Shown in pieces: positions 1 to 64,000 of a stretch of DNA of 64,000 nt (the stretch's first letter is position 1; each line of letters starts with the position of its first letter). Made by a program: the position numbers and the translations under genes. Origin of the DNA: Eledone cirrhosa (taxonomy: Eukaryota); NCBI GenBank assembly GCA_964016885.1, contig OZ024743.1:184512001-184576000 (forward strand). The letters are read 5' to 3'. The notes beneath the pieces are model-generated. The model was given only the letters and a program-made list of their open reading frames with translations, had not been told where the DNA came from and did no database searches.

Positions 1-81
1 CCGTTTGTTTACAAACGAACAAAGCGAACGTTATAATAAATGTTCGCTAAACTGATACGTACATATATATATGTGTGCCTG

Positions 82-132
<51 letters not shown>

Positions 133-300
133 GCTACTGTACGTCTGTATACATATATGTATGTACGTATACATACATACTTACATTTAAGTAAGTGCCG
201 TACTAAGAGTGAGAAATGAAATTTTGTTTCATTCTATTCCAATTTAATATAATGTATGTATATATAATATATATATAATATAATATATATATATATATAT

Positions 301-1225
301 CATCATCATCATTTTACGTCTGCTTTTCCTTGCTTGCAAGGGTGGGACGGGAACTGATTCTGGCTTGATTTCTACAGCTGGATGCCCTTCCTAACACCAA
401 CCTCATTTACAGTGAGTGCTGGGTGCTTTTTTGCCGTGGCACCTACACCACTTTGCAGTGGAATGATAGGGACCCCAGTCCCTATCATCTCATTTCTACA
501 GCTGAGTAAACTGGAGCAATGTGAAATAAAGTGTCTTGCTCAAGGAAACAACACATCACCCGGTCTGAGAATTGAACTCACAACCTTTTGATTGCAAGGC
601 CAATGCTCTAACCACTAAGCCATGTGCCTCCATGTAATATAATATAATATATATATATAATCATCATCATCATCACCGTTTTACGTCCATGTTTCCACGC
701 TAGCATGGGTTAGAAGAGTTCTCCTGTTGAGGGCAATGCTAGGTCAAGTGACCATGTCTTGCTCATACAGAACAGATATTGGTTACCTTTCCTAACACCA
801 ACCCCATTTACAATGAGTACTGAGTGTTTTTTATCATGTCACCTACACGACCACTTTACAGAGTAGACTGGGTGCTTTTTGTCTTGAAACCTACATATCC
901 ACTTTACAGTGTGGGCTGGGTGTTTTTTGTCATGACACCTACATGATCACTTTACAGTGGGCGCATGGAGGGTGGGGCATACTGTGTATGTGCTTCAGCT
1001 TCAACCTGTGTCAATGAGAAGTTGGGTCTTCTGTATTATTGCATAATGTTAAAGATCTCGGTCCTGTGTCATCGCCTTTGAGAGGTGCAATTGGGCATGG
1101 TAAGCTTTTATCACCTCATCCCAAGTATTCCTGGGTCTCCCCACTCCAAGACTTCCATTGACTTTGAGTGCTCTGAACCTTTTTATATAGCTGTTATCCT
1201 TCATATGCATTACATGTCCCACCTG
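301..1225 (-). mobile_element. RTE LINE 3'-end fragments, with an intervening SINE-like piece
   Basis: (CAT)n tails; 3'UTR matches the RTE copy at 44050-44440; degenerate ORF end near 1100-1220. Confidence 0.75.
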
Positions 1226-1300
1226 GATTACGCACTGTATGTCATTATTGCACCCCTATAACTCCATCAGGAGTTATAGCACCATACACACAAATTATAG

Positions 1301-1453
1301 TACAGGTATAACAAATTTTTCAGTATAACAACATTTGTTTCATCCCTGGCCACACACTCAATATGTTAGGTCGATCTTATTATAAATAATTTTTTGTTAC
1401 AACAAATTTTTTTTATACCCCGTGAATTTCGTTATAGCGGAATTTCACTGTAT
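1301..1453. mobile_element. Tigger/pogo-like MITE remnant
   Basis: Terminus 'ttcgttatagcggaatttcactgta' with internal gttataacga-like repeats; TA-flanked. Confidence 0.45.
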
Positions 1454-2948
1454 AAGAGGTCAGCTTCCAACAAGCTGAGACAATGATGTGATTTTAATCC
1501 TTAACTAAAGCCATTTTACTTCTCTGACATTACTCACACCTTTAAGAAAGACATAATGCTGCCCTTCATGTCACTTTTAAGTGGAACTTTTGTGCATTCT
1601 AAGTTCAAATCGTGTCATTGAAAAAACAATGACGCTTCTTCCAGGAGTAGCGACTATTAATAATGGAAGACCAATGAAAACATAGTTTCCTTGGTTTGAT
1701 CTGATGGTTGGCACCTTTCCTTTTCCTGCACTTCTAGACATGTTGCTTCTATTGCAGCTTGTGAGAGTTCATGTCTCCCTCATAGTGAAGGATAGTTAAC
1801 CAACAACTAGTTATGACTGTCACAATTTGCTCTGCAAACTGGGGTTGATAGTTGGAATGAGGAAATCCACTTACTGCTTATGTGCATCTGCAGCATAAAA
1901 AAATCCATACTGTTGGGTGGCAGAAAAACTTTCTGGGTTAGAAAGTTTTTTTGGTTAACCATTAAACTCAGTGAAGAGGTCTCATCATTGTCAGATGATT
2001 TTAAACAGCAGCATGTCATACATATCAAGACAGAGGTTGGAGCCACTGTCACTGTGTTTAATAAAAACGTTTGTTATGTGAGTATGTATGTGTGAGAGAG
2101 AGAAAGAGAGAGACAAGCCTGGAAATATGGGAAGAATGTTGGGAAGCAGGAAATAACATTGGTAACTAAAAGAGAAGCTAAATGTAGGTTGTATGTAGCA
2201 CAGAGAAAAGCTAAAAGTAAGAATTTTGTAAATGTTCTGCAGCAAGAGCATACAAGTCTAAAATGTCCTGGATTGTAAAGAAGTGTACCAATGCAAATCA
2301 AGACATTGTTGGGGTAAAATGTGTCCAGAATAACAGTGATATCCTTACTCTCACTGACACCTAGAAATAAGAGGCTTGGAAATGTTATTATGAGTAGTTG
2401 CTGAATGAGGAGAATGATTTTGAAAAGAAAGAGACAAAACAGAGGGACCAGCTATTAAAATTGACAGTGTTGGAGTGCAAGACCTGCAGATCATATCCAG
2501 TTGTTTGATCAACCACCTTAAAAAAGATAAATTGGACAATGTTGTCATAGATATTCAAAAATACAGGTAGTTATGGCTGGACAGCCTTTGATAAGTGCTG
2601 ACTTAGAGCTAAACAACAAAAACAACCAACTAATTATGTGATATGGGCTGCTCAACAAAACAACAACAATGATAATAAAATGGAAATCTTGTTTATCAAA
2701 TAATAAACAGAAAAACATACAACGGAAATGTCTTTGTAATGTTCTTGTGAAAAAATGACCAGCATGTGAAACAGTGCAATGCGCTGTACGTAGATAAGAT
2801 AAGACAGACAAGAAAATTCGCTTGTTATATACAGTCCAATACCTCTAAATGAGCTGAGCCAGAAAAAGTTTGAAAGGATCTGTTAGCTCATTAACTGCTG
2901 TTGAGATATCTTCGTCATTTTAGCTGATGATGGAATCTCTCTTTTCTC

Positions 2949-3041
2949 TTAGCTGTTTATAAGATCTTTCTGTTCAAAATATTGGCACACAAGACATATA
3001 ATAAGGTTCAATGGAGTGAGGTGGGGATCTGATGGGTTATT
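2949..3041 (-). CDS. GEMIN2: Gemin2 terminal coding exon 8
   Basis: ttcttttacag acceptor; NNPSDPHLTPLNLIICLVCQYFEQKDLINS* matches 'LNLLICLVSRYFDQRDL'; the eight exons sum to 753 nt = 250 aa + stop. Confidence 0.96.
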   Translation of the reverse strand, partial: NNPSDPHLTPLNLIICLVCQYFEQKDLINS

Positions 3042-3872
3042 CTGTAAAAGAAATATAAATATTTAAATAATTTTAACATTTATTAGGTAAATGTTTTTTA
3101 AAATATTTTCTTTATTTGAAAATAGCAGAAGATTATGCAAAAGGCATAAACAATGTTTTTTCTAATGCTCTTGAGAAAGGCTTGCATGCTACAACTTCTC
3201 ATTCACTTATCTCTAAAATATAATGCTGTTCAATACAGGTCATAAGAAAATCAATATTCTTTTGTTTTTATTCTTATCTTCTACTCAGGATCAATTTTGT
3301 TTTACGACACTCCAAGTTGACTAAAATAAAGCTAGACGATCAATTTAACAGAATCATTAGAGTGTTGGATATTTGTTCTAGATCTCTGCGTTCTAAGTTC
3401 AAATCTTGCTGAGATCCACTTTGCCTTTCGTCTTTTTGAGGTTGGTAAAGAAAGTACCAACCCAGTGCAGGTGCAACCTTCTTTCTTTTCCTCTATTACA
3501 TACTGGATGTTCTGCTGGATCAAAAGGAGAGTTGAGAGGGCATCTGTGTCTGCTTATAACTGTATGGGCACCTAAGACCCTTAGCAAAAGTATAGCACAT
3601 ACCACCAAGTCATATACATGACTGTGAGTGACAGCTGTAATAGTTATACTCAGTTGAATCCAATTAACTATAATTTTCTCCTAAAATAATTAGTTTTGTG
3701 TCTAGTCAAAGATTTTTAGTTAAATTATCATTTTCTATTCGTTTTTACATGCTTGTACAAGTTGGATGAAGCCTGAAGCTCATCCAGTGTCTTTCATAAG
3801 CATTAATCCTTTTGATACCAATCTGCAAGAAAAAAAAAACCCCACTGATTTTAAAATGTTCGTATTTAAATT

Positions 3873-4060
3873 AATTGTTTCTACTTTAGGCACAAGGCCA
3901 GCAATTACCCAGTGCATTACTGGTACTTTATTTTATCGACCCCGTAAGGATGAAAGGCAAAGTCAACCTCGGCGGGATTTGAACTCAGATCGTAAAGGGA
4001 CGTAACTATGCTGGAAAGCATGGCGTCCGACCCTCCACCGATACTGCCAATCCACCGCCT
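3873..4060 (-). mobile_element. tRNA-derived SINE
   Basis: A box TGGCAGTATCGG and B box GTTCAAATC on the minus strand; flanking duplication ttcgtatttaaattaat; many near-identical copies in the window. Confidence 0.85.
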
Positions 4061-4811
4061 TCGTATTTAAATTAATATCTTCCAACATAATTTGACATAT
4101 GACAAATATCATAATATTGAATAAATTAATAATTTTAGTAAAACCTTCCAAATAACTGATATACAGTGTATTTAATTAGAAATACAGTAACAAAAAGATT
4201 AAGTGACTACGGGTAAAAAAACTCTCCCTGGGTAGGATGACAATCTGCCACAGGATTAACCCCTAGTTACTGCTGATATTCATTTTCAGCTGAGTGAATT
4301 GCAGCAATGTGAAATGAAGTGCGTTGCTCAAGGACAAAACACATTACCTGGTCAGAGAATTGAATCCATAACATCATGATCATACTGACACATAATAGCT
4401 TAAGAGTTAAAAACTAAACCAAACAAAATACTACAAAGATAAGCCCCACATAGACATACATCAGGACTCATGCTTTCTAGATAGATATAACAGAGAAGTA
4501 GAGGCTTGAATGAAAAAGATCTTATCAACAAGTGGGAACTAAAAATTGTAAGAGGCAGAGAGAGGACAAAGGGGAGACTGACTCACCGTGTATAGGAGTA
4601 AAGTTGATGATGGCAATAATAATAATAATAAGTGAAATAGAAATAGAAGCTTTGCTGTAACATTGACTATATAATAGTTTAATAATGGGGTGTATAAACC
4701 CACTGAACGGAAAAAGATGGGTATTGGCAGATATCTTTTTCTGTGCTGATACCCATCTTTTTCCATTCAGTGGATTTATACCCCATTATTAGACTGTATT
4801 ATGTAGTCAAT

Positions 4812-4978
4812 GGATTGGCAGTATCGGTAGAGGGTCGGACGCCATGCTTTGACGTATAGAGTTACGGCCTTTGTCATTCTGAGTTCAAATCCTGCCGAGG
4901 TTAACTTTGCCTTTACTCCTTACAGGGTCGATAAAATAAAGTACCAGTAATGTGCTGGCCTTGTGCCAAATAAACAAT
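4812..4978 (+). mobile_element. tRNA-derived SINE inserted into a palindromic element
   Basis: A/B boxes; target duplication attatgtagtcaatg on both sides. Confidence 0.85.
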
Positions 4979-5382
4979 TATGTAGTCAATGTTACAGCAA
5001 AACTACTATTTCTATTTCAATTCTTAACTTCGCTCACCACGTTCCAAAAATAATAATAATAATAATTTCTATATTAACTACAAAGGGTTTACATCAAGAA
5101 AAACATTAAAGATGGCACAGGACAAAACATTAAGTGAATGTGTTGGTTTTGCAATTTAAACAGGTTTAAATATAAGGGGAGGTAACAATAAAATGTTTGT
5201 CTAAGAAATGAGAAAAGAACCCGTCATTCTTCATGTCTTAAGCTTATGTTATGCCTCATGTAGTCCTAAATAACCAGCAGAAACACCAAAGTTGTGAAAA
5301 AGGAGATAATAATAATAATAATTATGGCTGTGAACTTTGCAAAAACACAATGCTGAATAGAAATATCTTCAGCTCAACATAC

Positions 5383-5493
5383 CACTAATGCCCGTAATCG
5401 AGCACAAATCCTTGCCAAATTCCTTATGGCAGAACAAGCTTCAGGGGTAAGAGGTTTCTGTAGACAGGTTAGTAGTGCAAAAATCCACTGGCC
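5383..5493 (-). CDS. GEMIN2: Gemin2 coding exon 7
   Basis: ctattacag acceptor; [37 protein letters not shown] matches the hallmark 'GRWLYALLACLEKPL.PEA.S.IR.LAR.C'; gtatgt donor; 111 nt. Confidence 0.97.
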
Positions 5494-7188
5494 CTGTAAT
5501 AGAAACAAATATGTTATAAAATAAAATTTGTGGATGTATCTTGGGTTTTAAAATTGATACACTGCATCCCTGTGTGTCATCAGAGATGAGTAACTATCCC
5601 ATCTAACCTATACCAGCATGAAAAAGTGGATAAACAAATGTCCTGATGATGATAGAAAAATTAACATTAAATGTAAAAAGAAAATATATATATAACAGAA
5701 TAAGCTAAGTAGATAATGAGTGAAAGGTAAAGCTGCACACGTTCTTAGCATTTACTGCTCATGTGCATCTGCAGCATAAAAAGTCTATCTTCACTGTTAG
5801 TCTTGCTATCATGCCATTACATCTCTTATGCATCCATAACATACACTGAGTACATCTTATGGAATTCAAACCTACTCCTTTTCTGCATATCAAGTTTCAC
5901 CATTTCTCTGACAATATCAGGATCCAGTTTTCTTTCTTATTTAATAAAACTTCAGTTTTTGCTAAGATTATTTTGAGACCTTGCAATTCTAGGTTTTGCT
6001 TCCATGACTAGAATTTCTTCTCTAAATTTAATACAGGTTCAGCTACAATCTAGTGAAAGGCCTTCTTGAGGTTGACAAATATTAATTATAGTGGGTTTGC
6101 TCCTAAGTATTTCTCTTACAGTTGTCTCACTAGTTAATGGGCACAAAGCCAAATTGCATCTCATATATGCTAATTCTCTTTCTAATCAGTTGTGCTATAA
6201 CTCTTTCAGTAATTTTCTGGTATGTGTTGGATGGGTCATCATGGTTCAATTCAGTTCTTATTTAAAGCTACTACCCTTATAAATATGTTATACAAAGCAA
6301 AGTTTCTACAGTTGGATGCCCTTTCTAACACCAATCACTTCACAGAGCATAACACATGCCACATACACATCGACGTATACATAAACATGATACAGGCATA
6401 GATTCATACATACACACCACCAACATAGATAAAGACAAATACTCACACATCTAAAACAACAATTACAGGTATTTTAAGGCTATCTTCTCTGTTCAAGTAG
6501 AAGTTAGCCTTGCGAGCCCCATGACAATCTTCTCCAATTCAATCCCCTGGCATTCATATCTTCTTCCATAATCTTTAGCCATGTCTTTATTGGTTTTCCC
6601 CTTCATCTATTTCCACATTCATGTCCATCACCTCTCTCACCCAGTCACTTTCATCCTTCCTTAAAACATGACCCAACCATCTCACTCCATTGTGAATTCG
6701 ATTTAGAATAGGTCCACATTATTTCTGTGTATTGCAAATGGTGACTAAGAGTTGGCACCGGGAAGGACAGCTGACCTAAGACCTTATGATGAGTATACTA
6801 ACATGTCTGAAACAAACATAAAGGATTTCAATACAAACAAAATACAGATATATAATTTCAGGCTGTTAAAAAAAAGGGGGTTTTTTTCGGTGTTTTTTTT
6901 TGTGCATGGCCTTTTTCAGCAAATAATTATCAATAGAGTAGCTTTAAGATAGCATATTGGGTTAGTATGTATTTATAAAAAGCTTTATGTATTCAAAAGA
7001 ATGCTCAACTAGAAAAAGGAGATATATATGTGTATATACAAATAATTGTTTCTACTTTAGGCACAAGGCTAGCAATTACCCAGTGCATTACTGGTACTTT
7101 ATTTTATCGACCCCGTAAGGATGAAAGGCAAAGTCAACCTCGGTGGGATTTGAACTCAGATCGTATGAATGTTCTATTAAATGTTTAC

Positions 7189-7257
7189 CTGGTGATGTGT
7201 AAATCCAATGCTTTCAAAACAGTTCATATGGTAATTTAAAAGTCGTTCAATGCAGTG
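7189..7257 (-). CDS. GEMIN2: Gemin2 coding exon 6
   Basis: tctttttcag acceptor; HCIERLLNYHMNCFESIGFTHHQ aligns with human '[23 protein letters not shown]'; gtaaac donor; 69 nt. Confidence 0.9.
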
Positions 7258-7903
7258 CTGAAAAAGAATCAATATAACCACCAATATCTTGTAGTTGTTT
7301 TAGAGAAATGATAAAAAAAAATATCTAGACTATTTCCATCATGAAATTACACAGCACAATAGCAATGAGATCAATGTGATGGACTGATTACAAATACATG
7401 AATTATATCTAATCTCTCAGCAAAAAGTACATAATCCTAACAGTCTTATTTTGATTGACTGATAAGAGAAGGGGCTCTATACTTGTGAGTGCTGTTTAAC
7501 ACTTTTGTCACCATAATTCTACTGAAAAACAGCCTATGATTTTCAAATACTTTTGAAAATAATCAAGAATTTGGAGGATTTTTACATGGGTTTTTTTTCA
7601 CGCTGGCTATGTCTTGACTTCTTTTTTATATATTTTTGCACACCTAACCGCTAGAATATAAACAAATATCACCACCTGCAATGTCAAATGTGAAGAGAAG
7701 TGAAGAACAAATACAAACAAACCAAATTCACTTGCAAGGCATTGGCCGTCCAGAAGCTATAGTAGAAGCTATTTTCCCAAGGTGTTAGAACCTAAGACCA
7801 TGAGATTGTGAAGCAAATTTATTAACCATACAGCCAATGCTATAAGATAAGAATACATAAATGCAGCTGAATATTCTAGAAATTATTTGGAAATGTGTCT
7901 TAC

Positions 7904-8035
7904 CTGCTCCATAACACCAACTAAACTGAGCAAGGGAAGGCAACCACCTTCTAAAGAGTTAGATTCCTCTTGAGTGAGATTTTTCAATTTTCCAAAACAC
8001 AGTTTAAACCATTCTTCAACTTCGGATGCTAAAGG
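7904..8035 (-). CDS. GEMIN2: Gemin2 coding exon 5
   Basis: ttttcttgaag acceptor; PLASEVEEWFKLCFGKLKNLTQEESNSLEGGCLPLLSLVGVMEQ has the Gemin2 'W..FC.G...PLLS.V..M.Q' pattern; gtaag donor; 132 nt. Confidence 0.93.
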
Positions 8036-8176
8036 CTTCAAGAAAACAGAATATGTATAATTGAAGAGGTGTGATTAACCATTTTGTTACTATATTTCTA
8101 ATGAAAGACACTGCCTATGATTTTAAAAATCATCAAAAACATGGAGTGATTTAGTAATATAATTAATTTTCTCATT

Positions 8177-8333
8177 TGGCAGTATCGGAAGCATAGAGTT
8201 ACGGCCCTTTATGATCTGAGTTCAAATTCCGCCAAGGTTAACTTTGCCTTTCATCCTTACGGTGTCGAAAAAATAAAGTACCAGTAATGCACTGGAATAA
8301 TTGCTGGCCTTATGCCAAAAGTAGAAACAATTA
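8177..8333 (+). mobile_element. tRNA-derived SINE
   Basis: Same family as 4812-4978. Confidence 0.8.
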
Positions 8334-9099
8334 TTAAGCCAGTGTTATAAACATAAAGGTTCTTATTTAAAACTATGATGGAAGATTTTTAGAATATAAA
8401 CACTAAGATAAAGAGCTTTGTATTGTAGAACCAGGAGTGGTTTCAGTTGATTTTGTCTCAAAAGTTGGTAAACAATCAATACCTAACTTTTCTCTCAACC
8501 CATCTGTGCTTTGCTGTTCATGTACACTAACATTACACATCTAACAGAACATATGCTCGTTTCATTTCTTTCTAGCTTTTGCATATCCTCTACATTTAGA
8601 TCTCATGTCTCACCGCCATGCAATATTGCACTATGTAAGAGATTCCAATATTATTTACAAAATGTTTGATAACATATTTATACTGTACCGATTGTGTTGT
8701 TATTTCTGTTTACTTTTGACATACATATATATATATGTATATATATATATATGTACATTATGTAATGTATTGCAGTGAGATTATAATGAGGTTTCTATAT
8801 TAAATATCTGATTTTGAAAAGTCCCAGGAAGGGGTGAAACGTTCGTTCAGCATTTGATGTATTAATGTATTTGGTGTCTTTTTTTAATGAATAATTTGCT
8901 TCTAGTGTAATTGTTATTTTGGGCATAATAGGAGTGTGTATACAGACCTTTTTGGAAAATTCTTTCAGAAGGGTTGATACATAGCCTTTTGTTTTGCTTA
9001 TTATAATAAATTACTCTATTTTGAGCTGTGTTTAACCTCTCTACCTATGTTTTTAAATTTTTATATTGTTTTTGTGAAAAACGATGTATATTTATATAT

Positions 9100-9508
9100 T
9101 ACCCAATTACACCTCTCAAAGGCGAGGACACACGACCATGACCTCTGGCGTCACGCAGTAATACAGAAGACCCGACCCCCCACGGGTACAAGCCGAAGCT
9201 GAAGCATATAGACAATATGCCCCCACAACCTCCCACTGCAAAGTGGTCATGGAGGTGCCACGGTAAAAAAGCACCCAGCCCACACTGTAAAGGGGTCGTG
9301 TAGGTGCCACGGAAAAAAAGCACCCAGCACTCACTGTAAATGAGGTTGGTGTTAGGAAGGGCATCCAGCTGTAGAAATCAAGCCAAAATCAGTTCCCGTA
9401 TGAGCAAGACAAGGTCAGCCGACCAGACACTGCCCACAACAGGACGACCCGTCTAACCCATGCTAGCATGGAAGAACGGACGTAAAACGGTGATGATGAT
9501 GATTATGA
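9100..9508 (+). mobile_element. 5'-truncated RTE LINE 3' end
   Basis: Near-identical to 44043-44440; (GAT)n tail. Confidence 0.85.
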
Positions 9509-9593
9509 TGTATATATCCAGGGAGTGCAACATGAAGTTACTGTAGGACCCAGGTGAGCACTCAATGTTTAGAGCTAGACAGAGTGTAATATA

Positions 9594-9783
9594 ATAATTG
9601 TTTCTACTTTTGGCACAAGGCCAGCAATTACCCAGTACATTACTGGTACTTTATTTTATCGACCCCGTAAGGATGAAAGGCAAAGTGAACCTCAGCGGGA
9701 TTTGAACTCAGACCATAAAGGGACGTAACTATGCTGGAAAGCATGGCGTCCGACTCTCTACCGATACTGCCAATCCACCGCCC
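9594..9783 (-). mobile_element. tRNA-derived SINE
   Basis: Family match; flanking duplication tgtaatataataat. Confidence 0.85.
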
Positions 9784-10192
9784 TGTAATATAATAATACA
9801 AGGATGTAATATAATAATACAAGGACGAATGGTTACTCCTTCATTACATTTATTGGCATCACCAACCAATAAATGTAATGAAGGAGTAACCATTTGTCCT
9901 TGTATTATTATATATATATGTATATATATATCTACATACATACATTTATTTATTGATCTATATATGCTGTAAAGTGGTTGGTGTTAGAAAAGGCATTCAA
10001 CTGTAGAAAGCTTACAAAACAAGGGGTTAGGGGGATCCTTCAGTTTGTGTCAAAAGACACAACTTCTCTACACTCAATAACTGTATGTAAGCGGAATGCA
10101 GACCTTCTCAGCCTGTCTGGCAGCATGCCAATAACCCTATGTCAGTACTGACTTGGTTTATGTAGACCTGTCTAACCCTTGCTATATATTAT

Positions 10193-13100
10193 ATCATCAT
10201 CATCATTTTACGTCTGCTTTTCCCTGCTTGCAAGGGTGGGACGGGTCCTATTCAGCACAGCATCTCTCCACTTGTCACGGTTCTTTGTCATCTCCTCCGT
10301 GAGCTTCAGCAATCTGAGGTCTGCTCTCACCACCTCCACCCATGTTTTTCGTGGTCTTCCTCTACTGCATCTTCCTTCAACTGGCATTTCTTGGCACTTC
10401 TTTACCCAGCGGTCATCCTCCATGCACATCACATGTCCATACCATCGCATTCTTCTCTCTTGCACCCTACAACTTATCCCTCTTAAACAGTTTCTCTCTC
10501 AACACATCCATGCTCAGTCGTTCACGTACATTGACATTGCACATCCAAAGGAGCATGCTTGCTTCATTTCTCTCCAGCCGTTGCATATCTTCCGCACCTC
10601 ACCCAGGCATCATATAACCGGCCTTTCATATGCAGGGAGAAACCCTTCTTTGTCAGCAGAGGAAGCAGCTCCCTAAACTTCTTCCAACCCGTCCTTATTC
10701 TAGATACTATGGCCTCGGAACACCCTCCTCCCATGCTAATCTGATCACCTAGGTACCGGAAGCTATCAACCACTTCTATAGAACCTACCTGCATTTGAAA
10801 AATGTGTCTATCAATGCGACTTCTACTGTCAAATTTCCATGTACATCTACTGCATATGTATTTTTCCCTACCTATTAGTTTGCCTGCTATCCCACTACAT
10901 CTCTTGTGTACCCAGGATCTGCATTGTGTACATTTTATAGAATTTATGCCAGTTCATTTTCTGCATATCAAACATGGCCATTTCCCTGATGGAATCAGAG
11001 TTTTGTCCTCTTTTCTACTCAACACTTTTGTCTAAGCTAGGTTCACTCTCAGTCTTCTTAATTCCAACTGCTGTTTCCATAGCCAGAATTTATTCTCCAG
11101 CTCCTCTACTGATTCTGCTATAAGAACCAGATCATCAGCATAGAGAAGTTCCCATGGGCAGCCAGTCTTAAACTCCTCTGTTATGGCTTGGAGGACTATA
11201 ATGAACAAGAGCAGGCTGCGAACCGAACCCTAATGTACTCCTACTTGTATCTGGAATTCCTCACTAAACACCATTCCTACCCTCACTTTACTGACAGCAC
11301 CTCTGTACAAAGCTGGCACTGTCCTCACAAACCATTCCTCAACACCTAGTTTCCTTAGGGACCACTAGATGACAGATCGGAGTACCCTATCAAAGGCTTT
11401 CTCTAGGTCAACAAAGGCTAAGTATAGTGGCTTATTCTTCTCTAAGAACCTATCTTGTGGTTGTCTCACTAAGAAGAGAGCATCTGCTGTACTTTTCCCA
11501 GGCACAAAACCAAACTGCATCTCATCTAGTTTGACCCTTTCTCTAATTAGTTGCGCTAATATCCTTTCTGCCACTTTCATAACCTGATCCATCAGATTTA
11601 TACCCCTATAATTGCTCCTCTTCAGACCATCCCCTTTACCTTTGTAGCAATTTATGAGAATACTGCTGCACCAGTCTTTGGGTATGACACCACCATATAT
11701 AGCCTGATTGATGATGCGTGCTACCAGTTTAGTGCCTACGCCTCCTATCCCCGACTGTCCAGCGGCCTTACCATTTTTCATTTCCTTAATTGCCTCTTGG
11801 ACCCTATATTCGTCAATCTCAATAGCTGGTCCCTCTGTCAGATCTACTGGGGGTAATTTCTCTCTCCCTCATTCGTTCTCCACATTCATCAGTCTCTCTC
11901 ATAATGACATTTCCAGGCCTCCTTTTTCTGATCATTCGTGACACTAAGTACACCGGCATCATTCCGGACACACTTATCTCCAACATCATCCTGATTTGCA
12001 CTGACATACTGCCTTGCAATGCGGAACACCGCACATCTCTGATCTTCCCATCACAGAACATTAGCAAACCTCCTACTCTCAGCTTCCCTGCGCGCTAAGT
12101 ACACCTGACGTCTAGCTTCTCTCTTAGCGGTTGTGTATCCTCCTCTACTCCCACCATTTTTCCAAGCGTTCCATGTTAGTCTTTTGCCCTATCTACCGTG
12201 CTGTTCCACCACCAGGTCACTCTCTGTCTGGTTGGAGCTCTGCAGTAAGTTGTCACGTAAGAAATTCCAGTTATCATTTATATTAAACGACTCTAAACCG
12301 CCTTCTTTTTCGTCATGCACATCTCGAAGGGCTTTCCTAAATTTATATTTTAGTGAAAGGTCTTTTAGCTTCCAGATCTTTCTTTTCCACACCTTCTTGT
12401 ATGTCTCATTCTGTCTCTTGCTTACTGAGATGTCACTAACGACTAACCTATGCTGTGGGGTATATTCTTCCCCGGGGTATGCCTTAGTATTTGACACCAT
12501 CTGTCTGTCTCGCTGCCTAACTAGCAAGAAGTCAATCTGGCTTAAGTTATAGCCTGATTTGTAGGTTATTAGGTGGTTGCTAGGTTTCTGGAAGTTAGTG
12601 TTGCAAATGGTTAGTGCACTTACATCACAAAATTCAAGAAGCCTCACTCCTTCTTCATTTCTTGAGCCGTAACCGTGCCCACCATGTACCCCAGTGTATC
12701 CATCCTGGCCTGGAGTTGTCCAACATGACCATTGAAGTCCCCTGCTAGCATAACAATGTCTCCGTCCTCTGTCATTGCGACTGTTTGGAAAAGTTGCTCG
12801 TAAAAGCAGTCTTTCTCTTCTTTACCTAGGCCTGCCTAGGGAGCATAGGCAGAGATAATTGTTAGTAGTCTCTTGCCTACAACTAATCAAAGCTTAATTA
12901 TTCTATTATTAACTCTAACTACCTCTATTGTCTTATTGATCCACCTCCCAGCCAGTAAAATGCCTACCCCACCTAACCCATCATCATTACCCACCCAGAA
13001 AAGCATATAACTACGATGTTTGCCAGTGATTAGTCTTGCAGAGGCACCTCTCTATCTCACCTCTTGCACGCAGCACACATCCACATGCCTTCTCTCCAGC

Positions 13101-13310
13101 ATCTCCACTATCTCACCTGATCTATCTGTTAGAGTGCCAACATTAAGTGGGGCAACTCTGAGATGCGACGTCTTCATATTCTTGTTCTTGTTCCTGTTGT
13201 GCGATTGCTTGATGACGGTCAGGGGGTTCTCGCACATGGCTGCACCAGCCACCCCACTACCGTGCGCAGCCCTAACATGGTTAGTGTTATTGCTGTTTAA
13301 CATTTATTTT
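10193..13310 (-). mobile_element. RTE-clade LINE, near full length, disrupted (Gemin2 intron 4)
   Basis: APE motifs (LNVGTL, CCVQEVR, GDFNGHVG, QIDF); RT motifs (NYRGINL, AFVDLEKAFD, LLYADD, FRYLG); RLRWYGHV-type C-terminus; (GAT)n tail; stops and frameshifts. Confidence 0.93.
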
Positions 13311-14285
13311 TCCTTGCTTGCATTGGTTAGATGGGTTGCCCACATCATGAGACAAGTCTGGCCAATTGCTCTCTGTTAGAGTGAACACCTTAAATCTATT
13401 TTCTGGCTGAGCCAGCCAATAGCTCTATATGCAAATGAGGCTAATCAGCCCATGTACATAGGTGTCAAAACTATGTTTTTGCCTATATTAAGTTCCAGCA
13501 GAGAGCAGGGTAAGGGAGCACTGTCTCGATAATGACAAAAGTCAGAAACAATGTTTGTTGTCAACAGTTACCCTTTGCTTCTTCTGGAATCCACTAGATA
13601 GCGCTACGTTATCAGTTTCCAAATTTATAGCTGAAGGCTTTCAAAATGTTTATTCATAAACGTACCATATATCGCTAGATATACAAAATACTCATACATA
13701 TTATCATCATCACCGTTTTATGTCCATTCTTCCATGCTAGCATGGGTTAGACAAGTTGTCCTGCTGTGGGCAATACCAGGTCAGGTGACAATGTCTTGCT
13801 CATACAGAACTGATTTTAGCTTGATTTCTACAGCTGGATGCCCTTCCTAAACACCAATATATATCATAAAAATTAGCTCTATCTATATTGGTGTAGAAGT
13901 GCCAGTAGATTTCATCTACAAAGTGTTAAGATATAAGGTATAAATAAAATAGTTTTAACAAGGAATAACCATGCCTTGTGTAAGCTTTATTTCATTAACC
14001 CTTTTGTTACTATATTTCTAATGGAAGACACTGCCTATGAATTTAAATAATTTTTAATGAAGAATTTGGAGGGATTTAAATATAACTTTCATATTATTAA
14101 ACTGCCCTTTGGAAAATAACTTAAAGGTCCTTACATAAAATCATGGTGAAAGGTTTTAGATAAATATAAACACTTTAAAGTAAACAGTTTTGTATCAGAG
14201 AAGCAGGGTGGTTCTAGTTGGTTAAGTAACAAATGTATTAAAATAAAAATATATTTTTAAAATGTCAATATTCTTCAAAACTCAC

Positions 14286-14345
14286 AAGTTTTCGCCTTGT
14301 TTTCTTTATTTCTGATTCATGTGTGCTTCTATATTCAATGAGTTT
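14286..14345 (-). CDS. GEMIN2: Gemin2 coding exon 4
   Basis: cttttag acceptor; KLIEYRSTHESEIKKTRRKL; gtgag donor; 60 nt, in frame with neighbours; low sequence conservation. Confidence 0.85.
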
Positions 14346-14830
14346 CTAAAAGCGAAGAAAAGAAGGTAACAAAGTTTTTAAATGAAAATTTCCAAAGTAA
14401 AAAAAGTAGATTTAACTCTAACATCCTGTACCCCATGAAACCACATTAGCAAACATTCTTGAAAAGTACAAAACAACACTATGACTGCATCACATTATAA
14501 ATTAAAGTTTTTACTCCAATACTGGAAATGTTTACAATAATCTCTCCACTAGTAAATATACTATAAACATTTGAATTAACAAACCTGTTTTATAGATATA
14601 TTCTGCTAAATCATGTCCTTATTAAGAGTTAATAAGGACATGACAAGTCTGTTATCACATCCATAACAAACTGTAGCCTCTGAAATGTTTCTTGTGTAGT
14701 AGAATTTGTCGAAAATAACTGTTGCATAAAACTTTCCAGTGATGTACTGATATATATTTGATATATAAATATATCCCTATATTGTTAAATTATTTATTGC
14801 TTAACATAACATAAATATAACACAACTTAC

Positions 14831-14920
14831 TTGTCTGATTTTAGCAAAATCTGCAACCTGTTTTCTCTTCCAACTAGCTGAGGGTTCTAAACCTACAGGT
14901 GCCGGGAGACAGCAATCTTT
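14831..14920 (-). CDS. GEMIN2: Gemin2 coding exon 3
   Basis: taccag acceptor; KDCCLPAPVGLEPSASWKRKQVADFAKIRQ resembles human '[27 protein letters not shown]'; gtaag donor; 90 nt. Confidence 0.95.
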
Positions 14921-15879
14921 CTGGTAATTTTAAGAACATAAGAATAAAGAAATGGGTTCTAATCATGCCAAGGAATAAACGTACATCAACATCATTTTAC
15001 ATCCATTTTCCATGCTGGCATGGATTGGACAGGCTGTCAGGATCCAAAACCATACAAGTTGGGGAACCACATCTTGCTCATACATTCTATATTTGGCATG
15101 GTTTCTATAACTGGATGCTCTTCCTAATGCTAACAATTATAATTTTTCAGATTATCAACCTGGAGAAACTAAGAGGCCCCTGGAAGGGTTTAATGAGAGG
15201 AAAAATATTGAGGTCAGAAATGGATGGACATATAAGTGAGAAATAAAATCGTATATCACTATGGAATTAATTCTGAATGCAAAAACATACTGGTGCATCT
15301 TTTACTTCCCACTCCTTTTATACCAAAGTTGTACTGGTATATTTTAATTTCGTTTGTGAAGCACAAGTCCAGATAAAGAAAATAAAGGAAATTTAATCAA
15401 AATATCTCATATGTTTTATTTTAAACCATTTTTATTGCAAAAATGAACATGCAACCCAGGACAAGGACAAGTAAAATACAAATAATAATAATAATAATAA
15501 TTGTTTCTACTTTTGGCACAAGGCCAGCAATTACTCAGTACATTACTGGTACTTTATTTTATCGACCCCGTAAGGATGAAAGGCAAAGTAATAATAATAA
15601 TAATAAATAGCACTGGCACACAATGCGCTAAATCTCAATAATTAATAGAGACCCACTGTGAAAATTTACTAAAACAAAGGAGTAAACAATACTTGTTGAT
15701 AATCCTATCAGTAAATTTAGTACTGACACAAGCTCAATATGGCTGTCTTTACTGAAAGATAAATATATATAATCTAAAATTGTAATATTGATTGTAAATG
15801 ATTTAGTGGCCTAATGGATGACAGAGTTATTACCCTTAGTTTAGAAGTAAAGGTTCATAAATCCAGTCTAGTTCTATAA

Positions 15880-17350
15880 TAATGAAATTATTGTGTACAG
15901 TGCTCAGGTGCACTATAACTCATCAAAGGTGCATGTATAGTACATAGAATAATGTACAAATGTTAGGAAAGTGAACAGTGTATGAGTCATGATATATATG
16001 TGTGCATGTATATGGAGCGGGGATATCAGGTGTAGTGTTGGCGAATTTCAGGAAACATGGAGGTTTTAAAGGATGCAGTGTCTCGACAGCTAACAACTGA
16101 TGCAGGTAGTTCGTTCCATGCTACAGCAACTCTGAGCATGAAAAAATGTTTCCGAAAGTCATGGGAGCTGTGCTGTTTTATGACTTTGTAGGCATGTCCA
16201 CGTGTGTTAGACACATGGAAATCAAAAAGGTGCTCAGGGCTGTTGTTGGCAAGATGGTTAATAATTTTGTGGGTGTTTACCAAGTCAGTTGCCAGACGTC
16301 AGAGCTTCAATGTATCCATGCCCAGGGAAGCAAGGCGTTCAGAGTATGGTAGATGTCTGATGGAGGGTATTCGCTCGGTTGCACGTCTCTGAACAGTTTC
16401 CAGGAGGTCAATGTTCTGAGTAAGATAGGGGTTCCAGACTGGTGATGCAAATTCTAAGTGTGGCCGCACCATAGCTATATACACCTTTAAATAGATAACT
16501 GGAGAGCGGCTGGCAAAGGTCTTGCTAAGTGATGCTAAGACACCTTCATCCTTCTAGACAATTTTAGAAATGTGCTTTGTCCAATGCAAATCGCTGCTGA
16601 CAGTAATGCCCAGGTCACATTTACAAGAAGACTTCTTGATATTAGTGTTTGGAGGGAGTATGTGGACGCTGGGTTTTTCTTCCCAAAATGCTTGGTGGTA
16701 CACTTGTCCACAACCAGCTTCAGTTGCTAGTCCGTGATCTATTGCTGCATTGTGTCCAGGTCTGATTGCAGGAAAGATCTATAGTGTTCAGGATCTGTCC
16801 TTTTTACCTCAAGGTACAGCTTGATGTCATCTGCATATTTCAGTACTGTGGCATTCTTTAATTTGGCATCTATATCATTAATATATGCAACAAACAAAAG
16901 GGGACCAAGAACAGATCCCTGTGGTACACTAGATGACATCTCATACGGTGAGGAATGCTGTCCTAGAACTGTGACTACCTCTCTTCAACTGAGAATGAAG
17001 GACTTCAACCAGTTAAAAAGATCATCCTTCACACCCATTGCAGAGAGTTTTGCCATAAGACTTTTGTGTGGCGCAGAATTAAAAGCTTTAGCAAAGTCAA
17101 GGTAAACAACATCCACCCATGAGCTGCCATCAGTGATCCGGGTGATGTCTTCAAGAAACTTGATAAGTTGATCACAGAAGCTGGAGTTAGGGATAAATCC
17201 AAATTGCGAGGGCTGGATAAGACTGTGAGAATTCCAGAAGTTCCAAAGTGTTTCTCTAACACAGGATTCCATCAGTTTGGCAATACAGCTCGGAAGACTG
17301 ACTGGATAATAGTTGAAAGGCGACATGTGGTCACCCTTTTTGAACACATT
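15880..17350 (-). mobile_element. CR1-clade LINE 3' fragment (RT)
   Basis: YLDFAKAFN, VPQGSVLGPLLF, KYADDIK, VRPHLEFASPVWNPY, TRGHAYK, VAWNELP. Confidence 0.9.
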
Positions 17351-17926
17351 GTCTTATTCTTAACCATATCAGATGATCAAACCAATTAAAATGTTGTGTA
17401 GGATTAAATAACTGATTGAATGTTTTGAAAAGGGATGATGATAATGATGACAACAAAATCTAGTGTTTATGTCATTATCATCATTTAACATCTGCTTTCC
17501 CTGCTATCAAAGGTTGATGGGTCGTCACAGACCAATTCCAGCCAATACAACACTAAAATACAATTCTGTTATTTTTAGCTTTATATAAAAATACATAAGA
17601 TTAAAATATTCTATTGAGTAAATATTGCTGTGTGTATGCAATTAAGGATAAGTATACTGTATCCCTACATGTTATAGGGCACAACTAAATGGGTTAGTGC
17701 TAGGAAGGGCATTCAGCAGTAAAACATTACCTCAAAAAGTAACCAACAACATATATGAAGTTTACTATGGAGCCCACAAGGCTACCATCTACTTTAGCAA
17801 GGAACACTGAGGCATAAAACATTTGTTGTTGCTGTATAGAGTAGTCGACGAGTAAGCTATGTAGTAATGTTTGTCAAAATAAAAAATATGGTGCACAAAA
17901 ACTTTAAAGAAATTCAAGATACATAC

Positions 17927-18017
17927 TGCTAAAATGTGGACATTCTGTTTTCTATTCATAGCTTCAGTATTTAGTGATTTAGCAACGACTACTGATGGAC
18001 AACATAATGCTTCATCC
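17927..18017 (-). CDS. GEMIN2: Gemin2 coding exon 2
   Basis: ttctttttag acceptor; (R)DEALCCPSVVVAKSLNTEAMNRKQNVHILA resembles human 'EAAQCPDVVVA'; gtatgt donor; 91 nt completes the phase-2 codon. Confidence 0.93.
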
Positions 18018-18249
18018 CTAAAAAGAAAACAATCAATTATATATTAACTTTTTCATGAACTTATTTTCTTATGAAAGACACTGCCTATGATTTTTGAATC
18101 ATTTTGAAAATAATAAAGAATTTGAATGGATTTAGTAATATAATTAACTTTCTCATTATTAAGCGTATGTTTAGTACATAACAAAAATTCTTACATTAAA
18201 TTATGATGAAGGGCTTATATATATATATATATATATATATTTCTTGTAA

Positions 18250-19172
18250 ATAGACGATAAAACAGAACCCAGATTCCCTCAGGGAAATGGCCTTGCTCAG
18301 TATGTAGGAAAGGTGTAGGTAGGAACTTCATCCTCTGCCCCAAATGCAAACAATGGGTACACAAGTGATGTAGTGGGATCCCAGAAGTTTAACTAAGAAT
18401 GTAGGCTTCATATGTAGCAGCTGTGTTGGGACAGCAAGCAGCAAACGACCACAGGAAACAAGCACCACCAAACTCTGGGCGGGCTCTGTAGAAACAGTAG
18501 ACAGCTTCTGCTACCTAGGTGACCAAATTAGCAGCAGAGGTGGGTGTTCGGAAAGTACAATAACTAGGGTAAGAACGGGATGGAAGAAGTTCAGGGAGCT
18601 ACTGCTACTGCTAGCTGCAAAAGCTTTTCCCTCAAAATGAAAGGCAGACTGTATGATGCGTGTATATGAACAACAATGTGACATGGTAGTGAAACCTGGG
18701 CATTGTCTGTAAAAGACTTGCACAGATTAGAAAGAAACGAAGCTTGCATGCTCCGAGGGATGTGTAATAGTAATATACGTAAACGGCAAAGTATAAACGA
18801 ATTGAGAGAGAGACTGAGCATAAGAGGAATCAAATGCTGTGTGCAGGAGAAGAGGTTACGTTGGTATGGACATGTAATGCGAATGAAGGATGACAGCTGC
18901 ATAAAAAGGTGCAGAGCGTCTAGAAGTTGATGGAAGCTGTGGAGTGGGGAGACCCCAGAAGACCTGGGATGAGGTGATAAAGGCCGACCGTACCCAATTG
19001 CACCTCTCAAGGGCAATCACACACGACCGTGTCCTCTGGCGTCACACAGTAATACAGAAGACCCGAACCCCCCACAGGGACAAGCTGAAGCTGAAGCATA
19101 TAGACAATATGCCTCCACACCCTCCCACTGCAAAGTGGTCGTGGCAGAGCCACGGCAAAATGATGATGATGA
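18250..19172 (+). mobile_element. 5'-truncated RTE LINE
   Basis: Near-identical to 43300-44180; PHD-like Cys cluster, RLRWYGHV, (GAT)n tail. Confidence 0.9.
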
Positions 19173-20126
19173 TATATATATATATATATATAACAATTAT
19201 AAATGTGAAGAGAAAATAGACAAAATATACCTAATTTACCAAAATACACCTAAAGTCCCAACTGTACAGTTTCACCAACTGGTATGCAGCCAAAGTGCAC
19301 TAGGGTTGTGTGGCTATTGGCTTTTCAAGAGACCCCTCAAATGAAAGGACTAATTCTTGAACTGACCGTCACAAGTGAAACATTCTTGGGAGGGAGAATT
19401 ATCATGTGGTATAATGGCCACAGAAAGGAGGTAAATGCTGGAGGTTTAGCAAGTAATATATTTGCTAGAAGCAGCCAGTACCCTCCTATTTCACTTGACC
19501 ATAAAAGAGTAGGGACAAAATAATAAGATACACACACATATAGTTAAAACAAACAGCACAAATAGAAAGATGAAAGAAAACAAAGAAAAGAAAATAATGG
19601 GATAATAATATACCTCAAGCTGTGGTGTCTGTCCACTATCCCATTATTTTCTTTTCTTTCGTCCTTCTATTTGTGCTGTTTGTTTTATCACACATACATC
19701 ATACCAGCAGAAAGATTTTCTGTTGCACGATCCAGCTTTTTAAAGTGGTACTCTCAATTAAATCATGCAAAACTATTTTGCTGGTTTGAGAGCTGATGAG
19801 GATGAAGATGTCTCTGTGTGTGTGTGTGTAAACTTGTCTTGTGCCATCACCTTTCTTTATTTCCTTCTTCCAGTCACTTCTGTGTGCCAGTGCACTTCTC
19901 CTTGTCCCCCTCCTCTTTCAATATTTTTTATATTTCATCTGCCTGTCACCCATCTTGTGGATTGTCTCTCTGTTGACCAAAGGTCTCTGTCTTCTGGGAA
20001 CTTTTTGTCCATCGTTGTCTTTGACAGCATTTAGCTGTTTTAATGGCTGTTCTAGTGATGAGTTTTCTCATTTTTAAATGTATTCAATCAAATACACTCT
20101 TCTTTAGACTCGATCAGAAACAACAT

Positions 20127-20157
<31 letters not shown>

Positions 20158-21203
20158 AGTAGAAGTGGTTACACAACAGTTAGTTCACCATACCGAGAAC
20201 AATTGTTTCACCTTAGTGGATCCTCAGCTCGTAATGGATATGGTTATACGGAACAGGAAGGACAACTGTACGAACGCGCATGCGAAGAAACGATCACTTC
20301 ACATAGGCAATACTAAATTGCGTGCGAGGTGTAAGGGAGATAACTGCAAAAGTCCGAAAGTTTCTAGTTGATAAGAAAATTAGGATGTTGTAATTCAATC
20401 CGGAGCTTTGTAGTTATGTAAGAGGTGTTTCCAGACGTGTGGACGTGTGAAGAATTCATTTCTCGTGTTTAGGCAATCACTATTGCGTAATCTCTTTAGA
20501 ATATTTATTCGTTCATCAATACATAGTCCACACGACGGATTGCCCCTTGCGTATGGCTTGGACTTAGTGATGGCTTTCCATTGAATGGAGTAGTCTATAC
20601 TTGAGTGCTTGAGGAACCATACGTGGCTCGCGAGTTTCGTGGATGAACGTCTGTCCGGGTACCTAAAGGTCGACTGGTGGTTCAGGAAGCGTTCCTTAAA
20701 TCGGCCCTCCGCCATGCCCACATAGGATTTGACCTCCTGTGGTTGATTTAAACTACAGCGGGTGTGTTGCATTGCTGTTGAAGGGGACAAGCTTTGGGCT
20801 TACGGCAAGAGCACCCTGGTGGGGTGTTGCTCTTAGGGCTGTTGGTGATGTGGGCCTTCATGTTCTTAGCGCAAGAGTATCTTAGTTTTACTTTGTGTCG
20901 GTTAAAGATGGAGCGGTATTTATGACCTATGGGAAAGTGTCTACCTAAGGCTAGAAATTTTTTGCCTAAATTGGTTTTAACGTTGAGTGAGAAGGGAGGA
21001 GAGAACCAGATAGTTTGTCTATTGTTACGCTTTCTTTTTTTATTGCTGTTGTTGTTAGTGGGAGAGTAAGTGATAGGTTGCGAGAAGCCGCTGTTAGCTA
21101 ATGCCGTGTTATAGTAGGATGCCACCCTGTCAAAGATAGCCTTATTAGAGGAGAGGTTTGAGATTCTAGTACTGATATTATTTACGAATCTTCTAAAAAC
21201 AGT
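20158..21203 (-). mobile_element. Penelope-like element fragment (RT C-terminus + GIY-YIG endonuclease)
   Basis: IWFSPPFS..VKTNLGKKFL, CSCRKPKACPL...C, SYVGMAEGRFKERFLNH, CGLCIDE; frameshifted; flanked by (TA)n on both sides. Confidence 0.9.
20188..20243 (-). ncRNA. Minimal type I hammerhead ribozyme in the Penelope terminal region
   Basis: Minus strand reads CCATA-tccatta-CGAG CTGAGGA tCCactaaGGt GAAA C-AATT-G TT CTCG-g-TATGG: CUGANGA and GAAA cores, stem I CGAG/CTCG plus CCATA/TATGG, palindromic stem III ACAATTGT. Confidence 0.7.
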
Positions 21204-21764
21204 ATATATATATATATATATATATAAACCGTTTTGCATTGTAGAATCATGGGTAGTCTCAGGCGCTTAGGTAACAAAACAGTAAAGTTAAAGAGGGAGC
21301 ACCAGAAAGAAAAAAAATTATGCAACTAGATACCAGAAGAAGCAAGCGGAATATGATACTACATCAAAACTAATATAAAGGCAGAGTAAGGAGACTATAT
21401 CAGATGACAACCTTCAAGTTTTAACTTCATTTTATTTTGTGTCAGTTTCATGCAAAGACAATCAGCTCATGAATGTGTTTAATATTTTGAAATTCTGTCC
21501 TCTTAATTTTTACCAAAAGGCTTCCATTCATGTCACTATGTAAAAAAAAAATTTAAAAAAAAAAAAATTATTATGGGTGAACATCGATTCTCATCAACTC
21601 TATTAGGTAAGGGGTCTATTCATTTCGTATGTTCTGTATGTATGCATACACACGCACGAGTCGATGAGGAATCCTTGACACGAATATAAATGCAGCGAAT
21701 CCAGTGAATCGAACGAGATTTTTTCATTTTCTTCAAAGGGGGCCTATTGTCAATGATACCCCTA

Positions 21765-22025
21765 ATAATTGTTTCTACTTTAGGCACAAGGCCAGCAATT
21801 ACCCAGTGCATTACTGGTACTTTATTTTATCGACCCCGTAAGGATGAAAGGCAAAGTCAACCTCGGCGGGATTTGTCAATGATACTCCTAATAATGGTTC
21901 TAATTTAGGCACAAGGCCAACAATTTTAGAGGAGGGGAAACTCAATTAAATCGACCCCGTAAGGATGGAAAGCAAAGCTAACTTCGGCGGGATTTGAACT
22001 CAGAATGTAAAGGGCCGTAACTCTA
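21765..22025 (-). mobile_element. Two tandem SINE fragments
   Basis: Family match; duplication tgtcaatgatac..ctaataat around the first copy. Confidence 0.75.
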
Positions 22026-22547
22026 TTATTATCTTATCCGATGCTGGGTGGTTATGATGCAGCTCTACCCAGTGCCGCCCGACCCACTTCCCGTTCCTAT
22101 TCTCCTCACCCATACTATTACCCAACTCATATGTCACGCACTAACCTCTGTCAGATTCTCCCTTTTCAAAACGTCAATCCTCGGGGATTCACCCCTACCC
22201 TAATCCAGTCAGTTTGTTGTTCTTTTTCCTTTTCTTTTCTTCTGCAGTAAATCGACTTGTAGCTGATCGACATCAACTTCAATCATTCTTTACATGTGCA
22301 CATATATAACTCATTCTCACAAACACGAAAACAGAGGAAGCTTACGCTAGAGAAAAGCCTTCAGTTTTTAACTCGTATTTCATCTTGTGTCACTGTTTCA
22401 TGCAATCATAGAGAAATAAAGAAAATACTAGACATAAACAGGGAAAGAGAAATAATCCATCTTGAGAAACTTAATAAATAGTCGTCATAAAACATACATA
22501 AATAAAACATACATAACTAAAATCATGTAGTGTGTCTTATTGCATAC

Positions 22548-22654
22548 CTAACTCTCCTCAAGTATTCATTCCCAGTCATGGGAGGAATAGTAATATCATA
22601 GTTATTATCTAAAGTTGTATCCACAGGTATTGCAGGTGTAAACACTTCTTCCAT
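22548..22654 (-). CDS. GEMIN2: Gemin2 (SIP1) coding exon 1
   Basis: ATG at 22654; MEEVFTPAIPVDTTLDNNYDITIPPMTGNEYLRRV(R); matches the Gemin2 N-terminal 'PP.T..EYLRRV' motif; donor AG|gtatgc, phase 2. Confidence 0.93.
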
Positions 22655-23079
22655 TGCGTACCGTTTTATAAATTATTTCTCTTTTCTAAGAACTGAAGAA
22701 CGCATTCAATTCCAAAGGGAGATAATTGATAAACAGGGGTAATTTCTGAACCTGTTTGCCCTCCGTCTCAATCTGGATGTTTAAACCCCACTCTCGCTTT
22801 TTTATTATGTTTTTAAAGCGGTCTACTGGCTTTTGAACATCCGAGTTTCAGCAACTCTAAAAAAAAAAGAAACGATAATAATCAAAACATATATACATAT
22901 TTCTTTTTTCATCAAAACCTGATTTAGAGCTGCAGTACTTTGCCGTTGTTTCATTGTATTTATTACATGTGTTTATATTTGTATTTATATTTTCATTCTG
23001 TAAGAATTATAAACAATTTGTAATGTTATTTATACAACTGTGAATAAAAAAAATTTATTAAAGATGAAAATGGTGAATT

Positions 23080-23800
23080 ACATTTTTCAGTCGTAGCGCT
23101 CGATGCGTTCAGGGCATCGGGGCCTGTGACAAAGTTTTTATCACTATTGGCCGCTTTGAAGCAATTTACGTTTAAGAGACACTTTCAGCATCTCTTTGAC
23201 CAATCTGATTAATTCTCAAGATGCCACCTATTTTCCACGATTGCAAAGCTTTCGTTGTGGTGATGGTGGTGCTGACGCCTTCTCAGTCTGGATGAAATCC
23301 ACATCTCCATTTCACTCGTAGTCGATTTCTGAGGGGGATTGAAATGTCACTATGGCAAGCCCCTTAATTCCAAGGTCTTCGTAGTTCGTCTTGCCGCCTG
23401 AATGCGGCTACATTGCAAGCTGGACGAAACAAGACATCTCTCTCTTTCCGAGTTGGGAAGCAGATGGACATTTTTCAAAGGGGCCGTTAGTCCTTTCACC
23501 AGAGAACGTTATCTAAGTTATGGTATAGCGAAATCTGTCCACACCTTGACCCCTGTGTGACATTTAACGGTCATTTTCTGGGTTATCTTCTTTCGGGCAT
23601 CAACAGGTCTGAGATTGGACGACCTCGAAAGGTCAGACCTTTGTTCTTAGGCTTGGAGACAGAGGAAACGACATAGATAATTAGCCTGCCTTAGATCATT
23701 GCAGGCAGCAGTTCGGAACATTTCTTGATAGAGTAAACATGTAAACTATTGCTTTCTACAAACCCCTTAGGGTCTTACAGACTCTTATACTCTCTCCTGA
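23080..23800 (+). mobile_element. Degenerate Tx1/L1-like LINE ORF2 C-terminal fragment
   Basis: Higher GC; broken reading frames resembling the zinc-knuckle region of Tx1-type ORF2. Confidence 0.4.
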
Positions 23801-24159
23801 TCGTATAGCTTCGGCGTAAGCTATTTTCAATACGTTAATAATATAGAGGTTTGATGTCATCGTGGTTCATTTATATATATTCATTTTCTGCGTGATCAAG
23901 GAACTGTCCTATAATCATCATCTTATTGAACACTTACTCACCTGCACACATGCAATCTCTGGTCACAGCAAGCTACAAGTGAACACACACACAACAAACG
24001 AATCAATACCACAACACAATAAACTACCATTAAATCCTCGCTATAATTGCTGTTGCTGTAAAATGTTTTCAGATCGAAACTTATATATCTATATTTTTTA
24101 TGAAAAAAAGGAGAGCCGTTTCATCAGACCAGATCCGACCAAGGAGACAATCTTTCCAC

Positions 24160-24700
24160 TAGTAAAATGAAATTATCACGTCATCCATATGACAGGCGCG
24201 GTGTGTTCGAACATGGAAGAGTCGAACCCCTACTGTCATCGCCTCCATCTCGCTCGCCCTCCCGGTCTCTCTATATGGTGAGCAAATGGGGTCCCACGTG
24301 CTCGCCGCCCCACAGCCCCAGCGGACAGAATGGAGAAGGCGTTTCCCCGGGGGATGGTAAGGGAGATGCGCTGGAAGAACCATTCCATCTCGCGAGGCTC
24401 ACACCTGCGGCTGGCTCAACGCCTATGATGGTGAGTAGGGAAGTAGCCCTAGGGCCAAGGACACCAGAAGTCTCCACTGCCAAGGGCACGACCGCAAACC
24501 TGTCAAAGAGCGACCGGTACTTGAATTGTAGTGAAAGAAATGTTCCCGCGGTTCCTCACACTGACTTGGTCAATAAAAATCGACCTTCAACCACACTTAG
24601 ACAAAAACACATGAAGAATCCGGATGTTAAGTTTAACGGTGCCAGGGAAGGAGAAGATAGCGGGAGGCCATAGGTCAATATAAATAGGCTGTCCTGAAAT
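24160..24700 (-). mobile_element. Composite TE debris including a restriction-like endonuclease (CRE-type non-LTR) fragment
   Basis: KYRSLFDRFAVVPLAVETSGVLGPRATSLLTIIG matches the RLE 'KY..L....F.PLAVET.G..G' motif. Confidence 0.55.
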
Positions 24701-26109
24701 CCTGACCAGAAAGAATTTTCTATCATCAAAATAAATCGTCACCTTCCCTTGTCACTGGGCTCTGAATACTACTAACGAACAATATCTTGCCACTCTCTAT
24801 TTCACCATAACAACAACAAAACAAAAACATCGTCAACCTTTATGATTTGTAGTAATCTTATTTGTTCTTTTATTCACAGAAGTGAAGTAAATTTTATATT
24901 TAAACGAAACCACTTATTTTGTCATGTTATTTCATCTCTAACACTTACTAACTTCGCTTCACTTCAATGGGGCTCTGAGGTTGTAGGTCAGTATTAAGTT
25001 GGTTGTATATGGCAGACTAAGAAAAACCATCGTGGGAAAATGTCGAGATTTCGTTATATATGTACCTGTGAATTGGAGGACAACTGAAAGAGGACATTTG
25101 CACTAGCGTTCAAGTTTATCGTGGCTTTGGGGGGCTTTCTCCATGAATGACCCTCGGAGGGATTTTATTATGTTTGATCTTTTAAATGTTTAGTTTTTTA
25201 GTCTGTTATAAACCTTTTCTTTCATGCACACCCCACTGTACCGTCTTTATCGTCTTCTTAATATAAGCCCTGTGTGGCTAATAAAGAAACCATTATGGTG
25301 GCATTAAACTAGCAAACATGTCCCTTCTCTTTTCAAAATGGTACCACGTAATTTAAGGGAGATTTGGCTGCTATTTCTAGCATGTAAAATAATTTCACGG
25401 AAGCTCCCTTTTAAAGATATTGTTTTAAGGACTTTCTCAGTATCCTAACAAGCTGTTCCATTCATATTTTATACTTTAATGACTAGAAATTTTGGTGATG
25501 TATACAAAACATTCTTAATGAATTTCCGTTTTTGTTGTAAAAAGAAAAAATATCTCGCAGCAGCTATTGGCGACTCTCAAAGAGAAGGGGAGATAATTGG
25601 CCTTTTGGCTGCAGTTGCAGCTACGCCATCGATTATTTTTGGCTTTAAACATTATTTGAATTATTGGCAGAGCTGTTCTGCTAAAGAACGAGTCGAAGGT
25701 GGAGGCTAGCGACACGACCACCAGATATGATGGTTAGTTGCGATATTAGCGAGCTCCTGCCAGACAAATAAACAACATTGGACAAATAGCGATAAACTAT
25801 TAAGGGAGATGGAACAATGGGTGACACTGTTAGCTCCAAAGAAAATTCTCACAGCCCAGTGGTGTAGCTACGACGAGGCGAGTAAAGGCCACCAAAACAC
25901 TGTAATATGGTCGGAAACAGTAAAGACATCCATACCACATCTTCCTTCGTGCAGGATAACAAGGGATACGTTCATGCCTGTTCTTGAATATTTATTACAC
26001 TCTCCATTCAATGCTGCAACAACTAGCAATAGGCCTGTGATCTGTCATGACAGGCGTGGGATATAAGCACATAGGTTACGTATCTCGAGACCTCAGAAAG
26101 GGTCAGGAA

Positions 26110-26410
26110 CGGAGCAATTTTGACAATTAGCAACTGGAACGTTACAACCCTTACAGGCAAGGAGCAGGAATTAATGGAGGAGGCCAGATGCTACTGACTA
26201 GATATAGTCGGGGTTTCCTCAACAAAATTCCATGGCTCTGGTACTGTAGATTTGGATGAATGATAGAGACTCCACTATTCAGTTGTGACGCCAGAAATGA
26301 CTGCATAGGTGAGAGTGGAAATATTTACATGTCCCTGCCTGTCAGTATGTGTTAGGGACTGGATTCCATTAAGAGGGACGATTTGTCTCTTGAAGCTTAG
26401 GTTGAAAAAT
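26110..26410 (+). mobile_element. APE endonuclease N-terminal fragment of a second RTE-like LINE family
   Basis: NWNVTTLTGKEQELMEEA..LDIVGVSSTK.GSG with stops. Confidence 0.65.
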
Positions 26411-27432
26411 AAGTCTCTGTAGCTGGCAGGACCGGAATTAGAACTTGATGCCTAGTGTCCTTCAGGTTTAGAATACACAGCAAACCCCCAATTTTACATA
26501 TCAAAACCGGCTTGGCGCAAGTAACTGGAACTGAAAAGTTATACATACAGGTATTAAATTTTAAGTATCTAACCATCCGCATTTTACGTCCACTTTCCAC
26601 ACTAGTATGTGTTGGATGGGTTGTCACAACCCGAGACCAGACATATCGGAGCGATCTCATCTTGTATTACATATTTAGAATGGTTTCTATGGCTGGATGC
26701 CCTTCCTCCTCCCCTTTAGAATGTTTACTGGGTGCATTGTTTTTGCGATACCAGCAAATATTATTAGATTGATAACAATCTGATGTCTCTAAAGTTGAGA
26801 AAATATGAAGGATATTAAATAATTGTTTCTATTTTTGGCACAAGGCCAGCAGTACATTACTGGTACTTTATTTTATGAAGTAAGGATATATAATAATTAT
26901 ATTTGTTAAAAATATAGTTCTCGCTGTCAAATGGATAAAACTAAAAAGACCAGCAAAGGGCACAAAAAAATTGCTATGGCCGTCGTTGGTGCCCCCTCCC
27001 GGTTGTGGGATGAGGGAAAATACCCCCTTTCCCACCATTAAATCCGGCCCTGGCAGCTGATGGCAAATGAGTTTAACTGATTTTTAATGGTCGTGTTGAG
27101 AGTCCATGATTCTGTCCCGTAGAGAAGTATGGTGATTCGATTGAATCGAACCAGTTGATAACTGGCAGTACTATTTACTTTATCAACCCCGGATGGAGGA
27201 GGGTACAGTCAATCTCAATAGGATACGTATTAAGAATGTGCAAGCACCAATAATATTTAATCCCGACACTTACCGTTTCTGTGCTTTCAAATGAAAATAA
27301 AAACAGTGTTATTTTATTCGGTAATAAAAAAAAAAATCATATTTTATTAAATGTTACATTACGTCAGTTTTGTTGCAATCAAGCGGGAGAAAAAAGTACA
27401 TACAAACCGAGTTAAAATAAAATACGGAAATC

Positions 27433-27800
27433 TACTCTCAGATCTCAAATGATGGGGGAAAAGCGGGGGAGTGGAAAATCGGCAATTTTTCTCGGTTGTC
27501 TCCGTTGATTTAAAAAAAAAACAGAATTAGTCGTTTAGTTTACATATTGAGACCCCCAACCCATCCTATCTATTGTATAACGTATGGGACTGCTCGTAAT
27601 GTACATTTTTGTCATGTATAATGTTTTTTGATGTATAAAGAAAATCAATTGTCGCAGGAATCCTACTACTTAAAATTAAATTTCGACGGATGTAGAGCAG
27701 CAAAATTTAATAAACGGGGGAGATGAAGAGCGGGGAGTTGGAAAAAAACATCTGAAAAATAAATAGGGAGGGGGGGGGGGTTATTTGAGACTCGAAAGTA
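27433..27800. mobile_element. TA-flanked MITE, copy 1 (upstream of mael)
   Basis: Imperfect TIRs tactctcagatctcaaatga / ttatttgagactcgaaagta; internal sequence aligns with 32474-32766. Confidence 0.7.
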
Positions 27801-27943
27801 AATTTGTTTTGGTGGGGAATTCCAAGTGTTTTTTATAGCTTACTCTAAACGGTGCAGGGACAGATAACTCTTACATACTGTTATATAAAACTTAGTTTGC
27901 AGTCGTATCTAGTTAGAACGTTTGTAACTCTACACCGTTAAAC

Positions 27944-29596
27944 ATGCCTCCAAATAAGAAAATACAACATAACGCTTTTTATTATTATATGAAAGATTTA
28001 ATGGAAGAGATGAAACTTAATGGCCATAATTTCCCTAATGGTTTAGCAGATGTTGTGACTATTGCTGGCCCCAAATGGAAGCTGCTGACGGCCAACGAAA
28101 AATACCCTTATGAAAAAATGTCTCGTGAAGTTAGAGAAAATTCACGTAAAAAGAATAACAACACCAACAATAAGAAAAAGGATTCGCGTATGGATTGTAC
28201 AGGGCAGTTGATTTCTAACCATTGTGAACCCCTCGACGAAATTGCTAAACAATACGCTGAACAAGAACGAGATGTTACCTCAAAATGGCCGCATAATACT
28301 GATATATTATATGAAAAGTTTTACTTACTGAATTTCCAGATACTGTGTAAGACTTCAGACGACGAATGCTTACCAGTTGAAGTTTCTATGTTGGAATACA
28401 ATATGAAGGAAGGTGTTAGTAAAGAGATGCACCAATTTATTAACGCGGGTCCAATTCCCGTTGGTTACAGATATGAGGCGCAATTCCACAGTGACAACAC
28501 TCACCAAATTCCCATAGAAAATTTTGAAATGGCCACATCTGATTATACTCAACTGTGGAAAAATTTGCTTAAATTTTCTCGTAATAAACAATTTTATTGT
28601 TTGTCAAAAGATTTCAGAGAGGTTGAAAGCTGTTTGAATTGGATTCGAGTACGAAGTGAAAATGCTAGATCGGAATATATTCAACTTTATGCACTTGAGA
28701 AGCTCGTCATGGATTTGTTTAAACATAACGGCTTTCCAGTAGCGAAATATCAAATTCTTGACATGCTGACAACCACTGCATTCGATTATGAACCCAATAC
28801 TCGTTGTCCTTGGCACGAACAGGCTAGTCTTATTCATTGTAGCTTAGCTATTATTCGAAGATATGCTTACGCCATGTCAGATTCTCTCGTCAATGTTTAT
28901 GAATTCACACTCACATCTCAGCACCTCCCCGTGAAAGATAGTAAAAGTAAAGGCGTATCGTTAAACCCTCCCCATTTCGGCAATAGAAAAAATAACTCTC
29001 GCTCAGCTGCCCAAAGAAACAAACGTTGGTCTGAAAACACGACACAACCCTCTTCTAACGTTCAACCGAATTTTCATTCTTCAAATGACGAATTGGAAGC
29101 TCTCCGCAAGCCACTTACCAGCGCTAACGTTGCTTTTGCGTCGGCAAAACACAGTTATTTGGATAGTAATGTAGAATTTCCACTGGGAACGAAATCTGAA
29201 AACGAATCTGATTGTTGTAGTCATGACGCTAATGTATGTGATAGTTTAAGCGAGTGTGATAGTGAAATAAATCGTATATGTGAAGAAAACGAAGTTCTGC
29301 AGAATCCATTCCACTTTGAACCCGTTTTCCCAAATCTATCGGGCACAAGTAGTAAGTTACCAGCATCGACCACTGCTCCTCGGACGTGGTTAAGCTCAAC
29401 ACCAAAACCTTCACAGATATCAGAAACTGAGTTTCCATCTTTAACCAGCAGTATTTGTTCAGGAACTCGAGGTGCAACTCCTTCCTACCGACAACAAGTG
29501 GCTATGCAAAGAAATGTACCTAGCAGGCCTTGTTTTGCCGCGATGGTAGGTCGAGGACGTGGACGGGGCATAATTGCAAATGCTTGTCCGAAATAG
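27944..29596 (+). CDS. MAEL: Maelstrom (piRNA pathway), single-exon CDS, 550 aa
   Basis: N-terminal HMG box (NAFYYYM...AGPKWKLLTANEKYPYEKM); MAEL domain motifs LPVEVS, PIPVGYRYEAQFHSDNTHQIP, RCPWHE...HCSL (E-C-H-C Zn ligands); Ser/Pro-rich tail ending GRGRGRG; aaacATG start context. Confidence 0.95.
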   Translation: MPPNKKIQHNAFYYYMKDLMEEMKLNGHNFPNGLADVVTIAGPKWKLLTANEKYPYEKMSREVRENSRKKNNNTNNKKKDSRMDCTGQLISNHCEPLDEIAKQYAEQERDVTSKWPHNTDILYEKFYLLNFQILCKTSDDECLPVEVSMLEYNMKEGVSKEMHQFINAGPIPVGYRYEAQFHSDNTHQIPIENFEMATSDYTQLWKNLLKFSRNKQFYCLSKDFREVESCLNWIRVRSENARSEYIQLYALEKLVMDLFKHNGFPVAKYQILDMLTTTAFDYEPNTRCPWHEQASLIHCSLAIIRRYAYAMSDSLVNVYEFTLTSQHLPVKDSKSKGVSLNPPHFGNRKNNSRSAAQRNKRWSENTTQPSSNVQPNFHSSNDELEALRKPLTSANVAFASAKHSYLDSNVEFPLGTKSENESDCCSHDANVCDSLSECDSEINRICEENEVLQNPFHFEPVFPNLSGTSSKLPASTTAPRTWLSSTPKPSQISETEFPSLTSSICSGTRGATPSYRQQVAMQRNVPSRPCFAAMVGRGRGRGIIANACPK

Positions 29597-30069
29597 TTTT
29601 TTCACATACTTCAAACATATTGACATACGTACATTTACTTACACATCGACATACATAAAAAATTATTTTTCCAAACATAAATTCTTGCCTATAATCTATT
29701 AAATCTGCAAACTAAATCTTAGCTAACTTTCTGTGAGTTACGAACTCTTCTGATCATTGTTTTAACACTCCTCGTGGCATGCTGAATTAAGATAATGTAT
29801 CTCAAAAGTAAATAACCACTCTTTACATACCGTCAGAACTTCTATTCTTAGGACGTTTTTACAATTTGTTGAAATTATTCGTAAAATATATATATATATA
29901 TATATATATAATGTTTGTGCAAAAGTTGACTGTATTTTCCATATTGCTATTTCCAAACATTCAGATTTGTTTACCTACAAAATTGCTATTTCGAAACAGT
30001 TCATCATCAAAGTTTTTGCAAAATTATTTAATGTACCTTTAATTTATTTTTAATAATCATAAGATAGTA

Positions 30070-30325
30070 TGGGTATCATAGATAATAGATTTTGTTTAAA
30101 GAAAATGAAAATATCTCGTCCGATTCACCGGATTTATTTTGTAAGCTCCGCTCTCTCTCTCACACATGCGTGCACGCAAGCCGATGGCAGAATCCTAACG
30201 AAACTTAAATCTAATTCTATCCCTAACCCGTATATACGCAATGGATCCAGTGAATCGAACGAGATGTTTTTTATAGTTTTACTTTATACTTAAAGATTTT
30301 TTTTCCTTGAATAATGGCATCCAGT
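30070..30325. repeat. Small inverted-repeat element; a related copy lies inverted at about 21570-21762
   Basis: atctcgtccgattcaccggat vs atccagtgaatcgaacgagat; the same motif occurs at 21697-21720. Confidence 0.5.
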
Positions 30326-31168
30326 GTTTGATTTTGTAATTATCTTTTCGGCGCTCCTTCGTTAATACGTCGTATTTCAAATAGAAACAAATGTTTGTTT
30401 CAATTTTGAAATCCGGTTTAGTAACAAAGAAGCGTCAACTCTTCAATTAATAAAATGCTGCCCTCTGATTATTCATCCAAATGATGTGGAATAAAAGCAA
30501 ACATATGTAGATATTTGTCCGATTTACCGGATTCGTTTCGCAAGTTCCTCTCATATATATATAGTGTATGTGTGGAGAGAGGGATGGACTCCTGGGTTTT
30601 AACGCCCAAGATGCGGTGTATATCTCGACGTGCCCCTACAATTCTGTGAGGAGTTCAAAACCCATGGATATATATATACATGAGCCAACGAAGGAACCCT
30701 AAACTGTTTATACGCGATGAATCCGGAAAAGCAAGTTTCTATTTCACGTTGCTCCTGTTCATTCAGTGGGTAAAAGTGAGTTGTACCTATAATTCATAGG
30801 GTCAGCCTTGTCACACCGTGTCGATGTGATGCTTTTGTGTTGCATCAGCTAAACTCTGGTTTAACACATTGATGACACATCCAATACGGCGCACGTATTT
30901 GCCATAGGAATTGTATCGGACTGTATTTCATTGTACATCGAAAATCGATAAAATAGGTTTAGATATAAATCGATTACTCAGTTCTGTCATGACATATTAG
31001 ATCTTTATATGTTTTATGTTTACAAACTTTATCATGTGACTTTAACAACTCATTGGTGTTTTTCTGCTCTCCTAAACTTCTCATTGCTAGAAGCAGTTTC
31101 TATTTGGTAGTATTGGTAGAGTATCGGATATGTTTAAGGCATATAGTTACGTTCTGAGTTCACATCCC

Positions 31169-31873
31169 GGCGATATCCAATTTTAGTGGACTAAATGCTG
31201 CTTACGTGCTGTAGTTGCTGTTTACTTCAATGTATGAGGCTATTCCAACAAATTTACATTCCCTTTTTTTAGCCGTTAAAAGAAATATAGATTTATTTAT
31301 TGTTTTTTTGTTTTTTTTTTTGCGATTTATTTGCCACTAGAGCATTAGGCGGGGGAAGTTTTTACAAAAATCAAGTACAAACATTTAACGAGTGATTAAA
31401 AAGGAATATAAAAAATTAAGTCCTCAATAGAGAGGCAGCCTTTTGGGGTCACACACACCCCCGTAGAAATTGTGCGACCTTTCTGCCAGGGAGCACAGAG
31501 AGAGGGGGGTGCTCCCTTCTTCTCTTACCTGTACAAGCCGATATAGAGAGATGGGCCATTATTGCTACTTTCACCCATCTTTCATGGAATTGGCTGGGAC
31601 TGAGTGCCTTTCTCTCCACCTTGATCCTTCTTTCGGAGTGGTATCGGAAGAAGAGGACCATTTGTTGGCCGGCGACATATCCCCACAGATCGGCAAAAAA
31701 AACAAACAAAAACGTGGCAAATAAATCGCAAAAAAAAAAAACAATAAATAAATCTATATTTCTTTTAACGGCTAAAAAAAAGGGAATGTAAATTTGTTGG
31801 AATAGCCTCATACATTGAAGTAAGCAACTACAGCACGTAAGCAGCATTTAGTCCACTAAAATTGGATATCGCC
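31169..31873. mobile_element. Non-autonomous DNA transposon with about 160-170 bp TIRs and an 8-bp TSD, inserted in a SINE
   Basis: TIRs 31169-31337 and 31714-31873 (GGCGATATCC.../...GGATATCGCC); TSD CACATCCC at 31161-31168 and 31874-31881; SINE B box on the left, SINE body on the right. Confidence 0.9.
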
Positions 31874-32473
31874 CACATCCCTCCTAAGTTAGCTTTACCT
31901 TTCATTTTTACGGGGTCGATAAAGTACCAGTAACGCACTTGAGTCGATTTAATCGACTCCCTCCCTCCCCCAAATTGTTGGCGTGTCTAAATCAGAAACC
32001 ATTATTATTTATCCCGCCGAGGTTAACTTTGCCTTTCATCCTTACGGGGTCGATAAAATAAAGTACCAGTAATGAACTGGGTAATTGCTGGCCTTGTGCC
32101 AAAAGTAGAAACGATTATTATTTTTAAAATTTATCTTGTCTTAAATTGGTTTGATGTGATCGAAATAATTTTATTTGGTAGTTTATTCCAGGAGTTAAAA
32201 AGTACTTGTTTACTGTTTTGTTTCTAAAAGATCATGTGGTTCTCTCTTGATTTGTTTACACTTTAGTAAAAAAAAAATTGAAAGCTGACGAAATTATCCG
32301 ATCATGAAACAATTTTATGTTGATTCAAAATTTCATATTCAATTGTGTGTATGTATATGTGTATATATATATATATACACACATACAATCAAGAAAAGAG
32401 AAAAGGAAGGTGTTGAGGTGATTAAAATAAGTTAATATATGGGGAGGGAGGAACTACACCTGTGGTTGGACAG

Positions 32474-32766
32474 TACAGGTCCTAAATAATGGGTGGGGTT
32501 TGGAAAATCGGTAATTTTTTTCGGTTGTCTCGTTGACTTTTTAAAAACCAGAATTAGTCGTTAAGTTTACATATTGGGACCCTAACCCATCCTATTTATT
32601 TTATAACATGGGATTTTTTATGTTCTTTTTTATCATGTACAATGTTTTTTAATGTATAAAGAAAATTGTAGCAGGAATGCTACCACTGAAAAGAAAATTT
32701 CACTGGTGATAGATTAGCTAAACTTAATAAGCAGGGGCGGGGACGATTATTCGAGACCCAAGAGTA
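32474..32766. mobile_element. TA-flanked MITE, copy 2 (downstream of mael)
   Basis: Shares ggaaaatcgg..cagaattagtcgtt.agtttacatattg.gaccc.aacccatcctat with copy 1 in the same orientation; ends attattcgagacccaagagta. Confidence 0.7.
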
Positions 32767-35700
32767 CAACCTGCAGACAATGGCATTGTCATGGAGGACA
32801 GCCAGCTATATCTGCTGCATCGACCATTCCACTTCAAGTAGCTCCTTCCTCAGGCAAGTGACTTTCCTTCTGATTTGGTGAAGTAAAATGGTAGTTGAGG
32901 GATCAAAGATATTAAATGCTTTAAGATCATTGAGTTTAGTGTATCACTTTTACTTTTGTCAATCAGCTGCTAGTAACATTGCATGGTGTTTCTTTGGCAT
33001 AAATTTTACTTTTCTCTTTCTTGGAATTATTATTTAACACCATGTCACCTGACTGCTAAGCAAAATATAAGCTGTAGACAAAACTAAAAGTGAAATGCTA
33101 AACTTGGTGGTGAGTTCATTGCCTCTCTTTCTCATTTCTTCTAATGAGGTCAACCAGTTATATTTGTTTGTGTTATAATCTTGTTTGTTAATGTTGTATT
33201 CATAATGCTGGTGAATATGAAGCTATTCTCGAATTAAGTTCCTATATTGATTTCTAATTTAAACACAAGACCAACAAAGTTTCGAGGAAGAGCAATATTG
33301 ATTAATCAACCCCAGTACTTGACTAGTATTTATTTTATTGACTCCAAAAGAATAATAGGAAAAGTTGACCCCAGCAGGATTTGAACTCAGAACAAATACC
33401 ATAATGGTATTTTATCGATGCTCTGCAAATTCTGCCAATCCACAACACTAAGAGTCCCTATATTGGAAACTAACATTCTTTAATTACAAGGATGCAATTT
33501 TGTGCATATTAGTCACCCATTTGTCTCCATTTACTAAAAAGTCATTGTTTTCAATATACCTTCATATGTGAAGGTTGGATGTTATGCTCTCCATCCCAGT
33601 GGGTCAATGCTATCTTCAAATGTAACTCTAGAAAATATTAACTAAGAAAGATGACAAAAGTCTGCTAACCAAGCAGAGCTGGGAAGTGATGAGAGAAATG
33701 TTAGAAGGGAAACAGCTAGATTATATGCCTAAACCATCCTTTTTTACAGGCATGCTGACTTGAGAGAAATCGACATTGGTAATATCAGATAGACTTTTGA
33801 AGATTATTTCAGCAAAGTTTTCTAATTTAGCTGATGAAAAGAGATATAAATCAATTACAGTATACTTAAGTATTCCTTTTTAATATAATGTTTGCTTGAT
33901 GTGGTTCAATTTATTGAGGCACCCTAGCATAATTGAAAACAGCAAATTTGCTTTTAAGGTTATGCTTGTTATTAACACTTTTATTACCATATTTCTAATA
34001 AAATACATCCTATGATTTTCAAATCATTTTGAAAATAAAGATTTTGAAAGGATTTAGTAATATAGCTAACTTTCTAATTATTTATCTAGTGTTTGGAGCA
34101 TAGACTCTATCACAAAATTATGGAATCCTCAGTGTTTTTACGTCCACTTTTCCATGCTGGATGGGATATTTTGAGACTGTTTTACAGCCCAATGATGCCA
34201 ACCGTTTTAATCACCTCTTACAACATGCTGGGATATGGTGTATCTAATCTAAAAACTGGGATACATGCAAAAAGTGTTTTGGGATGATCTCGAATTACTG
34301 AAGCGCATAGGTGATGATGAAGGAATGCGATAAGTTGAGAAATGTATTGAAAAAGACCTGTCCAACCCTTGTAAGCATGGAAAAGCAGGTGTAAACTTAT
34401 GAAGATGATGGTAAAACACTCTAACAAAGTTTTTTCATAGGACCAGCAGTAGTTTAATATCGGTTCATTAGAACAGATACTAATATCAATTCAATAGAAA
34501 TATGGTAACAAAAGGTTTAATTATCTTAAGTGTTTTACTTTATGCTGAGAATCTCCCACCTTTACACAATGATTATTTACAATATGGAGTTATATACCAT
34601 GTGCGTGGTGTGATAAGAGATTAACTTTAAAGAGTAATTTACTCTAGATATATTGAGTGAAAAAAGCTTCAGTAATTGTCTTAGGACTCAATCTGTTAAT
34701 GGTAATGAGGGTTCGCCATTTTACAGTTAGTAATGGAAAGCTTTAGATTAGACTTGTCTAGCAAGCTATATTGTTTTGAATTAGCGACAAGTCAAATATC
34801 AACTGAATAACCAGGTAAATTTAGTACATTTAACTGGATTACCGATTACCACATATTTTGGTTGTCTAGCATAAATATTTATTTTCAATAAATAAATATT
34901 TATGCTAAAACCCATTGTATATTTGAACATTTTAAGGGACATATAACTACCCATTTTTAATTTGAAGCCTTTGCTGTGAAAGTGAAGTGTAAACATGTTC
35001 AACTCTTTCTCCATTTACAGAAAAAGGGATTATTCTGTTGCAATTAAAATATTATTGTCCTGATCAGATAACTACATCTATGATTCTGTGGATGGAGTAA
35101 TATTGCTATAACGATACTATATATGTCATAGAAAATACCTATAATGATCAGTCTAATTTGCATATTGGTGATGTAATTTCAATCTTTATGGAAATACACA
35201 AATTTTCTATTACTGTTGTCAATATGGTAGTAAAATAACTGACATAGATTGCTGCCATATTAAATGCTTTATAGTTTTTAGTTTTGATTTATTCTGATTT
35301 CAATTCCACATAGGAGGATATATCAACTCAATTATATTTCTCTCTTCCTTATTAACCATCTTGATACCCAACAGCCTTTGCTTTTACAACATAAAACTGT
35401 TCATTTTAAGATGTTTAGAATTATCAAAAAACTTTTGTGTTAAGTTTGTAAGAAAGTTAATTATAGTACTAAATCCATCCAACTTATTATTTTCAAAATT
35501 ATTCCCAAATCATAAGCATTACCTTTTATTAGAAATATGTTTATGAAAGGGTTAATCATTTCCATTAAATAACTAAACAAATAGTATGTTCTTTGAAAAC
35601 AAATCTAACTAAAGATACTTTGACACTTAAAGCTTTTCATTTCAGATATACAAATTTATATATTAGTATATTCATGTATTGTTGGTAATACTTCTATCAC

Positions 35701-36059
35701 CACACAAACCAATCACTTTAAATTGATTTAACTGTTTAGTTTTCCCTTTATGCCAGTGGGTACATAAAGCAACTCATCTGTACTTCATAAATGAAATGCA
35801 ATGAGTTTTGTATTTTCTTTCTATATTTCTTTTCTCTTATTCCTTTGTTTTTATTTACTTTTTAAATAAAAAAGTATTTTGCAATATTTTCAGTTTTGAA
35901 TTTATATTTTCAAAAATATGTTTTGTTACAGCTCTACAAGGGTGCATCAGTTTTTTTAGGACATTTGCATGAATTTAGATACAAATTGATACAAATATCA
36001 TAATACATTAATGATATCTATTCAATGAATCCTGTTTGCTTCAATATGGGATCTTACTA

Positions 36060-38480
36060 GCTGAGAAATGGATAGATAAAGTGACAGAATCATCAAGCTG
36101 AGACTAACTGTAAGAAATAGACAGATGTAATTATTGTCACCATTCTATGTTCCAGAGGCAAGATTGAGTAAAAAAAACAAAATGTAAAGTTCTTCATAGA
36201 ACCTGTCTGACAACTTCAGGTTCCGATAAAGGTAACCTCACTTGGCTGGCGACTTCAATGGACATGTGGGGCAGTACCAGGATGGATTCAGTGGCTATGG
36301 TTATGGTTCAAGAAATGAAGAAGGACCGAGACTCCTGGAATTCTGTGACACATGAACTAACCATTCAGAAAACCAACCAGCCATCTAATCTCATATTAAT
36401 CAGAACACAAAAGCCAAATGGACTATTTACTTGACAAGACAGACTATAATAAATACTAAAGTCTTCCCTGAAGAGGAATGTACTGCTCAGCACAAGCTAG
36501 TTATTGGTGACATCAAAATAAACATGAAACAATGAGACAGAGGGTCTGGAAGCTAAAGGACATCTCAATTAAATATAAGTTTAGAAAGGGTTCTATGGGA
36601 TGCATTTGATCAAAGTGATGAGCTAAATACCTATAATGTAGAGGACAACTGGAAATTCTTATGTGACAACCTTTTGCAAACTACTAATGAGACTTGTGGC
36701 TGGAGTAGAGAACCAGCCAAACAGGGTGATCTGGTGGTGGAACAGTTCAGTAGATGGAGCCATCAAAGCCAAGAGACAGGCATGGAAAGACTGTAAAAAT
36801 GGGGGTAGCAGAGATTGGTACCAGGTGACTAAGAAAGAAGTTAGGCAACAAGTATACACAGCTCGAAAAGTAGCTAAAGAAAAAGTTTGTCAACGTTAAA
36901 GAAACAAAGTGATGAAAAATGGTAAAGCTGCAAGATCATCAGAGATAACTGCTGAGATGCTAAAAGCATCGGGAGAGGTAGGAGTCAAACTCTCTTAGTC
37001 AATCAGGTAATACATGACGATGTCATACCCAATGACTGGCATAGCAGTACAATAGAAAATTGCTACAAGGTGCAATGGTGATGCCCTAGAGAGGAGCAAC
37101 TATAGAGGAATAAAACTAATGGAAAGAGTTATAGTGCAACTAATTAGAGAAAGAATCAAATTATATGGGATGCAGTTTGATTTCATGCCTTGGAAAAGTA
37201 CTACACATGCCCTCTTTTTAGTGAGGCAACTATAAAAGATCTTAGCCAAAAATAAGCCACTATACTTAGCTTTCATTGACCTAGAAAAAGCGTTTGACAG
37301 AATACTCCAATATATTATCTAGTAGTCCTTAAGGAAATTAGGTGTAGAAGAATGGTTGGTGAGAGCAATGCAAGTCATATACAGAGAAGCTGTCAGTAAA
37401 GAGAGAGTAAGAAATGAGTTTAGTGACGAATTCAAGGTTCAGTTTTTAGCCCGCTACTATTCATTATAGTCCTCCAGGCTATAACAGAGGAGTTTAAGAC
37501 TGGCTGCTCACAAGAACTTCCCTTTGCAGATGATTTGGTCCTTATAGCTGAATTAATTGAAGACCAAGCAAATAAGTTCTAACTTTGAAAACAATTTATA
37601 ATCAAAAGGCTTGAGAGTAAACCGCTAAAACTAAAGCGCTAGTGAGTAGGAAAGAAGTTAGGACCCTGATTCCTGCAGGGAAGTGGCCATGTTCAATATG
37701 TAGAAAGAGTAGGCATAAAATACATACAATGTACACAATGTAAATCTTAGGTACACAAGAGATGTAGTGGGACAATGTGTAAGCTAATAGGAAGGGAAAA
37801 CTTTGTTTGTAAAAGATACACTGGGGTAACCGAGGGGAAGATAATCAGTAATGTAAGCCTATTCGAGCCAGAGGAAAAACCCATAGAAGTGATAACTTCT
37901 GCTCTCTAGGCAACATAATTAGCAATGGAGAAGGGTGCTCTGAGAGCATAATAGCTGGAATAAGGATAACATGGAAAAAGTTGAGAGAGCTACTCCCACT
38001 GTTGAGCACAAAAGGTTTCTCCCTACATTCAAAAGGACAACTGTATGATGCCTCTGTGCGAGGTGTGATGCTTCATGGATTGTGACTGAGGAGGTCATAC
38101 ATAGACTAGAAAGAAATGAAGCAACCATGCTTCATTGGATGTGCAATGTAAGTGTGAGAAAGAGACAGAGCTTGGATGAGTTGAAGAAGTTGGGTTTAAG
38201 AGGAATCCGAGGTAGTGTGCTGGAGAGAAGACTGCATTGGTTTGGACATGTGATGTGCATAGACAATGATCATTAGGTGAAGAAGTAGCACAAAATGCCA
38301 GTGGAAGGAAGTTGTAGTAAAGGTACACCACCAAAGACCTGGGTAGAGGTTGTGAGAACTGACCTCAAATCACAGATGTGATGACAAAAGATTGCAACAT
38401 GTGGAGAGATGCCATGCTGAGAAGTACCCATCCAACCCATGCAAGTGTAGAAAAGTGGATGTAAAAATGATGGTGATGAT
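36060..38480 (+). mobile_element. Old degenerate RTE LINE
   Basis: AGDFNGHVG, VIWWWNS, AFIDLEKAFD, FADDL, RLHWFGHV; many stops. Confidence 0.88.
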
Positions 38481-39699
38481 AAGAAATATATATAGAATAT
38501 AATATAAATGTTATATGTTTTTTCCATGATTGCATGGGTTTGACAAGTCTTCTCTTGCCACTTCTCATGATCCGTTGCCATCTCCTTTGTGAGGATCAAC
38601 CTCCTGAAATCAGACTTCACCATATCTTCCTCTTTCACATGTTCCGTTCAGTTGGATTGCTTGACACCTTTTTACCCAACTGTCTACACATGTCTATTCT
38701 AGCTCAGTTTTTTCTTTTGCACAATACAGCTAATTCTTTTTACTCAGTTTTCCTTGCAGTTTAATTCTGCTCCATTGTTTATGACACTAACATTATTTAT
38801 CCAGCAGAGGCATGCTCACTTTATTTCTTTTCAACCTTCACAAATTCTCAGCATTTAATATGAATGTTATGCTACCAACTGAAACCCTGCAATATCATTT
38901 GTTTTAATTTAATTTTGGTCTTACAGGGTGGACTGGGTTCTTTTTGTCATGCCACCAGAAATAGCTACTTTATAGCGGTAAAACAGTTTATATTTCCTCA
39001 AAATCTGTAAAATAATATCATGCAATATAAGACCAATAAGTTTCAAAAAGCTGGTACAATACAGTAGAAATATATAAAGGGCAAAGGCTAACAAATAAAA
39101 CAAAACAAAGTAATGTTTTACCCAGTGTATTTCAACATGATATTTCAGAGATATATCATCTTTTCAAATGTAAAGTAGAAATGGTTCTGAACAAAAACAA
39201 ACAATCGATGTGTTCTTCCTTAACTGGTCTATGTGTCTGAAATACATATGCATGAAGTCGTTATAGTTGCCAGTATGCTTTGTGCATTGCCAATCTGTTA
39301 TTTTTCTGTGTCTTTTTCTGGTTGGTGATAACGGCCTCTTTGATTCTTAAATTGTCCACATTCCCTTATATTGCCTCTATGGTGCCCTGAAATATCACAT
39401 TGAAATATGCTGGGTAAAACATTACTTTCTTTTGTTCCATTAGTCATCTTATGTCCTTTATACAGTTCTACTGCATTGTACTGGCTTGTTGAAACTTATC
39501 AATCTTTTATTACATATCTCACAGTGCTTCATATATCTCACTATACTACTTTATATATTGCATTCAATTGATTAAAGTAAATAAAAAATTAATGGCTTGT
39601 CTCCTTGTTGGTCTTAAATTCTAATGCTTTGGGAGATTTTAATTAGATATCAACATTGGGTAGTCTCAGGGAGGTTAATATTAAAAAGATTATATGAAA

Positions 39700-41160
39700 T
39701 CATCATCATCATCATCATCATCATTTTACGTCTGCTTGCAAGGGTGGGACGGGTCTTATTCAGCACAGCATCTCTCCACTTGTCACGGTCCTTCGTCATC
39801 TCCACCGTGAGCTTCAGCGATCTGAGGTCTGTTCTCACCACCTCCGCCCATGTTTTTCGTGGTCTACCTCTACCACATCTTCCTTCAACTGGCATTTCCT
39901 GTCACTTCTTCACCCATCGGTCATCCTCCATGCGCATCACATGTCCATACCACCTCAGTCTCCTCTCTCGCACACTACATTCTATCCCTCTCAGACACAG
40001 TTTCTCTCTCAACACATTCATGCTGGGTCGTTCACGCACATTGACATTGCACGTCCAATGGAGCATGCTTGCCTCATTTCTCTCCAGCCATCGCATATCC
40101 TCTGCAGTTGCAGCCCATGTCTCACTACCATGCAGCATCGCGCTCCTTACACAGGCATCATATAACCGGCCTTTCATACGCAGGGAGAAACCCTTCTTCG
40201 TCAGCAGAGGAAGCAGCTCCCTAAACTTCTTCCAACCCGTCCTTATTCTAGATACTATGGCCTCGGAACACCCCTCCCATGCTAATCTGATCACCTAGGT
40301 ACTGGAAGCTATCCACCACTTCTATAGCACCCGCCTGCATTTGAAAAATGTGTCTATCAGTGCAACTTCTACTGTCTAATTTCCCTGTACATCTACTGCA
40401 TATGTATTTCTCCCTACCTGTTAGTTTACCTGCTATCCCACTACATCTCTTGTGTACCCAAGATCTGCATTGCGTACATTTTATAGAATTTATGCCAGTT
40501 CCTTTTCTGCATATCGAACATGACCATTTCCCTGATGGAATCAGTGTTTTGTCCTCTTTTCTACTCATCAACACTTTTGTCTTAGCTAGGTTCACTCTCA
40601 GTCCTCTTGCTTCCAACTGCTGTTTCCATAGCCAGAATTTATTCTCTAGCTCCTCTACTGATTCTGCTATAAGAACCAGATCGTCAGCATAGAGAAGTTC
40701 CCATGGACAGCCAGTCTTAAACTCCTCTGTTATGGCTTGGAGGACTATAATGAACAACAGCGGGCTGAGGACCAAACCTTGATGTACTCCTACTTGTATC
40801 TGTGATTTGTCACTAAACTCCATTCCTATCCTGACTTTACTGACAGCACCTATGTACAAAGTTTTCACTGTCCTCACAAGCCATTCATCAACACCTAGTT
40901 TCCTTAGGCCTTCTCTAGGTCAACAAAGGCTTATTCTTCTCTAAGAACCTCTCTTGTAATTGTCTCACCAAGAAGAGGGCATCTGTTGTACTTTTCCCAG
41001 GCACAAAACCAAACTGCATCTCATCTAGTTTAACTCTTTCTCTAATTAGTTGTGCTAATATCCTTTCTGCCACTCTCATAACCTGATCCATCAGTTTTAT
41101 ACCCCTACAATTGCTCCTCTCCAGAGCATCCCCCTCACCTTTGTAACAATTTATGAGAAT
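39700..41160 (-). mobile_element. RTE LINE family A, 3' half (split by a nested insertion)
   Basis: GVHQG, LLYADD, PHD-like Cys cluster, RLRWYGHV, (GAT)n tail; high identity to 10193-11660. Confidence 0.93.
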
Positions 41161-44100
41161 TTATGAGGAAGAGCAGGAGAAATCGTAGAAATGCTAGAGC
41201 GAAAGGAAATTGATGTATGCTGTGTGCAAGAGACTAGATGGAGAGGAGAGTCTGCTAGAGTCCTTGTAGGAAAAAGTCGGTGCTACAAATTTTTCTGGGT
41301 GGGAAATGACGATGGGATGGGTGGTGTAGGTATACTACTAGCTGACAAGTGGGTAGATAAAGTAATCTCAGTGTACAGGGTAAATACAAGAATCATTAAA
41401 CTCAGACTAGTCCTGAATAAAACAATTACCACAATAATATCAGCTTACGCACCCCAATCGGGGCTGCCAGATGAACTTAAGGATAGGTTTTACGAGTCCC
41501 TAATGCACACTACTGCTCTAACAGACGACAATGACTTCCTAATCATCGCAGGAGATTTTAACGGACACGTAGGTAAACACTGCGACGGCTTCAATAGACT
41601 ACATGGAGGCCATGGGGTTGGCACAAGAAATGAGGAAGGATTCAGACTTCTAGAATTCTGCAACGCCAATGACATGTCGATATGTAACACAAACTTTAAA
41701 AAACCCGACAACCACCTGATCACCTATAGATCAGGGGAGCACTCTAGTCAGATAGATTTTATCCTCATAGAGGACGTGACAGATGGACGGTCGTAAACAC
41801 AAAAGCCTTCCCTAGTGAGGAATGTACATCCCAACATAGCTTAGTTGTCAGCGACTTCACAGTCAGAACTAGACGAACCTGGAAACAGAGGCCAACCTGG
41901 AGAAGAAAGATCTGGAAGCTGAAAGACCCCTCAACCATTAACAGATTTAAAGATATTTTACTCAACGCCTACGACAGTAAAGAAGAACAGATAAAGACAT
42001 TCAATGTAGAAGAGAACTGGGAGTTCCTAAAAAATAACTTACTAGAGGCGACGGATGAGGTCTGTGGCTGGAGTAAGACCTCAAGCAGGAGGAGAGTGAC
42101 TTGGTGGTGGAACAATAAGGTAGATGAGGCAGTTAAGGCCAAGAGACAGGCATGGAAAGAATGGAAGAACGGGGGGAGCAGGGTACATTGCATAGAGACC
42201 AAGAGGGAAGCAGAGGATAGAAAATTCAAGCATGTTTTGCAACGTGAGGACCAGAAACAGGAGGTGTTCAAGATTACGAGGCAGTGTGTCAGAGAGAGTT
42301 GTGATGTCATTGGAGAGAAGTGTATCCGTAATGATAAAGGTGAGCTTGCCCTCACAAGTGCTGAGAAGAAAGATGCATGGAAGAGTCATTATGATAGATT
42401 ACTAAATGAGGAGAATGCATGGGAAGAAGAGACCCTACCCCAAGTAGACCCTATAGAGGGGCCAGCAGTACAAGTCAGCAGCAACGTAGTAAGTAAGGCA
42501 ATCAAAGATATGAAGATGGGGAAGGCAACCGGTCCATCGGGTATAGCTGCCGAGATGCTGAAGGCATCTGGGTCTGTAGGTCACACTATAACCACACGTA
42601 TTGTTAACCAGGTAATACTAGAAGGTGTCATACCAAAAGATTGGTGCAGTAGCATCATTGTCAACTGCTACAAAGGTAAAGGTGATGCACTAGATAGAGG
42701 AAACTATAGAGGTATAAAGCTAATGGACCAGGTCATGAAAGTAACAGAAAGAGTTATAGCACAGTTGATTAGGGACCGGGTGAAACTAGACGAGATGCAA
42801 TTTGTGTTTGTACCAGGAAGAGGCACCCCTGATGCCCTCTTCCTTGTCAGGCAGTTACAGGAAAAGTACCTAGCTAAAAGTAAGCCACTCTACTTGGCAT
42901 TTGTTGACCTTGAGAAAGCCTTTGACAGAGTTCCACGTGCTGTAATCTGGTGGGCTCTTAGAAAACTAGGAGTAGATGAATGGCTTGTGAAAGCGGTACA
43001 AGCCATGTATAGGGGAGCAGTCAGCAAAGTTAGGATTAGCAATGAGTATAGCGAGGAATTTAGCGTACAGGTTGGGGTCCACCAGGGCTCTGTTCTTAGC
43101 CCTCTCCTGTTCAACATAGTCCTGCAGGCAATAACAGAGGAGTTTAAGACCGGATGCCCATGGGAACTCCTGTATGCTGATGACCTCGCACTTATAGCTG
43201 AATCTATGGTAGAACTAGAGAATAAATTCCAAACTTGGAAGCAGGGACTAGAAAGAAAGGGTCTCAAAGTCAACATGACAAAGACTAAGGTCCTTGTAAG
43301 TAGACGAGAAAACAGAACCCAGATCCCCTCAGGGAAATGGCCTTGCTCAGTATGTAGGAAAGGTGTAGGTAGGAACTCCATTCTCTGCCCCAAATGCAAA
43401 CAATGGGTACACAAGAGATGTAGCGGGATCTCAGGAAGCTTAATTAAGAATGTAGGCTTCACATGCAGCAGCTGTGCTGAGACAGCAAGTAGCAAACAGC
43501 CACAGGAAACAAGTACCACCAATCTCTGGGCGGGCTCTGTAGAAACAGTAGACAGCTTCTGCTACCTAGGTGACCGAATTAGCAGTGGAGGTGGGTGTTC
43601 AGAAAGTACAATAACTAGGGTAAGAACGGGATGGAAGAAGTTTAGGGAACTACTACCACTGCTAGCTGCAAAAGGCTTCTCCCTCAAAATGAAAGGCAGA
43701 CTGTATGATGCGTGTATCCGAACAGCGATGTTGCATGGTAGTGAGACCTGGGCGCTGAAGGTGGAAGACTTACGTAGATTAGAGAGAAACGAAGCCTGCA
43801 TGCTCCGATGGATGTGTAACAGTATTATACGCGAACGACAAAGCATAAATGAATTAAGAGAGAGACTGAGCATAAGAGGAATCAAATGCTGTGTGCAGGA
43901 GAGGCGGTTGCGCTGGTATGGACATGTGATGCGTATGAAGGAGGACAGCTGCATAAAAAGGTGCAGAGCACTAGAAGTCGATGGAAACTGCGGAGTGGGG
44001 AAACCCAAGATGACCTGGGATGAAGTGATAAAAGCCGACCTTACCCAATAACACCTCTCAAAGGCGATGACACACGACCGTGACCTCTGGCATCACGCAG

Positions 44101-44440
44101 TAATACAGAGTACCCGACCTCCCATGGGTACAAGCTGAAGCATATAGACAATATGCCCCCACACCCCCACCGCAAGGTGGTCGTGGAGGTGCCACGGAAA
44201 AAAAGCACCCAGCCCACACTGTAAAGTGGATGTGTAGGCGCCACGAAAGAGCAACCAGCACTCACTGTAAATGAAGTTGGTATTAGGAAGGGCATCCAGC
44301 TGTAGAAATCAAGCCAAATCAGTTCCTGTATGAGCAAGGCATGGTCAGCCGACCAGACACTGCCCACAACAGGACAACCCGTCTAACTCATGCTAGCGTG
44401 GAAGAACGGACGTAAAACGGTGATGATGATGATGATGATG
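41161..44440 (+). mobile_element. Near-intact RTE LINE family B (APE + RT), slightly 5'-truncated
   Basis: ORFs 41191-41796 and 42096-44051 join across a single apparent 1-nt deletion near 41770; all APE/RT motifs present; 3'UTR and (GAT)n tail. Confidence 0.95.
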
Positions 44441-45778
44441 ACTGCTGCACCAGTCTTTGGGTATGACACCACCATATATAGCCTGATTGATGATACGTGC
44501 AACCAGTTTAGTGCGTGCGTCCCCTGATGCCTTCAGCATCTCAGCAACTATCCCCAACGGTCCAGCAGCCTTACCATTTTTCATTTTCTTAATCTCCTCT
44601 TGGACCCTATATTCATCAATCTCAATAGCTGGTCCCTCTGTCGGATCTTCTGAGGGTAATTTCTCTCTCTCCCATTCCTTCTCCACATTCATCAGTCTCT
44701 CATAATGACATTTCCAGGCCTCCTTTTTCTGATCATTCGTGACACTAAGTACACCGGCATCTTTCCGGACACATTTATCTCCAACAACATCCTGATTTGC
44801 ATTGACACACTGCCTTGCAATGTGGAACACCACACGCCTCTGATCTTCCTGTCGCAGAACATTGGCAAACCTCCTACTCTCATCCTCCCTGCGTGCTAAG
44901 TACACCTGACGTCTAGCTTCTCTCTTAGCGGCTGTATATCCTTCTCTACTCCCACACTTTTTCCAAGCCTTCCATGCTAGTCTTTTGTCTCTAATGGCCC
45001 TATCTACTGTGCTGTTCCACCACCAGGTCACTCTCTGTCTGGTTGGAGCTCTGCTCCAACCACAAGTTTCATCAGTAGTCTGCAGTAAGTTGTCACGTAA
45101 GAAATTCCAGTTATTATCTATGTCATACGACTCTAAATCGTCTTCTTTTTCGTCATACACATCTTGAAGGGCTTTCCTAAATTTGTATTTTAGTGAAAGG
45201 TCTTTTAGCTTCCAGACCTTTCTTCTCCACGCCTTCCTGTATGTCTCATTCCATCTCTTGCTTACTGAGATATCACTAACGGCTAACCTATGCTGTGGGG
45301 TACATTCTTCCCCAGGGTATGCCTTGGTATTTGACACCATCTGCCTGTCCCGCTGCCTAACTAGTAAGAAGTCGATCTGGCTTATGTGCTCGCCTGATTT
45401 GTAGGTTATTAGGTAGTTGGCAGGTTTCTGGAAGTTAGTGTTGCAAATAGTCAGTGTACTTGCATCACAGAATTCAAGAAGCCTCACTCCTTCTTCATTT
45501 CTTGAGCTGTAACCGTGCCCACCATGTACCCCAGTGTAACTATCCTGGAGCTGTCCAACATGACCATTGAAGTCCCCTGCTAGCATAACAATGTCTCCGT
45601 CTTCTGTCATTGCGCTTGTTTGTAAAAGTTGCTCGTAAAAGCAGTCTTTCTCTTCTTTGCCTAGGCCTGCTTGGGGAGCATAGGCAGAGATGATTGTCGG
45701 TAGTCTCCTGCCTACAACTAATCTAAGCTTAATTATTCGATTACTAACTCGAACTACCTCTATTGTCTTATTCATCCA
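44441..45778 (-). mobile_element. RTE LINE family A, 5' half (APE region)
   Basis: 467-aa ORF with ISAYAPQ, GDFNGHVG, QIDF; continues precisely into 41160 when compared with the uninterrupted copy at about 11650. Confidence 0.93.
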
Positions 45779-46284
45779 TATGAAAATATATATCATAAAC
45801 CTCCCTGCCCCAATAATAAATTTAATTAATCTCGACTTGTAGACAAAGTATCTAATTTTTGTTGTCTCTTTTCAGGGTAACATGGAAAGTAGCAGTGATG
45901 TCACACATCATGTGATGTATTACTATCTTGTCTTCTGCAAAAGTCAGCTTCATACTAACATAAAACCATGAAAATGAAAGTAACTTTCATTAAAATATTC
46001 CTCGGCATGTTATCATTTTGACAGAAATGAACAAAAAGAAAAAAACAGACAAAAACAACAACACTTTCTTTACACACAAAACAAATCAAACGATAGAAGT
46101 GAACACTCTGTGTCTGAAGATAAGAGCACCAAGTGTATTTTTAGACTCTTTAAAACTAATACTAATATGGTTTGACAAGGATCTATAATAAGGGTTTGTT
46201 TATATAATGATACATATGTATGTTTATTTAAAAACAAAAGAAAGAAATTTACATTTCACCAACGTTTGCATATAAAAATAATCA

Positions 46285-47500
46285 CCATCATCACTGATTA
46301 ACATCCATTTTTCCTCTCAAGCATGGGTTAGACAAGTTGTTCCATTTGAGACAAGTCAGATCAGGTGACCATGTCTTCCTCATACAGAATGGTTTCTGGC
46401 TTTGTTTCTCTGACTGGATGCTCTTTCTAACGCCAACCATATTTACAGTGTGGACTGGGTGCTTTTTCTCGTGGCACCGAAACGACCACTTTACAGTGTG
46501 GCCTGGGCGCTTTTTGTTGTGGCACCAAAACGACCACAAAACCATGTGGCCTGGGGAGGGGGGTATACGGACAGGGAAAAGGGTGGGGTGTTAGGACATG
46601 GGGGGTGTCGAAGGGGGAGGATAGGGGAAAGTGGTGCATACTAGATATAAGCTTCAACCTGTGCACATGAGAAGGCAGGTCTTCTGTATTACTGCATAAT
46701 GCCAAGGATCTCAATCCTGTATCATCGCTTTTGGGAGATGCAATTGTGCAAGGTCAACTTTTATTACTTCATCCCAAATCTTCCTAGGTCTTCTTACTCC
46801 ATAGCTTCCATCAAATTTAAGCGCCCTGCACCTTTTTAAACATCTGTCATACTTCATATGCATCACATGACCATACCCATGCAATCTCCTCTTTTGGACA
46901 CTGCCTCTGATTCCTCTTATGTCCAATTTCTCTCTCAGTTCATTTACACTTTGCCATTCATCTATTACACATCCATGCAGGCTGCATTTCTTTCTGATCT
47001 TCTGTGACCTCTGCACACAATGCCCAGGTCTCACTACCATACAACATTGATGTACTTATACACACACCAATAATCTGCCTTTCATTTTGAGGGGAAATGT
47101 TTTTGTGGCTCTCAATGAACTTTCTCCATCCCATTCTCACTCAGGCTGCTGTGCTTTTGGAACACCCACCTCCACTGCTAATTTGGTCACCCAGATAACA
47201 GAAACTATCATTTGCTTCTACAGAGCCCTCTGGGCATTGGAAGGAGCTAGTATCCTTTGGGCTCTTGCTACTTACTGTACGTGTGCATCAGCCACATATG
47301 AAACTTACATTCTTTGCTAGCCTGCCTGAGATCCCACTACATTTGGCACAAATCCAAACTGCATTTTATTATCTAGGTTAACTCAGTACCTATTCAGCTG
47401 TGCTATAGTTTTTTTCTGAAACCTTCATGATCTGGTCAACCAACTTGATGCCTCTAAAGTTTTCTCTGTATAGAGCATTTCATTTTCCCTAGTAGCATAT
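46285..47500 (-). mobile_element. Degenerate RTE 3' fragment
   Basis: MLYGSETWAL, RRLHGYGHV, RTE 3'UTR. Confidence 0.8.
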
Positions 47501-47519
47501 GATGATGATGATGCTATGC

Positions 47520-49150
47520 CAATATATCTCAGTGACAGTTATCAGCCTTTCGTAGCACTCTGCCTCCATTGCTGAGAGCTGTGGCAGGCTGTTGAGGTAG
47601 GGACTAAAGTCCATTCCACAATCCGGCCTGCCACAGTTCCTGTACAGTTGAGAGTAGTGCTGCTGAAAAGCCGCATACATCTTCTCGTGATTGACTAACA
47701 TGCTCCCGTTGTGGTCTCCAAAGACCGGATTGTGAATTTGTTGCCATAACGCGCTTCCACCACTCAGGCCTATCGAACGGCTTTTGTCCCCTCTTGTCAA
47801 AGAGCACATGCCCTAGCTCTGATAATGCAGCCTTCATAAATTGCATTGAAGAATTAGTCGAGGACCAATCTCACTGCAAGCACATCAGTTGTGATGCATT
47901 TGCTAAGCACCTCATCTAACTTTCTAACTAGTTCTTCTTCTACTCTATTTTTCTCTATTGCTAAAGCCTTACTGAACCTAATGGACTCTGTTCTAATTGC
48001 TCTTTTCAGGGTGAACCACCATAATTTGTTGTTGATGATTGCCCCCATCAATGCCCGCTTAACTAATTCGCTAATCCGGTCTCTGTAGGCTTTGCGTGCT
48101 GAAATCAAGGCATTCAGCTTCCAGTTTCCGGTTCCCTGTTTATGAAACCTATCTAAGTCAATAACACAGATCAGAAATTTCTGGTCTATATAGTCGACTA
48201 CTTTGAATTGTGGACAACCTTTGCTAGACTTATCTATTTCCCTACAAAATACCCTATCTAGATATGATCTGGCAGATTCGGGAAATCCAGACGCTACCTG
48301 TTAGATAGTTAAAAAAGACTGGGCAGGTTTGCGAGGCTTTTACACCTTCCTCCCCTAGTCCCACACAGTCACAGTGTGCATCCAAAATCCCTTTCCAGTC
48401 GCCTACTAACACTAAAAAGCGGGATGTTCCAAGAAAGGTCTCCAGACACCAGAAAAAGTCAGGCCATCCTGCCCCTGTTGGGGCAGAGATGACCACTAGC
48501 ATGAAAGCATGTCCTTCTCCGCTGATCACATCCAGCACCAACAACTTACCTTCTAGGCCCAAGAAGATGGCCCATATCTCAAGATCGAGACCTATCCGGA
48601 ACAACACTACCACACCGTCCCTAGATCCTGGATGGCTTGGAGATGCGTACACCTCTTAGTTGCCAAAAACGGATGCAAATGCCCGTGTCTCAGAGATTCT
48701 GGTCTCACTGATGGCCACCACATTTATGTTCAGTGACCTGAGATCATTGAGCAAGTGGCCCTTCCAAGACGTTCCCAGGCGACGTGCATGTATACTGCCT
48801 ATCCTGAGAGAAGCAATATTGGATAAGATAGGAGGAAAACAAATGATAGGGAAAAAATAAAAACTTTACCTTTGGCTTTTTAGGAAGGGGGTGGGTGACC
48901 AATGGTGGGTTTCTCCACGAGAATGTCAATGTATATTCTCTTTGAGAGAGTCCCCCCAATAGTCTCCAATTGCCTCTTGCCTTGGAGATTCTGGTCTCAC
49001 TGATGACCACCACATCTATGTTTAGTGACCTGTGATCATTGAGCAGATGACCTTGCTTCTAAGGTGACCCCAGGCTATATGGATTTATACTGCCTATTCT
49101 GAGAGTGGCCATGTTGAACGAAGAAGGAAACAAATGAGAACTTACCTCTG
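47520..49150 (-). mobile_element. Tx1/L1-clade LINE ORF2 endonuclease fragment with the 5' part duplicated
   Basis: VVISETRI (twice), DGVVVLF, VISAPTG, LVGDWK, LDR; G.GNWKLN; WWFTLKRAIR. Confidence 0.75.
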
Positions 49151-49299
49151 ACTTTCTGGTGGAGAGACGGTAACTTCGTTCATCTGGCTAGTTGTGGCCT
49201 TCTCCACCAGGATGTCTCTGTATATTCTTTTGAGGAGGGTTTCTCAGAAGTCTCCAACTGAATTTGAAAATTTTCTTCAGAAGAGTGTATGTTTTTTGG

Positions 49300-50070
49300 T
49301 TTCATCATCATCATCACCGTTTTACGTCCGTTCTTCCACGCTAGCATGGGTTAGACAGGTTGTCTTGTTGTGGGCAATATAAGGTCAGGTGACCATATCT
49401 TGTTCATACAGGAACTGATTTTGGTTTGATTTCTACAGCTGGATGCCCTTCCTAACACTAACCTCATTTACAGTGAGTACTGGTGCATTTTTACTGTGGC
49501 ACCTACACAACCACTTTACAGTGTGGACTGGGTGCTTTTTTGTTGTGACACCTCCACGACCACTTTGCAGTGGGGGGGGGGAGGAGCATATTGTCCATAT
49601 GCTTCAGCTTTGGCTTGTACCCGTGGGAAGTGGGGTCATCTGTATTATTGTGTAATGCTAGAGGTCTTGGTCCTATGTCATCACCTTTGAGACATGCTAT
49701 TGGGCAAGGTCAGCTTTTATCACCTCATGGGTCCACCACTCCAAGGCTTCCATCGACTTTTAGTGCTCTGCACCTTTTTATGCAGCTGTCATCCTTCATA
49801 TGCATTACTTCCATACCAACGCAACCTCCTCTCCTGCACACACCATTTGATTCCTCTTATGCTCAGTCTCTCTCTCAATTTGTTTATGCTTTGCCGTTTG
49901 CGTATATTACTATTACACATTCATCGGAGCATGCAAGTTTCGTTTCTTTCTAATCTATGCCCAGATCTCACTACCATATAACACTGCTGTTCATATGCAC
50001 GCATCATACAGTCTGCCTTTCATTTTGAAGGAAAATCCTTTTGAGCTAGCAGTGGTAGTAGCTCCCTATT
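49300..50070 (-). mobile_element. RTE 3' fragment
   Basis: Matches 43650-44440. Confidence 0.85.
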
Positions 50071-50149
50071 TCTGTTATTTTTATATATGTGAGTGGAGTG
50101 AATTTTTGGGGTGTTGTGTAGTTTTTTCTGTAATGCTGGTGTTGTGCCA

Positions 50150-51420
50150 TATGTAGTTAAGTAATTTTTTGTTGTTCGTGTTTATTGCTGTGCAGCACGT
50201 GACAATTGTATCGTTTTGTTAGGTTTGCGCTTGTCGTTGCGGATGTGGGTTTGTTTTTATTTGGGTTATTGTTGGTGTTTGTTGTGGTGTTGATGATCGT
50301 GCCGGTAGGGTTGATGATAGTGATGATGTTGGTGGTGGTGGAAGTGGGACTGACAATAATGATGATGTGGTGTTGAAGTTTTGAGTTTTTTTTGTTTGTT
50401 TGTTTGTTTCGCCCCTTTTTGGGTGGTGGTGGTGAAAGGGGGTAGTTCATTCTTTTTTTTCTGATTGTTTTCCTCCTCAACCTCATCACTATGTATGTCC
50501 AATTGTGTGACATCGGGGAGAGATATGTCTTCCACAGGCATTGGTATTGCAGTTGGTGGTGGATGTGGGAGTTTTGTTTTTGCCATTGTTCATGCTGGCG
50601 CTGGTATTTTTGTTGTGACTGCGGCTGCAGTTAGTTTAGTTGCTCCCAGCATGTGATCTGGAATGGGAAGGAGAGGGGGTCGTGTCTCTGCCTTTGTTTT
50701 GGGCAGAAGGCCTTTAGGTGGTTTTTCTCCCCACAGATATGGCACCTTGGCTGTCTACCCTCGACAGTCATGGGTTGGTGGATGCCGTCATCTCCTGGTT
50801 TGTTTGGATCATCAGTTCCATCTCCGATCCTATCAAGTTTTCTTGCTTTATTTTTGCTGTGTCCAAAATTGTTGTTATCTCCTCGATGTCAGCAAGGACA
50901 GCCACCATCAGCCAAGTAATAGCTATTGGGGGTGGCAATTGGGTTACTCTAACTCCAATGAGTTTTTGGCCACAGCAAGTTGACACCATGGTGATCTCTT
51001 CATTGCAGAATAGTGGGATGGAGTGTGCCCCGTCTTCTTGAGGGATGGCAAAGAGAATATCAACAGTCCATATTTTGACCCCCCTGGGCTTTGTATGTTC
51101 TATGTTCCCACACAACGCCATTTCATACTAATTATGTGGTACAAGACAGTACAAGACGTCTGTTCTCCATGATGTCAGATGGATGAGTATGGTTGACTCT
51201 GTGGCCACTCTTCTTCACCAACCGATTGGCCTCTCTTATTTCCTCCTCACTGACATAGACTCCTTCTACGTTTTTAGCCACCTTCACAAAGGATATGGTC
51301 ACTTTTGAGGCTTCGTTATCTCTGCTACTGCTGTTGGTTCTGTTATTGTTGTTATTATTTTTACCGATTTAGTATTGCGTAGTTAAGATGATAAAGTGGG
51401 AATTTTTCAAAATCTCTGCT
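50150..51420 (-). mobile_element. Degenerate LINE ORF1 (gag-like), probably Tx1/L1
   Basis: Broken ORFs with RRM-like segments, Cys/His knuckle remnants and a Pro/Thr/Asn-rich tail, upstream of the Tx1 ORF2 fragment. Confidence 0.45.
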
Positions 51421-51454
51421 GTTTATAAACAAAGCCAAGCTTTGTATCTTCTAT

Positions 51455-52196
<742 letters not shown>

Positions 52197-52462
52197 TTAA
52201 GACTATACAGAGCATTTGATGTTTTTCCAAATTAAGGATAAGTATTTTAGACTTTATTTTATCATGAGTTAAGGGTCTATTGATTTTTCCCTGGATTTCA
52301 CTAAATTCTGTGGATGAATTTGTATCCTGATTCTCATCTGAGATGAGTTTGAATTATTTTTCCTACATCTTACGTTAACTATTTTTCCCATCTTGACGAC
52401 ATAGTTGCATATATGTTATGGAATACTATTAGCTTCTCGCTAAAACAATTTCTATACCTTTC

Positions 52463-52516
<54 letters not shown>

Positions 52517-52716
52517 GTGAGGTTTTTTTTACAAAATGAAAAATAACTGAGGTGTCCTACACGAGTGAAAGTATAAAGAAAAAAAGATGAAATCGAAAAT
52601 GCAACTGGAGTCTTATTTTTAAAAAAAATATATATATTTATTTGGTTCCTTTACCGGTTTCGCAGTTCTTCTGCTTTTCAAAAGTAGAGTTGAGATGGAG
52701 GGTCTGTGGTTTTTCT

Positions 52717-52775
<59 letters not shown>

Positions 52776-53089
52776 TATGATTATATGGCTTCAATTGAAT
52801 GGAACGAAGGTGTGGGTGGCATATAGGTGGAAATGGTAGCACATTGGTCTGGATAACCAAAGATGACTAATAGACAGTATAAGCACTATTTACTGTACTA
52901 GCTATTTTTCAAAATCTCCGCTGTTTATAAACAAAGCCAAGCTTTGTATCTTCTATAAATACATATATATATATATATATTCATGCGCTATGATTATATA
53001 GCTTCAATTGAATGGAACGAAGGTGTGGGTGGCATACTGGTGTAAATGGTAGCACATTGGTTTGGATAACCAAATACATAACCAAAGCC

Positions 53090-53980
53090 CTGGTGCTCAG
53101 AAAGTACAGTAGCCAGAGTCAGAACGGGATGGAAAAAGTTCAGAGAGCTTATACCACTATTGGCCACTAAAGGTTTCTCTCTAAAAATGTAAGACAGATT
53201 GTATGATGCCTGCATAGGAACAGCAATGTTACATGGCAGTGAGACATGGGCATTGTGTGCAGAGGATCTGCGCAGACTGGAGAGGAACGAAGCTTGCATG
53301 CTCCATTGGATGTGTAATAGTAATATACGTGAACGGGAAAGCATAAATTAACTAAGTCAGAAATTAGGAATAAGAGGGATCAGATGCCGTTTACTCGAGA
53401 GAAGACTACATTGGTATGGTCATGTGATGTGCATGAAAGACGACAGCTGTATAAAAAGGTGCAGGGCGATGGAAGCTACGGAGTAGGCAGACCCAGAAGA
53501 ACCTGGGATGATTTGATAAATTCCGACCTTACAGTTACACCACTCCAAGACAATGGACCGAGATCTTTGGCGCTACACAGTAATACAGAAGATCCGCCTT
53601 GTCTATGTACAAAGCAAAACCTACAGCCAGTAGGCACCTCTTAATCAAATATACACCCCCATCCCACTACCCCACCCCCCACCCCCACCCCCAGCAACAC
53701 CACTCTTTTCTCTGTAAAGTTATGTTGGTACCACAACATCCTAAATAAATGAGGTCATGTAGGTGTCCCGACAAAAAAATAAACACAGTCCACGCTGTAA
53801 TGTGGCCGTGTAAGTAACACGGTAAAAACCTCCCAGTCCACACTGTAACGTGGTTGGTGTTAGGAAGGGCATCCAGCCGTAGAAAACCTGCCAGACAGTC
53901 CTATACGAGCGAGACGACCAATTTTGCCTGACAACCATGTTAGCGTGGAAGATAGACGTTAAACAATGATGATGATGATA
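53090..53980 (+). mobile_element. RTE 3' fragment
   Basis: RVRTGWKKFREL, HGSETWAL, 3'UTR, (GAT)n. Confidence 0.85.
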
Positions 53981-54129
53981 TAAAAAATAGCACTACTAGG
54001 CACTGCACACATATTACGAAAAGTACTATCAATACAATAGAACCAGCAAAAACTACACAGGTCATACCCAAGGCGCATAGTGCTGTGCTCAGTAAAACAG
54101 TAATGATGCGCAATAAAAAAATAAAAAAA

Positions 54130-54506
54130 TAATTGTTTCTACTTTTGGCAGGCACGAGCCCAGCAATTACCCCAGTGTATTACTGGTGCTTTATTTGAAA
54201 GGCAAAGTTAACCTTGGCGGGATTTGAACTCAGAACGCAAAGGGCCATAACTCTATGCTGCAAAGCATGGTGTCTTTGCTCTACTGATACTGCCATAATA
54301 ATAATAATAATAATAATTGTTTCTACTTTTGGCACAAGGCCAGCAATTATTCCAGTGTATTACTGGTACTTTATTTTATCGACCCCGTAGAGATGAAAGG
54401 CAAAGTTAACCTCGGCGGGATTTGAACTGAGACCATAAAGGGCCGTAACTCTTTGCTGCAAAGCATGGCGTCTGACCCTCTACCGATACTGCCAATACAC
54501 CGCCCA
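54130..54506 (-). mobile_element. Two tandem tRNA-derived SINEs within (AAT)n
   Basis: Family match, separated by (AAT)n. Confidence 0.85.
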
Positions 54507-55337
54507 TAATAATAATAATAATAATAAATAATAATAAAGAGAAAAATAGAGAAAAGGGGAGGGACATCAAACTCTACACCCCAGTCTAGGCGATCACAGA
54601 AACTTCAAAATAACTTTTTTTTCCTTTTTAAAAAATAAAATTTATACTTTTCTCACATATATTTGGTGCTCATTCTGTTAAAATGTTTAACTATTCAATG
54701 TATGCGTGTACATTAACTCCTTACATATATGTGTGTGTGTGCGATGCTAGCGTGGAAAATGGACATTAAACAATGAGAATGATGATGATATATGCAAGCA
54801 GGGAAAAGCGGACGTAAAATGATGATGATGATGATGATGATAAATCAGGAGAGAACCAGTTTAAAACTAGTTAGAGCATTACTCAACAGAGTATTTGGTA
54901 CTTAGGGTAGTAGAGTATGGCTACATTATAAAGAATCGGGACCCAATAGCTGAGCTCTTGCAAGATGCAGAATGCTTAAATTTGATGGAAACTATAGAGT
55001 AGGAAGACTTGGGATGAGGTGATAAAAGCTGACCTTGCACAATTGCAGCTCTCACAGGACCGAGATCTTTGACGTTATGCAGTAATACAGAAGACCTGCC
55101 TTCCTGTGAACACAGGCTGAAACATACATTTAGTATGCATCAGCTTCACTTCTACCCCACCCCCCTTCCATACACCTCCCATGAGCACTGGCTGAAGCAT
55201 ACATCTAGTAAGCACCACCTACACCTCCATCCCCTTTCATACACCTCCCACTCCTCCTCTCACACACACCCATATACCCACCTCCCTAATCCCCACACTC
55301 TTTTCCCACCAAAGTCCCCAGACGACACTGTAAAGTG

Positions 55338-58160
55338 GTTGCTTTCGGCGATTGTGGTCGACTGCGTGGTGGATGGAATCGGCGTAGTTATGGGCGTGGA
55401 CGTGATTGGCCGTTTAAGAGGCCTCACAGTGAACGATGTTGGCGTAACGTTTGGCAGCGCTGTACTGGTATGCGCTGTGAGTATGCGACAGGAGAACGAG
55501 AAGACCCACGAGGAAAAATATGCCGTTTACACTGTACAGGATAAGGACTTCAAGGCCATGTTCGACGGGCAACGATGGGTTGTTGAGTGGTACTGGAAGG
55601 GAGAACCACCAACACTGAAGAACAAAGTGGGCTGCTATCAGCACACATTGAAAGGAGACACTAGGAGCGAGTTTGAGAGAGAGGTAGAGAGATGGATCGA
55701 AGAGGGCATACTGCTTCCCTGGAAAGAGGAGGTGAAGCGTGGGGTACTGCCGTTAATGGCGGTGGCGCAACCCACGAAGAACAAGGTGAGACTGGTATTG
55801 GATTTTCGGGAGCTGAATAAGCACGCGTCGTGCCACACGGGTGGCAAGTTCACGGATGTCTGTGGGGAAACCCTTTGTGAGTGGAGACGTATGATGGAGG
55901 GGGGGGGTCCACAATCGTCGATTTAAAGTCGGCATATCTACAGCTACACATGGAGGAGAAGCTGTGGCAGTATCAGCTGGTCAGGTATAAGGGCCGGACA
56001 TATTGCCTGACCAGGCTCGGCTTTGGGCTGAACTCTGCACCGAAGATCATGACAGCGGTCCTCAAGACCATTCTGGGAAAACTGACAAGATGAAGAAGGC
56101 TACCAATTCCTACATCGACGACATCCTAATGGACGAGACTGTTGTGTCGGCGGCAGAGGTCACGAGCCAGTTACAAGGGTATGGATTGACTGTGAAGCCG
56201 TCAGAGGCGTTGGAGGGAGGAGCCACGCTGGGACTTAGGCTGCAAAGAGGCAAGACGGGCACGTTAGTATTTCGGAGGGGAAATGAAGTCCCGGAACTGG
56301 GCCCAAATATGAATAGACGGGAACTCTTCTCGGCATGTGGAAAATTGGTGGGTTACTACCCAATCGCTGGGTGGCTTCCGACGGCATGCAGCTATGTCAA
56401 GAGACGAGCGGACGTGACAAAGTGAGAGAGAGGACGGTAGCCATGATGCAGGAGATCGTGGGGAGAGTGAAGGCCGACGACCCAGTGCGAGGACGCTGGT
56501 ATGTACCCGAATTGCAGAGCAGGACCGTATGGTGTGATGCCAGTAGCATAGCGTTAGGTGTCACGTTGGAGATAGGAGGTGTCGATGTCGAGGATGCAGC
56601 CTGGCTCAGGAAGAAGGATGATTGCAATCACATCAATGTGGCCGAGCTGGACGCGGTGTTGAGAGGGGTGAACCTCGCCTTGAGGTGGGGACTGCGCACC
56701 ATTGAGATTCGCACCGACTCGGCCACTGTACTCGGATGGGTGAGATCAGTGCTTACCAGTGGGAAGAGAGTGTGAACGAGAGGAGCAGCAGAAATGCTGA
56801 TAAAGCGCTGCTTGGGAACTCTAGGAGAGCTGGCCACCGAGTTCGACCTGAGGTTGAGTGTGGTCTTCGTGCCCTCAGAGAAAAATAGAGCAGACGTTCT
56901 AACCAGGGTGAAGAAAGCCTGGATGGTAGCGCCGTAGGATGTAGAAGAGGGGATAGTTGCTGTGTGTTGGTTGAGCGAGTCGGAACTTAAAGGTTTGCAT
57001 GACATGCACCACATGGGAGTGGATAGGACCCTGTTCCTAGCCAGGAGAATCGACTCCGACGTTAATAGACACAGTGTCCAGAGAGTGGTCAGAGACTGCG
57101 TCCGATGTCAGTCTATCGATCCTGCCCCGGGTGTGCACAAGACGGGAAGTCTCCCAGTGGATCACGACTGGCGGTGGACGTAACACACTACCGACAGGGA
57201 ACATACCTTTCGATGGTTGACTATGGACCGGGACAGATGGCGATATGGAGGGAAATGAAGACGGGAACTGCGGAGGAAATCACACGGCCGTTGAGAGAGC
57301 TATTCTTGGAGCGGGGCCCTGTGGATGAACTGCTGATGGACAACAGCGCAGCGTTCCGCTCGGAGGCGCTGAGGGAGATGCTTGATGGGTGGAAGGTGGA
57401 CTGCTTCTTCAGAGCAGCATACAGGCCAAGCGGAAATGGAATCATGGAGTGACACTACCACACAATCAAAGCAATGGCGGAGCAGGGGAACATCTCACCA
57501 ATGGAGGCAGTGTTTTGGTAGAACATGTCCCCTCGGGTGGGACAGACTGAGGAATCGGTGCCACACAGAGCAATATACAGATACGAGTGGCGGCACCCGT
57601 GCACTGTACCACAACGGCCAGTGGAGAGAGAGAACGCATTCGTACAGGTGGGCAAAGAAGTCTGGGTTAGGCCCCCAGATGCACGTTGCACATCTCAATG
57701 GGGAAAGGGAACGGTAACGGCCGTAAATTCCCAGAATAACGTGTCTGTGGATGGAGTGCCACGTCATATCCTGGATGTCCGTAGAATTGTTGTGTCGATG
57801 GACTCCAAAGAAGAGGAAATCCAAAGTGCTGCCCCAACATTACGGAGATCGCAACGAGATCGCCGACCGCCTGGCTGGACAGCAGATTATCACATGCAGC
57901 AGTATGAAGGGGAGATTGATCCTTGAGATCAGGGGGGCGTGTGGGGATGGTGTGGAGGAGGTGACCGGAGGCGGAAGACGAAGTGATGTGAGATGCGTAC
58001 CCAGGAGCATCTGTGGGTTCTCTTTCGGCTGTGACCCGCGACGGACGGACGTGCGAATGCAAGCTGCAACTTGGCGAACGGATTATACCCCCGTGGATGA
58101 GGCATGGCTCGCTGAGTGATCTAGCAGGATTGCGGTAAGTGCAGTAGCTTTCTCATTACA
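55338..58160 (+). mobile_element. Decayed Gypsy-type LTR retrotransposon (pol + PPT + probable 3' LTR)
   Basis: RT (RLVLDFRELN, VDLKSAYLQ, RLGFGLNSAP, YIDDIL); RNase H (WCDASS, HINVAEL, RTDS, NRADVLTR); integrase (H-H-C-C, AVDVTH, MDNS, PSGNGIME) in RT-RH-IN order; purine tract AGGGGGGCG then TGT at 57940; frameshifts; LTR end uncertain. Confidence 0.88.
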
Positions 58161-58732
58161 GATTCAGTGTAAGCCCATCTTTTCTGAATCATGCAGATAT
58201 AAGCAAATAGCAAAGAGGCAATTTTATGTTATAAAAACGTTAACCACATGAACTACAAAAATCTGTTACTTTTATCTTTACAGCTTGTAACCATGATACA
58301 GATGTGTATACTTTGTCTCAGCAATTCATTTGCAACTTTAAAGAAAAAAACTTCTAAATATTCTGAATATAGTTGATATAGCCCATGGATGTTTTCCAAA
58401 ACTGACTGTTGCCTATGATAAAGATTTTCACCGAAAGCAGACAGACTAACTGTTTCATTATAGATTTTAAAATACTATCAACTTGTTAAATTAATATTTT
58501 AATTCATCGTTTGTTTCCTTCGCTGAACAGTCTGACTATGAACGCTGCTGGTCTCCCTCTCTATATCGATGAGGGCAAATTCATAACTTTCTGTCTATCC
58601 ACCTCTTTCTGTCACCTCGAAAACACACGTCGTTTCTTTTTCTTTCTCTATCCATGTGCATATCCCTCGCTTGGTGCTCCCCCTCGCTATATAAAGTGAA
58701 CGTGACGGACGGACAAAGCTCTCAGTATAAAA

Positions 58733-58860
58733 CTAGCTGGCCCCATGCCGTCAAAAATGACGGCTAATTGTAATATCTATACATAATATAAAAAAAGAGA
58801 TATTGTCCTTCCTCAGTCGACGTTATCACCCCTTCCTTCCTCAGCTATAATATTAGTAGA
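58733..58860 (-). mobile_element. Mini non-autonomous Helitron
   Basis: Minus strand starts TCTACTAATATTATAG and ends with hairpin GCCGTCA-TTTT-TGACGGC, 10 nt spacer, CTAG|T. Confidence 0.6.
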
Positions 58861-60187
58861 CAGAATTTTGAGACTAGTAAACCTGGGCAATACCAAGTAC
58901 AACTGTCAACACATGTGCGCGCGTGCAAATGCACACATACACGCTTAGTGTGTGTGAATATGTGCGCACGCGTGTATACATGTATATATTCCTTATGTCA
59001 TAAATTTTTTTAATAATTATTGTAATCGTTACAGCTCCATGAAAAAGTTAATGAAATTGTAGATATGTGTTGAAGATTATAAATTCATTTTGTCTAGGGA
59101 CGATCATATACAGTCACGGGATATATGTAATAATTGATGGTGGGGGTGGAACTTGTGCCAAATTACGACGTTAAAACGGAATATTTATTCGCTGGGTAAT
59201 TATTTTCGTGTTTCACCCATCTGTTATTAAATAGCTACATATAAATATGTCTTCTGATTATTATCACGAATTACACTAAATGCGTCACTTTTTATAGGTA
59301 AGTGGACCCATTAATCTATTATTGTCTAGAGTTCATTGTTATCTCTATTTAATATTTCATCATATGTATGGGAGGATGGATTACAAAGAGCAAGTAAAAT
59401 GGCCATTATTGTTTTATGTTCTCTACGACTATCGATGTATATTACATATGGCAACGCCGCGCCTATGGTGCAACCCCTCCGTAATCATTTGAACTGCTTG
59501 AAATAGCAGCTAAATATCCTCCATATTGTATTCTACTGTCAGGAAAAGGAGTGGTCACATCTGGAATGCCGCACTTGATCATCGGCCAACTCAATTAGAG
59601 CTAGTCTACAGTTGACTACATTACATTAAATCAAATTAAAACGACTTAGTGACGATAGTTTTGGGTTGTTTTTTTTCTTTCTGTTTTATATATTCTGTTA
59701 ACTGAATTCTTGGAAAATTGATTAAACACTCTTCTCAATTTCAGTGAGAAATAATTTTTATTGTCGTTCTTTTTTTTTTCGTGTGCCAGCATGCTGGAGG
59801 TGGGATTTGGTGATATCACACGAACCCCCCCCCCCCCCCCCATGCCCCTCAGGAAAAAAATGATTTCGTACTGAAACCTAGAGAGTTGTTTTTCCATAAT
59901 AATACCGAATTCTTTTTCTACTTTATGCAAATATATATATATATATATGTATGTACATACATACAAGGGTGAATGAGTGGGGTAGGGTTTGGTCAATTTA
60001 GTTGTGATTAGCTGTTATCAAATATCAACTAAGATATAAAAAAAAACTTCGATATGCGATAAACATAGCATGTACATAAATTGTAGCACATACAAACAGA
60101 TGTGTTTTGGTAGTTTGGGGAGAAAATATATAATTATTGGGGTGGGGGCAGGGCCCCCTCCAGTTCCACAGCCCCTGTAAACATACA

Positions 60188-60740
60188 TACGTGGTATGTT
60201 CTAAAAGTAAGGGTACTGATGTTTTATTTAAATATATATTAGACGTACATGAAATTACAAGTTAGCTCCTTCAAAATACGACTCTTGGGAAGATACACAG
60301 AGGTTCCAACGTTTTTTTTTTTCAAAAGTCATTTTCTGTGAGTGTTACAATTTTTTTACATGATTTCCACAGTCCCTACGTAATTGTTTCTACTTTTGGC
60401 ACAAGGCCAGCAATTACTCAGTACATTACTGGTACTTTATTTTATCGACCCCGTAAGGATGAAAGGCAAAGTTAACCTCGGCGGGATTTGAACTCGGATC
60501 ATACAGGGAGGTAACTCTATGCTTCAAAGAATGGCGTCCGACCCTCTACCGATACTGCCATTCCACCACAGTCCCTACATAATGACCCTTTAACTTCGAT
60601 TTCAACTTAGGGAAGAAGTAGAAATCACACAGAGCTAGATTTGGGCTGTAGGGAGGATGTGGAAGAGTGGGAATGTTTTTCTTCAAAAGAAATTCTCTAA
60701 CTGAAGATCAGTGCACATGGGCTTACCGCTGCGACCAGTT
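60188..60740 (-). mobile_element. Mariner transposase 3' remnant interrupted by a SINE (60381-60568)
   Basis: LPHPPYSPNLALCDFYFFPKLKSKLKG matches the mariner YSPDLAP.D motif; SINE target duplication ccacagtccctac. Confidence 0.8.
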
Positions 60741-62252
60741 TCCCAAAACAACTGGAGCCTGTCGGCAAGAAGACAGGATAACCCTTTTAACATATGAAGT
60801 GTGGGTGGGTAAATCTCTAATCTCTAATCTGGTACACCATGTGCTGAGACACGTTTTTTTCTCCCATCCTTATTGCCTCAACCACAAGTCTAGACATTAC
60901 CACAGAGGAGCATAAGATATCCAAATACCGAGACTTGGCTGACTGCTTCCTTTTTGTGCCAGTAACCGTCAAGACTTTCAGTATCTTCGGTCTCTGGACT
61001 GTCGGTTTGTGCATTCTGCCTGGGGGAAGAGCTCCTTGAGGTGGAGTGGATATCACTGGTTGTTCTTCAAACTGATGCTTTTAACGCCTTGTATACAGGG
61101 TGCAGCTGAGATGAACCATCTAGACAGGAGTATAGAATCTGTCTCTCCCACCTCCGTCCCCCTTTTATCGTTTATTTAATTTTTTCACTCTTCCTGTTTA
61201 TTATGCAAAATATTTATGTCAATAAAATTTGTTTACCCCAACCCCTAATTCGGAACCTTTATTTTATAAACATAAAGTTTAGTATTTTAAAAAGGAGCTA
61301 GCTTAATCATGTATTAACTGTCTTCCCAACACTCAGGCTTATTTGTTTATTTTTACCTGTCATTACTCCAGAAGTGGTGTGTTAAAAGCACAGTCCAGGG
61401 TAAAGTCTCTGACAGAAATTTAACATGGTATAATAAGAATGATATTTAGACCCAGGAGTGTTTGTATGACACTCTGTAAAATGGTTGGCAATCATCCGAA
61501 GACAATATGGGGAAGTTTGGACTCTTCTGTCTTGCTGAGTATATAAATTCTCTAGTGCTGGTGATAATAAAATGCACCCAATACACTCTGTAAAGTGATT
61601 GAGATTAGGAAGTACATTCAGCCAGATATGGGACATATGAGCAACTTTTGGTCTGTGACAGCCTGTCCACCCCCTATCAGCATGGAAAAAACATACATAA
61701 AATGATGATGATGGTGACAGTCCTATCAAAGCTTACTGAAGCAATCTGAACTTCCCTGTGATAATTATTTGGAGCTAGGTGGACTTATCCATTGAAAGTT
61801 AAGTGAATTGACAATGGATGCATTTCAGTTCTTATGACAGGATATGAACCCGGCAACTCATAGCTCTATTCTGACTTGTCCTATGTGTACTACATAAAGG
61901 TAAAGTTTCAGATACTTCTATTATGGATTTTGAGGCTATGTGTGTATCTAGTTTAGAATAAGTATACTGAATCTCTGTGTATCATAAGAGATGACTAAAA
62001 GGGCATCAGATTGTAAAACATTGCTTCAAAAAGGATCCCATGATGACCGTGAAGCCTTTCATGGGGCTCTGTAAGGCTAATCTCTGCTTTAGCAGGGGAA
62101 ATGCCCTTAAAACACTTGGTGCTGCTCTCCAATGGATTATTGTACTCACCATCTTTGATATTGTATTATGTTTTCAACACAGATTTCTGATATTCCACTT
62201 ATTTTTCCTTACAATTCCAGAAGCATCACATAGCTACCTTTTCACTCACACC

Positions 62253-62469
62253 ATGGAATCATTTCAATACCAGATACAAAATGATGACATCTCTACAGAA
62301 AGCAGTTCTCGAATAACTGTTGTGAATTTCCAGCCAAACAACTACATCCAATATGACCAACATATCCATCCTAATATGGTTTCAGATGAAACCAAAATTT
62401 GGCAGCAGCCATGGCCCAAAGTGATAGGAATTACTCAAATAACATTAGGTGTTATTACTTCTTTAATTG
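62253..62469 (+). CDS. First coding exon of an MS4A/CD20-like tetraspan membrane protein; gene continues beyond this exon
   Basis: Pyrimidine tract + cag acceptor at 62220; ccATGg start; polar N-terminus then WPKVIGITQITLGVITSLI(G), like the MS4A TM1 motif 'PK.LG..QI..G'; donor G|gtatgt. Confidence 0.65.
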
Positions 62470-62959
62470 GTATGTTGACTTGATTGTTTTTTTTTTTTTT
62501 GTATTTCAACTATAAATGTTTATAATTTTAACCCTTTCGATACCAAATCATCTGAAACTTTTCTTGGTTCTTTGATTAAAAGCAGTTTGTTTTAAATTGT
62601 TCATGTTTAAGTTCAAACTATCAATTTTAATTATTTTATAAGAACCTTTTCTTAAGTTCTGTTCTAAATACCAACTTAATAACAAGAAAGTTAGACATAT
62701 TACTAAGCCCCTCCAAAATTAATTGAAAATCATAAACAATATATTTCATTATAAATATGGTAACTAAAGGGTTAAATTAATTGTGAATGCAAAGGAAAAT
62801 ATCCCATACACCACAAACAAAAAGTAAACACTTGCTTTATATGTGTTGTATAGGTAGGTCTTTTACATATCCATTGAAGCTTAGTTAAATTATCATCATC
62901 AACATTGTTTTTACTGCTCACATTTGAACACTCCCACCTCCTCTTTCACCAGCTAAGTA

Positions 62960-63818
62960 CAGGGTGCTCGAAGTTGAAGGGATCTATGGAAATGGAAGAC
63001 CTAGGAAAGCATTGGATGAAGTGGTAAAAGCTGACCTTGCACAATTAAACCTTTCAAAGGTGATGACACAGGATCAAGATCTCTGGTGACATGCATATAC
63101 TTCTCGTATCTGAATACTGCCCCTCCTCTTTCATCAGCTAAGTACCCCACATTATACCTACCTTTCCAATCCTCATCCTGCATACACCACACCCTCCCTC
63201 AACCCCCAACTCCTGATACACCTCTCCTGTCCAACTTATGCATACAAGCATGGAAACCTGGACATGCTCTCCCATAATGCTGCTGCAATGGCAAAAAGCA
63301 TTTAATCCACCCTATAAAGTGGTCATGCTGGTGACACAACAAAAACCCCTAGTCTACCATGTAAGGTGGTCATGTTGGTGACATGACAAAAAGCACCCAG
63401 ATACTCTGTATAGTAGTCATGTTGGTCACATGACAAAAAGTACCCAATCCACCCTGTAAAATGGTTGTGTTGGAGACACGAGAAAAAGCACCCAACCCAC
63501 CCTGTTAGGTGGTTGTGTTAGTGATACGATAAAAAGCACCCTTTCCACCCTGTAAGGTGGTCGTGCTGGTGACTGAAAAAGTACCCAGTCCAATTTGTTG
63601 GGTGAAGAAGTGCCAGGAAATGCCAGTGGAGGGAAGTCATAGTAGAGGTAGTCCAAGAAAAAATCTGGGCAGAGGTGTTGTGAGAGCTGACCTCAAATCA
63701 CTGAGATTTACAGAGGCAATGACAAAGGATCACGACATGTGGAGAGATGCCGGGCTGACCCATTCAACATGCATAGAAAAGCAGACACAAAAACAATGAT
63801 GATGATGATGATGATGAT
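62960..63818 (+). mobile_element. RTE 3' fragments with an expanded 47-48 bp tandem repeat (about 63290-63595)
   Basis: About 6 units of aaaaagcacccagtccaccctgtaaggtggtcgtgttggtgacacga-like sequence; (GAT)n tail. Confidence 0.75.
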
Positions 63819-63845
63819 AAAATATATGTGTGTATGTTTGTGTAG

Positions 63846-63883
<38 letters not shown>

Positions 63884-63928
63884 AGATATGGTTATATATG
63901 TGTGTGTATTGTTCTGTATATAGAAATA

Positions 63929-63960
<32 letters not shown>

Positions 63961-64000
63961 AAGGAGCGAAATTTGAAATCTTTTTTCAGAAATTTAGAAG

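What the first reader, a model, noticed from the sequence alone, without database searches (positions are those of the whole stretch)
27944..29596. Maelstrom with an intron-free 1.65-kb CDS in an intron-rich neighbourhood: candidate functional retrogene
Seen: an open 550-codon frame with intact HMG box and MAEL E-C-H-C Zn ligands, while neighbouring Gemin2 has 7 introns over 20 kb. Known: vertebrate MAEL is multi-exonic, and Mael is a core piRNA and transposon-silencing factor. Inference: this copy arose by retroposition and either replaced the parental gene or is an extra paralog, meaning a TE-defence gene was itself moved by the LINE machinery that surrounds it. No clear poly(A) remnant or TSD is visible, so the event would be old.
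Basis: partly seen in the sequence, partly recalled or inferred. Interest (0 to 1): 0.72.

Follow-up and report, generated by a model that had tools for sequence, protein, structure and literature searches.

The report
Octopus transposon-defence gene lost all introns
The only intact copy found in this octopus-type genome of maelstrom, a gene animals use to silence jumping genes, has no introns in its coding part although relatives in other marine invertebrates have many, so it is likely an old reverse-transcribed mRNA copy that replaced the original gene, a known kind of event that appears to be common in this genome.

Summary
Observation confirmed. Window 27944-29596 is an unbroken 550-codon Maelstrom gene (HMG box, MAEL domain, all EHHCHC residues), 82.5% identical to Argonauta over the first 360 aa. 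It is the only intact copy found in the genome. No exon-split parent turned up in four searches; the same search tool did find spliced Piwi/Ago genes. A run that splices neighbouring Gemin2 holds it unspliced with 0 differences. Eight unnamed outgroup loci show at least 7 coding-intron positions, none present here, so the state is derived. An unspliced ORF call on a 328-kb contig of a sister lineage suggests the loss is old, likely coleoid-wide. Relocation (orphan retrogene, about 60%) versus intron loss in place (about 28%) is unresolved because synteny could not be tested. LINE involvement is not shown. Instead, two young broken copies sit inside Gypsy-type LTR elements that captured mael sequence, likely from its mRNA. 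The event is not special to mael: single-copy THOC6, 60 kb away, is also intron-free, and this scan earlier noted USP34, CFAP46, SYCP1 and midasin as similar cases in this genome (unchecked notes). Verdict: a new member of a known kind.

The parts
27944..29596 (+). maelstrom coding sequence, 550 aa, one exon; only intact copy found in the genome
   Evidence: one X2 contig covers 27908-29877 with 0 differences
27950..28162 (+). HMG box (aa 3-73); spans the ancestral phase-0 intron site after K46 (base 28081), which is absent here
28352..28936 (+). MAEL domain (aa 137-331) with Zn ligands E146, C288, H291, C299
   Evidence: ligand roles from PMC4408791 passages
27882..27890 (+). TATA-like TATATAAAA about 25-33 bases before the inferred transcript start
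   Evidence: sequence; function inferred
27908..27943 (+). inferred short 5' UTR; likely no 5' UTR intron
   Evidence: X2 contig ends at 27908; the LTR-captured copies begin at 27915. Contigs cannot prove a start; an acceptor-like TTTGCAG ends at 27902
29597..35885 (+). possible 6.3-kb 3' UTR ending about 15 bases after AATAAA at 35865; may instead include a separate transcript
   Evidence: X2 pieces 29921-31184 and 31844-35885; AATAAA scan; strand and continuity not shown
2676..22654 (-). Gemin2, 8 exons inferred, head to head with mael (ATGs 5.3 kb apart); served as the spliced control
27466..27720 (+). copy of a dispersed repeat family in the mael promoter region
   Evidence: 3226 first-look candidates in the genome, 40 scored
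32495..32737 (+). second copy of the same repeat, 80% alike; not an LTR pair or target-site duplication

Best explanation
This is the working, transcribed, sole intact maelstrom gene found in this octopod genome, and it likely arose when a spliced mael mRNA was reverse-transcribed and reinserted at a new place, after which the intron-containing parent was likely lost. Shown: intact domains, transcription, no second intact copy, and absence of at least 7 intron positions found in outgroup loci. Inferred: the germline cDNA step, by an LTR or LINE reverse transcriptase that can no longer be identified; a date before the split from a sister cephalopod lineage, likely squids and cuttlefish; and use of its own TATA-type promoter 5 kb from Gemin2. 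The protein would act like other metazoan Maelstrom, as a Zn-stabilised RNA-binding factor of the piRNA pathway.
For: L014 alone shows 6 GT-AG introns within aa 1-308. A donor after K46 occurs in 7 of 8 loci (L017 does not cover it) and at least 7 distinct positions are seen in all. Every one is absent here, including the 5'-most. Copy number: the window protein, Pfam family, window DNA and a Lottia protein all return only this locus plus three young broken copies. The same tool found 4 Piwi/Ago loci exon by exon (18 matches). Expression: X2 joins Gemin2 exons and holds mael unspliced with none of the variants of the broken copies. Constraint: all 3 broken copies have a stop and pN/pS of 0.70, 0.78 and 0.98. 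In two overlaps (365 and 350 sites), 39 changes are private to a broken copy and only 3 lie on the window side or are shared by the copies. Age: P0004 is a whole 590-aa mael called on a 328-kb ENA contig and belongs to the sister clade (100/100 support). All 3 ENA-sourced members of the oyster cluster are single-exon fragments, so ENA calls look unspliced. Feasibility: mael sequence was captured by an LTR element in this lineage.
Against: Relocation is untested: no outgroup locus was long enough to show neighbours, and no poly(A), target-site duplication or element remnant marks the insertion. Loss of introns in place gives the same sequence. I could not fetch the DNA of P0004, and the taxa of P0003, P0004 and L013-L020 are not named. 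The intron state of the Argonauta gene was not seen. Expression rests on contigs of one run from one study, tissue unknown. Genome searches score only the best candidates, and the assembly may be incomplete.
Confidence: 0.6

Rival explanations
1. The gene never moved. Its introns were erased in place by recombination with reverse-transcribed mael cDNA, in one or several steps, in the coleoid stem.
For: No parental remnant, insertion scar or poly(A). mael cDNA evidently forms in this germline. Two other long-contig ENA calls, P0053 (whole) and P0052 (starting just after the K46 site), suggest repeated and possibly 3'-first intron loss in unrelated lineages.
Against: Even the first intron, 138 bases from the ATG, is gone, whereas loss in place usually spares 5' introns (recalled). 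Unchecked scan notes describe intron-free genes nested in other genes' introns in this genome, which would require relocation.
Confidence: 0.28
2. It is an extra retro-paralogue, and a spliced parent exists but is missing from the assembly or was missed by the searches.
For: Searches score only the best candidates; the SCP-1 family search found nothing at all, so the tool has blind spots.
Against: Four query types found no parent while spliced Piwi/Ago genes were found. The X2 contig equals this locus. Cephalopod-like proteins form one clade with no second paralogue group.
Confidence: 0.06
3. Single-exon mael is the ancestral molluscan state and nothing was lost.
For: P0052 and P0053 show long unspliced-looking mael frames in other lineages.
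Against: Shared intron positions occur in loci most similar to gastropod, bivalve and brachiopod proteins; oyster and Mya fragments end at the same sites.
Confidence: 0.02

Closest known systems
Orphan retrogenes (Ciomborowska et al., PMC3548309; abstract and section 14 read)
   Same: Single-exon functional gene covering the intron sites of the orthologues, parent untraceable, conserved.
   Different: Their second method removed pairs with conserved neighbours; that synteny test could not be run here.
Amphioxus SYCP1 retrogene replacement (PMC5803294; abstract and 12 passages seen)
   Same: Germline gene with a single coding exon, parent lost, beside another gene's promoter region.
   Different: SYCP1 shares a bidirectional promoter with CHIC. 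Here the Gemin2 and mael ATGs are 5.3 kb apart and mael has its own TATA-like box, so promoter borrowing is not indicated.
LTR-mediated retroposition (Tan et al. 2016, PMC5131818; 12 passages seen)
   Same: The C3 and C15 broken copies fit: partial mRNA inside an LTR element, microhomology at the switch point, more than one insertion site.
   Different: Applies to the young daughter copies, not demonstrably to the intact gene. The word 'mollus' occurs 0 times in that paper's main text.
Metazoan Maelstrom (Bombyx 5af0/9nhc, Drosophila 4ybg; PMC4408791 and PMC2628886, passages seen)
   Same: HMG box plus MAEL domain with ECHC/EHHCHC residues.
   Different: No protein-level novelty found apart from a long stem branch (1.12) and a 7-residue gap shared by the 4 cephalopod-like rows.

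Membership tests
Maelstrom | N-terminal HMG box followed by MAEL domain | tested here: met
   both above the Pfam cut-offs
Maelstrom | ECHC Zn ligands / EHHCHC motif | tested here: met
   E146, H163, H187, C288, H291, C299
Maelstrom | acts in germline piRNA silencing | not testable with these tools
   inferred from orthology only
orphan retrogene | coding sequence lacks the introns of its orthologues | tested here: met
   at least 7 positions absent
orphan retrogene | no intron-containing parent in the genome | tested here: met
   control; limited by candidate scoring and assembly completeness
orphan retrogene | transcribed and under constraint | tested here: met
   one run; no cross-species dN/dS because no orthologous DNA was held
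orphan retrogene | genomic position differs from that of the parental orthologue | not testable with these tools
   outgroup loci are only 1.4-5.1 kb long
LINE-made retrocopy | poly(A) tail and target-site duplication | tested here: inconclusive
   none seen; expected to erode at this age
LTR-mediated retrocopy (daughter copies on C3, C15) | host mRNA piece between discontinuous LTR-element parts with junction microhomology | tested here: met
   C3: two LTRs, gag-protease, mael 27915-29348, integrase tail; 5-base shared AGAAC at the 5' switch; flanks CTTAG/CTTAC
LTR-mediated retrocopy (the intact gene) | flanked by parts of an LTR element | tested here: inconclusive
   the flanking direct repeats belong to a dispersed family, 80% alike; no gag/pol frame within 5 kb

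The most novel reading that the evidence does not exclude
In the coleoid stem lineage a wave of retroposition, with LTR elements as the vehicle, replaced many single-copy core genes by intron-free copies at new sites. It included the piRNA factor mael, whose mRNA Gypsy elements were still capturing and spreading recently, once as an in-frame protease-Maelstrom junction. Retrogene replacement would then be an unrecognised part of cephalopod genome reorganisation.
Probability: 0.25. Interest if true: 0.68.

Novelty: new member of a known kind. Interest (0 to 1): 0.4.

Why it matters
On its own it is one more case of whole-gene intron loss or retrogene replacement, with no evidence of changed protein function. 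I did not find it in print in the paper searches (listings only). Its value is as a well-controlled data point. With THOC6 next door and other noted cases it suggests cephalopods replaced many core genes by RNA-derived copies, which can be counted genome-wide. The young chimeric copies indicate that Gypsy-type elements make retrocopies in a mollusc, here of a gene that silences them.

Tried and rejected
No RNA holder was listed on record; X2 was judged RNA only from its spliced Gemin2 contig. The variants seen over the coding sequence in X1, X3 and X4 largely coincide with those of the C3 broken copy, so they are not read as alleles or editing. The direct repeats on either side of the gene were considered as old LTRs and rejected. 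A shared bidirectional promoter with Gemin2 was considered; the 5.3-kb gap and a separate TATA-like box argue against it, and the CpG profile was uninformative. A search for short cephalopod exon fragments found none among 351 candidates: weak. The Atlas gave only Maelstrom clusters and no taxon for P0004. A check of the earlier SYCP1 note failed: nothing rang anywhere. Gemin2 exon 6 was not located. No sign of selection on the captured copies. PMC4793324 (6 passages) says nothing on mael exon structure. No structure or complex prediction was run, as it would not bear on the question. No supplements were read; Table S1 of PMC5803294 might list cephalopod gene structures.

Full report
Observation. 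The frame 27944-29596 (+) is open for 550 codons; shuffles reach at most 185 (300 shuffles). It has an HMG box (aa 3-73) and a MAEL domain (aa 137-331) above the Pfam cut-offs, matches solved Maelstrom chains and keeps E146, H163, H187, C288, H291 and C299. These are the motifs described in PMC4408791 and PMC2628886 (passages seen). The closest named protein is from Argonauta hians (71% overall; 82.5% over 360 aa), so the host is an octopod by inference. Gemin2 lies head to head on the minus strand, 22654 to 2676. Seven exons were placed and an eighth of about 70 nt is implied by a spliced contig.

Copy number. Four searches of the 3.0-Gb genome (window protein; PF13017; window DNA; Lottia protein) return this locus and three other places, on C3, C15 and C2. 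These are 96% identical, intron-free and broken. No exon-split copy appeared; the three further hits have E of 0.4 or more and lie in the low-complexity tail. As a control, PF02171 found 4 Piwi/Ago loci in 18 exon-sized pieces, so spliced genes are detectable and intron loss is not general in this pathway. Limits: only the best candidates are scored, and a search for SCP-1 found nothing at all.

Expression and constraint. No run is on record as RNA. Run X2 has a 926-nt contig that joins Gemin2 exons, so it is an RNA library. In X2 one contig covers 27908-29877 with 0 differences and none of the variants of the broken copies. Cover continues in pieces to 35885, about 15 bases after an AATAAA, which hints at a 6.3-kb 3' UTR. 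Contigs show neither strand, ends nor level; this is one sample of unknown tissue from the same study as the three DNA-like runs. The broken copies have pN/pS of 0.70 (34/12 changes in 454 codons), 0.78 (10/3 in 120) and 0.98 (11/3 in 116), with a stop each. Where two copies overlap, 39 changes are private to a copy and 3 are on the window side or shared by the copies.

Ancestral state. All match mael in short pieces. L014 has six GT-AG introns in aa 1-308. A donor after K46 is present in 7 of 8 loci, and shared sites near S91 and just after W115-P116 occur in five and six loci. At least 7 positions are seen in all. Oyster and Mya fragments end at matching sites. The loci are unnamed but closest to Lottia, Mya, Lingula and a bivalve-like protein. 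That human MAEL and THOC6 are multi-exon is recalled, not from a call.

Age. P0003 (Logan cluster of 9) and P0004 form the sister group of window plus Argonauta (100/100; 37 rows, first 420 aa); that they are squids or cuttlefish is my inference. P0004 is a full-length call on a 328-kb ENA contig. All 3 ENA members of the oyster cluster are single-exon fragments, so ENA calls appear unspliced and P0004 likely intron-free. The loss then predates that split (about 270 million years, recalled). I could not see the DNA. By the same logic P0053 (657-kb contigs) and P0052 (32 kb, starting just after the K46 site) suggest independent intron loss in unrelated lineages, which lowers the uniqueness of this case.

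Mechanism. Loss of all introns implies a cDNA step (about 90%). Whether the cDNA inserted elsewhere and the parent decayed (60%) or it overwrote the gene in place (28%) needs synteny, which I could not test. No poly(A) or target-site duplication is seen. The repeats on both sides of the gene belong to a dispersed family with 3226 first-look candidates. Nothing ties the event to LINEs. What is visible is later capture by an LTR element. On C3 a Gypsy-type element has both LTRs (16 differences in 295), 5-base flanks matching at 4 of 5, gag with zinc knuckles and a protease-like stretch (motif recognised by eye), then mael 27915-29348 in place of the RT-RNase H-integrase core, then the integrase tail. 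Five bases are shared at the 5' switch point. C15 has the same 5' junction at a different site, truncated, and there the protease-like frame runs into the mael start codon. This fits the template-switch model of PMC5131818 (passages). The capture starts 7 bases from where the X2 contig ends and about 25-33 bases after a TATA-like box, consistent with an mRNA 5' end. Both copies are dead and show no clear selection.

Context. A THOC6 orthologue 60 kb downstream is also one open frame of 355 aa and single-copy. Earlier notes of this scan list USP34, CFAP46, SYCP1 and midasin as similar cases in this genome and a ZFR-like case in another. These are unchecked AI notes, and my one attempt to check SYCP1 gave no result. 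Paper searches (listings only) showed no report of mael gene structure in cephalopods. The phenomenon itself is known (PMC3548309, abstract and section 14; PMC5803294, abstract and passages).

Verdict. A real, functional, derived intron-free maelstrom; probably an old orphan retrogene; a new member of a known kind; interest 0.4. The larger question is the genome-wide rate of such replacements in coleoids.

Noticed in passing
G000:C3:211281003-211289095 (-) (L031) and G000:C15:34762268-34764397 (+) (L007): Two Gypsy-type LTR elements carry captured mael sequence with the same 5' junction at different sites; in C15 the protease-like frame runs in frame into the mael start. Both are broken.
   Followed up: yes
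L031 about 1990-2180 and L007 4377-4540: Both chimeric copies have a SINE-like insertion at the same ATT-rich site of mael, but the two insertions differ by 12% against 5-7% for the rest, so they are probably independent insertions at a preferred target.
   Followed up: partly
G000:C2:99075104-99075454 (-) (L008): A 352-bp internal mael fragment with unrelated flanks, about 150-250 bases from a tRNA-like sequence (seen by eye); vehicle unknown.
   Followed up: partly
G000:C4:184599739-184600803 (+) (L036:3739-4803): Single-copy THOC6 orthologue with an intron-free 355-aa frame, 60 kb downstream of mael.
   Followed up: partly
window 29597-35885: RNA-run cover runs 6.3 kb past the stop to an AATAAA at 35865, across several repeat fragments: a long 3' UTR or a separate transcript.
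   Followed up: partly
window 62255-62480 (+): Exon-like frame resembling the start of an MS4A/CD20-type membrane protein (recalled resemblance); the 162-aa frame had no Pfam hit.
   Followed up: no
proteins P0052, P0053/P0189: Long mael frames called on 32-kb and 657-kb ENA contigs of unrelated lineages suggest repeated intron loss in this gene across animals.
   Followed up: partly
window 10176-12821, 39618-45871, 55033-57926: Several decayed LINE (endonuclease-RT) copies and one LTR-type element; ordinary for this genome.
   Followed up: no
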